From contig CAWGRT010000011.1 of the NCBI GenBank assembly GCA_963825035.1, positions 18,874-82,873 on the forward strand: 64,000 nucleotides of DNA, read 5' to 3'. Positions 1 to 64,000 of this stretch are shown here, piece after piece. Position numbers and translations under genes: made by a program. Origin of the DNA: Candidatus Krumholzibacteriia bacterium (lineage in GTDB: Bacteria; Krumholzibacteriota; Krumholzibacteriia; LZORAL124-64-63). The notes below the pieces were generated by a model. The model searched no databases. It was given only the letters and a program-made list of their open reading frames with translations, and was not told where the DNA came from. Positions within the stretch are counted from its first letter, which is position 1, and every line of letters begins with the position of its first letter.

Positions 1-537
1 CTGGTACTCGGTCCGATCCGACTTCATGCTGGCCGAGTCCAGCCGCTGGGCCTGCTCGTAGTCGAGCCAGCTCAGGGGCGTCTGGCCGACGGGCGCGGTC
101 AGGGCCACCCGCTTGACGGCGGCCAGGAAATCGCGCGAGGTGCCCACCCACGACAGGGGGCGCGCGCGGATGGCCTCGATGATCTCGCCCTCGTCGTAGC
201 CGGGGGTGATGGTCTCCCAGAAGGTGTCGGTCAGGGCGGCCAGCAGCCGCAGGCCCGCGGCCATGCCCGCGAAGCCCTCCTGGTGGGTCAGGGCCTGGGC
301 GTAGACCGAGGCGATCTGCAGGTCCTTGGACTGCTCCCGCAGCACGCCCTCGCACAGGTTGGCCACGCCGCGCCAGTCGGCCCGCTTGGTCTCGCCGCCG
401 GGATCCAGCAGGGGGTCGGCCTCCCGCCGCAGTTCGTCGAGGTTGGCGAAGGTCAGGTCACCGGCCACCAGGCGCAGGTCGGTGCCGGCCGGATGGTCGG
501 GGTCGATGGGTGCGAGCAACTGTTCCCAATCCGCCAT
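1..537 (-). CDS. tssA: Type VI secretion-associated TssA/ImpA-family protein, first 179 codons only (gene continues past the left edge)
   Basis: The minus frame is open from the window edge to an ATG at 535-537, preceded by GGGAGG. Translation is MADWEQLLAPIDPDHPAGTDLRLVAGDLTFANLDELRREADP...KRADWRGVANLCEGVLREQSKDLQIASVYAQALTHQEGFAGMAAGLRLLAALTDTFWETITP. This fits the ImpA_N signature (P-x-G-x-DLR, D-W, SKDL, GL-x-LL, FW-x-x-x-x-P). It is absent from the ORF track because there is no stop codon in the window. Confidence 0.65.
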   Translation of the reverse strand, partial: MADWEQLLAPIDPDHPAGTDLRLVAGDLTFANLDELRREADPLLDPGGETKRADWRGVANLCEGVLREQSKDLQIASVYAQALTHQEGFAGMAAGLRLLAALTDTFWETITPGYDEGEIIEAIRARPLSWVGTSRDFLAAVKRVALTAPVGQTPLSWLDYEQAQRLDSASMKSDRTEYQ

Positions 538-838
538 GGAATCCTCCCACCGGGTTGAAAAGCGCCGGAAAGACGGAACGATCCAACCGGCCTCCGGCTG
601 CGGAAGCGCGCGTCGGGGCCGCCGTCAGGCGCACCGGGTTTCCCCCATACCTTCGAATTTGTACCGGATCCGGGGCATGGCCGCAACATGAAAATCGAAT
701 GCAATTCCCCGAAGATCCTCGCAAATAGGCGATTTAGGCGAAATCAGGCCAGGGTGCGGCCAAATCTGAACCGGGAATGTCCGTAATTGGTTCCGGCACC
801 GGTGGCCGGAAATCCGACCGGGGACCTTCCCGCCCGGT

Positions 839-1903
839 TCAGTAGCCCAGCTGCTTGTCGACCACGTTCGCCAGGGGCTCGCCCGCCCCGAATCGTCGCA
901 GGTTCTCCTTGAACACGTCCCACCGCCGCTCGCGGGTCAGTTCGGCGACGCTGGCCACGTGGGGCGTGATGATCACGTGGGGCGCGCGCCACAGGGGGTG
1001 GTCCGCCGGCAGGGGCTCGGGGTCGGTGACGTCCAGGCCCGCGCCGGCCAGCTTCCCCGACGCCAGGGCGGCCGCCAGGGCGTCCGTGTCCACGATGGGC
1101 CCGCGCCCGATGTTCACGAAGTACGCCCCGTCCTTCATGGCCGCGAACCGCCCGGCGTCGAACAGGCCCCGGGTCTCGTCGGTCAGGGGCAGGGCCACCG
1201 CCACCACGTCGGCCCGGGCCAGGAAGCGGTCCAGGTCCCCGGCGGTGCCCAGCTCGTCCACATATGCGGGAACGGGGCGCTCGGTGCGCACCGTGGCCAG
1301 CACTTTCATGTCGAAGGCCTTGGCGCGGCGGGCGATCTCGCTGCCGATGCCGCCCATGCCGACGACGAACATGGTGCGCCCGTCCAGGGTGGTCAGGCCG
1401 CTGCCGGCGCGGCGGTCCCACTGGGCGGCCTTCTGGGCGTCCCAGTAGTCGGGCAGGTCGCGGGTCAGGGCCAGCAGCAGGCCGAACACGTGCTCGGCGA
1501 TGGCCGGCCCGTGCACCCCGCGCATGTTGGCCAGGACGATGCCGTCGGCGGTCCTCAGGCCCGGCACGTCGTCGAAGTAGCTGTCCACCCCGGCGCTCCA
1601 GGACTGGACGAAGTGCAGGTTCTTCGCCGCGGCCAGCAGTTCGGGGGTCAGCACGTGGGCGTCGGCCCCGTCCAGTTCACCGGCGTGGGCCAGGGCCTCC
1701 TCCTCGGACAGGTCCACGAGGAAGGTGACGTTGGGGGCGACGGCCTTGAGCTGGGCCAGCTCGTCGGCGTCCAGCTGGCCGGCCAGGTAGGTCAGGGGCC
1801 GGGTGCCGCCGTTCGTGTCGATGGCAACGGCGCTGCGGTCGGCGGCCAGGGCGGGCAGGGCCAGGCACAGGACAAGGACGGCGAGCAGGGAGCGCTTGGG
1901 CAT
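839..1903 (-). CDS. D-isomer-specific 2-hydroxyacid dehydrogenase family protein with an N-terminal Sec-type signal peptide
   Basis: ORF 839..1945; the internal start MPKRSLLAVLVLCLALPALAADRS has a GGGAGA RBS. The NAD fold is GRTMFVVGMGGIGSEIARRA. The catalytic region is NIGRGPIVDTDAL...LAGAGLDVTDPEPLP...PHVIITPHVAS. Confidence 0.85.
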   Translation of the reverse strand: MPKRSLLAVLVLCLALPALAADRSAVAIDTNGGTRPLTYLAGQLDADELAQLKAVAPNVTFLVDLSEEEALAHAGELDGADAHVLTPELLAAAKNLHFVQSWSAGVDSYFDDVPGLRTADGIVLANMRGVHGPAIAEHVFGLLLALTRDLPDYWDAQKAAQWDRRAGSGLTTLDGRTMFVVGMGGIGSEIARRAKAFDMKVLATVRTERPVPAYVDELGTAGDLDRFLARADVVAVALPLTDETRGLFDAGRFAAMKDGAYFVNIGRGPIVDTDALAAALASGKLAGAGLDVTDPEPLPADHPLWRAPHVIITPHVASVAELTRERRWDVFKENLRRFGAGEPLANVVDKQLGY

Positions 1904-2087
1904 GGCGGGCGATTCTCCCGGTTGGGGTGCAGGTTCAGACCGCACAGTGTAAGGCGGCGCCGGGCGCCCGGCACCCGTCCGGCCCGATCCGGGAGCGATT
2001 TCCTATACTTTTTGCGCGTCCCGCCTCCGTTTCCGCATCCGTCGGTGAGCACGATTGGCACCTCACCGCCAGCGAAACGAGAAGACC

Positions 2088-2645
2088 ATGCGATCCCTGC
2101 GCCCGACGACCCTGGTCCCGCTCCTGTTGACCCTCGGCCTGGCCCTGGCCGGCTGCAGCGGCAGCAACGACCCCACCGCTCCGACCGACCCCGTCGAAAC
2201 GCCCCCGGTGGAGATCAAGACGCCCAAGTCGTTGAAGATCAACAAGGTTTCCGTCTCGGCCTACGGTGACAAGAACGGCGGCAACTGGGACGTGGGCGTT
2301 TCCGTCTCCAGCCGCCGCGCCGACCTGTACGTGACGCTGACCAGCGGCACGACGGCCAACGCCCCCTACTACGTGTCCAACGTCATCGAGGACGCCTTCT
2401 CCGGCGCGCCCTACGACTTCACCTCCTCGTCGGCCGGCACCGGCCTGCCCAAGACCCAGTCCGCCGGCCGGGACGTGATCCTCGAGCTGATGGACGACGA
2501 CGGCCTGTCCGCCGACGATCAGATCGGCACGGTCAAATTCAGCCCCCTGGACTCCTACGGCAACGACAACGCGGTGGGCTTCTACAAGACCTTCTTCGGC
2601 AGCAACGACACGAAGGTCTCGGTCTCCGGAACCTGGGTCTACTGA
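2088..2645 (+). CDS. Hypothetical lipoprotein
   Basis: ORF 2055..2645; the internal start MRSLRPTTLVPLLLTLGLALAGCSGS carries a lipobox (LAGC). The composition is coding-like (N, K, Y, D rich despite the GC bias). Confidence 0.7.
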   Translation: MRSLRPTTLVPLLLTLGLALAGCSGSNDPTAPTDPVETPPVEIKTPKSLKINKVSVSAYGDKNGGNWDVGVSVSSRRADLYVTLTSGTTANAPYYVSNVIEDAFSGAPYDFTSSSAGTGLPKTQSAGRDVILELMDDDGLSADDQIGTVKFSPLDSYGNDNAVGFYKTFFGSNDTKVSVSGTWVY

Positions 2646-2663
2646 TCCGCGCCACCGGCAGCA

Positions 2664-2691
2664 CGGCCCCGGCGGGAAGCCGCCGGGGCCG
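2664..2691. terminator. GC hairpin between convergent genes (bidirectional terminator candidate)
   Basis: Perfect 12-bp stem cggccccggcgg / ccgccggggccg with loop gaag. It lies 19 nt after the stop at 2645 and 45 nt before the stop of the minus gene at 2736. Confidence 0.5.
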
Positions 2692-2735
2692 CGTGGCGTT
2701 TCGTCCCGTTTCCGGAGGGCCGGGCCGGGGCCCAG

Positions 2736-3397
2736 CTACCGATACAGGCTCTTGATCTCACCCCAGGATGCCGCCGCGACCGGGACCGCGCCGGCGTCCG
2801 CCCAGGCGACGCGGACGCGTCCGGCATACCCGGCCAGGTGGCCGCTGGGGGAGTCCGTCTGGTAGGCGTAGACGTGGACCTCCAGGGCGTAGACGCCCGC
2901 CGGAACGACCACCTCGGCCTGGTCCGGTCCGGTGCCTCGGTCAGCAGCGGCAGGACGGTCCCGTCGGGCCAGGTCAGGGTCGCCGTATGGACGTCGCTGG
3001 AGAGGAGGCCGGCCACCTCGCGCAGCGCAGTCAACCGGGTCTGGACCGCGAATTCCACGGTGCAGGCCAAAGTGGCCCCGTAGTCCGCTCCGGTCACGTT
3101 GGCGGAGTCGATCTCCGGATAGCTGCCGCTGAAGGCGAGGCTGTCGGCGTCGCAGTGCATCAGCCACGGGTGGGGGCAGTCCATGTTGCCGTAGCCGTCG
3201 GCTTCGGTGGCGTGGAAGCCGGCGGCGCCTGCGTCACTGTTCCAGTAGCAGAAGCCGGGGGTCGGCGTCGCGGCGAGCCAGATGTCGTGGGTGAGTTCGC
3301 CCTGCGCCTGCAGGATCGTGGCGCCGTCCCAGGCCAGGGCCGGCAGCGCGGCCATGCCCACGAGGGCGAGGGCGAAGATTGCCGTCTGTCGTGTCAT
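2736..3397 (-). CDS. Secreted hypothetical protein ending in the WGEIKSLYR tag; one apparent frameshift near 2925-2940
   Basis: The N-terminal piece is in ORF 2639..3430 (MTRQTAIFALALVGMAALPALAWDG, a signal peptide, with a GGAGA RBS before the ATG at 3397). The C-terminal piece is in ORF 2736..3167 (...PDQAEVVVPAGVYALEVHVYAYQTDSPSGHLAGYAGRVRVAWADAGAVPVAAASWGEIKSLYR). The frames join at the short repeat ccggaccggacc. Confidence 0.65.
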
Positions 3398-3557
3398 ATC
3401 ATTCTCCATAGGTGGTCTTGGGGTCCGCATCGATCATACCACATCGTGGCGGCCCGTGGCCACCCGCGCCGGTCGGGATGCCGATCCGGCATGCGGGGCG
3501 TACGTTGTCTCGCGGAGCCCGTCCGCCGCCATCCCCCCATCCGCCGAAGGAGCCCTC

Positions 3558-4544
3558 ATGGAATTCAAGGCCCTGCTCGTGGAACGCACCGGCGACCGCG
3601 CGTTCGCCCGCTCGGTCGTCAGCCGCTCCGTGGACGATCTGCCCGAAGGTCCGCTGCTGATCCGGGTCCACTTCTCGTCGCTGAACTACAAGGACGCCCT
3701 GTCGGCCACCGGCAACCCGGGGGTGACGCGGGAATTCCCCCACACGCCCGGCATCGACGCCGCGGGCGAGGTGGTGTCCTGTGCGGACGGGGCGTTCCAG
3801 CCCGGCGACAAGGTCATCGTCACCGGCTTCGACCTGGGCATGGAGACCGACGGCGGCTTCGGGCAGATGATCCGCGTCCCCAGCGCCTGGGCGGTGAAGC
3901 TGCCCGCCGGCCTCTCCCTGAAGGAGAGCATGATGTTCGGCACCGCGGGCCTGACGGCGGCCATGTCGGTGCAGGAGTTGAGCGAGGGGGGCGTCACCAC
4001 CGACGCGGGCCCGGTGCTGGTGACCGGCGCCACCGGCGGCGTGGGCAGCCTGGCCGTGGCGATGCTGGCGCGTCTGGGCTACGAGGTGGTGGCGGTCACC
4101 GGCAAGCCGGACGAGGCCGCGTATTTGACGGACCTGGGCGCCGCGCGGGTCATCGGCCGCGAGGAGGAGCTGACCGGCCACGAGAAGCCCATGATGAAGG
4201 CCGTGTGGGCCGGCGCCATCGACTGCGTGGGGGGCGACATGCTGGCCGCGGCGGTCAAGGCGACCCGCACCGGCGGCGTGGTGACCTGCTGCGGGCTGGT
4301 GGGGTCGCCGGACCTGCCGCTGAGCGTGTTCCCGTTCATCCTGCGGGGTGTGCGGCTGGTGGGGATCGAGTCGGTGGCCTGCCCCATGGCGCGGCGTGAG
4401 AGGCTGTGGCGTCTCATGGCGACGGACTGGAAGCCGGACGGGCTGTCAGGTATGGTGGAGGAGGTCGCCCTGGAGGGTCTGGACGGGGCGATCGCGTCGA
4501 TCCTGGCGGGTGAGCGGCGGCGGCGGGCCCTCGTCGTCCTGTAG
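3558..4544 (+). CDS. acuI: YhdH/AcuI-type NADPH-dependent acrylyl-CoA / quinone oxidoreductase (MDR superfamily)
   Basis: ORF 3282..4544; the start MEFKALLVERTG follows a GAAGGAG RBS. Family motifs are SSLNYKDALSATGNPGVTREFPHTPGIDAAGEVV and VLVTGATGGVGSLAVAML. Confidence 0.85.
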   Translation: MEFKALLVERTGDRAFARSVVSRSVDDLPEGPLLIRVHFSSLNYKDALSATGNPGVTREFPHTPGIDAAGEVVSCADGAFQPGDKVIVTGFDLGMETDGGFGQMIRVPSAWAVKLPAGLSLKESMMFGTAGLTAAMSVQELSEGGVTTDAGPVLVTGATGGVGSLAVAMLARLGYEVVAVTGKPDEAAYLTDLGAARVIGREEELTGHEKPMMKAVWAGAIDCVGGDMLAAAVKATRTGGVVTCCGLVGSPDLPLSVFPFILRGVRLVGIESVACPMARRERLWRLMATDWKPDGLSGMVEEVALEGLDGAIASILAGERRRRALVVL

Positions 4545-4570
4545 TCGGCACGCGTGGGGATGGGCCGGCG

Positions 4571-5581
4571 TTGCGGAGGCCGATGAACCTGAACTGGCGC
4601 AACCGCGTGGGGCCGGGTGCGACGTTGCTCGTGCTCGCGCCCGTCCTCGGCGAACTGGTCTCCGGCCACCAACCGCCGCTCCAGTTCCTCGACCCGGTCA
4701 CCTTCGTGCTGCTGGCCTTGCCCTACGGGTTCGGGGCGCTGCTCTGCCGCGAGGCTGCCGTGCGGTGGGGGCGGGGCTGGCTCGGGCTCCTGCTGCTGGC
4801 GCTGGCCTATGCGGTCTTCGAGGAGGGTGCCGTCGCGCGCTCGCTCTGGGATCCCGCGTGGGCCGAGCTGGGCGCGATCGGCTCCTACTCGTACTGGCGT
4901 GGCGTGACCTGGACGTGGGCCGCCGCGCTCTGCCACTTCCACGTGACGGTCAGCATCGGCGCCGGCATCATCCTGGCCCACCTGCTGTATCCCGCGCGCC
5001 GGCACGAGCCGTGGCTCAAGCCGTGGCAGATCGTCGCGTGCGGCGCGGGCCTGGTCCTGTGGCTGGTCGCGCTCGCGCTGCTGCATCCGTACCGGCCGTC
5101 GACCGCGGCGATGGTCGCGACCGCGGTCCTCGTCGTCGGCCTGGTCGTTGTGGCGCGGTTCGCGAAGGATCCGGCCATCGCGGCGCGTCCGGGGCCGCCC
5201 GTGGCGCCGATCTGGTACGGGATCGTGGCGTGGCTGGACACCACGATCGTGTTTGTCGTGGTCTTCATGCTCCCGGAATCGGCGCCGCCGTGGTTGCCGC
5301 CGTGGCCGGTATCCCTGGGAGCCGTGGTCCTGGTCGATGCGGTGTCCGCCTGGCTGGTCCTCCGCTGGTCCGGCGGGGGCCGGAAGTGGGACGACCGCCA
5401 TCGATTCGCGCTGGCCAGCGGCGTGCTGGCGTTCTTCGTGCTCTTCGACGCCTTTTCGGACCTGGACGAGGGGTTCCGGGGGAGCTCCCTCGTGGCCATC
5501 GTGACCGCGGTCGCACTGTGGCGGCTGGGGCGGGAGACGGGGCGGCGGGCCTCGGAGGGACCGCCTCTCTTTTTGGGTTGA
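4571..5581 (+). CDS. Polytopic integral membrane protein, function unknown
   Basis: The 336-aa ORF has about 8 hydrophobic segments (LLVLAPVLGELV, FVLLALPYGFGALL, LGLLLLALAYAVF, IGAGIILAHLLY, VLWLVALALL and others). I recognise no family. Confidence 0.6.
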   Translation: MRRPMNLNWRNRVGPGATLLVLAPVLGELVSGHQPPLQFLDPVTFVLLALPYGFGALLCREAAVRWGRGWLGLLLLALAYAVFEEGAVARSLWDPAWAELGAIGSYSYWRGVTWTWAAALCHFHVTVSIGAGIILAHLLYPARRHEPWLKPWQIVACGAGLVLWLVALALLHPYRPSTAAMVATAVLVVGLVVVARFAKDPAIAARPGPPVAPIWYGIVAWLDTTIVFVVVFMLPESAPPWLPPWPVSLGAVVLVDAVSAWLVLRWSGGGRKWDDRHRFALASGVLAFFVLFDAFSDLDEGFRGSSLVAIVTAVALWRLGRETGRRASEGPPLFLG

Positions 5582-5661
5582 ATCGATTTTTTCCTGATGT
5601 CTTGTGATTATTTTCCGGGACGGGTCTCTCTTCAAGCAGCACCCGATGAAGAGGAGTCCCC

Positions 5662-8082
5662 ATGTCTCGCCCCCGGATCCCGACCCCGTCCGCGCGCCGC
5701 CTCGTCCTGGTCGGCGGTCTCCTGCTGCTCTTCACGCCGCCGGCGGCGGCCCCTGCCCGCGCCCAGTGGATCTCCAGCGGCGAGCAGCTCTTCGAGGATT
5801 GGTACGTCCAGGGCGAGGTCCCGGTGCGGATCCCCGACGGGTCCGGCGGGCTGATCTCGTTCGGGGCGATCGCCAACGGGTACAGCGTGGGCCACGCGGA
5901 GATCGCCGGCTCGCACGTGACGCCGGCGGGGCTGCGCGACTGGGCCGACTGTCCGATCTGCTCGCCCCCCGTCTCCTTCATGACCTTCCTGATCAATCCC
6001 CCCTTCGAGAGCCGCGGCGTGGTGTCGGCCGCCCGGGACGTCGAGGGCAACATCTTCGTCGCCTGGTACGATACCCGGGGCACCGCCTTCGCCCAGAAGA
6101 CGCTGGCGGACGGGACGCCCCAGTGGACGGATCAGGGCGTTTCGCTCATGGCCGGGCCGATCCTCAAGACGTCGGTCTGCGGCGACCTTGCGGGGGGCGC
6201 CTACGTCGGCGCACTCGCCGACTACTACAGTGGGTACAATCCGACCGTCAGCCGGGTCGGCCCCGGCGGAACGGTGGTCGCCGGGTTTCCGGCGACGGCG
6301 CTCGTCTCCCCGTTCTATACCGCTGCCTTGGACCTGCAACTCGTCGGCGAGCCGACCGGCGGCTGCTACGTCATCTGGCTGGACAACCAGGGGGTCCGCT
6401 ACCAGCACATCAGCCCCGACGGCAACCGGGACCTGGGGGCCGAGGGCGTGTTCGCGTCGTCGGTCTCGGGATCGAATACCGACCTGCGGGCCGTGCCGAC
6501 CCTGGACGAAGGGGCCTACGTGGCGTGGACCGACCACCGCAGCTTCCCGACGGGCATCTACGTGCAGCAGATCGACAGCGCCGGCGATGCCGTGTGGGAG
6601 GTCGACGGGACCTACATCGCGGACGGGCGCAATCCCAGCATCGCCTGCGATCCCGCGACCGGCGACCTGCTGGTGGGCTGGCGCGACCTGGTGACCGGTC
6701 TCGTCTCGGTCGCCCGGCTGGATCGCGGCGGCCAGGTGGTCCTGGCGCCGCAGGTCGTGACCAACGCGGACGCCGTCGCCGTGGGGAGCGACACGCAGGG
6801 CGGCATGCTCGTCGCCGCTTCGCACCAGGCTGGATACCTCGTCCTGGAGGCGCTCGAATCCGACGGCAGCGTCCGGTACGCCGATTTCCTGCAGGGCGGG
6901 AGCTACGCGTATCCGTACGTCGCGACCGACGGGGACGGCGGCGCGATCGTCGCGTGGAGCGACGCGAACGTGCAGATCGAAAGCGCAGTCCGCTTCCGCG
7001 CCAACGGCGGCAACGACGCGCTGTACCCGGACCTGACCGCCGTCACCGACGAGCCCGCCGACGAGGGGGGACAGGTCAGGCTGACGGTGGCCGCGCCGCC
7101 GGCCGACTATCGCCAGTATCTCGACACGGAATCCATCTACGGCTACGGCGTGTGGCGGCTCGAAGCCGCCGCGGCCGCCGCGCCGGCCGCCGGACCCGCG
7201 GCCACGGCGACTCCGGATGCGCCGGCACTCCCGGGCGCCGACCTGGCGGCCCGCCTGGACGCGGGCGAGGTCCGCCTCGGCCCGGCGGAGGCGGCGGCCC
7301 TGGGCATGCCGGCCGGTACCTGGGTGTCGGTCGGCTTCCACGCACCGCTCCACGGGCCGACCTCGTACACGTTCCTGGCACCCACGCGCACGGACTCCAC
7401 CGGTGCCGGCCCCGCGACCGAGACCTTCGCGGTGACGTCCCACACCCTCAGCGGCATCGTGACCACGTCGTTCGCGAAGTCGGGCTCGTCGATCGACAAC
7501 CTGGCGCCCGCGGCGCCGGCGAATCTCGCGGCGCAGCTCGCGGGCGGCGCGGTGGACCTGAGCTGGTCGCCGGTGGCGGCGGCCGACCTCGCCGGATACG
7601 CCGTCTATCGCGGCGCGGACAGCGGCTTCACGCCGGACCCGGCGAACCGGCTGGCCCAGGCGACGACGACGACGTACTCGGACCCGCAGTTCGATCCGGC
7701 GGCCTGGTACAAGGTCAGTGCCGTCGATCGCCACGGGAACGAGTCGGCGTACGCCGTCCTGGGACCGCAGCAGGTGTCGGGGGTCGGCGAGGCGGCCGGG
7801 ACGCAGGTGTCGTTCCTGGATCCGCTCCAGCCGAATCCCGGCAGCGGTCCGGGAACGGTGGTCTTCGGCCTGCGGGCGCCCGCCCACGTCCGGCTGGCGG
7901 TGTACGATGTGCGGGGGCGTCTCGTGCGCCGGCTGCTCGACGAGGTCGCGGGCGCCGGGCGCCACGTCGCCACGTGGGATGGCCGTGACGAGGAGGGCAG
8001 GCCGCTCGCCTCGGGGACGTACGTGCTGAAACTCGAGGGGCCGGGCCTGTCGCTGGGCCGCAAGCTCACGCGCGTCCGGTAG
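5662..8082 (+). CDS. Large secreted repeat (beta-propeller-like) protein with a fibronectin-III domain and a FlgD-Ig/T9SS-like C-terminal domain
   Basis: Intact 806-aa ORF with signal peptide RRLVLVGGLLLLFTPPAAAPARAQW. It has repeated units of about 60 aa of the type VAW-x-D-x-R...IY-x-Q-x-I-x-x-x-G-x-x-x-W. The FN3-like segment is APAAPANLAAQLAGGAVDLSWSPVAAADLAGYAVYRG. The C-terminus is LQPNPGSGPGTVVFGLRAPAHVRLAVYDVRGRLVRRLLDE...HVATWDGRDEEGRPLASGTYVLKLEG...KLTRVR. Confidence 0.85.
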   Translation: MSRPRIPTPSARRLVLVGGLLLLFTPPAAAPARAQWISSGEQLFEDWYVQGEVPVRIPDGSGGLISFGAIANGYSVGHAEIAGSHVTPAGLRDWADCPICSPPVSFMTFLINPPFESRGVVSAARDVEGNIFVAWYDTRGTAFAQKTLADGTPQWTDQGVSLMAGPILKTSVCGDLAGGAYVGALADYYSGYNPTVSRVGPGGTVVAGFPATALVSPFYTAALDLQLVGEPTGGCYVIWLDNQGVRYQHISPDGNRDLGAEGVFASSVSGSNTDLRAVPTLDEGAYVAWTDHRSFPTGIYVQQIDSAGDAVWEVDGTYIADGRNPSIACDPATGDLLVGWRDLVTGLVSVARLDRGGQVVLAPQVVTNADAVAVGSDTQGGMLVAASHQAGYLVLEALESDGSVRYADFLQGGSYAYPYVATDGDGGAIVAWSDANVQIESAVRFRANGGNDALYPDLTAVTDEPADEGGQVRLTVAAPPADYRQYLDTESIYGYGVWRLEAAAAAAPAAGPAATATPDAPALPGADLAARLDAGEVRLGPAEAAALGMPAGTWVSVGFHAPLHGPTSYTFLAPTRTDSTGAGPATETFAVTSHTLSGIVTTSFAKSGSSIDNLAPAAPANLAAQLAGGAVDLSWSPVAAADLAGYAVYRGADSGFTPDPANRLAQATTTTYSDPQFDPAAWYKVSAVDRHGNESAYAVLGPQQVSGVGEAAGTQVSFLDPLQPNPGSGPGTVVFGLRAPAHVRLAVYDVRGRLVRRLLDEVAGAGRHVATWDGRDEEGRPLASGTYVLKLEGPGLSLGRKLTRVR

Positions 8083-8133
8083 GGGCCCGTCCGGCGCGCG
8101 GGCGGCGCCGATCGCCCTTGTCCCGGCGGCCCG

Positions 8134-9823
8134 TCAGCTCCCCGCCACCGGCTCGGGCACGTCCCACTCGGCGAAGCCCTCGACCCGCACGTTGGCCTTG
8201 CCCCGCGTGCGGACGTCGGTGGTCACGTTGTAGTTCCACTTCAGCCAGTCCGAATCGCCGCCGCCGCGCGTGGTGATCAGGAAGCGGTTGGCGATGCCGC
8301 CGAAGGAGAAGCAGCGCTCGCCCTGCCACTGGCGGTCGCCGGCGTTCACGTCGACGGGGAACCAGCCGATCTTCGGCAGGTAGATCTCGGCCCAGCGGTG
8401 GTAGGCCGTGTCCACCGACGAATCCTCGCCCCGCAGCACCATGGCGCCCACGTAGCGGGCGGGGATGCCGGCGGCGCGGCACAGGGCCACGTACGCTGAA
8501 GGTGTACTCGGAGCAGGAGCCCGTGCCCCGCTCGATCACCGTGGGTGCGATGTCCCAGCCGCCGACCATCTGGTAGTTGATGCGGCCGATCAGGAAGTCG
8601 TACAGCTTGCGCGCCTTGAAGTAGAGGTTGGTCTCGTCGCCGACGATCTCCTTGACCTTGCCCTGGATGTAGTCGCCCTGGACCCGGTACTTGTCGGCGT
8701 CCACCAGGTAGCGGTCGCGGATGTCGCGGGGGATGTCGCTCTCCTTGCCCACCAGGTGCGGGAAGATCTTGGTGGAGATCCGGTGGAAGGTGCCCGTGGC
8801 GTCCAGCCGCACCGACAGCTTCTTGCCCGGCGCCAGCTCGCCCAGGTCGAAGACCGAGACCTGCTGGCCCCACTGGTCGGTCTCCGGGCGGCCGCCCGCG
8901 GTCACCTCCAGCGACTCCAGGTCCTGGTTCGGGCCGTCGGTGGGGATGGCCACCACCATCGTGCCGCCGGTGACGGTGCCCGGTCCCAGGTTCTGCACCT
9001 CGCTGAACAGGGTGACGTGGCCGCGGCGCTCGTCCGAGCGCAGGCAGATGCCGTTCAGGGCGTAGACGTCGGTCCGGTACACGGTGTCGGTCTGGTAGTC
9101 GGACACGTGAAGGACTTTCCCGTCCAGCCACAGGCCCTCCGGCACGGGACCCGGCGAGGCGATTCCGAAGATGGTGTAGCCGGTGCGGATGTCCACCAGG
9201 TAGATCAGGTTGGCCTTGGCGTCGGCGGCCCACAGGTAGCCGTCGGGATCGAAGGCCAGGGCGTTCAGGCTGGCCGCGGGCGCCTTGATGGAGGCCAGGG
9301 TGGTGCCGTCGTAGGGATCGATCAGCTGCAGTTCGTCGCTGCCGGCCGCCGCAACCCACAGCTGGCCCTCGGCGTTGCACGCGATGCCGACCACGGGCGT
9401 CAGGGGCGACTCGATCATCCGCACCGCCTCGCCCGACTGGGGGTCGATGAAGTAGATGCGCCCGTTCTCGCGGTCGGCGGCCACCAGGTGCGCGCCGTCC
9501 CAGGCCAGCGCCGACGGCTCGTAGGCCGGATACTCCAGCGTCCGCAGCCGCTGCCCCTGCCGATCGAAGAAGACGATCGCGTCCTCGTGCCGGTCCGCGA
9601 CCGCATAGCCCTCCTTCAGCAGGACCAGGCCCTGGGCGAACCCGGCGGGCACCGGGCAGACCTCGGCGAACAGGCCGGCCGCGGCGACGGTGTCATGGGT
9701 CTCGGGGGCCGGGCGGATCTCGCAGGTCTTCGGGCCATCGATCTGGGCGGCGGCGGGAACGGGAACGGTACCGGCGGCCAGGAGGACGGCGGCGAGCAGG
9801 AAGAGGGCGGTTCGCTTGGGCAT
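8134..9823 (-). CDS. Secreted beta-propeller (NHL/YncE-like) protein fused to a transglutaminase-like cysteine protease core; one apparent frameshift near 8492
   Basis: ORF 8066..9823 carries the signal peptide MPKRTALFLLAAVLLAAGTVPVPAAAQ, the repeats and ...IERGTGSCSEYTFS. ORF 8134..8490 continues with ALCRAAGIPARYV...YHRWAEIYLPKIGWFPVDVN. Together they form the Cys-His-Asp transglutaminase core. The two frames meet at ttcagcgtacgtggcc. Confidence 0.8.
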
Positions 9824-9970
9824 GGGCTCGGCCTTTCGTCACCGGGGGGGGGGCGGAGTCGGAGTCGGCGACGATCATAGGGCACGGGAGGCTCCGGGTG
9901 CAAATCCGTCTTGGGCGGGGCGGGGCGTCGGGGCCGGAGCGGATCTCCGACCCCGTCGAAGGGCCGGCGT

Positions 9971-10906
9971 CTAGCGGCCGTAGACCTTCAGCGACTCGAG
10001 GATCCTGATCCCCTCCTCCTTGGTCAGGAACTTGCCGTCCAGCACGCAGCTCAGGCCGTCCTGCTCCCAGCGGAAACGGCCGATCTCAACGTCCGTCTTC
10101 TTGACGGCCAGGCCGCCCAGGTTGTGGCGGCTGCCCTCGCTGTGCACCTGCCAGACGACCTTCCGGCCGCCCACTGCCATCTCCTCGATGACGGGCTGGA
10201 CCAGCGTCGTGACCAACTTGCCGTCGGGGCCCACGGTCGCGGTGCACTCGGACGACGAGACCAGGGTGCTCTCCGACAGCGGGACCAGCTCCAGCACCGT
10301 TTCCAGCGAGCCGAAGCCGAAGTACAGCACGGTCATCCCGTCCGGCAGGATCATCGCCTTCTGGAAGCGCATCGTCGCCGGGATGCGCTCGTTATAATAC
10401 GTCGGCACGAGCAACGGGTGGTCCACCAGCCCGGCGGCCACGCTCAGGCTGCAGACCTCCTTGATGTAGGGATCGCCGCCCTCGGGCACCGCGGCGCCGA
10501 AGCCGCCGTACGGCGTGTCCAGCGAGACGACCTGCCCGCGCTCCTGCTGGACGTTGAACGCACCCACCAGCGAATCCAGCTGCACGTCGCTGAACCGGCG
10601 CTCGGTGACGATGGCCGTGTGCTCGCCGATGCGCAGCAGCCCCGGCAGCCTGGCCAGCGCCGCGCGGCCCTCGGGCAACGCCAGCGTGAGCGCCAGCGCC
10701 GCGGCCAGCACCCCCAGGCCGAAGGCGGGAACGGGCCGTCGGAACATGGCGAACCTCCCCCGTGGCGGGCGGGCCGGGCCCGCCCCGCGGTGATCGCGCG
10801 CGACGCGGAGCAGCAGGTCCCGGCGCAGCTCGTCGCGGATCGCGCTCGCGTCGCTGAAGTCCGTCGCGGCGAGACGCTTCTCCAGGGAGTCCCTCGGCCC
10901 GTTCAT
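9971..10906 (-). CDS. Putative anti-sigma factor (single transmembrane segment, DUF4367-like periplasmic domain)
   Basis: The internal start MNGPRD overlaps the sigma-factor stop (ATGA at 10903-10906). The TM segment is VPAFGLGVLAAALALTLAL. The C-terminal domain ends ...RFRWEQDGLSCVLDGKFLTKEEGIRILESLKVYGR. The anti-sigma assignment rests mainly on the operon position. Confidence 0.6.
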   Translation of the reverse strand: MNGPRDSLEKRLAATDFSDASAIRDELRRDLLLRVARDHRGAGPARPPRGRFAMFRRPVPAFGLGVLAAALALTLALPEGRAALARLPGLLRIGEHTAIVTERRFSDVQLDSLVGAFNVQQERGQVVSLDTPYGGFGAAVPEGGDPYIKEVCSLSVAAGLVDHPLLVPTYYNERIPATMRFQKAMILPDGMTVLYFGFGSLETVLELVPLSESTLVSSSECTATVGPDGKLVTTLVQPVIEEMAVGGRKVVWQVHSEGSRHNLGGLAVKKTDVEIGRFRWEQDGLSCVLDGKFLTKEEGIRILESLKVYGR

Positions 10907-11460
10907 CGCACCCTCCTCTCGTCGTCCAGCAGGACCCGCAGCCTGGCCAGCGCCCGGTGCACGATCACGCCCACGTTCGACTCGCTCCACCCCGTCAGCT
11001 CGCCGATGGCCCGGTTGGTGTTCCCGGCGCCGAACTTCAGGCCCAGGACGTCCCGGTCCCGGTCCGGCAGCTGGGCCAGGGCCGCCAGGAGGCGGTCCCG
11101 CTCCTGTTCGTCGATGAGGATCGACTCGGGATCGGGGACGGCGTCGCCGCCGCGGGGCCACCAGCGGTCCAGCAGCGAGCGGCGGCGGTCGCGGGTGCGG
11201 AGATGGTCGTGGACGGCGTTGCGCGCGATCGCCAGCAGCCAGGTCGCGACGGCGCCGCGGCCCGGATCGAAGGCGTCGCGCCGGTCCAGCGCCTTGTGGA
11301 AGGTCAGGGAGGTCAGGTCGTCGGCCGCGGCCGCGTCGCGCACCCGGTAACGGATGTAGTTGTAGACGCGCGGGAAGTGCTCGTCGTACATCCGTCCGAA
11401 GCTCTCGGGATCGCCCGGGTCCCAGTCCCCGGTGGGCATCACTCTCAGATCGGCTTCCAC
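10903..11460 (-). CDS. ECF (sigma-70 group 4) RNA polymerase sigma factor
   Basis: Region 2 is FGRMYDEHFPRVYNYIRYRVRDAAAADDLTSLTFHKAL...ATWLLAIARNAVHDHLR. Region 4 is LAQLPDRDRDVLGLKFGAGNTNRAIGELTGWSESNVGVIVHRALARLR. The start may instead be the second Met, at 11439. Confidence 0.9.
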   Translation of the reverse strand: MEADLRVMPTGDWDPGDPESFGRMYDEHFPRVYNYIRYRVRDAAAADDLTSLTFHKALDRRDAFDPGRGAVATWLLAIARNAVHDHLRTRDRRRSLLDRWWPRGGDAVPDPESILIDEQERDRLLAALAQLPDRDRDVLGLKFGAGNTNRAIGELTGWSESNVGVIVHRALARLRVLLDDERRVR

Positions 11461-11657
11461 CCGTCCGCTCCCCTGTTGGCGGGTCCCCCGGCGTGCTTCC
11501 GGGGATAGATACGTCCGACCCGGGGGAGTATTACACGGACGACGGCGAGAGCGGAGCCGGAAACGCTGTCCGGATCCGCGCCGCAGCCCGTATGATTAGA
11601 CTTGGCCGGGTCGGGCCGGCCGCGTCGTCAGGAGCAGGTCGCGTGCAATCCATTGCG

Positions 11658-12479
11658 ATGAAGATGGTCGGGAGTCTCGCGATCGGGGTCGTCGTCCTGG
11701 CGACTGCGGCGGTGGGCGGGGACGACGCCTTCCGGCTGTCGCGGCGGTCGACGCTGGAACCTCCGTGTCCCGGCGAACCGCTCGCTCCCGGATTCACCGT
11801 GGCCATCTCGGGCCTCGTCGCCGCGCCGGACACCCTGGCGGCCGGGGCCACCCTGGAGGACGTCGGCGTCGTGGCCACCGTCCGCACCTCGGCGTTGCGG
11901 GTGTTGGAGTTCGACCGTCGCGTCTATCCGTTCGGCACGACCGGCTGCCTGGAAGTCCGGTGCGTCGTGGACTCCGTCTACTGGGGCCTGCCCGCGGACA
12001 CCGTCACGGTCTGGCTCGCCGGCTACGACGTGCCCGGCGCCTGGAACTACGATCCGGACTGGCCGCAACGGCCGGCCGCCGCGTTCGCGCCCGGCACGCA
12101 CTGGTTCCTCAATGGCCGCCGGACCGGGGGCGGCTACGTCTGCGCGCCACCGCGGGGCGTCGGCAGCGTGCTGCCGGTCGCGGCCGTCGCGCCGATGGCG
12201 GCCCTGGGCCTGACGACGCACACGATGGACGACCTGGCGGACCAGGCGACCCTGGTGATCGACGGCCGACTGGAACGCCTGGCGGGACGCCGCGGCGACG
12301 TCCGGGTCGAGCGGGTGCTCAAGGGCGACGCTGCGGACCTGGTCCCGGTGGTCAACATCTCCCGGGCCGGCCAGCTGATGCTCCATCGCCACCTCGACGG
12401 GACGTTCCGGTTCTTCCTGGTCGGGGACGAGGGGATCTGGCGCCCGGTGGACGACCGGCTCGGCATCCTCGCGCACTAG
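11658..12479 (+). CDS. Hypothetical secreted protein
   Basis: ORF 11493..12479; the internal start MKMVGSLAIGVVVLATAAVGG looks like a signal peptide. The gene is divergent from the ECF sigma gene. I recognise no family. Confidence 0.5.
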   Translation: MKMVGSLAIGVVVLATAAVGGDDAFRLSRRSTLEPPCPGEPLAPGFTVAISGLVAAPDTLAAGATLEDVGVVATVRTSALRVLEFDRRVYPFGTTGCLEVRCVVDSVYWGLPADTVTVWLAGYDVPGAWNYDPDWPQRPAAAFAPGTHWFLNGRRTGGGYVCAPPRGVGSVLPVAAVAPMAALGLTTHTMDDLADQATLVIDGRLERLAGRRGDVRVERVLKGDAADLVPVVNISRAGQLMLHRHLDGTFRFFLVGDEGIWRPVDDRLGILAH

Positions 12480-12548
12480 CGGGCCGTCGCAGGCGGCCGC
12501 ACTCGGGCAGCGACCGGTTCCGGTCCGCACGGCGGACGAGGAGAAGCC

Positions 12549-13310
12549 ATGGGCGTGTTCTGGATCGGATTGCTGCTCACCGCATTGTCCGCCCCGCCGG
12601 CCGACCCCGGCCTCGACATCGGCGCCCTGAACCAGTGCGTGGAAACGGCCGCCGCTCGGGGCGAGGCGTGGACGCGCACGCCCATCGGGATCATCGGCTA
12701 CCTGTTCGGCGTGTCCGGGGAATGCGTCGTCGCGGGGGAGGGGGCGCCGGACTCGACGACGACGGCCTCGATGCCCACCGTGACGTTCCGGCCCGCGCGC
12801 GAAGGCCTGCCCTACCCCGATCGTTGGCTCGCGGCGACGCTGCGTCCGGTCGCCGACGGCACCTGGCGGATCGCGGCGCTGGATGTGGCGGACTCGACCG
12901 GGAGACCACGGCGGACGCAAGGCTTCGTCTTGGGGGGCCCCCCCTTCAACTTCGGTTCGCGGGGGCCGCTGGAATTCCTGGAATACCTGCGGAACCAGAA
13001 GCGCCGCTCGGTTGCCGTGATCGCGCCACGCGATTGGATCAAGGAGAAGGACCTGCCCGGCTTGGTGGCCCTCGTCGATTCGCCGGATTCGTGCGCCGCC
13101 GTGATCTCGCCGCTGTCCTCCGCGATGGCCAGGACCCGGTCGACGGTCGGCATCGAGGCCGCGTACCTCATCGAGGGGTACCGGGCCGGGACGTATCCGC
13201 CGGGGCTGGTTTCGATGTATTCGCATGCCGACGTGGCGGTGATCAAGGCCTGGTGGGCTCAAGCCCTCGGCGTCGTCGACCGGGTCGCGCGCGAGCGCGC
13301 CGGCGGCTGA
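12549..13310 (+). CDS. Hypothetical protein with an N-terminal hydrophobic segment
   Basis: 253-aa ORF starting MGVFWIGLLLTALSAPPA. Some segments have coding-like composition (EFLEYLRNQKRRSVAVIAPRDWIKEKDLPG). I recognise no family. Confidence 0.5.
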   Translation: MGVFWIGLLLTALSAPPADPGLDIGALNQCVETAAARGEAWTRTPIGIIGYLFGVSGECVVAGEGAPDSTTTASMPTVTFRPAREGLPYPDRWLAATLRPVADGTWRIAALDVADSTGRPRRTQGFVLGGPPFNFGSRGPLEFLEYLRNQKRRSVAVIAPRDWIKEKDLPGLVALVDSPDSCAAVISPLSSAMARTRSTVGIEAAYLIEGYRAGTYPPGLVSMYSHADVAVIKAWWAQALGVVDRVARERAGG

Positions 13311-13311
13311 A

Positions 13312-14133
13312 CTAGACCCACCCCTCGGTCAGCGTCTCGCCCCGGACGCCGACCACGACCTGCTTGATGGGCACCTTCCGCGACGCCTTCGCCGCCGCCG
13401 CCTGCGCCAGCCGCAGCAGGCCGCCGCAGCAGGGCACCTCCATCATCACGACGGTCAGGGTGTCGATGCGGGCCTGGTCGATCATGGCGACCAGCTTCTC
13501 CAGGTACACGTCCTGCCCGTGGTCCAGCTTGGGGCAGGCCACGGCCAGGGCCTTGCCCGCCAGGAAGCGGGCGTGGAAGTCGCCCACGCTGAAGGCGGCG
13601 CAGTCGGCGGCCAGCAGCACGTGGGCGCCCGCGAAGTAGGGGGCCGTCGGGGAGACCAGGTGCAGCTGCACCGGCCACTGGCGCAGGGCCGAGGCGCCCG
13701 CCGCCGGCGCGGCCGCAGGCGCCGTCGCCCGCGCGGCCAGGCCCACCGGCCCCAGCGTCTGGGGCGGCGTGGCCACCGGTTCGTCCACCAGAGGTCCGAA
13801 CGTCATCGTCCGCGACCCGGGGCAGCCGACCGGGGCGCCGTGCTCGCGCGCGCCGATGTGCTTGGTGATGGGATTGTCCGCCGGCCCGTCGAGGGTGGCC
13901 AGGTGCACGGCGACGGCGGCTTCGTCGAACTGGTCGGCGTCGCGCTCGTCCACGGTGATGGCGCCCCGGGGGCACTCGCCCAGGCAGGCGCCCAGGCCGT
14001 CGCAGAGGTTGTCGGCCAGCAGGTGGGCCTTGCCGCCGATGATCTGGATGGCGCCCTCGGCGCAGGACGGCACGCAGTCGCCGCAGCCGTCGCAGAGTTC
14101 CTGGTCGATGTGGACGATCTTGCGCACGGCCAT
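13312..14133 (-). CDS. 4Fe-4S dicluster ferredoxin-domain protein with a C-terminal Cys-containing domain
   Basis: The start MAVRKIVHIDQELCDGCGDCVPSCAEGAI...CDGLGACLGECPRGAI contains two ferredoxin-type Cys clusters. The C-terminus contains MEVPCCGGL. A GGAGGG RBS precedes the ATG at 14133; the ORF-track start at 14142 is a GTG. Confidence 0.8.
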   Translation of the reverse strand: MAVRKIVHIDQELCDGCGDCVPSCAEGAIQIIGGKAHLLADNLCDGLGACLGECPRGAITVDERDADQFDEAAVAVHLATLDGPADNPITKHIGAREHGAPVGCPGSRTMTFGPLVDEPVATPPQTLGPVGLAARATAPAAAPAAGASALRQWPVQLHLVSPTAPYFAGAHVLLAADCAAFSVGDFHARFLAGKALAVACPKLDHGQDVYLEKLVAMIDQARIDTLTVVMMEVPCCGGLLRLAQAAAAKASRKVPIKQVVVGVRGETLTEGWV

Positions 14134-14290
14134 GGGGCCCACCCTCCGCGGAATCGGGCCGGCGCCCGTTGCGCCGCCCCATGCGGATAAGCTTAGTCTC
14201 CTATAAAAAGGATGTCAAGGTCCACTTAATTGGATGTCGGGCGTCCGGGAATCAGGCAACGGCCGGCCACGGCATCGATAACCAACTGTC

Positions 14291-16659
<2,369 letters not shown>

Positions 16660-16764
16660 AGTCGGCTTTTCGCCGCATTCCTTCGTGTGCTAGGATGGGC
16701 TCCGCGCCGTCGCGCGGGTCTGCGCCGGCGGATGGACAGGATTCCTTGACGCGAGGGGGAGATC

Positions 16765-17488
16765 ATGCGGATTCGTCACGGCGGCAAGTCGCTGCTCGCA
16801 GTGTTGACGCTGGCGCTCGGCGCCGCGCTCTTGGCCGGAGCGGCCCCGGCGGCGGCCCAGGGGCACATGGGCGTGTTCGGCGGTCTGAACATCGCCAACA
16901 TGGGCGGGGACATGGACCGGTTCGGCGACGAGCTGGCGGTGGAACTGAACAACGAGCTCGGCGGCGATTGGACGGCAGCCAAGGGCAGCCGCACCGGGGC
17001 GACCGTGGGCGCCTTCTACTATCTGCCCACCGGCACCGGCGTGGGCCTGCAGTTCGAGGGCCTGTACGTGGGCCGCGGGACGAGGTTCGACCTGACCGAC
17101 CGCAGCACGAACCTGACGGCCGAGACCAAGTTCAAGCTGAGCTACCTCGAATTCCCCATCCTCCTGCGCTACGAGCCGCCCATGTCGGGCAGGACGGGCT
17201 CATGTTCCTGGTGGGCCCGGTGATCGGCTTCAAGACGGCCGCGGACCTCGAGGTGACCGCCCAGGGCCAGAGCCAGTCCGCGGACATGAGCGAGGGCTTC
17301 AAGTCCACCACCTTCGGCGCCCTGGCGAGGGATCGGCGTGAAGGTGGCCAGCGGGGCCGCCACCAACCTGTTCCTCCAGGCCCGCTACTACCTGGGCCTG
17401 AGCAACGCGTTGGACGACAACGTCTATGACAGCAAGTCGCAGGACTTCAGCGATCCTCGCCGGCCTGGAGTTCGGGCTCGGCAGATAG
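16765..17488 (+). CDS. Porin-family outer-membrane beta-barrel protein, at least 3 apparent frameshifts
   Basis: Signal peptide is MRIRHGGKSLLAVLTLALGAALLAGAAPAAAQG. Alternating beta-strand patterns include GATVGAFYYLPTGTGVGLQFEGLYVGRG and FKLSYLEFPILLRYE. The reconstruction continues in other frames with MFLVGPVIGFK, GIGVKVASGAATNLFLQARYYLGLSN and a terminal ILAGLEFGLGR-stop. Confidence 0.6.
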
Positions 17489-17512
17489 GGCCTACCGGTC
17501 GTTTCCCATGAA

Positions 17513-17547
17513 GTGGCCCTGTTCCCCCGGGTGGGGAATGGGGCCAC
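17513..17547 (+). terminator. Compound GC hairpin after the OMP gene
   Basis: The sequence gtggccc-tg-ttcccc-cgggt-ggggaa-tg-gggccac gives 13 paired positions. It lies 25 nt after the reconstructed stop. There is no clear T-tract. Confidence 0.4.
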
Positions 17548-17812
17548 GTTCCCTTCCGGGAATCCCCGCCTGGGACATCAAGAAAACACTTAATCACCCC
17601 CATGACCGGTCGATGTTTCGCGGGAATGCGAAATCATTGCGCGCAATGCCGTCCAGGTCGTGGCAAGCGCGCGTCGGCCGAATCGTGCGGCGGAATCCCG
17701 CTGGTGAGGGTTGTCCATGGCCATCAAGACCGATCGACGAGCCGAGACGATGCCGTGACCCGGGACCAGGAGGAACCGGCGGCCGCCGCGTGCGCCCGAG
17801 CCCGAGGACGAC

Positions 17813-19654
17813 ATGGAGTTCCTCGACGAGTTCATCACCGAGTGGATGGACCACCTCGAGGCCTCCCAGAACGCCCTGCTCGGCCTGGAGGAGGATCCCG
17901 GGGACATGGAGGCGCTGAACGCCATCTTCCGGGCGTTCCACTCCATCAAGGGCGGCGCGGGCTTCGTCAACCTGCTGGATCTGCAGAAGCTGGCCCACCG
18001 CGCGGAGAACCTGCTGGACCGGGCCCGGAACGAGGAGATCCAGATCACCGGCGGCTACGCCGACATCGCCCTCGAGTCCACCGACACCCTGCGGGCCATG
18101 ATCGCGGACATCGCCGCCGCGCGGCGGGCCGGTGGCGGACCTGCCGGACAACTACGAGAACCTGATCGACAAGCTGGAATGCCCCGAGAACTTCGTGGGG
18201 AGCGCCGCGCCGCGGCCGCGGCTCCCGAAGCGGCTCCGGAGCCGACGGTGGCCGCCGGCCGGGCCGCGGACGTGCCGCCGCGGAGACGAGCCTTCGACAT
18301 GCCCGAGATCCCCGACGCGGAACTCGGATGCCGGCCGCGAGTCGCCGACGGCGGCGCCGACGATGAGGACCCGCGACGACGCCTACGGCCGCCGGCCGAG
18401 GGCCCGGCGCCGGCCGCCGCCGGCGACCGAGCCGCGGCCAAGCCCGCCGCCGCCGCCGCCGAGAGCACCACCATCCGCGTGCAGACCGACCGCCTGGACC
18501 GGCTGATCAACATGGTGGGCGAGCTGGTGGTGGCCCACTCCATGATCGAGCAGGCCGGCACGGCGAGCAGCGCGGGCGGCGACCGCTTCGGCCGCAACGT
18601 CGCGCTGCTGGGCAAGATCACCCGCGACCTGCAGGGCCTGAGCATGTCCATGCGCATGGTGCCCCTGAAGGCCACCTTCCAGAAGATGAAGCGGCTGGTG
18701 CGCGACCTCGCCCGCAAGACCGACAAGACCGTCGAGTTCGTCACCGAGGGCGAGGACACCGAGATCGACCGCAACGTGGTCGAGCTGGTGACCGACCCCC
18801 TGGTGCACATGATCCGCAACTCCATGGACCACGGCATCGAGAACCCCGAGGGCCGCCGCGCCGCCGGCAAGCCCGAGCGCGGGCACGCGTGGTCCTGCGC
18901 GCCTACCACGCCGACGGCAACGTGGTGATCGAGGTGGAGGACGACGGCCGGGGCCTGGACCCCGAGCGCATCCTGGCCAAGGCCATCGAGAAGGGCCTCG
19001 TCGGCGAGCGCCGCGACCTCTCCAAGCGCGAGATCCTGAACCTGGTGTTCGCCCCGGGCTTCTCCACGGCCGAGAAGGTGACCGCGGTCAGCGGCCGCGG
19101 CGTGGGCATGGACGTGGTCCGGCGGAACATCGAGAGCGCCCACGGCCGCATCGACATCGATTCCGAGGTGGGCCGCGGCTCGCGCGTGACCATGCGCATC
19201 CCCCTGACCCTGGCCATCATCGACGGCATGCTGATCCGCGTCGGGGCGGAGAACTTCATCGTGCCGACCCTGTCGGTGCGGCAGGCCTTCCGGCCCGGGC
19301 GCCGACGCCCTGACCACCATCGTCGAGCGCGGCGAGATGGTCCGGCTGCGCGACTCGATGATCCCCATCTTCCGCCTGGCCCACCTGTTCGGCATCGAGG
19401 GTGCCCGGGAGGAGGTCTCCGACGGGCTGCTGCTGCTGGTGGAGCCCGGCAACGGCACCCAGTACGCGCTGCTGGTGGACGAGCTGCTCGGCAAGCAGCA
19501 GGCGGTGATCAAGTCGCTGGGCCAGGGCATCGGCGAGGTGCCCGGCATCTCGGGCGCGGCGATCCTGGGCAACGGACACGTGGGACTGATCCTGGACGTG
19601 GGCGGCATCCAGCGCCTGGCCCAGCAGAGGGGCGTCGCGGCGGCGGTCTCCTGA
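17813..19654 (+). CDS. cheA: Chemotaxis histidine kinase CheA, at least 4 apparent frameshifts
   Basis: HPt domain is NAIFRAFHSIKGGAGF. Dimerisation and kinase regions are TIRVQTDRLDRLINMVGELVV, HMIRNSMDHGIE, VIEVEDDGRGLD and VSGRGVGMDVV. The CheW-like C-terminus is FIVPTLSV...LLVDELLGKQQAVIKSLG...GAAILGNGHVGLILDV. The pieces are ORFs 17813..18928, 18132.., 18889.. and 19337..19654. A GAGGA RBS precedes the ATG at 17813, and an in-frame TGA 18 codons upstream excludes an earlier start. Confidence 0.9.
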
Positions 19655-19698
19655 CCGGCGCCCGGCGCGGCCAACGACGAACGACGGAGGAATCGAAC

Positions 19699-20228
19699 AT
19701 GACCGCAATGGCCCAGACCACCCAGACCGCGACGCGGGACCTGGGCGGCAAGTACCTGACCTTCATCGTGGCGGACGAGGAGTACGGGCTCGAGATCCTC
19801 AAGGTGCGCGAGATCATCGGCATGATGGACATCACCAAGGTGCCGCGCACGCCCCACTTCGTCAAGGGCGTGATCAACCTGCGCGGCAAGGTGATCGCCG
19901 TCGTCGACATCCGGCTGCAAGTTCGAGCTGCGAGTCGGTGCCGTACACCGAGCGAGACCTGCATCATCGTGGTCGAGGTCAACGGCACGGAGATCGGCCT
20001 GATCGTCGACCGCGTGTCCGAGGTGCCGCCACATCGAGCAGGCCGAACATCGAGGACGCGCCGTCGTTCGGCGACCGCTGCTCGACACCGAGTTCCTGCT
20101 GGGCATCGGCAAGATCGACGGGCAGCGTGATGATGCTGCTGGACATCGACCGCGTCCTGGCGACGTGGCGCGATCACCGAGCTGCCGGTCGACGCCAGGC
20201 GGCGCGTAGAAGGCCGACGGCGCCATGA
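19699..20228 (+). CDS. cheW: Chemotaxis coupling protein CheW, at least 7 apparent frame changes
   Basis: The protein starts MTAMAQTTQTATRDLGGKYLTFIVADEEYGLEILKVREIIGMMDITKVPRTPHFVKGVINLRGKVIAVVDIRL. It continues with PYTER, CIIVVEVNGTEIGLIVDRVSEV, HIEQAE, IEDAPSFG, LLDTEFLLGIGKIDG and SVMMLLDIDRVLA, scattered over all three frames. The stop overlaps the cheR start (ATGA at 20225-20228). Confidence 0.8.
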
Positions 20229-21086
20229 CGACGTGCGACTGCGGCCCCGACGAATTCCAGCTGACGTCGAGCAGTTCGAGGTCATCCGGGACCTCGTGCG
20301 CCGCGTCGCGGGCATCAGCCTGCGGCGACGGCAAGCGCGACCTGGTGCGCTCGCGCCTCAACAAGCGCCTGCGCAGCCTGGGGCTGGAGTCGTACGAGCG
20401 AGTACATCGAGATCGTGCGCAACGACCGCAGCGGGCCAGGAGATCGCGCGCGCTGCTGGACGCCATCTCCACCAACGTCACCCACTTCTTCCGGGAGCCG
20501 GCCGCACTTCGAGTACCTGACCGAGCGTGCTGCAGCCGGCAGGGCGACGTGCGCTCCGCGCCGCGGGCGTCTGCGGATCTGGAGCGCCGGCTGCTCGTCG
20601 GGGGAGGAGCCCTACACCATCGCCATGACCGTGTCCGAGGCGCTGGGCTCGCTGGCGGGCTGGGACGTGCGCATCCTGGCCACGGACCTCTCCACCAACG
20701 TGCTGGAGAAGGCCCGGCGCGCGGTCTACCCCGCCGAGGCCGTGGCCAGGATGCCGCGGGCCCTGGTGGCCAAGTACTTCGAGCGGCGCCGGCGCCAGGC
20801 GAGCGGGGACGACGTCGCGGTCAAGGCCCCGGTGCGCGCGGCTGGTCGCACTTCGGCCGGCTGAACCTGATGGGGCCCGTGGCCCATGCAGGGTCCCTTC
20901 GACGCCATCTTCTGCCGCAACGTGATGATCTACTTCGAGAAGCAGACCCAGGCCGAACTGGTGGGACGCTACGGCGAGCTGCTGGCCCGCGACGGCCTCC
21001 TGTTCATCGGCCACTCCGAGAACCTGACCGGTTACGCCCACGGCTTCAAGTCCGTGCGGCCGACCGTGTACCGCAAGACGGACTGA
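20225..21086 (+). CDS. cheR: Chemotaxis protein methyltransferase CheR, multiple apparent frameshifts
   Basis: The recognisable pieces are EQFEVIRDLVRRVAGISL, GKRDLVRSRLNKRLRSLGLESYE, LLDAISTNVTHFFREP, LRIWSAGCSSGEEPYTIAMTVSEALG...WDVRILATDLSTNVLEKARRAVYP and GPFDAIFCRNVMIYFEKQTQAELVGRYGELLARDGLLFIGHSE. Confidence 0.85.
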
Positions 21087-21093
21087 AAGGAAC

Positions 21094-21583
21094 GTGGTGT
21101 CCGGACTGAAGCACGTCGTCGGAGTATCCGAGATGAAGCTGTCCCGCTCGCCGGATGACATCATCGTCACCCACGCGCTGGGCAGCTGCCTGGGCATCGT
21201 GCTGTACGATCCCGGTCGCCAAGGTGGGCGGGATCCTGCCACGCGATGCTGCCCCAGGCCAGCGTCAACCCGCAGAAGGCCGAGGCCAACCCCTACGCCT
21301 TCGTGGACGTGGGCACGCCCGCCTACATCCAGCAGGCGCTGGCGGCGGGCGCGGCCAAGAACCGGCTGATCGTCAAGGTCGCCGGCGGCGCGTCCATGAA
21401 CAGCGGCGCCGACATGTTCGCCGTGGGCAAGCGCAACTTCCTGATGCTGCGCAAGGTCCTGTGGAAGCAGGGGCTGATGATCAAGAACCAGGACGTCGGG
21501 GGCACGATCTCGCGGACCCTGTACTTGGAGTTGGCGACCGGCCAGACCTGGATCGTCTCGAGGGGGAAAAATGGAGTTTGTAG
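21094..21583 (+). CDS. cheD: Chemoreceptor glutamine deamidase CheD, at least 2 apparent frameshifts
   Basis: GTG start after a GAAAGGAA RBS. The pieces are HVVGVSEMKLSRSPDDIIVTHALGSCLGIVLYDP, then AKVGGIL, then MLPQASVNPQKAEANPYAFVDVGTPAYIQQAL...LIVKVAGGASM...FAVGKRNFLMLRKVLWKQGLMIKNQDVGGTISRTLYLELATGQTWIVSRG. Confidence 0.8.
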
Positions 21584-22435
21584 TCGGACCCGTCGTCGCC
21601 GAGGAGATCGGCGGGATCGAGTCGATGCCGGCGGCGGTCACGCGCCTGGCGGCCATGATCGACGATCCCGACCGCCGACGCGGCGGCCATTGCCCGGGTG
21701 CTCGAACTCGACGCCCGCCTCACCGGCGACGTGCTGCGGCTGGCCAACTCGGCCTGGTCGCAGCCGTCCCGGCCCATCCTCACCGTCCGCGACGCGGTCA
21801 TGCGCATCGGTGCGGCGGTCATCCTCAAGCTGGCCGTCGGCTCGCGCACGGCCGCCGAGCTGGGCCGCCCGTCGGAAGGCTACGAACTGGCCGAGGGCGA
21901 GCTGTGGCGCCACAGCGTGGCCGCGGCCCTGGCCGCCGAGAAGATGCAGTCCTACGCCGACGGTGAAGATCCCCGGCGCGGCCTTCACCGCGGCCCTGCT
22001 GCACGACATCGGCAAGGTGCCGCTGAACCGCCGCCTCGGCGCCGACGGCCTGCGGCGACCTGTGGTCCCTGGTGGACGATGGGGGCTTGACGCCCCTGGC
22101 GGCGGAGCGGCGGCTGCTGGGCACCGACCACGCGGCCGCCGGCGAGGCCATCGCCCGCCAGTGGGGCCTGCCGGGATGCTGGCCGAGGCCATCGGCTCCC
22201 ACCACGACCCGGACGCCGAGCCGACGCCGTGTCCGACGCGGTGCACGTGGCCAACCTCGTGGCCAAGTTCATCGGCGTCGGGCTGGGCAGCGACGGCCTG
22301 GACATCGACATGAGCGATGCGGCGGCCCATCGGCTGGGCCTGACGAGCGATCGGTTGGAAGCCCTCTGCGCGGATGTCGCGGCGGGGCTCGCCGGCGCAA
22401 TCGAACTGTTTGAAGGAGAATCCCATGGCTCTTAG
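21571..22435 (+). CDS. HDOD-domain signalling protein, several apparent frameshifts
   Basis: The pieces are MEFVVGPVVAEEIGGIESMPAAVTRLAAMIDDPD, IARVLELDARLTGDVLRLANSAWSQPSRPILTVRDAVMRIGAAVILKLAVG, AAFTAALLHDIGKVPL, LLGTDHAAAGEAIARQWGLP and AIGSHHDPD...VHVANLVAKFIG. These are the typical HDOD motifs. Confidence 0.75.
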
Positions 22436-23332
22436 GGTGTTGATCGTCGACGACAGCGTCGCCATGCGCCGGATGCTGGTGCGGGCGCTGGGGATGACCG
22501 ACCTGGAGATCGGCGAGATCCTCCAGGCGGCCAACGGACAGGAGGGGCTGGACGTCATCATGTCGCAGCCCGTCGACCTCGCCCTCGTCGACATCCACAT
22601 GCCGGTGATGCGGGGCCCGGACATGATCCGCAAGGTGCGCGAGACGCCCGCGGTGGCCGGCCTGCCCTGCGTGGTCGTCTCGTCCGAGACCAGCGACTCG
22701 CGCATCCAGGAGATGGCCGACCTCGGCGTCTCGTTCGTGTGCAAGCCGTTCACGCCCGAGGACATCAGCGACGTGGTGGGCGAGGTGCTGTCCGGCGCCG
22801 CGCCGACGTCCGCGGGGCCGGCGGCCGAGCCGCCGCGCCGACGTCGGCCGAACTGATCGAGCGCCTGGGCCGCCAGGTCCTGGAGACCATGGCCTTCGCC
22901 TTCATCGTCGACGAGGAGGACGCGCCGCCGGCCGGGCCGGGCGTGCGCATCCGCTCGCGCATGCGCTTCGCCGGCCCCTTCAACGGCAGAGATCGCCATG
23001 GAGATGCCCATCGAGGCCCTCAGCGAGATCGCCGACAACATGCTGGGCGTCGACGGTGAGCCGGTGGCCAAGCAGCAGATGCTCGACGCCCTCGGCGAGC
23101 TGACCAACGTCTTCGGCGGCAACCTGCTGGCGGAGTTCGCCCACGGCGACGGCAAGTTCGAGCTGCAGCATCCCGGAGGTCGAGGAATTCTTGGCGAAGC
23201 CCGAGGACGAGGCGCAGGCGGACGACGCGGCCGCCTGCCGCATCTACTTCGGCGACGGCTGGGTGCGACATCGCGCTGGCCCTCGAGGGCGCGGCGCAGC
23301 CGGAACTGGTGCCGGGGCCGGGGAGGAACTGA
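22425..23332 (+). CDS. CheY-like receiver domain, apparently continuous with a CheX-like (CheC/CheX/FliY superfamily) domain; several apparent frameshifts
   Basis: The receiver is MALRVLIVDDSVAMRRML...DLALVDIHMPVMRGPDMIRKVR...VVVSSE...VCKPF, with a GAAGGAG RBS. The downstream CheX-like part is ELIERLGRQVLETMAFAFIV...RMRFAGPFNG, then MEMPIEALSEIADNMLGVDGEP...DALGELTNVFGGNLLAEF. There is no independent start codon for the CheX-like part. The stop TGA overlaps the cheB ATG at 23332. Confidence 0.6.
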
Positions 23333-24394
23333 TGGCGCGCAGGCCGATCAGGGTGCTGGTGGTGGACGACTCGGTGCCCGTGCAGAAGATCCTGACCCGC
23401 TACCTGGGCCGGGAGCCGGACATCGAGGTCGTGGGCACCGCGACCGATCCGTACGCGGCGCGGGACAAGATCCTGACCCTGCGGCCGGACGTGCTGACCC
23501 TGGACGTGGAGATGCCGCGCATGGACGGGCTGCAGTTCCTGGAGGTGCTCATGCGCCGCGCGCCCATGCCGGTGGTGCTGCACAGCTCGCTGGCCGCCAC
23601 CGGCGGCCCCACCTGGCTGCGGGCCATGGAGCTGGGCGCGGTGGACGCGGTCTGGAAGCCGCGCACCGCCGAGCAGCTCGTGCAGCGCACGGGACTGCTG
23701 GCCGAGAAGATCCGCATCGCCGCCGGGGCCCGGGTCAAGCGCCTGGTCGATCCCGACGGCCGGCCGCGGCGCGGCCGGCCCCGCCGGCCAACGCCCCGCG
23801 GCTGCCGCGGCGCGGCCTGCTGCTCATCGGCGCCTCGACGGGCGGACCGCCCGCGGTGGAGAAGGTGATCTCGGCGCTGCCCGAGGGCGCGCCGCCCACC
23901 CTGGTGGTGCAGCACATGCCCAAGCTGTTCACCGGCGCCTTCGCCAAGCGGCTGGACGAACGGGCGGCCGTCACGGTGATCGAGGCGGCCGGCGGCGAGA
24001 AGCTGCGGCCGGGCCACGTCTACATCGCGCCGGGCGACCGGCACCTGGTGCTGCAGCGCGCGGGCCTGGAGCTGCGGACGCAGCTCACCGACGACGAGAA
24101 GGTGCACTCGTGCCGCCCCGCGGTCGACGTGCTCTTCGGCTCGGTCGGCCCGGCTTGGCGCCGCCGACGTGACCGCCGTGGTGCTGACGGGCATGGGCTG
24201 CGACGGCGCGGCCGGCCTGCTGGCCCTGCGCCAGGCGGGCGCGGTGACCATCGGCCAGGACGAGGCCTCGTGCGTCGTCTACGGCATGCCCAAGGCGGCG
24301 GCCGATGCCGGCGCGGTGGAACACGTCCTGTCCCTGGACGAGATCGCCGCCGGGCTCGGCGCCGCCTACCGCGGCGTCGGCACGCGCCGGCTGA
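23332..24394 (+). CDS. cheB: Chemotaxis response regulator protein-glutamate methylesterase CheB, at least 3 apparent frameshifts
   Basis: The receiver is [25 protein letters not shown]...[19 protein letters not shown]. The esterase part is [73 protein letters not shown] and [16 protein letters not shown]. The 3' end is approximate. Confidence 0.85.
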
Positions 24395-24428
24395 GACCGC
24401 GAAGCGGAACAGCAAGGAGAAGATCGGG

Positions 24429-24883
24429 ATGGAGGTCCTGGAAAGCAGGCTGCTGGAGCAGGTGGAGACGGTGCTGTGCTCCCTGCGCGAGGACGAGGTC
24501 GAGGCCCTGGACGCACCCGAGTACGGCGACCGCGAGACCGAGTACCGCATCACCAGCTGCGTGCACGTCTCGGGCAACTGGCAGGGGGCCGTGGCGGCCG
24601 AGTGCAGCTACGCGCATGGCCGTCGACATCGCCGCGGCCATGTTCGAGATGGAGCCGGACGAGATGTCCGAGGACGAGGTGCGCGACGCCTTCGGCGAGG
24701 TGGCGAACCTGCTGGCGGGCCAGTTCAAGACGGACCTGCCCGAGGGCTGCGGCCTGTCCCTGCCCACGGTGACCAAGGGCCTGGACTACCTCATCAACGT
24801 GCCGGGCAGCAACGCTGACCCAGCGGGCCTGCGCCCGCCAGGGCGGACAGTGCATGATCGTCTCGATCTTCGAGCGCAGGTAG
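24429..24883 (+). CDS. cheX: CheX-like chemotaxis phosphatase, at least 2 apparent frameshifts
   Basis: An AAGGAGA RBS precedes the start. The pieces are [19 protein letters not shown]...[23 protein letters not shown], then [41 protein letters not shown]...LSLPTV. This includes the D-x3-E-x2-N motif. The 3' end is approximate. Confidence 0.6.
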
Positions 24884-24939
24884 GACAAGACCACGGCGCG
24901 GGCCGCGCAGGCGCGGTCCGGTGGCGAGGAGGAAGACCA

Positions 24940-25303
24940 ATGAAGCTGCTGGTAGTCGACGACAGCAAGGCCATGCGGATGATCGTCAAGCGGACGCTCC
25001 GCCAGGCCGGATACGAGAACTGCGAGGTCGAGGAGGCCGAGAACGGCGTCCAGGCCCTGGACCAAGATCAAGGCCGGCGCCTACGATCTGGTGCTCTCGG
25101 ACTGGAACATGCCCGAGATGAACGGCATCGACCTGCTCGAGGCCCTCAAGGCCGAGGGCAACGCCACGCCGTTCGGGTTCGTCACCACCGAGGGGACGCC
25201 CGAGATGCGTGATCGCGCCCACAAGGCCGGCGCCCTCTTCCTGATCGCCAAGCCCTTCACCGCCGAGACGTTCCAGCACGAACTCCGCGGCGTGATGGCC
25301 TGA
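24940..25303 (+). CDS. cheY: Chemotaxis response regulator CheY, one apparent frameshift near 25065
   Basis: The first piece is [41 protein letters not shown]. After the frame change it continues [64 protein letters not shown] (ORF 25091..25303). Confidence 0.85.
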
Positions 25304-25345
25304 ACCGGCGCCGCTCCCGCGGCGGCGAAAAGAGGTGGATCGACG

Positions 25346-25844
25346 ATGGCAGAAGCCGAACTCAGTGCAGCTGCAACTGCCGAAACCCCGCGAGGTGGCG
25401 CAGCTGCTGGCCGACACCCTCGGCCGCGAGGTGCCACCAGACGCGCGAGAGCGCGGCCTGCCGACATCGCCGAGGCGATGTCCGGCTTCTACATGAACGC
25501 GCGACGGCACCGAGGGCATCGTCTGCGTCAGCGACGTGCCCCTGGTCAACTACGCCGGGGCGGCGCTGGCGCTGATCCCGGCGAACATCGCCGAGGACGG
25601 CGCCCGGCGGTACCAGCTCTCCGACGCGGTCATCGAGAACTACTTCGAGGTCCTGAACATCATGGGCGCCTTGCTGAACCAGGTTTGCGCCGAGCACGTG
25701 CGCCTGGTGGACGTGAAGTACCCCGGGGACGAGCTGCCCGCGCCCGTGGCCGCGATGCTGGCCGCCTGCGAGCGCCGGCACGACCTGTTCCTGGACATCG
25801 AGGACTACGGCCAGGGCACCATGACCCTGCTGCACGTGCCCTGA
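25346..25844 (+). CDS. Hypothetical protein at the end of the che cluster (possibly a third CheX/CheC-like protein), apparent frameshifts
   Basis: The C-terminal 102 aa are clean (ORF 25536..25844): MPLVNYAGAALALIPANIAEDGARRYQLSDAVIENYFEVLNIMGALLNQ...DIEDYGQGTMTLLHVP. The N-terminal part is spread over other frames (QLQLPKPREVAQLLADTLGREV ... ADIAEAMSGFYMN). The start is uncertain. Confidence 0.45.
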
Positions 25845-25967
25845 CGCGGCGGCGCCCGCGCGGCCCCGCCCCGCGCCGGGGCGGGGCCGTCGCGTTCCGG
25901 AGCGAATCGCTCTTGCCAGCACGGCCGTTCAGGGTACGTAGGGGAGGATTCCCGAGGGAGGTTTGCC

Positions 25968-26836
25968 ATGACGCGCACGGAGGCGCCGGTCGAGGCGGTT
26001 CTCGCCTGGGCCGCGGACATCCATCTGGACCACGCCGGTCCGGCCCGCAGCGGGACGCTTCATCGCCGAGCTGGCCGCCGCCGCGCCCGACGCCGTGCTG
26101 CTGGGCGGCGACATCAGCGTGGGCCCGACGTGGTGGAGGACCTGCAGCGCATCGCCCGCGGCGGTGCGACCGCCCCGTCCACTTCGTCATGGGCAACCAC
26201 GACTACTGGGGCTGGTCGGTCTCCGGGCGCGCGCAGCGTGCTGTCGCGGCTGACCGGCCCGGACGCTGCACTGGCTGCCCGCCGTGGGCTGCGTCGAGGT
26301 GGCCGAGGGCGTGGGCCTGGTGGGCTGCGGCGGCTGGGGCGACGCCCGCCACGGCGACCTGCTCTCCTCCGACGTCGTGCTCAACGACTACGTCCACATC
26401 CAGGAGCTGGAGGAGGTCTTCGTGCACGGCCCGGACACCTGGGAACTGGAGGGCCAGCATGCGCTGGTGGCGCGCCTGCGGCAGCTGGGCGACGAGGCCG
26501 CCGCGGTCCTCGAGCCGGCCCTGCACACGGCGGCGTCCCTCTACACCCAGGTCATCGTCCTGACCCACGTGCCGCCGTTCCCCGAGGCCGCCTTCCGGAC
26601 GGTCGGCCCCTGGACGAGGCCTGGCTCCACGGCTACTGCTGCGGCGCGGTGGGCGAGGCCATCGAACGGGTGGCCCGCAGCCGCCGCGGCACCGACTTCA
26701 CCGTGCTCTGTGGCCACACCCACGGCGAGGGTCGCGTCGAGCTCCGCGACAACCTGGTGGCCCTGAACGGCGAGGCCCGTACGGGCACCCCCGCTTCCGG
26801 CTGCTGGCAGGTCTCCCGCGAGGGCATCGGGTCATG
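25968..26836 (+). CDS. Calcineurin-like metallophosphoesterase, many apparent frameshifts
   Basis: The motifs are in the right order but in different frames: AADIHLDH, LLGGDIS, VHFVMGNHDYWGW, VGLVGCGGWGD, VIVLTHVPPF and FTVLCGHTHGEGRVEL. The 3' end is not resolved. Confidence 0.65.
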
Positions 26837-27337
26837 TCGCCGGCCGACGGCGCCGCGGCGCTGGCGGGCGGACCGCCCGTGACCCCGCGTCCGCGCCCGC
26901 GGCGGCCAGGGCCGCCGAGCTTCCCGGTCTCCAGCTGCGACTGCGAGCGCTGCCGCGCCGCCTGCCTCAATTCGCCCGGCTGGTTCACCCCCGACCAGAT
27001 CGCGCCCCTGGCCCGCCACCTGGGCCTGACGGTGGAGGAGACGTTCACCCGCCACCTGGCCGTGGGCGTGACCAGGATGGCCGACGGCACCCTGCGCCAC
27101 GGCGTCATGCCCCACAAGTTCCGCGACGGGAAGAAGCCCGGCAGCGTCTGGACCCTGGCGGAACTGGCCCGACCCGGCCGCTGCATCTTCTTCGACCGGG
27201 GCAGCTGCGGCATCTACCCGGTCCGGCCCTACGAGTGCGCCCGCATGATCCACGACCGGGCCGACGAGGCGGTCCGCCTGCGCCTGACCATCGTCCCCGC
27301 TGGACCGAGAAGGCCCTGGCGCCCTTCGCGGAGCTGA
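26834..27337 (+). CDS. YkgJ-family (UPF0153) Cys-cluster zinc/iron-chelating protein; the C-terminus is probably frameshifted
   Basis: The motifs are SSCDCERCRAACLNSPGWFTPDQIAPLARHLGLTVEE and GRCIFFDRGSCGIYPVRPYECARM. The alternative frame (ORF 27235..27459) gives a more protein-like end, WTEKALAPFAELTGQ. Confidence 0.55.
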   Translation: MSPADGAAALAGGPPVTPRPRPRRPGPPSFPVSSCDCERCRAACLNSPGWFTPDQIAPLARHLGLTVEETFTRHLAVGVTRMADGTLRHGVMPHKFRDGKKPGSVWTLAELARPGRCIFFDRGSCGIYPVRPYECARMIHDRADEAVRLRLTIVPAGPRRPWRPSRS

Positions 27338-27461
27338 CGGGTCAGCGTCTGTTCGGTTCGGCGCCCGGGCGGCGCGGCGGCGTCCGCGCTGACCGCGCGG
27401 GTCTCTGTCTGGTTATCACGAAATTGTCGAAACACGATCCGCCGTTATCTGTCCCGTGAAT

Positions 27462-27490
27462 TTGACGTTTTCGTTGTTTTCGCTTGTAGT
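27462..27490 (+). promoter_or_regulatory. Candidate sigma-70-type promoter in an AT-rich island upstream of the vWA lipoprotein gene
   Basis: TTGACG, a 17-nt spacer, then TGTAGT. It lies about 110 nt upstream of the ATG at 27603, in the only AT-rich stretch of this neighbourhood. Confidence 0.3.
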
Positions 27491-27602
27491 CTGCGGCCTC
27501 GGCGGGGTCTCCTCGTGGCGCGCCGAATCGGCGCAGGCGGAGGCGCCGATCCAGCCGATTCATCTGATGCGAGATGCGGTATCCCGGGGGAGGCATACCA
27601 CC

Positions 27603-29321
27603 ATGAAGCGAATCATGATCGTCATTGCGCCCGCGGTCGCTGCTGATCGCGGGCCTCGTCGGCTGTTCCGGCGACCAGACCGCACCGTCCGGCAGAAACG
27701 TGCCGTGCGCTGGTCTGCGGACAAGACCATCGGCCCGAGCGAGATCGTCCTGGCCCTGGACGTGTCCGACGCCGTGGGCCACGCGACCCGTCGGCCCTGC
27801 TCGCGGCCGCCGCCGGCGGCGCCTGGCCGACCGGCGACCTGGTGCCCGCCGACGGCTCGGTGTCCGTGGCCGCGGTGGTCTACGGCGACACCACCGCGGG
27901 CCGCTTCGCCGGCCTGGTGCCGGTGACATCCGACAACCTCGCCGACGTCATCCTGCCCGCGTCTGGCGGGCCTGGCCGACGACCGCCTCGTCAGCGGCGC
28001 CGGCGCCGACCTGGCCGGCGCCATGGACCTCGCGCGGGCCAGTGCTGGCCGCCGGCCAGACCGCCGACCGCCACGTGCTGGTGCTGGGCTCCGGCGCCGC
28101 GGCCGACACCGCGGGGGTGGCCGCGGCCTGCGCCGACCTCAGGCCGGCGGCGTCATGGTCTCGGCGGTCACCCTGGGCGAGGGCGCGCCGCTGGCGGCCT
28201 GCGCCGCGGCCACCGGCGGCTTCTTCGCCGGCGATGGTGGACGACGCCGACGACCGCCGCGGTCGGGCCCTGGCCTACATGCTGCAGGCGGACCTGGACC
28301 TGACCGGCTCGGCCGCCGAACTGGCGCGGGGCGCGGACGTTCACCGCCACGGCGCACTTCTACCGCGGCGGCGACCCCGAGGCCTATCCGCTGGTCGGCC
28401 GCGACGTGACCTTCGCCGTGGTGGACGGCCCCAACGCGGGCATCCGGTGACGGCGACCACCGACACCGCCGGCCGGGCGCAGGCTCGACCTACGCGGGCG
28501 ACGGCGGACCGGGTACCGACACGTCGTGGCCGCCGCCGTGCACCCGGGCACCGGCACCAGGCGCTGACCGACACCGTGACCGTCGCCTGGACGAAACGCC
28601 GCGCCGGACTGCGACGCCGGCGGGCCCTACGCCGCGGTGGTCGAGGGCGACACGGTGCGCGTCATGCTCGACGCCACCGGCACCATCCGACGCCGACGGC
28701 GACAGCCTGACCTTCGCCTGGAGCGTGCGACTGCGACGAGCGGTGTTCGACGATGCGACCTCGCCACGCCGCACGCTCGACCTCACCGGGGACTGCCTGT
28801 GCGCCGACACGCTGACGGTCGTGCTGCAGGTCGACGACGGTTACGCCGCCTCCACCTGCGAGGCGCCGGTCGCGCTGGACGGACCGGCGTCCGCCCGTGA
28901 TGGAGTCCGTCAGCGGCCCCGCTCGTGCTCTGGCCGCCGAACCACAAGTACGTCACATACACGCCGGACATGTTCATCATCCGGGCGCGAGGACGCCTGC
29001 GGCCGGCCCGCTCGACCTGCCGGGTGTCAGGTGGTGGAGGTCCGCAGCGACGAGCCCGACGACGCCAGCGGCGACGGCCGCACCAGCAACGACATCGTCG
29101 ATCGAGTGTCCGAACACTGGTGCAGCTGCGGGCCGAGCGCATGGGCGGCGGCGACGGCCGGGTCTACACCATCATCTACCGCTGGTCGACGAGGACGGCT
29201 GAGGCCACGGACTTGGAGGGCCGGGTCGTCGTGCCCCACGACGCGGCTCGTCGGACCGCCGGCCTGGACGCGCGGCGGATTCACCGTCACGCCCGACTGC
29301 GACGCCGGACGCTGGCCTTAG
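27603..29321 (+). CDS. Lipoprotein with a vWA-like domain and Ig/PKD-like repeats, many apparent frameshifts
   Basis: The lipobox appears after one frame change: MKRIMIVIA + [13 protein letters not shown]. Other pieces are [126 protein letters not shown] and [10 protein letters not shown]. This is a reconstruction only. Confidence 0.45.
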
Positions 29322-29431
29322 TCCGCCCTCGACCGGCGCCCACAGGGCCGGCGGCCCCATGCCGCCGGCCCGACTTTTCCCCGGCGCCGTCGCACGGCAG
29401 ACAGACCAGCGCCCATGGCTAGGATCGGCCC

Positions 29432-30641
29432 ATGGAGCCTCTGCCACGCCTCCCGCGGCGCCCCGGCCGAGCCGCCTGGTCGCCCTGGACGCCTTCCGCG
29501 GCCTGACCGTGGCCCTGATGATCCTGGTGAACAACCCGGGCAGCTGGGCCCACATCTATCCGCCCTTCCGCCACGCCGCCTGGGCGCGGCCTGACGCCCA
29601 CGGACCTGGTCTTCCCCTTCTTCCTGTTCATCGTGGGCGCGGCCCTGGCCCTCAGCTTCGGGCGGCGCGCGGCGGCCGGGGCCTCGCGCGCCGACCTGGG
29701 CCGCAAGATCGCCACGCGCTCGGCGCTCATCTTCCTGTGCGGGCTGCTGCTGAACGGCTTCCCCTTCGGCCTGCCGCTCAACGCCGAGGCCGCCGCCCGG
29801 ATTCGGCTCGGGCACGGTGCTGGAGAGCCTGCGCACCCTGCGCATCATGGGCGTGCTGCAGCGCATCGCCCTGGCCTACGGCCTGGCGCCGCGCTGATCG
29901 TCACCTTCCTGCCGCGGGCCCGGGCCCGCGCTGCTCGCGGGACTCGGCGCGATCGTCCTGTACGAGCTGCTGATGCGCCTGCCCCTGGTCGCCGGCTGGG
30001 GCGGCGGCAGCTTCGCGCCCGCCGACAACTTCGCCCGCCTGGTGGACCTGAAGATCTTCGGCGAGGCCCACGTCTGGCGCGGCGACGGCCTGCCCTTCGA
30101 TCCCGAGGGTCTGGTCTCCACCCTGCCGGCGATCGTCACGGTGCTGCTGGGCCACGCGGCCGGCCTGATCCTGCGGGGCGACCGGCCCCTGGGCGCACGC
30201 CTGCGCCTGCTGACCCTGGCCGGGGCGATCGGCACGGCGGCCGGCCTGCTGCTGGCCCTGGTCGAGCCGGTGATCAAGCAGCTTTGGACCACCAGTTACA
30301 CGGTGTTGACCGCTGGCCTGGCGGCCCTGGTGCTGGCGGTGTGCCTGGCGGTGATCGACGGCCGCGGCTGGCGCCGGGGCACGCGGCCGGCGGTGATCTT
30401 CGGCCTCAACCCGTTGGTGGCGTTCCTGGGCTCGGGGTTGCTGGCGCGGGTGCTGGGGCAGGTGCGCGTGCCGGGGCCGGAGGGCGCGGCGGTCAGCGTG
30501 CACCACTGGCTGTACGCGGAGGTCTGCCGGCCGCTGCTGGGACCGACGGGCGGCTCGCTGCTGTACGCGCTGGGCAACGTCGCGCTTCTGGCTGGGCGTG
30601 CTGTGGCTGATGGGAGGCGGGGGATCCGGGTGAAGATCTAG
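29432..30641 (+). CDS. Heparan-alpha-glucosaminide N-acetyltransferase-like membrane acyltransferase (DUF1624/DUF5009), at least 5 apparent frameshifts
   Basis: The pieces are [73 protein letters not shown], the long clean ORF 29973..30641 ([20 protein letters not shown]...[14 protein letters not shown]...[12 protein letters not shown]), and FWLGVLWLM + RGIRVKI-stop. The start codon is uncertain. Confidence 0.65.
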
Positions 30642-30650
30642 CCCGGATCG

Positions 30651-31649
30651 TCAGGCGTACGCGTCCACCTTCAGCCCGCGGATGGACATGGTCGTGTCCA
30701 GCCCCTTCTGCGCCGCGCCGATCTGCAGCTCCAGCCGGCCCAGCAGCCCGTCCTGCCCCTCGCTCGCCGAGCCGAACAGCATGGTCTCCACCGCGGCAGG
30801 GCGGTGGCGGATGGCGTCCACCAGGCGCTTGGCCGTGCGTTCGGTGAACGAGACCACGCCCCCGGACTCGGCCTCGAAGTCGCGGCTGAAGCCGAGGTCC
30901 CCCGGCAGACCGGTGGTCTCCGCGCCCCAGAAGCCCTCGATGGCCTTCTGCAGGCCCTTGCGGGTGTTGGTCAGGGCGGAGGTGGGTTCGCCGTCGGCGG
31001 CGTCCCCGCCGAAGATGTCGTTGATGACCGCCATGGCGTCGGCCAGGGCCTCGGCCACGTCGTCGGCGCGGCCCCAGGACATGCCGGGGGTGTGCCCGCC
31101 CGCCTGGGGGCTGCGGCTGCCGGCGGAGACGCCCAGGGCGGCCAGCAGGCCCGAACCGCCGTCGGCCAGGGTCAGGTCCGACGCGTTGTCGTCGGCGGTG
31201 ATCTGCAGGCGCAGGCCCGTGTCGTCCAGGGAGGCCGTGGCTCCGGTGCCCGCGCTGTTGATGCGGTCGATGACGTCCTGCAGGCTGTCGGTCGCAGGAT
31301 CGAAGGCCACGCTGCTGCCGTTGACGGACAGGGTGCCGGCCGACACGTCGGCGAAGGGGGTCAACCCGGCCATGGCGACGGTGGCGTCGCTCTGCTGGGA
31401 CAGCACGGCGCGCGACAGCGCCAGCGCCGGGCCGGCGGGCAGCTTCTGGTCCGAGCGCTGCCAGGTATCCTGGATCACGGCCAGGGCGTGCTTCAGCTCG
31501 CCCAGCTTCTTCTGCAGGTACTCCAGCTGCGAACGCTCTTCCGCATCCCGGTCCAGCTTGGCCTGGGCGGTGTCGTTGGCGCTGCGGGCCGCCGCCGCCG
31601 AAGGATAGGCGGACGTCAGCCCCGAGGTGTCGATGGACCCGATGTTCAA
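30651..31649 (-). CDS. Hypothetical protein with weak flagellar cap (FliD)-like features, TTG start
   Basis: Lies within ORF 30651..32033. A GGAAGGAG RBS sits 6 nt before a TTG (LNIGSIDTSGLTSAY). There is a coiled-coil segment (EERSQLEYLQKKLGELKHAL). The FliD-like central pattern is GTLSVNGSSVAFDPATDSLQDVIDRINSAGTGATASLDDTGLRLQITADDNASDLTL. There is no signal peptide. Confidence 0.5.
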   Translation of the reverse strand: MNIGSIDTSGLTSAYPSAAAARSANDTAQAKLDRDAEERSQLEYLQKKLGELKHALAVIQDTWQRSDQKLPAGPALALSRAVLSQQSDATVAMAGLTPFADVSAGTLSVNGSSVAFDPATDSLQDVIDRINSAGTGATASLDDTGLRLQITADDNASDLTLADGGSGLLAALGVSAGSRSPQAGGHTPGMSWGRADDVAEALADAMAVINDIFGGDAADGEPTSALTNTRKGLQKAIEGFWGAETTGLPGDLGFSRDFEAESGGVVSFTERTAKRLVDAIRHRPAAVETMLFGSASEGQDGLLGRLELQIGAAQKGLDTTMSIRGLKVDAYA

Positions 31650-31815
31650 GGCGGACTCCTTCCGCGCTCGGGTGCCGGCCGCCGGCTCCGTCGGGCGGCC
31701 TTTCACCTCTCTCTTATCGGCCGGAACCCCCGCCGGATTGAGCCCCATCCCGCGCACCGCCTGGACAGCGGACATGACTGGTCTAGATTGTGGCCAACAC
31801 TTCCGGGAGGTGCCA

Positions 31816-32496
31816 TTGACCAGCCGATCCACCCTCGTGGCCGTTGTCGCCCTCGGCCTGGCCGCCGCGGTGCCCGCCCGCGCCGCCTTCCACGTCACCG
31901 TGGTGCCCCCGGAGCAGTGGGGCGCCCCGGATGCCGCCCTGGGCCTGGCGGGCGGCACCGTGGAGGACTTCGAGGACGTCCGGCTGGCGCCGGGGCTGCT
32001 GGTGGAGCTGTCCGCGCCCGACGGCACCTTCACCGGCGCAGCCGCGGCCGCCCTGCCCGCGGTCTTCGACCCCGTGGACGGCGATCCCTACGGCGATGCG
32101 TTCATCATCGGCGTCTGGGACGGCACCCACGTCCTGGTCAACACCCCCACCAACCAGAGCGTGGACTACGGCACCATCGATTTTCCGCGGGTGCGCCTGC
32201 ACGTGCCCGGCGGCGCCTCCCGCCTCGGCTTCTCCCTGCAGCAGCTCACCGGCAACCAGGGCCTGGAGGTCAACGGCGTCTCCCTGGGCCGGGTGGCCGG
32301 GTTGGGGCTCACGCCCGCGCCGGGTCGCAACGGCTACCTGATCGTCAGCAGCGACGACCCCGCCGACCCCGTCACCAGCGTGGCCTGTGGCGGCGGCGGC
32401 GACGCCTTCGTCATCGACCACGTCGCGTACCTGCCGGCCGGTTCCGTGCCCGTCCGATCCGCGACATGGAGCGCCGTGAAGGCCCTGTTCCGCTGA
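31816..32496 (+). CDS. Secreted hypothetical protein ending in the WSAVKALFR tag
   Basis: Lies within ORF 31627..32496. A GGGAGG RBS sits 5 nt before a TTG (TSRSTLVAVVALGLAAAVPARAAF, a signal peptide); an ATG at 31774 is the alternative start. The C-terminus is ...YLPAGSVPVRSATWSAVKALFR-stop. Confidence 0.6.
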   Translation: MTSRSTLVAVVALGLAAAVPARAAFHVTVVPPEQWGAPDAALGLAGGTVEDFEDVRLAPGLLVELSAPDGTFTGAAAAALPAVFDPVDGDPYGDAFIIGVWDGTHVLVNTPTNQSVDYGTIDFPRVRLHVPGGASRLGFSLQQLTGNQGLEVNGVSLGRVAGLGLTPAPGRNGYLIVSSDDPADPVTSVACGGGGDAFVIDHVAYLPAGSVPVRSATWSAVKALFR

Positions 32497-32584
32497 GCCT
32501 TCCCCGGGATCGCCCATCCTGTGTTATGATCATCCATTGTCGTCCAGTGCCGTCATCGCCACCTGGAGGGGGAAGGGGACGATC

Positions 32585-35260
32585 ATGACCGGAGCCCGTG
32601 TGTCGATCCTGCTGCTGGCCCTGGCCGCCGCGACCGCCGCGGGGGCGAAGCCGCAGCCGCAGCCGCGCCTGGTTCCGGTCGCCGAGTACGTCCCGGACGT
32701 ACCGGCCGCCGTCGGCGCCGCCGTCGACACCGTCTACCTGCTGGGAGGCCCCGGCGCCCTGGACGGCCGCTTCGAGGACGCCCTGGGCGACCCCGACCCC
32801 CAGGGCTGGACCAGCGTCGACCTCACCCAGGCGACATCGACCCACTGGCAGGTGAGCACCTTCGAGGCCGACGTCCTGGTCCCGTCCGTGCCCGGCAATC
32901 ATGCCTGGTGGTGCGGCGACTTCTTCGAACCCTGCTTCCCGGACGATCCGCCCGAGGGCTTCGGCAACTACTGGGACGACCGCCTGGTCTGGACGGCCGC
33001 CGTCCCCGCACCCCAGCAGGGCGTCACGGTCCGGGTGCGGGCCCGCGTCGGCTACGGCATCGAACCGGGCGAGGACTGGTTCTCCCTGGATGCCTGGCGG
33101 GGCGACCACTGGGAGGTGCTGCGGCAGTGGACGGGCACGGCCGCCGTCGTGGCCGTGGACGAGTCGGTGGCGCTGGATCCGGCCGACTACGGCGGCGCGG
33201 CCGGGGACGAGGTGATGCTGCGCTGGCATCTCACTACGGACGGCGGCTGGAGCGACGAGGATTGCCAGTGGCCCGGCACCGGCGCGCGCGTGGACTCGGT
33301 CGCCGTCACCTTCGACCAGGGCGGCGGCGAGGCGCTGGTCGGCACGGTGGAGACCTGCGAACCCGGCGATCCGCTGCAGTGGGTGCCGACCCCCCGCGGC
33401 GGCGTAGGGGATTTCGCCGCCCTGCGCGCCGGCCTGGACGACCTGGATCCGGACAGCGACAACGCCTCGCCCCAGTTCGCCTTCGTCGACGACGGCGTGG
33501 TGGTGCCGGGCACCGGCGGCACCCCGTGCGTCACCTGGTGCTACGGACCCGACGGCTGGATCGTCAACCAGGACGGCGGCGTGGCCGACTACTACGCGCG
33601 CGTGTGGAACCACGTCCGTTCGCCGCTGCTGCCGGTGCCCGCCGGCGCCGGGGACGGCGCCTTGCTGGCCTTCGACGTCTACGTCCACGCGCTGCTGGAC
33701 GGGTCGATGGCCTTCGTCGTGGGCGAGTGGTACGTCCGTTCCACCGCCGATCCCGCCGGTCTGACCGGCTGGACCGACTGGCGCAACCGCAATACGGTCG
33801 TCTGGGGCGGCCCCGCCTACGTGCGGGTGCAGCAGGAGGTGAGCGACCTGCTGACACCGGGCGCCGCCTGGGTCCAGGTGTCCCTGGGCGCCCGTGACCT
33901 CGAGCTGGCCTACGGCCACGACGGGACGCCGGCTCCCTACTTCGACAACGTGTCCCTGAAGGTCTATCCGCTGAACGGGCCGAACGTCCTGCTGGTGCGT
34001 CCGGACGGCACGGGCGACGCGCCCACCATCCAGGCGGCCCTGGACATCGCCGCCGTGGGCGACACCATCCGCCTGGCCGACGGAACCTACACGGGACCCG
34101 GCAATCGCGATCTCGTCTTCCAGGGCAAGGACGTCGTGGTGTGCGCGGCGGCGGCCGATCCCGCCCTGTGCGTGGTCGACTGCGGCGGCAGCGAGGCCGA
34201 GCCCCACCGCTTCGGCTACCTGGAAAGCGGCGAGGGAACCGGCGCCCAGGTGCGCGGCCTGACGATCCGCGGCGGCTGGCAGAGCACATACGGGGGAGCC
34301 TTGCGCCTGAAGTCCACCTCGCCCGTGTTCGCCGACTGCGTCTTCATCGGCAACACCGTGGGCAGCAGCACCCAGACCGGCGGCGCCGTCGCCGCGTCCG
34401 GCGGTGCGCCCCGCTTCGAGCGCTGTGTGTTCACGGGCAACCGCGCCGGTTTCGGCGGCGCCGTCTCGGTGCGTGGGAGCGCGACGCCCACGTTCACCGA
34501 CTGCCTCTTCTACGCGAACTACGCCGACCAGGGTGGCGCAGCCCTCGGCGTCTCGAACCTGGGCACGGTGGTCACGGTCACCGGTTGCACCTTCGCCGAC
34601 CACACGTCGTACGGATCGTCCGGCGTGATCGCCCTGTACGGCAGTCCCGTCCTGACCATGGATCACAGCATCGTGGCCTTCAGCGTCAACGGCCCGGCGA
34701 TCTACTTCGACGTCAACGGCACTCCGGACGCGACGCTGTCCTGCTGCGACCTCTATGGCACGCCGGCGGGCACCTGGATCGGCCCCCTGGCGGCGCAGCT
34801 GGGGGCCGACGGCAACATCACCGCCGATCCCTGGTTCTGCGGGGACGGGTTCGGCGACGATCCCTACGGCCTGCTGGACGTCTCGCCCTGCGCCCCGGCG
34901 GCGCCCGGCGGCTGCGGACTGATGGGGGCCCGCCCGGTGGCCTGCATCCACATCTCGCCCGTGCCGGTGGACGTGCCCGGGGCGGCGCCGCCGGCCCTGG
35001 CGGTCCGGCCCAACCCGTTCAATCCGGTCACGGTGCTGTCGTGGACGATGGCCCGGGGCGGGCCGGTGGAGGTGACGATCGTCGATCTGCGCCAGCGTCG
35101 CGTGCGGACCCTGCTGGCGGCCGACCTGCCCGCCGGTCCCCACCAGGTCGCCTGGCGCGGCGACGACGACGCGGGCCGGCCCATGGCCTCGGGCGTCTAC
35201 CTGGCGGTGCTGTCCACGGACGACGGCCGCGCCACCACCAAGCTGGCGCTCATCCGCTGA
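32585..35260 (+). CDS. Large secreted right-handed beta-helix (pectate-lyase-fold) protein with a FlgD-Ig/T9SS-like C-terminal domain
   Basis: Intact ORF with start MTGARVSILLLALAAATAAGA after a GGAGGGGGAAGGGGA RBS region. The beta-helix repeats are GDTIRLADGTYTGPGNRDL, VRGLTIRGG, GGALRL..SPVFADCVFIGN, GGAV...RFERCVFTGN, GGAVSV...TFTDCLFYAN and GGALGV...VTGCTF. The C-terminus is LAVRPNPFNPVTVLSWTM...VEVTIVDLRQRRVRTLL...HQVAWRGDDDAGRPMASGVYLAVL...KLALIR. Confidence 0.85.
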   Translation: MTGARVSILLLALAAATAAGAKPQPQPRLVPVAEYVPDVPAAVGAAVDTVYLLGGPGALDGRFEDALGDPDPQGWTSVDLTQATSTHWQVSTFEADVLVPSVPGNHAWWCGDFFEPCFPDDPPEGFGNYWDDRLVWTAAVPAPQQGVTVRVRARVGYGIEPGEDWFSLDAWRGDHWEVLRQWTGTAAVVAVDESVALDPADYGGAAGDEVMLRWHLTTDGGWSDEDCQWPGTGARVDSVAVTFDQGGGEALVGTVETCEPGDPLQWVPTPRGGVGDFAALRAGLDDLDPDSDNASPQFAFVDDGVVVPGTGGTPCVTWCYGPDGWIVNQDGGVADYYARVWNHVRSPLLPVPAGAGDGALLAFDVYVHALLDGSMAFVVGEWYVRSTADPAGLTGWTDWRNRNTVVWGGPAYVRVQQEVSDLLTPGAAWVQVSLGARDLELAYGHDGTPAPYFDNVSLKVYPLNGPNVLLVRPDGTGDAPTIQAALDIAAVGDTIRLADGTYTGPGNRDLVFQGKDVVVCAAAADPALCVVDCGGSEAEPHRFGYLESGEGTGAQVRGLTIRGGWQSTYGGALRLKSTSPVFADCVFIGNTVGSSTQTGGAVAASGGAPRFERCVFTGNRAGFGGAVSVRGSATPTFTDCLFYANYADQGGAALGVSNLGTVVTVTGCTFADHTSYGSSGVIALYGSPVLTMDHSIVAFSVNGPAIYFDVNGTPDATLSCCDLYGTPAGTWIGPLAAQLGADGNITADPWFCGDGFGDDPYGLLDVSPCAPAAPGGCGLMGARPVACIHISPVPVDVPGAAPPALAVRPNPFNPVTVLSWTMARGGPVEVTIVDLRQRRVRTLLAADLPAGPHQVAWRGDDDAGRPMASGVYLAVLSTDDGRATTKLALIR

Positions 35261-35264
35261 CGGA

Positions 35265-36191
35265 CTAGCGCAGGAACAGCAGGGCGCCCCCGCCGATGGC
35301 CAGGGCCACGCCGCCCAGGCTCGCGACCGAAGGGCGGTCCCGGTACACCACCCAGGCGGGCAGGATCACGAAGATGGGCACCATGCTCAGCAGCACCTGG
35401 GCCACGCCGGCCTCGGTGTTCTTGATGGCGACCAGGGAGATCCACACCGACAGGAAGGGTCCCAGGAGCACGGCGATCGCCAGGGCCGCCACGCCGCGCC
35501 GGTCGCGCAGCTTCTCCCGCAGCGCGCGCAGGTCCTGCTGCGGCAGCACCACCAGCCAGTAGGCGACCGTCGCCCAGACCAGGCGCACCAGGGTGGCACC
35601 CAGAGGGTCCAGGCCCACGCCGCCGGGCCCCATGCCCCGCTTGACGAAGGCGCTGCCCAGACCCTGGCAGGCGGCGCCCACCAGGGCCAGCAGGAAGCCC
35701 GTGCGCAGCACCTTCACCGGCAGGTCGCGGAAGCGGCCGCCGCCGGGATCGCGCCCGGTCGTGGCCAGCATCACGCCGCCGATCGCCACGGCGATCCCCG
35801 CCAGCGCCTGCGGACCCAGCCGTTCCCCCGCCAGGGCCCACGCGACCACCACCGTGAACACCGGGGCCAAGGCCATCACCGTCATGCTGCGGCGCGGGCC
35901 CACCAGGGTGAAGGCGCGGAACAGGGACGAGTCGCCCACCGCCAGGCCGATGATCCCGCTCAGGCCGATCCAGGCCTGGTCGGCGAAGGCCAGGTCGGCG
36001 GGCCAGGCGCGGCCGGTCAGGGCCAGGTGGGTCAGGCCCAGGCACAGCACGGCGCCCGGCAGTCGCAGCAGATTGACCAGGGTCACGCCCAGCCGGTCGC
36101 CCGCCGTGGTGAAGAACACGCTGGTCCAGGCGAAGATGAACGCCGCGAGCAGCGCCGCCGACTCGCCGTAGTGGCCGAAATGTGCCGTCAT
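35265..36191 (-). CDS. EamA/DMT-family transporter
   Basis: Start is MTAHFGHYGESAALLAAFIFAWTSVFFT. The protein has ten hydrophobic segments in two EamA-like halves (GLAVGDSSLFRAFTLVGPRRSMTVMALAPVF ... EAGVAQVLLSMVPIFVILPAWVVY). Confidence 0.85.
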   Translation of the reverse strand: MTAHFGHYGESAALLAAFIFAWTSVFFTTAGDRLGVTLVNLLRLPGAVLCLGLTHLALTGRAWPADLAFADQAWIGLSGIIGLAVGDSSLFRAFTLVGPRRSMTVMALAPVFTVVVAWALAGERLGPQALAGIAVAIGGVMLATTGRDPGGGRFRDLPVKVLRTGFLLALVGAACQGLGSAFVKRGMGPGGVGLDPLGATLVRLVWATVAYWLVVLPQQDLRALREKLRDRRGVAALAIAVLLGPFLSVWISLVAIKNTEAGVAQVLLSMVPIFVILPAWVVYRDRPSVASLGGVALAIGGGALLFLR

Positions 36192-36198
36192 GCCCCGC

Positions 36199-39168
36199 CT
36201 ACCAGGGAGTCGACCAGCGGGTGCCCAGGCCCGGCCCCAGCAGCACGGCATTGACGAACAGGCGCTCGCTCTCCTTCATCCAGCGCCGGTAGACGGGATG
36301 GTCCGCGAACAGGATGACCTGGCCGCGGCCCACGCCCTCGCGCACCGCGTAGGCGGTCTGCGCCAGGCGCGCCGCCGCCTCGGGCCACAGCAGGCCGCCC
36401 CGGTGCAGATGGTCGATGTCGCCGAAGCGGGCCGCCGTGCGCACCGGCGGCGCGGCCACGATGCTGTCGTCGCTGCCGAACCACACGGTGGCGTCGTCGC
36501 CCAGGCCGTAGTCCAGCCAGAACTCGGGGTCCAGTTCCACCCGCAGCAGCGCCCCCTGGGGCATGAACGAGCGCAGGCGCGCGTCGGCCCGGCGCAGGTC
36601 CGCCTCCTCGGGCTTCTGGCGGCCGACGGGCAGCACGTCCTTCAGCCAGGCGGCCATGGCCACGGGCCCGCCGGCCAGGGGCGTGCCCTCGTCGTAGCCC
36701 GCGGCGAAGGGTCGGGCGCCCGCGCCCAGGATGGGCGCCACGTCGTAGGGCGAGGCGTCCCGGACGGCAGCGGGGGCGTCGTCGTCCCCGTCCTTCGCTT
36801 TCTTCTTCTCGACCACGCGCAGGCCGGTGGCCGTGGGCCGGCCGGCGGCCTCGGCCTCGGCGGCGGTGATGCTCCACACCGGCGGCGGGAAGTCCTCCAG
36901 GTCCTGGGCGCGGAAGCGGGCTTTCGTCAGCTTGGTCTCCGGATCGGCCAGCATGCGGGCGCCGCCGCCGATGCCGATGGCCGTGCCGCCGCCCTCGATC
37001 CAGCGGCGCAGGGCGTCCAGGCCCTGCTCGCCCAGCAGGTGGCGGTAGCCGGCGGGGCCGCCCCACGCCGGCGGGAACACCAGCACGTTGTAGCGGGACA
37101 GGTCCACCCGGCCGAAGCTGCCGACGTCCAGGGCGCTGAAGCGCAGGTCCAGGTCCTGATCCAGCAGGTGCCAGACCCAGCCGTAGTCGTCGGTGGAGAC
37201 GGGCATGCCCGTCAGCACGCCCACCCGCGGCGCCACCAGCACGTCGAACTCGGCCCCGCCCAGGTCCGGGCCCGCGTCGGGCCGGGAGGTGGTGACCACC
37301 AGGGGCTGCAGGGCATGGTTCGCGGCCACGGCCAGCAGCGCGGTGGGCGTGTCGTCGCCGTTGCCCTCGCGGCGCACCACGAAGGCGCCCCGCCGGAACC
37401 CGATGCCCCCCATGGTGAACGGCTTGGCCGCCACCCGCACGGTGACGCCCCGCTGCAGCAGGTCGGCCAGGGCCGCCTGGGCCGCCGCGGGGTCGCCGTC
37501 GAACACCACCGAGGTCCAGTTGTCGGGCAACGTCCAGCGGGCCGGCGCCGCCGCCGGCTCCTGCCAGGGCCGCCAGTTCCCCGCGGGCACCTTGCCGGTC
37601 CAGCAGGCGGGCACGCCCTGGCCCAGGGCCAGGGACCAGGCGGTGGTGTCGTACAGGCGGCTGCCCTTGCCCTTCTCGATGTACTCGCGCTCGTCCTTGA
37701 AGAATTCGGCCTCCATGGGCACGTGGGGATCGAGGATGGCCCGGGCCAGGTCGGCGGCCGGCTGGTCCAGCCGCACCAGCAGGGTGCCGGCGGGCAGGGC
37801 GCGCTTGCCGCGTTCGCCCGTGCGGGCGTCCACCAGGCCGTCGGTGTCCAGGGGCGCCGCCAGCTCCTGCACCTCGATGCCCTGGGCGACGAGGATGCGG
37901 GCCAGGCCGGCCGTGCGGGCCGGGTGCCGCGGGTCGGGCGGGAACACCCAGGCCCGCCGGTCGCCCTTGCGTCCGGCCGCGGCGGCCTCGCTCCGGGCTT
38001 TGGCGTGATCCGCCACCACCTGGTCCCGGTTGGCCAGCAGCGTGCGCAGGTTGGCGATGGACGAGGTCAACTGGTGATCCACCGCCTGTCCGAAGGTGCG
38101 CACCGTGCCCCCGTGCTTGCGCACCAGGGCGCCGGTGGTCCGGGACATCTCGTAGAGGATGCCGATGGATCCGGTGTAGGAGGCCCACGACGAGCCGTAG
38201 CCCGGGAAGAATTCCTCGTTCCACTCGCCGGAGAAGTAGGGGTAGCCGCGGGCGTCCAGGGCGGCCGCCTGGTCCTTGGAGAACCGCTCCTCCCAGGGCT
38301 CGACGGTGGCCGGCAGCAGCGGGTTGAACGGATGCCGCGCCGGCGGGAACAGGTAGGTGCTGTTGGCGCCCATCTCGTGGCTGTCCACCATGAGCTCGGG
38401 CAGCCAGCGGCCGATCTCCACGGTGCGCCGGCTCTCGGGCAGCACCAGGGTGAACCAGTCGCGGTTCATGTCGAACAGGTAGTGATTGCCGCGCCCCCAG
38501 GGCCAGACGCCCCGGTGGGCCAGGTCGTCCTGGTCAGGGTTGGCCGTGCGGTGGGCGAAGGCCGTGGTCTGGGCCAGGTAGCGGGCGCGGCCGTCGGGGT
38601 TCTCGCAGGGATCGATCAGCACCAGCAGACCGTCCCGCAAGTCGCGGGCGCCCTGGTCCTCGCCCGCCACCAGCCACCAGGCCAGCAGGGCGGCGGCGTC
38701 GGTGCTGCTCAGTTCGTCGCCGTGGATGCCGTAGGCCAGCCAGGCCACCGCCTTGTCGCCGGCCGCGGGAGCGGTGCCGTCCCGCGGGTCCAGGGCGGCG
38801 GCGTGGCGGGCCTTGAAGCCGTCCAGGTCGGCGATGGTCGCCTCGTCCGACACGGCCAGGTACACCAGCGGCCGCCCCTCGTAGGTGCGGGCGAACTCCA
38901 CCAGGGTGGCCCGGGGCGAGGCGTCGGCCAGGGTCCGGAACCAGTCCAGGACCTCCTCCGGTCGCAGGGGACGTGCCGTGGGTTCGACGCCCGTCACCTG
39001 GGACAGGGTCGGCAGGTCCGCCGCAAACTCGGCGCCGGGCAGCAGGGAGGACAGGGGCATCCGGGGCACGCCCTGGTTCAGGGCCGCGGGGGCGGCCAGG
39101 GCCGAGGCCGCGGCAGCGGCGACGAGGAGGGCGGCGAGGACGGCGAGTGGACGGACCAGACGTGGCAT
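36199..39168 (-). CDS. Large secreted M14-family metallocarboxypeptidase-like protein
   Basis: Intact 989-aa ORF with signal peptide MPRLVRPLAVLAALLVAAAAASALAAP. The zinc-site context is VAWLAYGIHGDELSSTDAALLAWWL...LIDPCENPDGRARY and NRDWFTL. Confidence 0.85.
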   Translation of the reverse strand: MPRLVRPLAVLAALLVAAAAASALAAPAALNQGVPRMPLSSLLPGAEFAADLPTLSQVTGVEPTARPLRPEEVLDWFRTLADASPRATLVEFARTYEGRPLVYLAVSDEATIADLDGFKARHAAALDPRDGTAPAAGDKAVAWLAYGIHGDELSSTDAAALLAWWLVAGEDQGARDLRDGLLVLIDPCENPDGRARYLAQTTAFAHRTANPDQDDLAHRGVWPWGRGNHYLFDMNRDWFTLVLPESRRTVEIGRWLPELMVDSHEMGANSTYLFPPARHPFNPLLPATVEPWEERFSKDQAAALDARGYPYFSGEWNEEFFPGYGSSWASYTGSIGILYEMSRTTGALVRKHGGTVRTFGQAVDHQLTSSIANLRTLLANRDQVVADHAKARSEAAAAGRKGDRRAWVFPPDPRHPARTAGLARILVAQGIEVQELAAPLDTDGLVDARTGERGKRALPAGTLLVRLDQPAADLARAILDPHVPMEAEFFKDEREYIEKGKGSRLYDTTAWSLALGQGVPACWTGKVPAGNWRPWQEPAAAPARWTLPDNWTSVVFDGDPAAAQAALADLLQRGVTVRVAAKPFTMGGIGFRRGAFVVRREGNGDDTPTALLAVAANHALQPLVVTTSRPDAGPDLGGAEFDVLVAPRVGVLTGMPVSTDDYGWVWHLLDQDLDLRFSALDVGSFGRVDLSRYNVLVFPPAWGGPAGYRHLLGEQGLDALRRWIEGGGTAIGIGGGARMLADPETKLTKARFRAQDLEDFPPPVWSITAAEAEAAGRPTATGLRVVEKKKAKDGDDDAPAAVRDASPYDVAPILGAGARPFAAGYDEGTPLAGGPVAMAAWLKDVLPVGRQKPEEADLRRADARLRSFMPQGALLRVELDPEFWLDYGLGDDATVWFGSDDSIVAAPPVRTAARFGDIDHLHRGGLLWPEAAARLAQTAYAVREGVGRGQVILFADHPVYRRWMKESERLFVNAVLLGPGLGTRWSTPW

Positions 39169-39338
39169 GAGCAGCTCCCGGTGCGCAGGTGGGCGGGTCG
39201 ATCAGGGCGGCGGCGAATATACCACAGGGGCGCGGCGGTTCGATTGCGGAATCTTGCAACGGCCGGCACCGCGGTCACGCACGCGGGCCCCGACCGTCGC
39301 CGGTCGGGGCCCGCAGCCGTCGGGGGATGTTCAGCGGG

Positions 39339-39734
39339 TCAGCGGCACTTCATCTCGGTCCAGTGGCCCGGGATCCAGCGGGAGACCCGCGGCGACACCT
39401 TGACCCACTGGCCCTTGACCCAGACGCGGTGGTTGCGGTCGTGGTGGCGGTTGCGGTGCCGGACCACTTCGCGGTCCTGGCGGTCATGGCGCTCGCAGCC
39501 GCAGTTCCGGTCGGCGACCACGACGCGGCGCTCCACCGGCTTGGGGATCACGCCGACCCGCGGGCCATTGCCGATGACCACCCGGGCCTTGACGGGCGCC
39601 ACGTTCACCGTGGCCTGGACGCGGAGGGCCGCCTGGGCCTGGGAGGGGGCGGCGGCGCCGCTGATGACGAGGGCCAGACCGAACAGCAGGGTGAAGGTCA
39701 GGAGGCCGCTGGAGGGGGAGTTGATGCGTTTCAT
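39339..39734 (-). CDS. Small secreted His/Arg-rich protein with a C-terminal W-x-P-G-H-W motif
   Basis: Signal peptide is MKRINSPSSGLLTFTLLFGLALVISGAAAPSQAQA. The charged block is CGCERHDRQDREVVRHRNRHHDRNHR. The tail is VWVKGQWVKVSPRVSRWIPGHWTEMKCR, which resembles a YXWGXW-type repeat. Confidence 0.6.
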   Translation of the reverse strand: MKRINSPSSGLLTFTLLFGLALVISGAAAPSQAQAALRVQATVNVAPVKARVVIGNGPRVGVIPKPVERRVVVADRNCGCERHDRQDREVVRHRNRHHDRNHRVWVKGQWVKVSPRVSRWIPGHWTEMKCR

Positions 39735-39940
39735 GACTCTATCCTTTCGCCGGAGGTCCGGGGTCGCGCTGCCTGTGCCCGGTCCGTTGCACGTCCGATG
39801 CCTCTCCGGTGGACCTGTTCAGCAACCAACATATACACAATGGTTTGGATCGCTTCAGCGGGGCGCCGACGGGTGTGCGTAGATGACCCTGCAGGTACAC
39901 TTCGTCCGCCGGCAGCGGCGGCGTGTCCCCGAAAGTGGTC

Positions 39941-39980
39941 GCCAAAAAGATCCCTCCCCGGCTCCCGGAGCCGGGGAGGG
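39941..39980 (-). terminator. Rho-independent terminator of the 40028..40744 gene
   Basis: Perfect 13-bp stem ccctccccggctc / gagccggggaggg with a 3-nt loop. On the minus strand it is followed by ATCTTTTTGG. It lies 48 nt after the stop. Confidence 0.65.
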
Positions 39981-40027
39981 CGTCCCGTCCCGCGGCCGTC
40001 GCAGCGGCCGCTTCCCCCTGGGACAGA

Positions 40028-40744
40028 TCAGCGATACATGGCCTTGACCGTACTCCACGCTTCGCGATCCGTGGGGACGGCGCAGTTGATCTGCATGGTG
40101 ATGCAGCAGATGTCGAACAGTTCGCCCAGATCGGCCCCGCACAGGAACGCGGGATAGCCGGCGGGCATGGCCAGCCCCGAGTCGGGCCGCCAGATCAGCA
40201 TGGCGTTGGCGATGGTGAAGGTGATCTCGCACTCGTTGACGCCGGGGCAGTTGGCGAAGTTGCCCGTGAAGGTGATGTTGGACGTGGCGCCCACCGCCAC
40301 GTTCCCCACGTAGGTGATGGTGATGATCACCTGGTAGCTGTTCAGGGCTCCGCTCAGGTCGGCCAGGCCGTCGGCCCAGGTGTGGTCACGCGAGAGCCAG
40401 AACTGACCGCCGGTGTAGTGGGAGATGTAGGTGCGCTGGCCGTTGCCGTTGCCGTCCACCGTGTCGCTGATGAGCACGGCGCCGGTGGCATCGATCTGCA
40501 TGCCGGTGGCCTGCCACTGGGTACCCAGGGCGGCACCATCCCAGGACTGGGCGTTCTGCGTGTTGCCGGGCACGCCCCCCATCACGGGCATGCCGTTGGC
40601 GCCGCACCAGGCTTCGGAAGCCCGGCCGCCGAGCATGGTCCCCGTGGTGGTGGACCAGGTGTCGATGGCGTTGGGGCACTGGGCGAGCGCGGGGCCGGCG
40701 GCGATGATAGAAAGGATGATGGCCGTCAGGATCACTCTGGACAT
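40028..40744 (-). CDS. Secreted Cys-rich hypothetical protein ending in the WSTVKAMYR tag
   Basis: Intact 238-aa ORF with signal peptide MSRVILTAIILSIIAAGPALAQC. The composition is non-GC-biased (N, T, I, Q rich). The C-terminus is ...ITMQINCAVPTDREAWSTVKAMYR-stop. Confidence 0.7.
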   Translation of the reverse strand: MSRVILTAIILSIIAAGPALAQCPNAIDTWSTTTGTMLGGRASEAWCGANGMPVMGGVPGNTQNAQSWDGAALGTQWQATGMQIDATGAVLISDTVDGNGNGQRTYISHYTGGQFWLSRDHTWADGLADLSGALNSYQVIITITYVGNVAVGATSNITFTGNFANCPGVNECEITFTIANAMLIWRPDSGLAMPAGYPAFLCGADLGELFDICCITMQINCAVPTDREAWSTVKAMYR

Positions 40745-40890
40745 GTTCTGCCTCCTCCACCGGATCGGAAACCTTCCCCCTTGTGAACGCCGTTCGTCAG
40801 ATTGGCGACGCGTTCACCGGCAAGCCGACCCGGTACATCATTGAAGACGGTATGTCAGGAACCCGGCCAGGGAAATGATGACGGTCAAGT

Positions 40891-41655
40891 CTATTCGGAT
40901 ATATTCACGAAATCGGGAAGATTGTCGGGGCCATCCCGGTCCTGGCGCCGCCCTGTCCGCAGCTCGTCCCGTTCGACCCTCTCCAGCCCCGCCGCGTCCC
41001 GGAGCTCGATCCGCCGTCGGTCCACGGAGATCAGGCCCTTGGACGCGAACTCGGCCAGGGTGCGCGACAGGGTTTCCGGCGTGGTGCCCACCATCTGGGC
41101 GATATCCTTGCGCTTGAGCTGCAGGCGCGGGAACGGGGACCAACTGTCGCCGGGCACCCGCCGCCCGTGCAGCAGCAGCAGCACGTCGGCGATGCGCCGC
41201 TTCACCGGCCGCCGGGTCAGCACCATCAGCATGTCCTCCGAATAGCGCAGTTCCCTGGCCATGTAGGCCAGCGCCGCCCGGGCGAAGGCCGGCGAGTGCT
41301 CCAGGGTCTCGAGCACCGCCGATGCCGGGTAGCGGGCTGCGCGGCAGGGTTCGAGGGCCACGGCGGACGCCGCGAGGGTGTCGCCCGCCAGGACGGGCCG
41401 CAGGCCGAAGATGCTGCCGGCACCCAGGAGCCGGATGACCTGGGGGTCGCCCCGTTCGCCCGAGCGGGTCAGCTTGACCGAGCCCTCGAGGATCAGGTTC
41501 ACGCAGTGGGGAGGATCGCCTTCGACACAGAAGATGTGACCGGCGGGATGCGTCTGCACGCGCCGAACTGCGTCCAATCGCAGCTTCACCGCGGGTTCGA
41601 GCATCCCGAAGAGGCCGTCTTCGGGGCGGGGGATCCGGGCAGGATCAGCCTGCAT
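40891..41655 (-). CDS. Crp/Fnr-family transcriptional regulator
   Basis: The cNMP-binding beta-roll is FCVEGDPPHCVNLILEGSVKLTRSGERGDPQVIRLLGAGSIFG. The C-terminal HTH is RKDIAQMVGTTPETLSRTLAEFASKGLISVDRRRIEL. Confidence 0.85.
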   Translation of the reverse strand: MQADPARIPRPEDGLFGMLEPAVKLRLDAVRRVQTHPAGHIFCVEGDPPHCVNLILEGSVKLTRSGERGDPQVIRLLGAGSIFGLRPVLAGDTLAASAVALEPCRAARYPASAVLETLEHSPAFARAALAYMARELRYSEDMLMVLTRRPVKRRIADVLLLLHGRRVPGDSWSPFPRLQLKRKDIAQMVGTTPETLSRTLAEFASKGLISVDRRRIELRDAAGLERVERDELRTGRRQDRDGPDNLPDFVNISE

Positions 41656-41858
41656 GGCGGACCTCCAAAGTTGGCTGGGGGCGGTGGTCCCTCCGGAAGA
41701 TCATTCTCCGGACCGGCCGATCCGCAATACAATTTCCACAATATCGACATTATGGTGTTATCATAGGTTGCGGGAAAAGACAAGGAAATTGAGCGAAATA
41801 AGGCATGTCCCCGCGCCAGGGAGAATTCCAGGATCTCGCGTTGCGCACAGGAGATCAA

Positions 41859-42677
41859 ATGAAAAGGCAAACCATAGGAATCGTGTTCACGCTGGCGCTC
41901 GTTCTGGGCCTGGGCGCCTGGTCCGGCTGCTCCGACTCCACCGCGCCGACGACGCCCGCGGGATCCGGCCGGCTGACCCTTTCCCTGACCGACGCCCCCG
42001 GGGACTTCGATGCGGTCAACCTGGTGGTGACGGGCGTGCGCGCCCATCGCGCCGACGGGGATTCCACCGGTGGCTGGATCACCGTCTGCGACGACACCTT
42101 CACGGTGGACCTGCTGACCCTCGTCGGCGGCCACAGCATGGTGCTGGCGGACACGCTGCTGCCGGCCGGGAACTACACCCAGATCCGGCTGCTGCTGGGC
42201 GACGGTTGCAACGTCGTGGTGGACGGCACGGCCCACGACCTGGAGGTACCCAGCGGCCAGACCTCAGGCTTGAAGCTGAACCACCCGTTCACCTTGGCCG
42301 AGGGGAACGTCTACGCGGCCACCCTCGACTTCGACGCCCACCGCTCCATCCACCGCACCGGCAACGGGCGCTGGATGCTGCGGCCGGTGATCCGGGTGTG
42401 CGTGGATGCGGTCTCCGGCCGGCTGACGGGCCTCATCGATCCGGCGGCGGCGCGGGCCGCGGTCTGGGCCGTGGCCGGCAGCGACTCGGTGCTGGCCTAC
42501 GCCGACACCCTGACCGGCGCCTTCAACCTGGGCCCGCTGGCCGCCGGAACGTGGGACCTGTCGGTGCTGCCCACCGTCGCCGGCTGGGCCGACACCACCC
42601 TGGCGGGTGTGGTCGTCAGTGCCGGTGGGACCACGGACCTGGGCACGGTCGCGCTGACCGCCGTGCCTGCACCCTAG
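41859..42677 (+). CDS. DUF4382-domain lipoprotein
   Basis: Start and lipobox are MKRQTIGIVFTLALVLGLGAWSGCS. The DUF4382 pattern is LSLTDAPGDFDAVNLVVTGV...TVDLLTLVGG...LPAGNYTQIRLLLG...LEVPSGQTSGLKLNHPF...LDFDAHRSIHRTGNGRWMLRPVIRV. Confidence 0.75.
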   Translation: MKRQTIGIVFTLALVLGLGAWSGCSDSTAPTTPAGSGRLTLSLTDAPGDFDAVNLVVTGVRAHRADGDSTGGWITVCDDTFTVDLLTLVGGHSMVLADTLLPAGNYTQIRLLLGDGCNVVVDGTAHDLEVPSGQTSGLKLNHPFTLAEGNVYAATLDFDAHRSIHRTGNGRWMLRPVIRVCVDAVSGRLTGLIDPAAARAAVWAVAGSDSVLAYADTLTGAFNLGPLAAGTWDLSVLPTVAGWADTTLAGVVVSAGGTTDLGTVALTAVPAP

Positions 42678-42687
42678 CCCTTGCTCC

Positions 42688-42719
42688 GCGGCCGTTCCGG
42701 CGTCGGCCGGAACGGCCGC
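42688..42719 (+). terminator. Strong GC hairpin directly after the DUF4382 gene
   Basis: Perfect 13-bp stem gcggccgttccgg / ccggaacggccgc with a 6-nt loop. It starts 11 nt after the stop at 42677. There is no T-tract. Confidence 0.5.
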
Positions 42720-42818
42720 AGAACCCCTCGCCTGACCCACTTCCCGCTGGACAAATCGGCAGGCCCCGGCTACCATCTTGCGGGTTCCGGGGACGAATAC
42801 GCCGCGCGTCGGGAAGCG

Positions 42819-42854
42819 CCGTCGGTCCGATTCCAGGCCGACGGAATCTTTTTT
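42819..42854 (+). terminator. Canonical intrinsic terminator (hairpin plus T6)
   Basis: Stem ccgtcgg(t)cc / ggccgacgg, followed by AATCTTTTTTGG. It lies about 100 nt downstream of the previous hairpin, with no ORF in between. Confidence 0.55.
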
Positions 42855-43051
42855 GGCGGGGCGTCGCCGCCGGACACCAGCCTTGTGCACGATGTCGTCC
42901 GGCCGTGGCCGGGCGTGAGGATTCCCCGCCCCGGGGAATGGGGTCCGGCACAGGTCGGACTTGTGCGGAGCCCGTGGGGTTGACTGGATTTGGCCGGAAA
43001 TCCCGGAATGGGCTTGATTTGGACGGCAATGCCGTCAAGTGGAGAGAGAAC

Positions 43052-43382
43052 ATGAAGAAGCTCTACGTGGGCAACCTGCCCTTCACCGCGACCGACGACG
43101 AAATCAACGAACTCTTCGGCCAGCATGGCACCGTGCACTCGGTGGCGCTGATCAACGATCGTGAGACCGGCCGGCCCCGCGGCTTCGGCTTCGTCGAGAT
43201 GGACGACGACGCTGCCATGGCGGCCATGCAGGCTCTGGACGGCGCGGAGCTGGGCGGCCGGACCCTGCGGGTCAACGAGGCCCAGGATCGTCGGAATGGC
43301 GGCGGCGGCGGTGGCGGCGGCGGTGGCCGTGGCGGTCGCGGCGGCTACGGCGGCGGCTGGTGGCGGCGGCGGCCGCTGGTAG
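43052..43382 (+). CDS. RRM-type glycine-rich RNA-binding protein (the 3' end is ambiguous in the Gly tract)
   Basis: A GGAGAGAG RBS precedes the start. The protein is MKKLYVGNLPFTATDDEINELFGQHGTVHSVALINDRETGRPRGFGFVEMDDDAAMAAMQALDGAELGGRTLRVNEAQ, with RNP2 and RNP1 motifs, followed by a GGGGGGGGGGRGGRGGYGGG tail. In the given frame the ORF runs on to 43510. A 1-nt shift inside the GGC repeat gives ...GGGGGRW-stop at 43382. Confidence 0.8.
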
Positions 43383-43464
43383 TTTCACCAGCCCACAGCG
43401 ATGACGCGGGCCCCGTTTCCCTTCTGGAGGCGGGGTCCTCGTACGAGTTGTACCGCGACGATTG

Positions 43465-44715
43465 GGTTGTGCCGCGACGATTGTGTCCGTACCGCAGGTG
43501 CGAGTTGTGAGTTGGCTCGTGCTTCGCGGTTGGTTGAACGCTTTACGCTAGAGCGGCCTAGGAATGGGCACGCCGGATCGGCACCGACGGAGAGGTCCCG
43601 CGCGTCTGGATCGTGCTGTCACGGTACATTGCCCACCGCGGCGGCAACGGGACGTGGTCGGGGAAGATCCTCTCCGCCAGCACATCCTCGACAGTCAACG
43701 GCCGATCCACCATCCCCCGCGCCATCGCCGGCGTCGGGCTCCCCCGCTGCTTCTCCCGCCGACCCTTCATGTAGTTGCGCCATACCAGGAAGATCGCCAG
43801 CCGCTCGGCGCTGCACTGCCGCCGCTTCGACCAGGCGATCGTCTCCCGCTTGTGGTTGGCGCTGCAATGGCGGATCAACAGATCCAGCAGATTCACTTCC
43901 CACAACGGGTTGCGATTGTCCCGCCGCTCCTTGCTCGACGTCACCCGGTGACGGATATGCGGCGCCAGACCCCGCATCGCCCGCGGGTAGGCCTTGTGGT
44001 CGTCGCTGTAGATCGTCACTTCCGGTTGGCGACCGATCACGACCTCCAGCAACTCGCGCACGTCCTTGCGCACCGCCTGCGGATCGGGACGGCCATACAA
44101 TCGCTCCAGTTCGGCCCGACGCTTCTTCTGCGCGGGAGTCATCGTGCCGCTGCGCCGCACCTCGCTGTCGGTGAAGTAGAGGAAGAAGTCGGTGTCCTTC
44201 TCAACAGCGACATGATGGTGGAACGGCTGGTACTGGGAGCGCTCGAAGGTGACGAAGCCGTCGATCACGATCTGCGACGCCGGCGGGGCCGACTGCATCT
44301 GCAAAGCGTGCAAGTGCATGCAGTGGCGGCCGAGCCGTGACAGCCGCCGGTCGATGGTCGCCGGTGCGACGCCCAGGTCGCGCGCGAGCTGGCGGTTGGC
44401 CATGCAGCCGACGGTCTTGGTGATGATCAGGGCGTCGAGTTCGGGCTTCCGCTGCCAGTAGGTGGTGGAGAAGGTCTGGGAGCTGAACGAGCGGCGGCAG
44501 TGGAGGCATGTGAACCGCTGGATACGGTGGGGGCGGGCCTGTCGCCGGAAGAATCCGGTCTTCTTGTAGCGCCAGCCGGCGGTCAACTGCCTGTGGTATG
44601 GGCAGTTGGGGTTGGGGCAGAAGGGTGGGCGCCAGGCCGGATGGTGCTGTTTGGGGGTGAACATACCCGGCCCGGTCGCAGGGACCGGGCCGGACACAAT
44701 CCTTGAGGCACAACC
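43465..44715 (-). mobile_element. IS1-family insertion sequence (single-ORF type), about 1.25 kb
   Basis: The terminal inverted repeats are 25 nt with 22/25 identity. The left one is GGTTGTGCCgcgacGATTGTGTCCG (43465-43489). The reverse complement of the right one is GGTTGTGCCtcaagGATTGTGTCCG (44691-44715). The ends fit the IS1-family GGnnnTG rule. The element encloses one transposase ORF. I found no clear target-site duplication. Confidence 0.65.
43558..44664 (-). CDS. Transposase with an N-terminal zinc-ribbon (IS1-like)
   Basis: Lies within ORF 43558..44985. The start is MFTPKQHHPAWRPPFCPNPNCPYHRQ...FTCLHCRRSFSSQTF, containing Cys pairs. An HTH-like segment is VGCMANRQLARDLGVAPATIDRRL. The catalytic-core-like part is IVIDGFVTFERSQYQPFHH...TIYSDDHKAYPRAM...NLLDLLIRHCSANHKRETIAWSKR. 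The ORF is intact. Confidence 0.8.
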   Translation of the reverse strand: MFTPKQHHPAWRPPFCPNPNCPYHRQLTAGWRYKKTGFFRRQARPHRIQRFTCLHCRRSFSSQTFSTTYWQRKPELDALIITKTVGCMANRQLARDLGVAPATIDRRLSRLGRHCMHLHALQMQSAPPASQIVIDGFVTFERSQYQPFHHHVAVEKDTDFFLYFTDSEVRRSGTMTPAQKKRRAELERLYGRPDPQAVRKDVRELLEVVIGRQPEVTIYSDDHKAYPRAMRGLAPHIRHRVTSSKERRDNRNPLWEVNLLDLLIRHCSANHKRETIAWSKRRQCSAERLAIFLVWRNYMKGRREKQRGSPTPAMARGMVDRPLTVEDVLAERIFPDHVPLPPRWAMYRDSTIQTRGTSPSVPIRRAHS

Positions 44716-45257
44716 TAGTCGACGGTCAGGATCAGGAAGCGCTCGCCGCGGATCTCCAGGGGTCGGGTCCGCACCGTCAAGCGCAGGTCGCCAATATCCG
44801 GCGCCCGGTGGATGACGCAGTCCCTGCGGCACCCTTCTCCGGCTACGGCGGCGAGGATCGCCTGCAGGGCGCCGCACGAGCCGCAGGCGGCAGACGTGCC
44901 GCACCCGCCGGGCTCCGCGTCGGCATGCACGCAACGGAAGATTTCGCCCGGCCTGCCGCCGGTGGGATCCTCCTGGCCTTCGCATTCCCGCAGGACCTTG
45001 TGGAAGGAGCCGTTCGCCGCCAGGACCTGGCGGTTCTCGTTGAGCACGGCCACCGGTCCGGACAGCGCCTTCAGCAGCTTGGTGGCGAAGTCGGCCTGGG
45101 CCAAGCGCCTCTGCTGCGCGCGGATCTCCTCGAGGGGGCTCCGATCGGCCAGATCGTTGGGGCGGGTGGTGTTCGTCGCGGTTTCGGCCAAGTTAGACCT
45201 CGAGCCGGTGATGGCGAATTGTTGTGGCTGATCTTCATGTTCGGCCGCCGCCGGCAA
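44715..45257 (-). CDS. Small PAS-like sensor-domain protein with a Cys/His cluster
   Basis: 180-aa ORF. The PAS-like core is VAVLNENRQVLAANGSFHKVL...PGEIFRCVHADAEPGGCGTSAACGSCGALQAI...RLTVRTRPLEIRGERFLILTVD. The G of its TAG stop codon is the first base of the IS inverted repeat. Confidence 0.5.
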   Translation of the reverse strand: MPAAAEHEDQPQQFAITGSRSNLAETATNTTRPNDLADRSPLEEIRAQQRRLAQADFATKLLKALSGPVAVLNENRQVLAANGSFHKVLRECEGQEDPTGGRPGEIFRCVHADAEPGGCGTSAACGSCGALQAILAAVAGEGCRRDCVIHRAPDIGDLRLTVRTRPLEIRGERFLILTVD

Positions 45258-45370
45258 CGAGTTAGGGAACAGTTTCCGCGCGGTCGAGCCTTCCTGCTTC
45301 GCCGTTGGCCGACCAAGCGGTACTCTGGCCCGGCCGGACCGGCGGTCGGTCCGGCGCAGCGGGAGGGTCC

Positions 45371-46732
45371 ATGCGCCGGCGCCTCGAATACGTCCTGCCC
45401 ATCATGGCGGTGGCCGTGCTCGGCCACCTGCCCGTGCTGCGCTCCTGGTGGTTCCACGACGATTGGTACTTCCTGGCCGACGCCGCCGGCCTCGCCGCGC
45501 GCGGCCCCGGCCTGGTGCGGCCGGTCAGCTACCAGCTCTACTGGTCGGTGTTCTGGCCCCTGTTCGGGCTGACGCCCTGGCCCTGGGCCGCGACCCGGTT
45601 GGCCCTGCACGCGGGGGGCGCCCTGCTGGCCGCCCGCCTGGCGGCCCGCGGCGGCCTGGACCGCCACGGCCAGATGACCGCCGGGCTGCTCTTCGCCGCG
45701 GCGCCGGTGGCGTTCGAGAGCCTGGCCTGGGGCACGGGAGCCGTCGAACTGCTGGGCACCGTGTTCGCCCTGGCGGCGGTGGAACGTTGGCTGGCGGGTA
45801 CGCCCCGCGCCCGCTGGACCGCCCTGGGCCTGGCCGTCTTGGCGGTGCTCAGCAAGGAGGCGGGGCTGCTGCTGGCGGTATTCTTCGCCTGGGACCTGAT
45901 CCGGCGGCGCGCCTGGCGGTCGCCCCTGGCCGTGGGCACGGCGGTGCTGACGATGCTGGGCATCTGGGCCGCCTGGTTGGTGGCGCGGGACTTCCGCACC
46001 ACCGCGGACTATGCCGTGGACCTGGCGCACGCACCGCGCAACCTGCTGGTGTTCGGCTCGTGGCTGCTGACCCCGGGGCCCCTGCTGCGCGAGGCCACCC
46101 TCGGCACCACCGTCGGGCTGTTGACCGGTGCACTGGCCTGGGGGCTGTGGGGCGGCGCCGTGCAGGCCACGCGGCCGGACCGGCGGGCCTTCGCCGCCGG
46201 CGGCCTGGGGCTGGGGCTGCTGGCCGTCCTGCCGGCGCTGGTCACCGGTGATCACGCCGTGCCCCGCTACTGCTACGCACCCTTCGCGGCCGTGGCCGTG
46301 GGTGTCGCGCTGCTGCTGTATCCGGGCCGCGGCCCGTCCCGCGCCACGGTGGGGCTGCTGACCGTGCTGCTGACGGCCGGCACCCTGGGCGGGACCCTGT
46401 ACCAGCGGGACGCCCGCCATCCCAGCGGCCGGCCGGTCCACCGCCTGGTGTTCAAGGAGGAGGTCTCGCGGTTGGCCTGCCAGACCATCCTGGCGGCGGA
46501 CATCGGACCCGGTGAGCGCGTGGTGTTCCTCAAGGCGCCCGGCACCGACGATCGACAGTTCGCCCTGGTGCGGGAGGTGCTGGGAGAGGACCGGGCCGTG
46601 CGGCTGCTGACCCACCCGGATGTGCAGGTGACCTGGCGCGAAAGCCCCGCGGCCGGGGACCGCGGGGCCTTCGTGTTCCTGGTGCGCGGCGCGATGCTCG
46701 CCGTCCAGGGGCGGGCTGCCGGGACCGGCTAG
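45371..46732 (+). CDS. Polytopic membrane protein, GT-C/ArnT-like fold suspected
   Basis: Start MRRRLEYVLPIMAVAVLGHLP follows a GGGAGGG RBS. There are about 11 hydrophobic segments followed by a soluble C-terminal domain. The early motif is WFHDDWYFLAD. The family assignment is tentative. Confidence 0.55.
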   Translation: MRRRLEYVLPIMAVAVLGHLPVLRSWWFHDDWYFLADAAGLAARGPGLVRPVSYQLYWSVFWPLFGLTPWPWAATRLALHAGGALLAARLAARGGLDRHGQMTAGLLFAAAPVAFESLAWGTGAVELLGTVFALAAVERWLAGTPRARWTALGLAVLAVLSKEAGLLLAVFFAWDLIRRRAWRSPLAVGTAVLTMLGIWAAWLVARDFRTTADYAVDLAHAPRNLLVFGSWLLTPGPLLREATLGTTVGLLTGALAWGLWGGAVQATRPDRRAFAAGGLGLGLLAVLPALVTGDHAVPRYCYAPFAAVAVGVALLLYPGRGPSRATVGLLTVLLTAGTLGGTLYQRDARHPSGRPVHRLVFKEEVSRLACQTILAADIGPGERVVFLKAPGTDDRQFALVREVLGEDRAVRLLTHPDVQVTWRESPAAGDRGAFVFLVRGAMLAVQGRAAGTG

Positions 46733-47226
46733 GCCGGCGGGCCGCCCGCGCCGCGGGTGCGGCTGCGCTCGATGGACTGCAGGGCCAGGTACTCGTTGCC
46801 GAACCGCTTCAGGTTGTCCAGCTCGGTATCGTACTGGTCGAAGTGCCGCTCCTCGTCCACCACCAGCCCCTCGAAGATGGTCTTGGACACCGAATCGGCG
46901 TTCTGGGCGCACTCGTTGGCCATGCGGTTGTAGTCCTTGGCGCTGCCCTCTTCCATGCCGCAGGCCTTCTCCAGCATCTTGGCCACGTCGGTGATCTTCT
47001 CCACGGGGTCGGCGGCCACCATCTCCACCTCGCCCTTGAGGAAGAGGATGCGCTCGGCCAGCTTCTCGATGTGCATCATCTCGTCGATGGCCGTGCGCTT
47101 GAAGAGCTGGGCCAGCAGGTCGAAACCCTGGTCATCGCAGTGGAAGTGGAAGTACATGTACTGGTGGACGGCCGCCAGTTCGTCGCCGACGGCGGCGTTC
47201 AGCAGCTTGACGCTTGCCTTGTGCAT
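46729..47226 (-). CDS. bfr: Bacterioferritin-family protein
   Basis: The protein is MHKASVKLLNAAVGDELAAVHQYMYFHFHCDDQGF...RTAIDEMMHIEKLAERILFLKGEVEM...GMEEGSAKDYN...EGLVVDEERHFDQY. It contains the ferroxidase E/H ligands and the IDEM-x-H-x-x-KL-x-ERILFL block typical of Bfr. A GAGGGAGGG RBS precedes the start. Confidence 0.85.
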   Translation of the reverse strand: MHKASVKLLNAAVGDELAAVHQYMYFHFHCDDQGFDLLAQLFKRTAIDEMMHIEKLAERILFLKGEVEMVAADPVEKITDVAKMLEKACGMEEGSAKDYNRMANECAQNADSVSKTIFEGLVVDEERHFDQYDTELDNLKRFGNEYLALQSIERSRTRGAGGPPA

Positions 47227-47314
47227 CGGACCCTCCCTCTCGCGGTGAAATCCCACACCTGTATCCCTCCCAATATCATGCCGGCGGCGGGGCGCCACAA
47301 GGTGCGGGCGGTCG

Positions 47315-48148
47315 TCAGGAGCGGAGCTTGGCCGCGTTGACCTCGGCGGCCCGGATGGGCGGCCGGCGGTCGCCGGTCTCGCCCTCCCGCAGGCGGTACT
47401 CCCACAATTTCAGGTAGGTGAGCTGGGAGTTCATGGCCGTCAGCAGGGCCAGCCAGAAGCCGGGGGCGCCGTCGCGCCAGCCGCCCTTGGACACGTACAT
47501 GCGCAGGAACGCCGACAAGGGGTTGAAGATGAGCTTGGTCCAGCCGGCGCGGGCGCCGGGGTCGCGGCGCAGCTTGTTGGTCACGTCCAGGGAGGAGTAG
47601 TCGTTCATGCGGGCCACGTAGGCGTAGACGTGGTCGTAGGTGTAGTGGTTCATGGGGCCGTCCAGGCGGCCGACGGGGCCGTCGCAGTCGTACCCACCGT
47701 GCACTTCCTGGTGCTGGAAACGGACACGGTCCCGGCGGCAGAGGCGGAATTGCCAGTCGGGATACCAGCCGCCATGCCCGAGCCAGCGGCCGAAGGCCTG
47801 GACCCGCCGCAGGATGCGGTAGCCCGCCGGTTGGCCGTCCGCGCCGGTCCAACCGTCGACCACGCCGCGGATCTGGGCCGCCAGGGCGGGGGTGATCTCC
47901 TCGTCCGCGTCCAGGACCAGCACCCAGTCGCCGGTGGCGTAGCCGACGCCCCGCTCCACCTGCCGGCTGGAACCCGGGTACTCGTGCTGGTATATGCGGT
48001 CGGTGTAGGCGCGGGCCGCCGCCACGGTGCCGTCGGTGCTGAAGGAGTCGACGACCACGATCTCGTCGGCCCAGCGCACGCTGCCCAGGCTGCGGTCGAG
48101 ATTGTGTTCCTCGTTGCGGGTGATCATGACCACCGAGAGTGTCGGCAT
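47315..48148 (-). CDS. Family 2 glycosyltransferase
   Basis: The protein starts MPTLSVVMITRNEEHNLDRSLGSVRWADEIVVVDSFSTDGT...GDWVLVLDADEE, which includes the DxD motif. The ORF is intact. Confidence 0.85.
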   Translation of the reverse strand: MPTLSVVMITRNEEHNLDRSLGSVRWADEIVVVDSFSTDGTVAAARAYTDRIYQHEYPGSSRQVERGVGYATGDWVLVLDADEEITPALAAQIRGVVDGWTGADGQPAGYRILRRVQAFGRWLGHGGWYPDWQFRLCRRDRVRFQHQEVHGGYDCDGPVGRLDGPMNHYTYDHVYAYVARMNDYSSLDVTNKLRRDPGARAGWTKLIFNPLSAFLRMYVSKGGWRDGAPGFWLALLTAMNSQLTYLKLWEYRLREGETGDRRPPIRAAEVNAAKLRS

Positions 48149-48322
48149 GGGCCACCGCCGGGTTGGAGACGATGCGGCGCGGACGCGCCGATAGTAGGCG
48201 GGACCGGACGCCCGGGCAAGGCGCCACGCGGGATGGCCTTGTGTCCGGACCGGCGCCGCGCTAAGCTGGCGGCCGCGCGAATCCGTCGCCCGTCCTCCAC
48301 CCTGAACCGGGAGAGATCTGCC

Positions 48323-48932
48323 ATGCGGAGACCGAACAGCTTCCTGCTGCCGGCCCTGATCCTGGCGCTGGCCTGGCCCCTGGCCGCCTCGGCCATCACC
48401 GAGCCGAAGACCGAGACCGAGTATCCCGACATCGATGACCGTCGCCTGCGACGGTCAGCAGGTGGAGTTGGCGGCCACCGGCGTGGGCCTGCGGGAGAAG
48501 ACCTTCCTGAAGGTGGACGTCTACACCATCGTCTCCTACGTGTTGGCGGGGGCGGACCTGGGCGAGGACAAGGGTGCCGGCCTGGTGGCCCTGCGCGAGC
48601 CCAAACGCCTGCAGATGAACCTGCGCCGCAGCTTCAGCCGGGAGAAGCTGATCAACGCCTTCGTCGAGGTCATCGAGAAGAACTACGAGGACACGTCCCC
48701 CTTCGCGGCGGATCTGGCCACCTTCGAGGGCTATTTCGACCGCGATGCCCAGGACGGCGACGTCATCATCTTCGACTACTGCCCGGCCACGGGCCTGACC
48801 ACCACCCTCAACGGGGACGTGAGCGGGGTCATCACCAATCCGGCGTTCGTGGAGGCCCTCTGGACCGTCTGGTTCGGGCAGAAGCCGGCCAGCGACGGCC
48901 TGAAGAAGGACCTGCTGAGCGCCATCATGTGA
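48323..48932 (+). CDS. Secreted chalcone-isomerase-like (CHI-fold) protein, one apparent frameshift near 48430
   Basis: Signal peptide MRRPNSFLLPALILALAWPLAASA is followed by ITEPKTETEYPDI. After the frame change, ORF 48435..48932 continues with MTVACDGQQVELAATGVGLREKTFLKVDVYTIVSYV...FVEALWTVWFG. Confidence 0.6.
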
Positions 48933-48979
48933 TCCCGGGACACCCCGGCCCGGGTTCTCCCGGGACTGCCGACGAGCGA

Positions 48980-49012
48980 ACGGCCGGACCCTGTGTCCGG
49001 CCGTCCTTTTTT
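48980..49012 (+). terminator. Rho-independent terminator
   Basis: Stem acggccggac / gtccggccgt (10 bp, 5-nt loop), followed by CCTTTTTTGG. It lies 48 nt after the stop at 48932. Confidence 0.65.
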
Positions 49013-49222
49013 GGGGACACGATAACGGAAATCGGCCTCAGAATGACCGTTTTAAGCGGATATTTTCACTCCTGTTAACTGCTAAACAAACAGCTTCACA
49101 CTCTAGAAACTGTGTGATATCGTATGTGCGAAATGTCGCTAAACTTCACCCGGCGGTGATATCCCGACGCACCAGGCAGCCGGACCAGCCAAGACCCCAA
49201 GCCTCTCCAAGGGGGGAAGCAC

Positions 49223-50350
49223 ATGGAGCCTCTCGATATCCTGCGCGACGGTTCGCGGCGCGTCCTGAATCGCAAGATGGATCGGCGCGAGTTCCTCAAG
49301 GTGGTCACGGCGGCGGCGGCGGCGGTGGGCCTGTCGTCGGCCACGGCGGTGCGCATCGCCGAGGCGGCGGCGGCGGGGCTGAAGCCGTCGGTGATCTGGC
49401 TGCACTTCCAGGAATGCACCGGCTGCACCGAGTCGCTGCTGCGCACCAGCCACCCCGAGCTGGCCGAGTTGATCCTCGACCTGATCTCCCTGGACTACCA
49501 CGAGACCCTGTCGGCGGCCGCCGGCCACCAGGCCGAGAAGTCCCTGCACGACGCCATGGCCGCCAACAAGGGCAAGTACGTGCTCATCGTCGAGGGGGCC
49601 ATCCCGGTCAAGGACGGCGGCATCTACTGCAAGATCGCCGGCAAGACGGCCCTGGACCTGGTGCAGGAGGTGGCCGCGGACGCCGGCGCGATCATCGCCA
49701 TCGGCAGCTGCGCGTCTTTCGGCGGCATCCCCGCCAGCGGGCCCAATCCCACCGGCGCCACCGGCGTGCCCATGATCCTCAAGGACAAGACCGTGGTCAC
49801 CATCCCGGGCTGCCCGGCCAACCCCTACAACCTGCTGGGGACGGTGCTGCAGTTCGTCGCCCTGGGCACCCTGCCCGCCCTGGACGACAAGGGGCGGCCC
49901 AAGTTCGCCTACGCCCGCGTCATCCACGAGGACTGCCCGCGGCGGGCCCACTTCGACGCCGGCCGCTTCGTCGAGCAGTTCGGCGACGAGAACCACCGCC
50001 AGGGCTACTGCCTGTACAAGCTGGGCTGCAAGGGCCCGGCGACCCACGCCAACTGTTCCCTCAAGAACTTCTGCGAGGTGCCGGGGGCCTGGCCCATCGG
50101 CATCGGCCACCCCTGCGTGGGCTGCACCGAGCAGCAGCTGGCCTTCCAGGTGCCCATGCACACCACGGTGGACATCGAGCGGCCGACTCCGCCGGACACC
50201 TACCCGCCCATCCACGCCGACCAGCCCGGGCCCAGCCCGCTGGCCACCGGCCTGGGCGGCGCGGTGGTGGGTGCGGCGCTGGGCGCGGCGTACATGCACT
50301 CGCGGAAGCTGGACGCCGAGCAGCCCGCCGACCCGGAAAAGGAGGAGTGA
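49223..50350 (+). CDS. hybO: [NiFe] uptake hydrogenase small subunit (Tat signal, C-terminal membrane anchor)
   Basis: Intact 375-aa ORF. The Tat signal is DRREFLKVVTAAAAAVG. FeS ligand contexts are WLHFQECTGCTES, GSCASFGG, IPGCPANP, HEDCPRRAHF, YCLYKLGCKGP and HPCVGCTE. The C-terminal hydrophobic helix is LATGLGGAVVGAALGAAYM. Confidence 0.9.
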   Translation: MEPLDILRDGSRRVLNRKMDRREFLKVVTAAAAAVGLSSATAVRIAEAAAAGLKPSVIWLHFQECTGCTESLLRTSHPELAELILDLISLDYHETLSAAAGHQAEKSLHDAMAANKGKYVLIVEGAIPVKDGGIYCKIAGKTALDLVQEVAADAGAIIAIGSCASFGGIPASGPNPTGATGVPMILKDKTVVTIPGCPANPYNLLGTVLQFVALGTLPALDDKGRPKFAYARVIHEDCPRRAHFDAGRFVEQFGDENHRQGYCLYKLGCKGPATHANCSLKNFCEVPGAWPIGIGHPCVGCTEQQLAFQVPMHTTVDIERPTPPDTYPPIHADQPGPSPLATGLGGAVVGAALGAAYMHSRKLDAEQPADPEKEE

Positions 50351-50353
50351 CCG

Positions 50354-51231
50354 ATGGACCGGACCAGACGCGCATTCCTCAAGGGCCTGGCGGCCGCCGG
50401 GGCGGGCGCCGTGGCCTCGACCGCGCCGGCGCTGGCCGACGGAGGGTGTCCGCCAGGCGCCCGCCGACGCCGTCGGCCTGCTCTACGACACCACCCGCTG
50501 CATCGGCTGCAAGACCTGCGTGGTGGCCTGCCACGAGGCCAACGACCTGCCGCCGGACAACCGGCTCGACCCTCTGCACGACGCGCCCACGGTGCTGAAC
50601 GACCGCACCAAGAACATCATCAAGCTGTACGAGGACGGACGGGCACCGGTCCTACGTGAAGCAGCAGTGCATGCACTGCGTCGATCCCGCCTGCGCCGGG
50701 GCGTGCATGATCGGCGCCCTGCAGAAGCGGGAGCACGGCATCGTCACCTGGGACACCAACCGCTGCATCGGCTGCCGCTACTGCCAGGTGGCCTGCCCCT
50801 TCGAGATCCCCAAGTTCGAGTGGTACGCCCGCAGCCCGCGCATCATCAAGTGCGAGCTGTGCAACCACCGGCTGGCCGAGGGCAGGCAGCCCGCCTGCAC
50901 CGAGGTCTGCCCGCGCCAGGCCGTGGTCTTCGGCAGGTACGAGGACCTGCTGGCCGACGCGCGGCAGCGGCTGCGGGACCATCCGGGCCGCTACGTGGAC
51001 AAGATCTACGGCGAGCACGACGGCGGCGGCACCCAGTGCCTGATGGTCAGCCACGTGCCCTTCGCGAAGCTGGGCCTGCCCGACCTGCCCGAGCACTCCA
51101 ACGCGGCGCTGAACCGCAAGGTGCAGCACGGCGTGTACCAGGGCTTCGTGGCGCCGGTGGTCCTGTACGCGGTGCTGGGCGGCGTGATGCTGCGCAACCG
51201 GCGCACCAACGCCAAGCGACGAGGGGGGTGA
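50354..51231 (+). CDS. hybA: Hydrogenase-associated 4Fe-4S ferredoxin-type subunit (HybA-like, Tat signal), at least 2 apparent frameshifts
   Basis: The pieces are MDRTRRAFLKGLAAAGAGAV, YDTTRCIGCKTCVVACHEAN and KQQCMHCVDPACAGACMIGAL...WDTNRCIGCRYCQVACPFEIPKF...KCELCNHRLAEGRQPACTEVCP, followed by a C-terminal TM helix. They lie in ORFs 50354.., 50271.. and 50656..51231. Confidence 0.8.
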
Positions 51232-51234
51232 CAC

Positions 51235-52424
51235 ATGAGCCACGGCAGGCCGGCACCCGTCGGCGGGTCCCTCTGGACCGGCACGACCCGCATCCTCTTC
51301 TTCTTCGCGGTCGTGGGCATCGTCCTGACCGTGTGGCGCTTCATGGTGGGCCTGGGGCCGTCGACGGGCATGTCCGACGGCTATCCCTGGGGCATCTGGA
51401 TCGCCTTCGACGTGGTCACGGGCACGGCCCTGGGCTGCGGCGGCTACGCCGTGGCCTTCCTGGTCTACGTGCTGAACAAGGGCAAGTACCATCCCCTGGT
51501 GCGGCCGGCGCTGCTGACCAGCGCCCTGGGCTACTCGGTGGCCGCGGTGGCCATCGTCGTCGACGTGGGCCGGCCCTGGTTCATCTGGCGCATCCCCGTC
51601 TCGGTGGGCAAGTGGAACCACGGACTCGGCCCTGCTCGAGGTGGCCCTGTGCGTCATGACCTACGTGATCGTGCTGTGGCTGGAGCTGAGCCCCGCGTTC
51701 CTGGAGAAGCTGCAGAGCAAGGCCGCCGATGCGGTCGCGCGCTTCCTGGACCGGATCATGGTCTTCATCATCGCCCTGGGGCTGCTGCTGCCGACCATGC
51801 ACCAGTCGTCGCTGGGCGCGGTGATCATGCTGGCCGGTCCGCGCCTGCACCCCCTGTGGCAGACGGCCTGGTTGCCGGCGCTGTTCCTGATCTCGTGCAT
51901 CGCCATGGGCTACGCCGTCGTGGTGATGGAGTCGGTGCTGTCGAGCCGGGCCTTCGGGCGGCGGCGCGAGGACCGCATGCTGGCCTCGCTGTCGCGGGCC
52001 ATGATCCCGGTGCTGCTGGCCTACGTGGTGCTGCGGCTGGCGGCGATCGTGGCGGCCGGCAAGACGGCCCTGCTCTTCTCGTCCGGCCTGATGAGCGTGC
52101 TGTTCTGGCTGGAGATGGCCGCGTTCCTGGTGCCGGCGGTGGTGTTCATGGTCCGGGGCCGGGACATCCCCGTGGGCTGCATGTACCGGCAGGCGCTGAC
52201 CGTCCTGGTGGGCGGCGCCCTGTACCGCTTCGACTCCTACCTGGTGGCGTTCTCGCCTGTCCCACGGCTGGAGCTACTTCCCGAGCGTGCCAGAGCTGGT
52301 GATGACCGTCGGGCTGGTCTCGCTCGAGGTGTTCCTGTTCATCGTCATCGTGAGGAAGTTCCCGATCCTGAGCGGCACCGACCGCGCCGGCAGCCGCCCG
52401 GTAGACCTGGAGGGTCCCCTATGA
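51235..52424 (+). CDS. hybB: Hydrogenase integral membrane subunit (HybB / NrfD family), at least 2 apparent frameshifts
   Basis: The pieces are ...[51 protein letters not shown]..., then [22 protein letters not shown]...[18 protein letters not shown]...LHPLWQT, then [33 protein letters not shown]. The stop overlaps the next ATG. Confidence 0.8.
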
Positions 52425-54123
52425 GCAAGCGAATCGTCGTCGATCCCGTGACCCGCATCGAGGGCCACCTGCGCATCGACGTGGAGGTGGACGGCGGCAA
52501 GGTCACCAAGGCCTGGTCGTCGGGCCAGATGTGGCGGGGCATCGAGAACATCCTCAAGGGCCGCGACCCCCGCGAGGCCTGGCTGTTCACCCAGCGCTTC
52601 TGCGGCGTGTGCACCACGGTGCACGCCATCGCCTCGGTGCGCGCGGTGGAGAACGCCGTGGGCCTGGAGATCCCCCTGAACGCCCAGTACATCCGCAACC
52701 TGATCGTGGCGGCCCACGCGCATGCACGACCACATCGTGCACTTCTACCACCTGTCGGCCCTGGACTGGGTGGACGTGGTGTCGGCCCTGAAGGCCGACC
52801 CGGCGGCGACGGCCAAGCTGGCCCAGTCGCTGTCGCCGCTGGCCCGGCAACAGCAAGCAGGAGTTCGAGGCCGTGAAGGCCAAGCTGGCCACCTTCGTGG
52901 ACCGCGGCCAGCTGGGCATCTTCGCCAACGGCTACTGGGGCCACCAGGCCATGAAGCTGCCGCCGGAGGTCAACCTGCTGGCGGTCAGCCACTACCTGCA
53001 GGCCCTGGACTACCAGCGCACCGCCAACAAGGTGGTGGCGCATCCTGGGCAGCAAGACGCCCAACATCCAGAACCTGGCCGTGGGCGGGGTGGCCAACGC
53101 CATCAACCTGGACAACGAGTCGACCCTGAACATGGCGACCCTGTGGTCCGATCAAGGACCTGCTGGACGAGATGCAGTCGCTTCGTGCGGGACGTGTACC
53201 TGACCGACGTCTGCGCCATCGGCGCCCTGTACCCGGACTGGCTGGGCTACGGCGCGGGCGTGACCAACTACATGGCCGTGCCCGACCTGCCCCTGGACGC
53301 CGCGGGCACGAAGTTCGACCTGCCCGGCGGCACCATCATGAACGGCGACCTCAAGACCTTCAAGCCGATCACCAACTTCCAGGACAAGTACTTCGCCGAC
53401 AACGTCACCGAGTCCATCGCCCACGCCTGGTACGACGGCGACTGGCAGAAGCACCCGTACGAGGAAGACACGGTGCCCAACTACACCGACTTCCAGGACG
53501 ACGGGAAGTACTCCTGGGTGAAGGCGCCGCGCTTCAAGGACGAGCCCATGCAGGTGGGCCCCCTGGCCCAGGTGCTGGTGGGCTACGCCGGCGGCCACGA
53601 GCCCACGGTCAAGTGGCTGAACTGGGCCATCGACAAGGCCAGCGGCGTGGCGGGCATCCGCATCCAGCCGGCCATGCTGCACTCGACCCTGGGCCGCCAC
53701 CTGGCCCGGGCCGTGCGCGCCAACGTCATCGCCGAGGCGTCGCTGAAGCACTGGCAGCTGCTGGTGGACAACATCGCCTCGGGCGACACGGCCATCTTCA
53801 ACAAGCCCGAGTTCTCGGGTCGCCAGCTGGGCTTCGGCTTCCACGAGGCGCCCCGCGGCACCCTGGCCCACTTCGTCGTGATCCAGGACGGGAAGATCGA
53901 GAACTACCAGGCCGTGGTGCCGTCCACCTGGAACGCCGGGCCGCGCGACGCCAAGAACCGGCCCGGGCCCTACGAGGCGTCGCTGGTGGGCAACCCCATC
54001 GCCGATCCCGAGCGGCCGCTGGAGGTGCTGCGCACCATCCACTCCTTCGATCCCTGCCTGGCCTGCGCGGTCCACACCCTGGACCCGGAGGGCCGCGAGC
54101 TGGGTTCGGTGCGGGTGCTGTGA
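52421..54123 (+). CDS. hybC: [NiFe] hydrogenase large subunit, at least 5 apparent frameshifts
   Basis: The pieces are [23 protein letters not shown]...[51 protein letters not shown]...[33 protein letters not shown] and the long clean ORF 52873..54123. That ORF ends [13 protein letters not shown]...[11 protein letters not shown]...[30 protein letters not shown]. Confidence 0.9.
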
Positions 54124-54675
54124 CGAACGAGCGCGGGGAAGGGACGGCGCCGACGGCGGTGCTGGGCCTGGGCAACGTGCTGATGGGCGACGACGCCCTG
54201 GGCCCGTGGGTGGTCGCCCAGCTGCAGGCCCGGTACGAGTTCCCGGCCGAGGTGGAGGTCCTGGACCTGGGCACGCCCGGCCTGGACCTGCACCCGTTCC
54301 TGGCCGGGCGCGACCGCCTGGTGCTGGTGGACGTGGTCCGCAGCGACGGAGCCGGCCGGCACGGTGAAGCTGTACCGCAAGGACGAGCTGCTGCGCCACG
54401 CGCCGGGACCGCGGGTCAGCCCCCACGATCCGGGGGTGAAGGAGACGCTGCTGTCCCTGGACTTCGCCGGGGACGGGCCGGCGGAGGTGCTGCTGGTGGG
54501 CGTCGTGCCCGCCGAGGTGGCCGCCGGCACCGGCCTGAGCCCGGCGGTGCGCGGGCGGCCGCGGCCGCGGCCGAGGACGGCCGTGCTCGAGGAACTGGCG
54601 CGGCTGGGGCACGAGGTCGCGCCGCCGCGAACCGCCCGGCCGGCCCGACCTGTGGTGGGAGGACACCGCCGATGA
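54120..54675 (+). CDS. hybD: Hydrogenase maturation endopeptidase (HybD/HyaD family), at least 2 apparent frameshifts
   Basis: The GTG start overlaps the large-subunit stop. The pieces are AVLGLGNVLMGDDALGPWVVAQLQ...VEVLDLGTPGLDLHPFLAGRDRLVLVD, then VKLYRKDELL...SPHDPGVKETLLSL...VLLVGVVP. Confidence 0.75.
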
Positions 54676-55083
54676 CTGAGCCGCGCCGCCGCCCCGCCGG
54701 GGTCCGTCGTGGCGTCGGCTCGAACCATCGCCCTCGTCGCCGTGGCCCTGCACAGCTACGCGGTGGGGGCGATGCTCCTTTTCGCCACGCCTGGACCCTG
54801 CGCTTCGCCGGCTGGGGCGAGGTGGACGCCCTGTTCTTCCCGCGCCAGGCCGGCGCCTTCCACTTCGTGGTGGCGACGGCGCTATCTCTGGGAGTGGTTC
54901 CGGCCACCGCAGCATCGGCGCTGCTGGTGATGACCAAGGCGATGGCCGTGGTCTTCCTGCTGGCTGCTCAATCCCTGGCGGACGGCCTGGTCGATCCCCT
55001 TCTCGGGGGTGTTCGACGGCCTGATGCTGGCGGGCATGGTCTTCCTGGACCTGATGGCCCGGCGCGACGTCCGGCGGGCCTGA
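54672..55083 (+). CDS. Small hydrophobic protein at the end of the hyb operon, frameshifted; function unknown
   Basis: The ATG overlaps the hybD stop (ATGA). Hydrophobic pieces lie in three frames: SARTIALVAVALHSYAVGAMLLFATP, WTLRFAGWGEVDALFFPRQAGAFHFVVATALSLGVVPATAASALLVMTKAMAVVFLLAAQSL and GVFDGLMLAGMVFLDLMARRDVRRA-stop. Confidence 0.4.
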
Positions 55084-55094
55084 TCGCCGAACCC

Positions 55095-56635
55095 TCAGAC
55101 TTTCTCGCGGCAGGGATCGGCGCCCGCGCCGTTCCGGGTGCGACTCGTGCCACTCCTCGCAGGCCTCGCGCACCTGGTCGATGCCGTAGGCGACGGTCAT
55201 GCGACAGGTAGTGGTGCACGTGGGGCAGCAGCGCCTGTGCCCTCGGGGTCGGCCGCGCACCGCGTCGACGCAGGTCGTCGTCGAAGGTCTCCAGGGCGCC
55301 GACCACCTCGGACCGCGTCGAAGCCCTCGTCCAGGCGGCGCAGCGGCCAGCTCGCGGCAGTAGGCCATGAAGTCGACCCGCTCGCGGGTGCGCACCGCGT
55401 TGAAGAGGATGCGCAGGAACAGGCGGTGGTTCCAGGCGTGCTCCTTGTCGCTGAAGGCGGCGTAGCTGGGGTACTTGCGCGTCAGCTCCCGGGTGCAGGC
55501 GTCGGCGATCTCGTCCTTGTGGCGCTGCAGCACGTAGTAGATGGCCAGGCAGGGGCGCTCCGCGTACTGCTTCATGGCGTCGCGGTTGCGCCGGGTCCAC
55601 TCGATGCGGTCGCCGCGGCGGTTCTCCAGCAGGAACGGCAGGCGGCGCAGGACGTGCAGGCGCTCGCGGGGTTCCCAGCCCAGGCGTGCGGCGCGAGCGC
55701 GAGGAGTCGATGGTCATCTTCCGGTCCACGTAGTCGGCCATCCAGGGCCGCTCGAAGGGGCGCTCCTTCATGAACCGTCCTGCCAGCGCTCATGACCTGG
55801 ATCCCCGGCTTGACCAGGAACCGCGGCGTGAAGAGGGGTTCCTCGGCCCGCTCGTTCCAGTAGGTGGTCGGCCACGTCGTAGAGCTGGCGGTGGCTGGTG
55901 GCGCCGTCGCCGCTGGCGACGACGATCTCGCCGTCGTCCAGGTCGTCCACGCAGCGCGATCACCCGGCGCAGGAAGACCATGGCGTCCTTGATGTGCAGG
56001 TAGGGGATGGCCGACTCGCCGCGCCCCCCGAGCACGCGACGGTTCCAGGCGCGCGACAGCCAGGTGCGCAGGAACATGTACAGGGGCGGATACTCGCACC
56101 AGTCGGAGAACAGGGCCGCGAAGCGCACGATCACCGAGGGGAAGGCGTCGCGGTACTCGGCCAGCATGGCTTCGCCCAGGGCCTTGGTGCGGGCGTAGAC
56201 GTGGTCGCCGTCGGGCGGGCTCATCTCGTTCAGGGCGCTGCCCGCCGGCGGGAAGGCGCAGGCGGCCACCGAGCTGGAGAAGATGAAGCGCCGCGGCCGC
56301 AGGATGCGGCACTCGTCCAGCACGTGGCGCAGGCCGTCCACGTTGGTGCGCTGGTACTCGGGATGTTCCTCGCCGGTGAAGTCGTAGTGGGCGGCCAGGT
56401 GGATGACCAGGTCCACCGGCCCCTCGTCGCCGCACCTCGGCGAACGCGGCGGCCAGCGGTTGGGGCGGGCGATGTCCACCTGCTTCCAGGTGATGTTGGG
56501 GTGGACGGGCGCGCCGCAGAGGGTCTGGGAGCGCCGCGCCATGCCGACGATGCGGAAGTCGTGCTTGAGGGCGTCGAGCAGGTGCCGGCCGATGAAGCCC
56601 GACGAGCCGGTGACGACGATGCGCGGCAGTGCCAT
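55095..56635 (-). CDS. NAD-dependent epimerase/dehydratase (extended SDR) with a C-terminal extension, at least 5 apparent frameshifts
   Basis: The SDR part is MALPRIVVTGSSGFIGRHLLDAL (GxxGxxG), VIHLAAHYDF, IFSSSVAACA and YARTKALGE (YxxxK). It continues through VDDLDDGEIVVASGDGATSHRQLYDV, FMKERPFERPWMADYVDRKMTIDSS and ARLGWEPRERLHVLRRLPFLLENRRGDRIEWTRRNRDA. That last piece is in frame with MKQYAERPCLAIYYVLQRHKDEIADACTRELTRKYPSYAAFSDKEHAWNHRLFLRILFNAV. The gene ends ...IDQVREACEEWHE. Confidence 0.6.
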
Positions 56636-56655
56636 GGTCCTCCCGGCCCGTCTCC

Positions 56656-57081
56656 TCAGGCGCCGATGATCACCTCGGTCCCGTCACCGTCGACCGGCAC
56701 GGTCGCGCAGCGGCTGCCGCGGTGGTCCGTAGACCGGGCTGCCCGCGGCGTCGAAGCGGCCGTCGTGGCAGGGGCAGACGTAGTGGTCCGGGTCCGGCTG
56801 CCAGGCCACCTCGCAGCCCTGGTGGGTGCACAGCAGCGAGCGGGCGACGACCGTTCCCGCCCCGGCGCAGCACCTCCACCGGTCCTTGCCGACCATGACC
56901 CGGGTGCGCTCGCCCGTCCGGCAGCATGGCCAGGGGCACGGTCACCGGGCGGCCGGCTCGGCCTGCTCGCCGGACCGCCGCAGCCGGCCAGGGCCGCCGG
57001 CAGCAGCACGCGCCGCGCCCGGCGCCGGCGCCGGCGCGCAGGGCGGCGGCCAGGAAGGCGCGCCGGCCGCAGGGCGCTCAT
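56656..57081 (-). CDS. Tat-exported Rieske [2Fe-2S] domain protein, at least 3 apparent frameshifts
   Basis: The Tat motif MSALRPARRAFLAAAL appears after one frame change. The Rieske boxes are CTHQGCEVAWQPDPDHYVCPCHDGRFDAAGSPVYGPP. The C-terminus is TVPVDGDGTEVIIGA-stop. The start overlaps the hypC stop region. Confidence 0.7.
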   Translation of the reverse strand: MSALRPARLPGRRPARRRRRRARRVLLPAALAGCGGPASRPSRPPGDRAPGHAAGRASAPGSWSARTGGGAAPGRERSSPARCCAPTRAARWPGSRTRTTTSAPATTAASTPRAARSTDHRGSRCATVPVDGDGTEVIIGA

Positions 57082-57343
57082 GACGCGACTTCCGTCGCTC
57101 CGGACTCGTCGGCTCGCGGAGGTCGGCCAGCCGGTGCAGCACGGCCAGGGTCTCGCGGGCCTGGTCCTCGTCCAGCTGGCTGATGGCGAAGCCGGCGTGC
57201 ACCAGGACGTAGTCGCCGGGACCGGCTTCCGGGACGTAGGCCAGGCAGACCTCCAGGCTGATACCCTCGAAATCGACGGTGCCCATGCGCAGCAGGCCGC
57301 CATCGAGCAGGGCGGTGATCCGGCCGGGAATGCCGAGGCACAT
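57078..57343 (-). CDS. hypC: Hydrogenase assembly chaperone HypC/HupF family (the C-terminal frame is uncertain)
   Basis: A GAAAGGAG RBS precedes the start. The protein is MCLGIPGRITALLDGGLLRMGTVDFEGISLEVCLAYVPEAGPGDYVLVHAGFAISQLDEDQARETLAVL. It has the canonical MCLGIP N-terminus and the VHAGFAI block. Confidence 0.8.
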
Positions 57344-57511
57344 GCGGGGACTCCTTTCGCCGGGCGGGACGCGGCGTCGCCGGGTCAATAGTAGCCCCTG
57401 GCGGGCGCGGATTCCACCTGAGGCGTGGGGCGGGCGGGATGGCGCAAGAAATGGGCGGGGCTCCCGAGGGAGACCCCGCTTCGCCTACCGGCCCCGAGTG
57501 GCGGGAATCCT

Positions 57512-57985
57512 TTACCGGTATGCGCTCTTCGGCGGCGCTCCAGGTCACGTCCTCGTTGGGCACGACCGAGCACTCCACCGGCACCGAAGCTTCGAAGGGC
57601 GGCGAGTCGACATGGTTGTCGGCGGTCGGGACCAAGCGTGAAGGTGCCGTGGATGACGAACGGCCCGTACAGGGGGATGATGTCGTCCGTGATCTCGTTC
57701 CAGGACTGGCCCAGGGACACAGGCGCCGTAGTGATCGCCGTCGTCGTCGACCACGGTCGTCTGACCCGTCGTCTCGAGCAGGACGTTGCCCGCCGGGTCC
57801 TCGATGGCGATGTCGTAGGCCAGCGGGGTCGAATCGATCTTGAAATAGATGCGCACCAGGACCTCGGCACTCCACCCCGCGCAATCACCGTCGAAGGTGA
57901 CGGATTCGAAGTGGGTGGCGAACGCCGGACCGGCCGCGAGCAATCCCAGCCCGACGACCAACAGAGTCAAGAGCAAACGACGCAT
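57512..57985 (-). CDS. Small secreted hypothetical protein whose reconstructed C-terminus carries the tag (TWSAAKSAYR-stop); at least 3 apparent frameshifts
   Basis: The signal peptide and first piece are MRRLLLTLLVVGLGLLAAGPAFATHFESVTFDGDCAGWSAEVLVRIYFKIDSTPLAYDIAIEDPAGNVLL (ORF 57545..57985). The next pieces are APVSLGQSWNEITDDIIPLYGPFVIHGTFTL and VPTADNHVDSPPFEASVPVECSVVPNEDVTWSAA. The starting frame then reads KSAYR-TAA at 57512-57514. Confidence 0.5.
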
Positions 57986-58295
57986 GATCCCTCCAAGTCG
58001 GGCGAATGGTCGCCCGCCGATGGTTTGATATCAGGTCCGAATCGATGTAGTGACCAGTATACGAAAAAACTCATGTATATACAATTATAAAGATCAATGA
58101 ATGAACGACAGCACAATATGCTTTGTCTGGCCCCACGTTCGGGCAGTCATGATAACGAGTTAACGTTTGAGGCGCAAGGGGCCTGGTCGAAAACCTACCG
58201 CCCGGCCGGCAGGCATTGCATATTGCCTTTGGCTCCAGGGGCTTCCGCGGCTATCCTGTGAGAACCATCATGTGCCCTCGTTCCGCGGAGCCACC

Positions 58296-60102
58296 ATGCG
58301 CAACGTCGCCCTCGCCATCCTCGCCGCCGCCGCGGACCGCCCCGGCGCCGTCGCCATGCGCTACCGGCGCGCCGACCGCTGGGAGGGCACCACCTACGGC
58401 GCCATGGCCGCCCGCATCGACCGCGTGGCCGCCGTCCTGGTGGACCTGGGGGTGAAGGTGGGGGATCGGGTGGGCATCTTCGCGCCGAACCTGCCCGAGT
58501 GGATCGTCGTCGACTACGCCGTCCAGTCCATCCGCGCGGCGACCGTGCCCATCTACGCCACCAGCACGGCCGAGCAGGCCGGGCTGATCGTGCGGGACGC
58601 GGGGCTGGAGGTCCTGTGCGTGGGCACGGCGGCGGAGCGGGAGACCGCCCTGGCCGCAGCCGCGTCCTGTCCGCAGCTGCGCACCATCGTGACCCTGGAC
58701 CCGGACCTGCCGTCGGGAGCCGGCACCGTGGCCCTGGCCAAGCTGGAGGCGGCCCCCGCGGACGCGATCACCGCGCGGGAGGTGGTCCGCCGGCGCGGCA
58801 CCGCCGCGGCCGATGATCTGGCGGCCATCATCTACACCTCCGGCACCACCGGCGAACCCAAGGGCGTGATGCTGCGCCACGCCAACTTCGTCAACCAGTA
58901 CACCACCCTGGACTCCCGATTCGAGGTGGGGCCGGCCGACCGCTCCCTGTGCTTCCTGCCCCTGAGCCACGTCTACGAGCGCACCTGGTCCGGCTACGTC
59001 TTCCTGCAAGGGGGCGCGGAACGTCATCCTCGCCAACCCGCGGGAGGTGGTCACGGCCCTGGCCGACGCCAGGCCCACGGTGATGGTGTCGGCCCCGCGC
59101 CTGTACGAGAAGATCCACGCGACGGTCCACGCCAGGGTGGCGGCCGGTTCGGCCCTGCGGCGGCGGCTGTTCCACTGGGCGGTGGGGGTGGGGCACCGCT
59201 ACTGGACGGCCCGCTACGCGGACGAGCGCCCGGGGCTGGGGCTGGGCCTGCGCTTCGCCGTGGCCGACCGCCTGGTGCTGCGGCGCATCCGCAACGCGGT
59301 GGGCGGGCCCAAGAACTTCTTCTCCAGCGGCGGCGCGGCCCTGGCCCGGGAGGTGGAGGAGTTCTTCCTGGCCGCGGGCCTGCTCGTGTGCCAGGGCTAC
59401 GGCCTGACCGAGACGGCGCCCATGTGCACCTGCAACGCGCCGGGGGCCTTCCGCTTCGGCACCGTGGGCCGGCCCATCGACGGGGTCCAGGTGCGCATCG
59501 GCGAGCTGGGGGAGATCGAGGTGCGCGGGCCCAACGTGTTCGACGGCTACTGGGGCAAGCCCGAGGCCACGGCCGAAGCCTTCCGGGACGGCTGGTTCCG
59601 CACCGGCGACGTGGGGCACGTGGACGACGACGGCTACGTGGTGATCACCGACCGCATCAAGGACCTGATCATCACCGCCGGCGGCAAGAACGTGGCGCCC
59701 CAGCACATCGAGGCCGTGGTGGGCAAGGACCACTACATCGACCAGCTGGCGGTGGTGGGGGACAAGCGCTCGGTGATCGGGGCCATCGTGGTGCCCGCCT
59801 TCGAGTCGCTGCTGGAGTTCGCCAAGGAGCGGCAGCTGGCCTTCCGCGACCGCGAGGAGCTGATCCGCCTGCCCGAGGTGGTCGAGCTGTACCGCGAGCG
59901 CATCCGCGAGCAGGGCCACAGCCTGGCGCCGTTCGAGAAGATCCGCCGCTTCACCCTGGTGGCGAAGGAGTTCTCCATGCAGGCCGGCGAGATCACTCCC
60001 ACCCTGAAGGTGCGCCGCAAGGTCGTGGCCGAGAAGTACCAGGAACTGATCGAGGGCATGTACGGCGCCCCCGAACCCCCCGGGAGCGATCCCGCCCCCT
60101 GA
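58296..60102 (+). CDS. Long-chain acyl-CoA synthetase (AMP-forming, FadD-like), one apparent frameshift near 59015
   Basis: The motifs are DLAAIIYTSGTTGEPKGVMLRHANF, FLPLSHVYER (then a frame change) PTVMVSAPRLYEKI, QGYGLTETAP, WFRTGDVGHVDDDGYVVITDRIKDLIITAGGKNVAPQHIE and TPTLKVRRKVV. The pieces lie in ORFs 58167.. and 59047..60102. Confidence 0.85.
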
Positions 60103-60104
60103 CC

Positions 60105-61073
60105 CTACACGTGGTTGCGCAGCATCAGCTCCCGCGGGTGGGGGTTGAGGTAGGTCTGCTCGCCCACGTAGGGCACGTCGTTCAGCTCGATGTAATGGCG
60201 CAGCAGGGTCATGGGCACCACCAGGGGCACCAGGCCCGCGCGGTAGTCCTCGATCAGGGCCAGGATGCGCTTGCGCTCCGGCTCGCCGATCACCTTCCGC
60301 AGATAGCCGGCCAGGTGCTGCAGGGCGTTGGCGTGGCGGCGAGGCGTGGCGTGGGCCTCCAGTCCCGCCATGAACCCGGCCAGGTAGGCGTCGCGGAAGG
60401 CCGCCGGCGTGTGCTGCGCCACCGCCGCCACCAGCTGACCCAGCTCCTTGTAGTGCTTCGGGCTGTGGGCCATCAGCAGGTACTTCTCGCGGCTGTGGAA
60501 GGCCACCACGTCGCCCCGCGTCCAGCGTCCGGCGAACAGGGCCTTGAGGCGGTGCAGGGCGAACACCCGCTCGATGAAGTTCTCCCGCAGCACCGCGTCG
60601 TTGAGGCGGCCCTCCTCCTCCACCGGCACCAGCGGATGGCGGCGCATGAACTCGGCGGCGAACAGGCCGCGTCCCTGGCGTTTCGGCAGGCCCTGTTCCG
60701 GGTAGAGCTTGACCCGGAAGACGCCGCAGCTGGGGGAGTTCTTCTTGAAGACGAAGCCGCACAGGTCGTCCCCGGCCAGCTCGCGGGCGCGGCGGCCGGC
60801 CCAGTCGTTCATGCGGGCGGTCCAGTCGGCTCCCGACTTCGGCGCCACCATGCGCGGCGCCTCGGCCTCGCCGGCCAGGCGCACCGTCTCGCGGGGGGTG
60901 GTCATGCCCACCTCCACCTCAGGGCACACGGGCACCAGGGTGAAGTGCTCGGCCAGCACGTCGGTCAGGTAGCGGTCGCGGGCCCCGGCGCCGTCGTAGC
61001 GGACGGCGTCCCCCAGCAGGCAGCGGCTGACGCCGATCCTGATCTCATCGACCGGCGGGAACGATGTGCTCAC
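60105..61073 (-). CDS. ybgA: YbgA-family protein (DUF523 + DUF1722)
   Basis: Intact 322-aa ORF. The DUF523 part is IGVSRCLLGDAVRYDGAG...LVPVCPEVEVGMTTPRE...VFKKNSPSCG. The DUF1722 part is VVAFHSREKYLLMAHSPKHYKELGQLVA...HANALQHLAGYLRK...LIEDYRAGLVPLVVPMTLLRHY. Confidence 0.85.
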   Translation of the reverse strand: MSTSFPPVDEIRIGVSRCLLGDAVRYDGAGARDRYLTDVLAEHFTLVPVCPEVEVGMTTPRETVRLAGEAEAPRMVAPKSGADWTARMNDWAGRRARELAGDDLCGFVFKKNSPSCGVFRVKLYPEQGLPKRQGRGLFAAEFMRRHPLVPVEEEGRLNDAVLRENFIERVFALHRLKALFAGRWTRGDVVAFHSREKYLLMAHSPKHYKELGQLVAAVAQHTPAAFRDAYLAGFMAGLEAHATPRRHANALQHLAGYLRKVIGEPERKRILALIEDYRAGLVPLVVPMTLLRHYIELNDVPYVGEQTYLNPHPRELMLRNHV

Positions 61074-61533
61074 GGTCGCCTCCCGGGAAAAGGCCGGCGA
61101 TGATCCGCCGGCGGTGGGCGAAGATGCCCGCGATCTGCCGCCGCACCACCAGGGCGTGGACCAGGTCGCCCAGCGGGCCGAACGGCAGGACGTACCGCAC
61201 GTGGTCGCGGATCACGGTGCCGTCGCCGTCGGCCGCGAACTCGTGGGTGTGATGCCAGAAACTGTAGGGCCCGGCGAGCTGTTCGTCCACGAAACGGTGA
61301 GGTGGCTCGCAGGCGGTGATCATGGTGCGCCAGCGGGTGGGCCACGGTCCCAGGCGGATCTCGTAGTCGATGATCGCCCCCTCCCGCATGGCCAGCGGCG
61401 GCGGGGTCAGGATCCGGAAGCCCAGCCAGGGCGGCGTGATGCGCGCCAGGTTCGTCGGTTCGGCGAAGAAGGCGAAGACCTCGTCCAGGGGGCGGGGGAC
61501 GCGTTGTGCGCAGCGGTGCTCGTGCAGGGCCAT
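61045..61533 (-). CDS. SRPBCC-superfamily (cyclase/dehydrase-like) protein
   Basis: The protein is MALHEHRCAQRVPRPLDEVFAFFAEPTNLARITPPWLGFRILTPPPLAMREGAIIDYEIRLGPWPTRWRTMITACEPPHRFVDEQLAGPYSFWHHTHEF. Its 3' end overlaps the ybgA start by 29 nt. Confidence 0.75.
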   Translation of the reverse strand: MALHEHRCAQRVPRPLDEVFAFFAEPTNLARITPPWLGFRILTPPPLAMREGAIIDYEIRLGPWPTRWRTMITACEPPHRFVDEQLAGPYSFWHHTHEFAADGDGTVIRDHVRYVLPFGPLGDLVHALVVRRQIAGIFAHRRRIIAGLFPGGDREHIVPAGR

Positions 61534-61580
61534 GGCGGGACGCTCCGGGGCCGGTCGGCGCGGCCCTGTCCAATTTCCGG

Positions 61581-61609
61581 TTGCCTTTAAGTTCGACAAA
61601 CATTATACA
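61581..61609 (+). promoter_or_regulatory. Candidate promoter/operator region between the divergent SRPBCC-ybgA operon and the MerR/B12 gene
   Basis: TTGCCT, a 17-nt spacer, then TATACA on the plus strand, about 64 nt before the ATG at 61673. On the opposite strand the same AT-rich patch reads TATAAT (61602-61607). Confidence 0.25.
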
Positions 61610-61672
61610 CTAGTGACGAACGACCGCCATCGTGCCGGGGCAATCCGGCGCACGGGCCGCACGGGGAACCGC

Positions 61673-62617
61673 ATGCACGACCGACAGCAGCCACCGGCCC
61701 GCTCCGAACCCCGGCACACCATCGCCGTGGTCTCCCGTCGCACGGGCATCAGCCAGCTGCTGCTGCGGGCCTGGGAGCGGCGCTACGACGCGGTGCAGCC
61801 CGGGCGCACCGACACGGGCCGGCGCCTGTACAGCGACGCCGACATCCGGAAGCTGCTGCTGCTGAACCGCCTGACGGGGCACGGGCACCGCATCGGGGAC
61901 ATCGCGGGCCTGGACGAGGGTGCGCTGGAGGCCCTGGCCGCGGAGATCACAGCGCCGTCGCCCACCCCGGCGCCCCTGCCGGACGTGAGCGAGGTGGACG
62001 ACCTCCTGGGTGCGGCCCTGCAAGCGGTGGCCGACCTGGACGCCCCTCGCCTGGATGGGCTGCTGGCCCGGGCCTCGGTGGTCCTCAGCCGTCCGGTGCT
62101 GCGCCGCGACCTGCTCCGGCCGCTGCTGGTGGAGGTGGGCGAGCGCTGGCACGACGGCTCGTTGCGGGTGGCCCACGAGCACATGGCCACCGCGGTGATC
62201 AAGGCCTTCCTGGCCGGTCTGAGCCTGGGCCAAGCGGCTCCGCCGGGAGCCCCGGGCCTGGTGGTGACCACCCCGGCGGGGCAGCGACACGAACTGGGAG
62301 CCCTCATGGCGGCCTCCCAGGCGGTGGAGTCCGGGTGGAAGGTGCTGTACCTGGGACCGGACCTGCCCGCCGAGGAGATCGCCCTGGCGGTCCAGGCCAG
62401 TGGAGCCCGGGCCGTGCTGCTGAGCCTCGTCTTTCCCGGCGATGACCCCGCCACCATGGACCAGCTCCGCGACCTGCGGCGGTTCCTGGGCGCGGGGGTC
62501 CCCATCCTGGCCGGTGGGCGGTCCGCGGCGTCCTATCTGACCACCCTCGTGGGCATCGATGCCCGCCTGCTGGACGACTTCGACGACCTCGACCGCGCCC
62601 TCGCCTCAATCCGCTAG
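61673..62617 (+). CDS. MerR-family transcriptional regulator with a C-terminal cobalamin-binding domain (CarH/LitR-like)
   Basis: The MerR HTH is HTIAVVSRRTGISQLLLRAWERRYDAVQPGRTDTGRRLYSDADIRKLLLLNRL. The B12-binding part is HEHMATAVIKAFL, VVTTPAGQRHELGALMAA (the x-H-x-x-G motif), AVLLSLVF and VPILAGG. Confidence 0.85.
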   Translation: MHDRQQPPARSEPRHTIAVVSRRTGISQLLLRAWERRYDAVQPGRTDTGRRLYSDADIRKLLLLNRLTGHGHRIGDIAGLDEGALEALAAEITAPSPTPAPLPDVSEVDDLLGAALQAVADLDAPRLDGLLARASVVLSRPVLRRDLLRPLLVEVGERWHDGSLRVAHEHMATAVIKAFLAGLSLGQAAPPGAPGLVVTTPAGQRHELGALMAASQAVESGWKVLYLGPDLPAEEIALAVQASGARAVLLSLVFPGDDPATMDQLRDLRRFLGAGVPILAGGRSAASYLTTLVGIDARLLDDFDDLDRALASIR

Positions 62618-62693
62618 ATCTTTTTCCCCTTGGACTTACGCCGCCCCTGGGCGGCTGCCGATCTATTTGTAGATGTTATGTATAGAAATATCC

Positions 62694-62721
62694 TTGACAT
62701 AACCTAGACAAGAGTTATCGT
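62694..62721 (+). promoter_or_regulatory. Candidate sigma-70-type promoter of the fasciclin gene
   Basis: TTGACA (62694-62699), a 16-nt spacer, then TATCGT. It is preceded by an AT-rich UP-like stretch (ctatttgtagatgttatgtatagaaatatcc) and lies about 105 nt upstream of the ATG at 62828. Confidence 0.35.
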
Positions 62722-62827
62722 GTTCCCCACGGGGCGCCCGCGGCCCCGTCCGAAGCCGACGACGCGGAGCCCGGATCCGCTGACCGAATCGGCAACCGAA
62801 CCGACGATTGTCGAAAGGGAGAGAACC

Positions 62828-63346
62828 ATGCGCAACCTGACCACTGCGGCCGTGATGACCCTGGCCATCGCCCTGGCCGCCACCGCGCCGGCGGCCCTGG
62901 CCGGAACCGGCCAGTCCATGTCCGAGACCAGCGCCGCGGCCAAGCCCGCCATCCTGCCCCTGGCCGAGCAGGCCGGCTTCACCACCCTGGTCACGGCGGT
63001 CAAGGCCGCCGGCCTGGAGGAGGCCCTGTCCGGCAGCGGGCCGTTCACCGTGTTCGCACCGACCGACGAGGCCTTCGCCAAGCTGCCCGAGGGCACCCTG
63101 CAGAGCCTGCTGGACCAGCCCGAGAAGCTGAAGAAGGTGCTCCTGTACCACGTGGTGGCCGGCTCCGTGATGGCCGCCGACGTGGTCAAGCTGAAGTCGG
63201 CCGAGACCCTGGAGGGCCAGGCGGTGGCCATCGGCACCAAGGACGGCGTCACCGTGGGCGGCGCCAAGGTGCTCAAGACCGACATCGAGGCCAGCAACGG
63301 GGTGGTGCACGTGATCGACACGGTGCTGATCCCCGCGAACCTGTAG
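62828..63346 (+). CDS. Secreted fasciclin (FAS1) domain protein
   Basis: Signal peptide is [29 protein letters not shown]1 motifs are [38 protein letters not shown] and [13 protein letters not shown]. Confidence 0.85.
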
Positions 63347-63359
63347 GACCGAGATCACC

Positions 63360-63385
63360 GGGGTCCGCCCGCCGGGGCGGACCCC
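63360..63385 (+). terminator. GC hairpin after the fasciclin gene
   Basis: Perfect 11-bp stem ggggtccgccc / gggcggacccc with loop gccg. It lies 14 nt after the stop. There is no T-tract. Confidence 0.5.
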
Positions 63386-63414
63386 GACCCCGAACGACAC
63401 AAAGGGAGAGAACC

Positions 63415-64000
63415 ATGAAGAACCTGGGCACGAAGCTCACGCTGTTGCTGGCCGTGCTGGCGCTGGGCGCCTTCGCCGCCGGCTGCTCCGACGACGACAA
63501 CAATCCGACCGGCCCCAACCTGGACCTGGGCACCGGCGCCATGCTGCGGGTGGTGCACGCCTCGCCGGACGCTCCGGCGGTGGACATCTACGTGGAGGGC
63601 ATCGCCACGCCGGTGGTGCAGGACCTCGCCTACCTGCAGACGACGCCCTACCTGGACCTGGCTCCGGGCACCTACAACATCCAGCTGCGCGCGGCCGGCG
63701 CCGACGCCGCCTCGACGCCGGCCTTCGAGACCGGCGACCTGACCATTCCCGCCGACGCCACCATCACCGCCGTGGCGGTGGGGCTGCTGGGCAGCTCCGA
63801 CGCCGGCGACCGCTTCCGGGTGGTGCCCTACGTGGAGAACTTCACCGACCCGGGCAGCGGCCAGGCGGCGGTGCGGATCGTCCACGCCTCGCCCGACGCC
63901 CCGACCGTGGCCCTGGACGTGGGCAATGACGGCACGCCCGAGGTGACCGGCTTCGCCCGCTTCGCCGACACGGGCGACGCAGGCGTGGCGCTGCCCGCGG
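63415..64000 (+). CDS. DUF4397-domain lipoprotein (3' end beyond the window)
   Basis: An AAAGGGAGAG RBS precedes the start. The start and lipobox are MKNLGTKLTLLLAVLALGAFAAGCSDD. The repeated DUF4397 pattern is LRVVHASPDAPAVDIYV...TPYLDLAPGTYNIQL and VRIVHASPDAPTVALDV. It is not in the ORF track because there is no stop in the window. Confidence 0.7.
   Translation, partial: MKNLGTKLTLLLAVLALGAFAAGCSDDDNNPTGPNLDLGTGAMLRVVHASPDAPAVDIYVEGIATPVVQDLAYLQTTPYLDLAPGTYNIQLRAAGADAASTPAFETGDLTIPADATITAVAVGLLGSSDAGDRFRVVPYVENFTDPGSGQAAVRIVHASPDAPTVALDVGNDGTPEVTGFARFADTGDAGVALPA

What the first reader, a model, noticed from the sequence alone, without database searches (positions are those of the whole stretch)
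40028..40744. Shared terminal tag W-[GS]-x-[IVA]-K-[AS]-x-[YF]-R-stop on unrelated small secreted proteins (best exemplar)
Four proteins in this one window end, exactly at the stop codon, with the same 9-residue pattern:
- ...AVPTDREAWSTVKAMYR (40028..40744)
- ...AVPVAAASWGEIKSLYR (2736..3397)
- ...SVPVRSATWSAVKALFR (31816..32496)
- ...VVPNEDVTWSAAKSAYR (57512..57985, after frame correction)

All four have N-terminal signal peptides and are 150-240 aa long. I see no similarity between them outside the tail. A V-P dipeptide sits 5-8 residues upstream of the Trp in each.

The tail has no hydrophobic helix and no basic cluster. It therefore does not look like a sortase (LPXTG), exosortase (PEP-CTERM and relatives), GlyGly-CTERM or lipobox signal, and it is far shorter than a T9SS C-terminal domain. 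I do not know a named family for it.

A modular, position-locked C-terminal peptide on diverse exported proteins is the hallmark of a sorting, anchoring or processing signal recognised by dedicated machinery. Alternatively it could be a terminal beta-strand signal for outer-membrane attachment.
Basis: partly seen in the sequence, partly recalled or inferred. Interest (0 to 1): 0.72.

Follow-up and report, generated by a model that had tools for sequence, protein, structure and literature searches.

The report
New terminal tag on exported proteins
Four unrelated exported proteins in this window end in the same 18-residue peptide, which hundreds of protein families in several uncultured bacterial phyla also carry; it matches no catalogued sorting signal and most likely docks these proteins to a shared partner in the cell envelope.

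Summary
The strict motif occurs three times in the six-frame translation, each time directly before a stop codon (0 hits in 300 shuffles). A fourth copy appears after removing one base. The four proteins share only their tails. The tag is an 18-residue module in fixed register: [C/G]-x-[T/V]-P-[V/T]-[E]-x-x-[S/T]-W-[G/S]-x-[I/V/L]-K-[A/S]-[L/M]-[Y/F]-[R/K]-end.

A profile with no positional information found 324 protein clusters among 1.84 billion representatives. Of the best 150 matches, 139 end within four residues of the C-terminus. A genome scan put the tag in MAGs of Eisenbacteria, Krumholzibacteriota, Latescibacterota and neighbours. About 85% of carriers have signal peptides. No Pfam or NCBIfam model and no paper found covers it.

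AlphaFold predicts a detached short helix on a linker. Homologous passenger domains carry a T9SS-type C-terminal domain or a PEP-CTERM signal instead. The tag can also be tandem, sit just after the signal peptide, or be internal.

Best reading: a new non-covalent docking or anchoring peptide for envelope proteins. No receptor or machinery was found.

The parts
40028..40744 (-). Exemplar gene (238 aa, intact). Layout: signal peptide, beta-rich passenger domain (residues 22-221), 8-residue linker, terminal helix.
   Evidence: ORF. 86 homologues with a conserved tail. AlphaFold2 model with mean pLDDT 90.8. No Pfam or NCBIfam hit. No significant PDB fold match.
40682..40744 (-). Signal peptide of the exemplar: MSRVILTAIILSIIAAGPALA, followed by QCP.
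   Evidence: Sequence. Predicted N-terminal helix 2-20.
40031..40084 (-). 18-residue tag CAVPTDREAWSTVKAMYR. The core W..K..YR is at 40031-40057 and the stop at 40028-40030.
   Evidence: Residues 230-237 are predicted helical, pLDDT about 66, detached from the domain.
39952..39980 (-). Terminator-like hairpin (13-bp stem, then a T-run), 48 nt after the exemplar's stop. The exemplar is therefore probably its own transcription unit.
2736..3397 (-). Second tagged gene (about 220 aa, signal peptide MTRQTAIFALALVGMAALPALA). A 1-nt frameshift near 2920-2940 interrupts it.
   Evidence: The GC3 phase switches once.
2739..2792 (-). Tag GAVPVAAASWGEIKSLYR, followed directly by TAG.
31816..32496 (+). Third tagged gene (226 aa, intact, signal peptide MTSRSTLVAVVALGLAAAVPARA).
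   Evidence: 15 homologues, 14 with a conserved tail and one (P0109) with a PEP-CTERM in its place. AlphaFold2 model.
32440..32493 (+). Tag GSVPVRSATWSAVKALFR, followed directly by TGA.
   Evidence: Residues 213-225 are predicted helical with low pLDDT.
57512..57985 (-). Fourth tagged gene (about 156 aa after repair, signal peptide MRRLLLTLLVVGLGLLAAGPAFA). It has about three frameshifts.
57515..57569 (-). Tag SVVPNEDVTWSAA-KSAYR, readable only if one base (g at 57530) is removed. TAA follows at 57512-57514.

Best explanation
The four tails are copies of a lineage-specific terminal localisation tag of about 18 residues. Sec-exported proteins carry it, both soluble proteins and lipoproteins. 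It occurs in Krumholzibacteriota (the likely source of this window), Eisenbacteria, Latescibacterota and neighbouring candidate phyla.

Anatomy (shown): a spacer in fixed register, [C/G]-x-[T/V]-P-[V/T]-[E]-x-x, and then [S/T]-W-[G/S]-x-[I/V/L]-K-[A/S]-[L/M]-[Y/F]-[R/K] at the protein's end. The tag is not part of the passenger fold. It is predicted to be an N-capped helix of about two turns.

Mechanism (inferred): after Sec export, the peptide docks non-covalently onto a shared partner in the envelope, most likely a receptor protein with a peptide-binding groove. This retains or routes many unrelated small proteins to one place, the outer membrane or cell surface. It works in parallel with the T9SS-type C-terminal domain and the PEP-CTERM signals that the same genomes use on other, larger proteins. 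The receptor and the final location are unknown.
For: Modularity:
- In 76 tagged proteins only the tag columns are conserved.
- 89 tagged ORFs fall into 46 BLAST clusters.
- 324 clusters at 50% identity score E<=0.001 among 1.84 billion representatives.

Terminal position:
- 101 of 126 DNA-pattern matches across 185,579 species genomes are followed directly by a stop, and 118 lie within 6 residues of one.
- 109 of the best 150 profile hits end at the last residue, and 139 within 4 residues.

Export:
- Signal peptides in 76/87 and 65/77 full-length carriers (crude hydrophobic-stretch test); some carriers are lipoproteins.

The tag occupies the slot of known signals:
- L088 has three adjacent CBM paralogues, one tagged and two with a FlgD_ig/T9SS-type CTD.
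- P0109, a homologue of window protein 31816-32496, has VPEP + TM helix + KRR exactly where the tag sits.
- Passengers hit DNRLRE, choice-of-anchor J, and M36 peptidase models named 'rhombosortase-dependent' and 'myxosortase-dependent'.

Free helix:
- Predicted in two unrelated families.

Binding module rather than cleaved signal:
- Tandem copies (P0110 x4).
- A copy just after the signal peptide plus one at the C-terminus (P0112, P0118, P0119, P0176, P0217).
- Conserved internal copies in domain-tag-domain-tag fusions.

Protein partner rather than lipid:
- Near-invariant W, G, K and Y, a small residue at +5, and a fixed 6-residue register to the Pro. Only position +2 is free.
- The tag drifts in parallel in unrelated families of the same lineage: Ser at +1 and V/L at +3 in close relatives of the window for both the P1 family (exemplar gene 40028-40744) and the P3 family (gene 31816-32496), against G and I in distant P1 relatives.
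Against: - No receptor, peptidase or translocon was identified. Nothing recurs next to 120 tagged loci except other tagged genes and T9SS-CTD genes. The window encodes no known sorting enzyme.
- The helix prediction has low confidence (pLDDT 45-66). The helical hydrophobic moment is only modestly above shuffled sequences (0.48 vs 0.35) and not much above the beta-strand value (0.43).
- Multi-copy and N-terminal cases come largely from one lipoprotein family. They are over-represented at the top of a summed-score ranking.
- No carrier organism is cultured and no proteomic data were examined, so cleavage cannot be excluded.
Confidence: 0.42

Rival explanations
1. Cleaved export or sorting signal. 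Dedicated machinery recognises the tag, carries the protein across or onto the outer membrane, and then removes the tag. The machinery could be a T9SS-like route that accepts a minimal signal, or an unknown translocon plus peptidase.
For: - The tag is on exported proteins and is almost always terminal.
- It replaces a T9SS-type CTD or a PEP-CTERM on homologous passengers.
- Tagged genes often lie next to T9SS-CTD genes. The window has two (5650-8079, 32537-35257).
- The [T/V]-P-[V/T]-E start resembles the VPEP of PEP-CTERM.
- TGA stops are depleted after the tag, which fits a need for a precise end.
Against: - The tag has no Ig-like CTD fold, no TM helix and no basic cluster.
- Copies just after the signal peptide, tandem copies and conserved internal copies are hard to reconcile with a signal read from the C-terminus and cut off.
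- About 15% of tags carry 1-6 extra residues after them.
- No candidate peptidase or translocon recurs nearby.
Confidence: 0.25
2. Receptor-free in-plane membrane anchor. The amphipathic W/I/L/Y helix, flanked by Lys and Arg, inserts into a membrane or LPS interface. It would work like the C-terminal amphipathic helices of MinD or PBP5, but on the periplasmic or outer side.
For: - Predicted short terminal helix.
- Interfacial aromatic residues plus two basic residues.
- Helical hydrophobic moment above shuffled sequences.
- Tandem and double-ended copies would add avidity, as is known for weak membrane-targeting helices (own knowledge of MinD).
- Lipoproteins also carry the tag.
Against: - The sequence identity is far stricter than amphipathicity requires: invariant W, G, K, Y and a fixed-register Pro spacer.
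- The tag drifts in parallel across unrelated families within a lineage, which suggests a co-evolving partner.
- Nine residues is short for a stable in-plane anchor.
Confidence: 0.17
3. Covalent tethering motif. An L,D-transpeptidase-type enzyme cross-links the invariant Lys to peptidoglycan or another polymer. The analogy is the C-terminal ...Y-R-K of Braun's lipoprotein.
For: - Lys is invariant in the tag.
- The ...K-x-L-Y-R end resembles ...T-K-Y-R-K of E. coli Lpp. This resemblance is from memory, not tested.
Against: - The last residue is Arg in 77-90% of tags, not Lys.
- The invariant Lys is internal.
- No YkuD-type gene was seen near tagged genes.
Confidence: 0.05
4. Recognition tail for a C-terminal processing protease or carboxypeptidase, serving regulated turnover or maturation rather than localisation.
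For: A 1000-aa Peptidase_M14 gene lies two genes from the exemplar (36202-39201). A Peptidase_S41-like gene sits just upstream of a P1 homologue in L122.
Against: - These neighbours are absent in L121 and L123.
- A terminator separates the exemplar from the M14 gene.
- A degradation tag conserved on hundreds of families is implausible.
- Internal and N-terminal copies are conserved.
Confidence: 0.05
5. Not a feature in its own right: a chance match, a DNA repeat or mobile element supplying gene ends, or the last element of one shared homologous domain.
For: None found.
Against: - 0 hits in 300 shuffles.
- Synonymous differences within the tags and unrelated DNA after the stops.
- Only the tag columns are conserved among 76 carriers.
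- The two modelled passengers are unrelated in sequence, and the tail is detached in both models.
Confidence: 0.01

Closest known systems
T9SS C-terminal sorting domain (type A, TIGR04183 / FlgD_ig-like CTD of FCB-group bacteria)
   Same: It sits at the C-terminal end of Sec-exported proteins with very diverse passengers. It occurs in the same genomes and often in adjacent genes. The same passenger domain can carry either the CTD or the tag (L088).
   Different: The CTD is a folded Ig-like domain of 70-100 residues. The tag is an 18-residue linear peptide predicted as a free helix. It gets no model hit. It tolerates N-terminal, tandem and internal positions. Its carriers are smaller (median 231 aa, against about 540 aa for neighbouring CTD proteins).
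PEP-CTERM / exosortase signal (and the related tripartite signals LPXTG, GlyGly-CTERM, MYXO-CTERM)
   Same: A short terminal signature on diverse exported proteins of one lineage. The tag starts with [T/V]-P-[V/T]-E, which resembles VPEP. A homologue of a window protein carries PEP-CTERM at the same place.
   Different: The tag has no transmembrane helix and no terminal Arg/Lys cluster, which define that whole class. PEP-CTERM proteins coexist with tagged proteins in the same MAGs.
Terminal amphipathic membrane-targeting helices (MinD MTS, FtsA, PBP5/6 C-terminus)
   Same: A very short terminal helix with aromatic and aliphatic residues flanked by basic residues. Extra copies could add avidity.
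   Different: Those helices are conserved as a pattern, not as a sequence, and each belongs to one protein family. This tag is nearly identical across hundreds of unrelated families, has a fixed-register spacer, and acts outside the cytoplasm.
Cargo-loading peptides of encapsulins and encapsulation peptides of bacterial microcompartments
   Same: The same logic: a short, conserved, terminal peptide on a flexible linker directs unrelated proteins to one protein receptor. It can sit at either terminus.
   Different: Those act in the cytoplasm on proteins without signal peptides. There is no sequence resemblance.
Outer-membrane-protein beta-signal
   Same: A C-terminal motif with an aromatic residue near the end, in diderm bacteria.
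   Different: The beta-signal ends in an aromatic residue and is the last strand of a beta-barrel. The tag ends in Arg or Lys, is predicted helical, and follows soluble beta-rich (non-barrel) domains.

Membership tests
T9SS type A C-terminal domain (TIGR04183 / PF13860-like) | Folded C-terminal domain of about 70-100 residues that matches the CTD models | tested here: not met
   No Pfam or NCBIfam hit on the tails of the 4 window proteins or of 76 carriers. The conserved region is 18 residues. Genuine FlgD_ig CTDs are detected in the same window.
T9SS type A C-terminal domain (TIGR04183 / PF13860-like) | N-terminal Sec signal peptide on substrates | tested here: met
   Signal peptides in all 4 window proteins and in 76/87 and 65/77 carriers elsewhere.
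T9SS type A C-terminal domain (TIGR04183 / PF13860-like) | Dependence on T9SS components (SprA/Sov, PorV, PorU) and removal of the signal | not testable with these tools
   Whole genomes could not be profiled, and no such genes lie in the window or the loci examined.
PEP-CTERM / exosortase (also LPXTG, GlyGly-CTERM, MYXO-CTERM) | Signature motif followed by a hydrophobic transmembrane helix and a basic cluster | tested here: not met
   After the [T/V]-P-[V/T]-E start come only 13 residues, including K and R, with no hydrophobic stretch. True PEP-CTERM tails in P0109, L044 and L061 look different.
Outer-membrane-protein beta-signal | The last residue is aromatic; the motif is the terminal strand of a beta-barrel | tested here: not met
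   The last residue is R (77-90%), K, Q or H. The passengers are soluble beta-rich domains and the tail is predicted helical.
Lpp-type peptidoglycan attachment | A C-terminal Lys whose side chain is cross-linked by an L,D-transpeptidase | tested here: not met
   A terminal Lys is present in only about 4-7% of tags. Cross-linking through the internal invariant Lys was not testable.
Amphipathic membrane-targeting helix | A terminal helix with a clear hydrophobic face and low sequence conservation | tested here: inconclusive
   A helix is predicted, but at pLDDT 45-66. The hydrophobic moment at 100 degrees is 0.48, against 0.35 for shuffled sequences. Sequence conservation is much higher than expected for this class.
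Any curated family (Pfam-A 2025, NCBIfam release 20) | A model that covers the tag | tested here: not met
   No family hits more than 5 of 76 carriers, and none maps to the tail.

The most novel reading that the evidence does not exclude
The tag is the address label of a protein-localisation system that has not been described. The system would have its own receptor or machinery and be shared by at least three or four uncultured FCB-related phyla (Eisenbacteria, Krumholzibacteriota, Latescibacterota and relatives). It would handle a substantial share of their small exported proteins, alongside T9SS and exosortase. In scope it would compare with PEP-CTERM/exosortase or the T9SS CTD when those were first recognised from sequence alone.
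Probability: 0.55. Interest if true: 0.88.

Novelty: new variant of a known kind. Interest (0 to 1): 0.78.

Why it matters
Terminal sorting and anchoring signals (LPXTG, PEP-CTERM, the T9SS CTD) each revealed a dedicated envelope machine, and each now predicts the surface proteome of whole phyla.

This tag marks hundreds of otherwise unannotated 'hypothetical' protein families in phyla with no cultured members. In this window it marks 4 of roughly 12 exported proteins, by my own rough count from the ORF lists, which I did not check formally.

If it has a receptor, it would:
- define a new envelope-localisation route;
- give a one-line rule for predicting which proteins of these organisms act at the cell surface, including carbohydrate-binding, beta-helix, cupredoxin and peptidase domains;
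- provide an 18-residue portable docking tag for engineering.

The sequence evidence assembled here makes the question directly testable.

Tried and rejected
- Chance match: rejected.
- DNA repeat or mobile element that supplies gene ends: rejected. The tags differ at synonymous sites and nothing downstream is conserved.
- Shared C-terminal globular domain: rejected.
- Known sorting-signal models: no hits.
- Fold of the exemplar passenger: Foldseek against the PDB found nothing significant.
- Machinery by neighbourhood: all-against-all clustering of 761 ORFs from 120 loci plus the window found no recurrent untagged partner. What recurred was T9SS-CTD proteins, kinases or TPR proteins, a radical-SAM enzyme (4 loci), a sulfatase-TPR protein (3 loci), a response regulator and a pseudouridine synthase.
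- Window annotation found no sortase, exosortase, rhombosortase or T9SS gene.
- A tail-profile search through the word-indexed protein search failed.
- Relatives of the two frameshifted window genes in metagenome contigs: none found.
- Cluster look-up of 10 tagged representatives gave no informative names.
- Literature: six full-text searches found nothing on the motif or on a sorting signal of these phyla.
- Three extra 20-kb loci around P1 homologues held no further tags. The density of 4 per 64 kb seen here may therefore be above average.

Full report
OBSERVATION

The strict pattern W[GS]x[IVA]K[AS]x[YF]R occurs three times in the six-frame translation of the window: 40031-40057(-), 2739-2765(-) and 32467-32493(+). 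Each time the next codon is a stop. None of 300 shuffled windows contained a single match, and stops make up only 1.2% of six-frame codons.

The fourth tail is readable after deleting one base (g at 57530). The sequence ...tgg agc gcc gcc [g] aag agc gca tac cgg taa then gives WSAAKSAYR-stop.

- Gene 2736-3397 carries a frameshift near 2920-2940. The GC3 phase switches exactly once there, so it is one gene with an indel.
- Gene 57512-57985 needs about three corrections.

Other genes in the window are also broken, which suggests an indel-prone assembly rather than decay of these particular genes.

All four proteins start with a classic signal peptide. BLASTP finds similarity only in the last 17-32 residues. 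At the DNA level the four tags differ at synonymous positions, and the sequence after the stops is unrelated, so this is not a DNA repeat.

ANATOMY

I aligned 113 non-redundant tags from other genomes on the Trp. The result is a gapless 18-residue module:

| Position (from Trp) | Residues |
|---|---|
| -9/-10 | C or G (Cys within -9..-11 in 46%) |
| -8 | P/A/S |
| -7 | T/V/S (85%) |
| -6 | P (53%) or A/S |
| -5 | V/T/A |
| -4 | E (36%), R, Q |
| -2, -1 | S/T |
| 0 | W |
| +1 | G |
| +2 | any |
| +3 | I/V/L |
| +4 | K |
| +5 | A/S |
| +6 | L/M |
| +7 | Y/F |
| +8 | R (77%; also K, Q, H) |

Positions -1, 0, +1, +3, +4, +6 and +7 of these 113 tags were fixed by the search pattern. The residues shown for +1, +3, +6 and +7 come from the independently found family tails.

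All four window tags have V-P at exactly -7/-6.

AlphaFold2 models were made for two unrelated carrier families.
- The exemplar family, called P1 here (51-sequence alignment, mean pLDDT 90.8): a beta-rich passenger at residues 22-221, a linker at 222-229, and a helix at 230-237 with pLDDT about 66.
- The family of gene 31816-32496, called P3 here: a different beta-sandwich, then a helix at 213-225 with low pLDDT.

In both models the tail is detached from the domain. On a helical wheel, W0, I3 and Y7 form one face, K4 and R8 flank it, and only position +2 is free to vary. That covers more of the wheel than a lipid-facing stripe would need (inference). The helical hydrophobic moment is 0.48, against 0.35 for shuffled tags, which is only modest support.

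HOW WIDESPREAD, AND WHERE

A degenerate DNA pattern for T-W-G-x-I-K-x-L-Y-[R/K/...], without a stop codon, was scanned over one genome for each of 185,579 species.
- Of 126 matches, 101 are followed directly by a stop and 118 lie within six residues of one.
- The six clearly internal matches come from unrelated organisms (Lachnospiraceae, an archaeon, Patescibacteria, Nautiliaceae) and look like chance.
- The true hits are MAGs labelled Eisenbacteria (about 40), Latescibacterota, Krumholzibacteriota, Zixibacteria and 'Gemmatimonadota', plus many unnamed bacteria. None is from a cultured organism.

An 18-position profile carrying no positional information was run against 1.84 billion representative proteins.
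- It found 324 clusters at E<=0.001.
- Of the best 150, 109 end at the very last residue and 139 within four residues.

The window itself is probably from Krumholzibacteriota. The named homologues of two of its proteins come from Krumholzibacteria MAGs, at 62% and 68% identity.

WHAT CARRIES IT

- Among 76 full-length carriers, only the tag columns are conserved; mean column identity is 5%.
- 89 tagged ORFs fall into 46 BLAST clusters.
- Most have no Pfam hit. The rest hit Beta_helix, lamin-tail domain, NosD, CHRD, cupredoxin, CAP, MAM, CBM4_9, CBM96 and others.
- NCBIfam adds DNRLRE, choice-of-anchor J, POMP repeats, and M36 peptidase models named 'rhombosortase-dependent' and 'myxosortase-dependent'. 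No model covers the tag.
- By a crude hydrophobic-stretch test, signal peptides are present in 76 of 87 and in 65 of 77 full-length carriers.
- Some carriers are lipoproteins.
- Carriers are small: median 231 aa, against about 540 aa for neighbouring T9SS-CTD proteins.
- Tagged genes often form tandem arrays (L120 x5, L016 x4, L086 x3).

THE TAG SITS WHERE KNOWN SIGNALS SIT

- In L088, three adjacent paralogues share a CBM-like domain. One ends in the tag and two continue into a FlgD_ig/T9SS-type C-terminal domain.
- P0109 is a 37%-identical homologue of window protein 31816-32496. It has ...SGVPEPGTIGFAMLGILALGIWKRR..., a textbook PEP-CTERM, aligned exactly to ...GSVPVRSATWSAVKALFR.
- T9SS-type CTDs (about 20) and PEP-CTERM tails (2) occur in the same loci. 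The window has two FlgD_ig proteins, at 5650-8079 and 32537-35257.

The tag is therefore a third terminal signal used by these genomes. It is not a degenerate copy of either of the other two.

NOT STRICTLY C-TERMINAL

Among the profile hits:
- P0110 has four tandem copies, and P0117, P0122, P0142 and P0143 have two.
- P0112, P0118, P0119, P0176 and P0217 have one copy right after the signal peptide and another at the C-terminus.
- P0114, P0146, P0166, P0243 and P0254 are domain-tag-domain-tag fusions whose internal copy is still conserved, although its last basic residue is usually lost.
- About 15% of genome hits carry 1-6 residues after the tag.

This behaviour is typical of binding or anchoring modules, where avidity matters. 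It is awkward for a signal that must be read from a free C-terminus and cut off. Caveat: these cases come largely from one lipoprotein family, and a summed score ranks multi-copy proteins first.

A SHARED PARTNER?

Close relatives of the window organism have Ser at +1 in 33-55% of tags and V/L (almost never I) at +3. This holds in both unrelated families P1 and P3. Distant P1 relatives have G (94%) and I (83%). Three of the four window tags have W-S. Parallel drift across unrelated families of one lineage, together with the strict sequence and the fixed-register spacer, points to a co-evolving protein partner rather than a generic lipid surface. This is an inference.

MACHINERY

None was found.
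- The window encodes no sortase, exosortase, rhombosortase or recognisable T9SS component.
- No untagged family recurs next to tagged genes beyond 3-4 of 120 loci.
- The exemplar is followed by a strong terminator (39952-39980) and appears monocistronic.
- A Crp/Fnr regulator and a DUF4382 gene flank the P1 family both here and in an Eisenbacteria genome. That speaks to the function of this one passenger, not of the tag.
- An M14 carboxypeptidase (36202-39201), and an S41-like peptidase in L122, lie near P1 genes. This is not consistent across loci.

VERDICT

The best-supported reading is a new, lineage-specific docking or anchoring peptide of about 18 residues for Sec-exported envelope proteins (confidence about 0.4). 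The rivals:
- a cleaved sorting signal for unknown machinery (about 0.25);
- a receptor-free amphipathic membrane anchor (about 0.17);
- covalent tethering, or recognition by a protease (about 0.05 each).

The tag fails the defining tests for the T9SS CTD, PEP-CTERM-type signals, the OMP beta-signal and Lpp-type attachment. No curated model and no paper found describes it.

The decisive work is genome-wide co-occurrence profiling, peptide-receptor complex prediction on a closed genome, and metaproteomic evidence for retention or loss of the tail. None of these could be done with the tools at hand.

Noticed in passing
window 2920-2940; 57512-57985 (including base 57530); about 58970 within 58167-60102: The assembly looks indel-prone. 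Two of the four tagged genes are frameshifted. An AMP-binding/acyl-CoA ligase gene also appears to change frame mid-way. Several long ORFs in the window are chimeric.
   Followed up: partly
window 5650-8079(+) and 32537-35257(+): Two large exported proteins end in a FlgD_ig / T9SS-type C-terminal domain. The second starts 41 nt after the tagged gene 31816-32496. The organism therefore uses at least two kinds of terminal signal.
   Followed up: yes
window 36202-39201(-); L122 7481-9718: A 1000-aa Peptidase_M14 (carboxypeptidase) lies two genes downstream of the exemplar. A Peptidase_S41-like gene sits just upstream of a P1 homologue in L122. Both act on C-termini, but the linkage is absent in L121 and L123, and a terminator intervenes in the window.
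   Followed up: partly
window 40894-41655(-), 41802-42674(+); L123 9027-9749, 6308-6925: A Crp/Fnr-type regulator and a DUF4382 protein flank the exemplar family both here and in an Eisenbacteria genome. This is conserved synteny across phyla. Ferritin/rubrerythrin and superoxide dismutase genes are nearby, which hints at a redox-related role for this passenger.
   Followed up: no
P0109 (homologue of window 31816-32496); L044 4523-4951(-), L061 3328-3741(-): PEP-CTERM tails (VPEP + TM helix + RRR/KRR) occur on a homologue of a window protein and on small ORFs in two tag-bearing MAGs.
   Followed up: partly
genome loci L001-L120: The stop codon after the tag is TAG 60, TAA 21, TGA 20. For untagged ORFs of the same loci the counts are TGA 249, TAG 156, TAA 58. 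TGA seems to be avoided after the tag. The control set contains some spurious ORFs.
   Followed up: partly
P0111 (925 aa): A tape-measure-like protein with six repeats of ...GWSALKALYRWSPLG... scored second in the profile search. It has no signal peptide, and I judge it a chance look-alike rather than a tag carrier.
   Followed up: partly
L130 (3156-3184), L131 (7673-7701), L132 (218-246), IMG/VR contigs: Three of nine pattern matches in viral contigs look like genuine terminal tags (...TWGGIKAFYR-stop, ...TPVESKTWGTIKQLYRR-stop, ...TTWGSIKAFYR-stop). They may be proviral or misassigned host DNA, or phage proteins that use the host's tag.
   Followed up: no
L121 10001-10720 and 10903-11622: The exemplar family occurs as two tandem tagged paralogues next to multihaem cytochrome genes and an Rnf cluster in a Krumholzibacteriia MAG.
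   Followed up: no
window 49160-54123 and 55790-57388: A NiFe hydrogenase small and large subunit cluster with Fe-S subunits, and hyp maturation genes (a HypC-like MCLGIPGRI start at 56942-57388). These lie immediately upstream of the fourth tagged gene.
   Followed up: no
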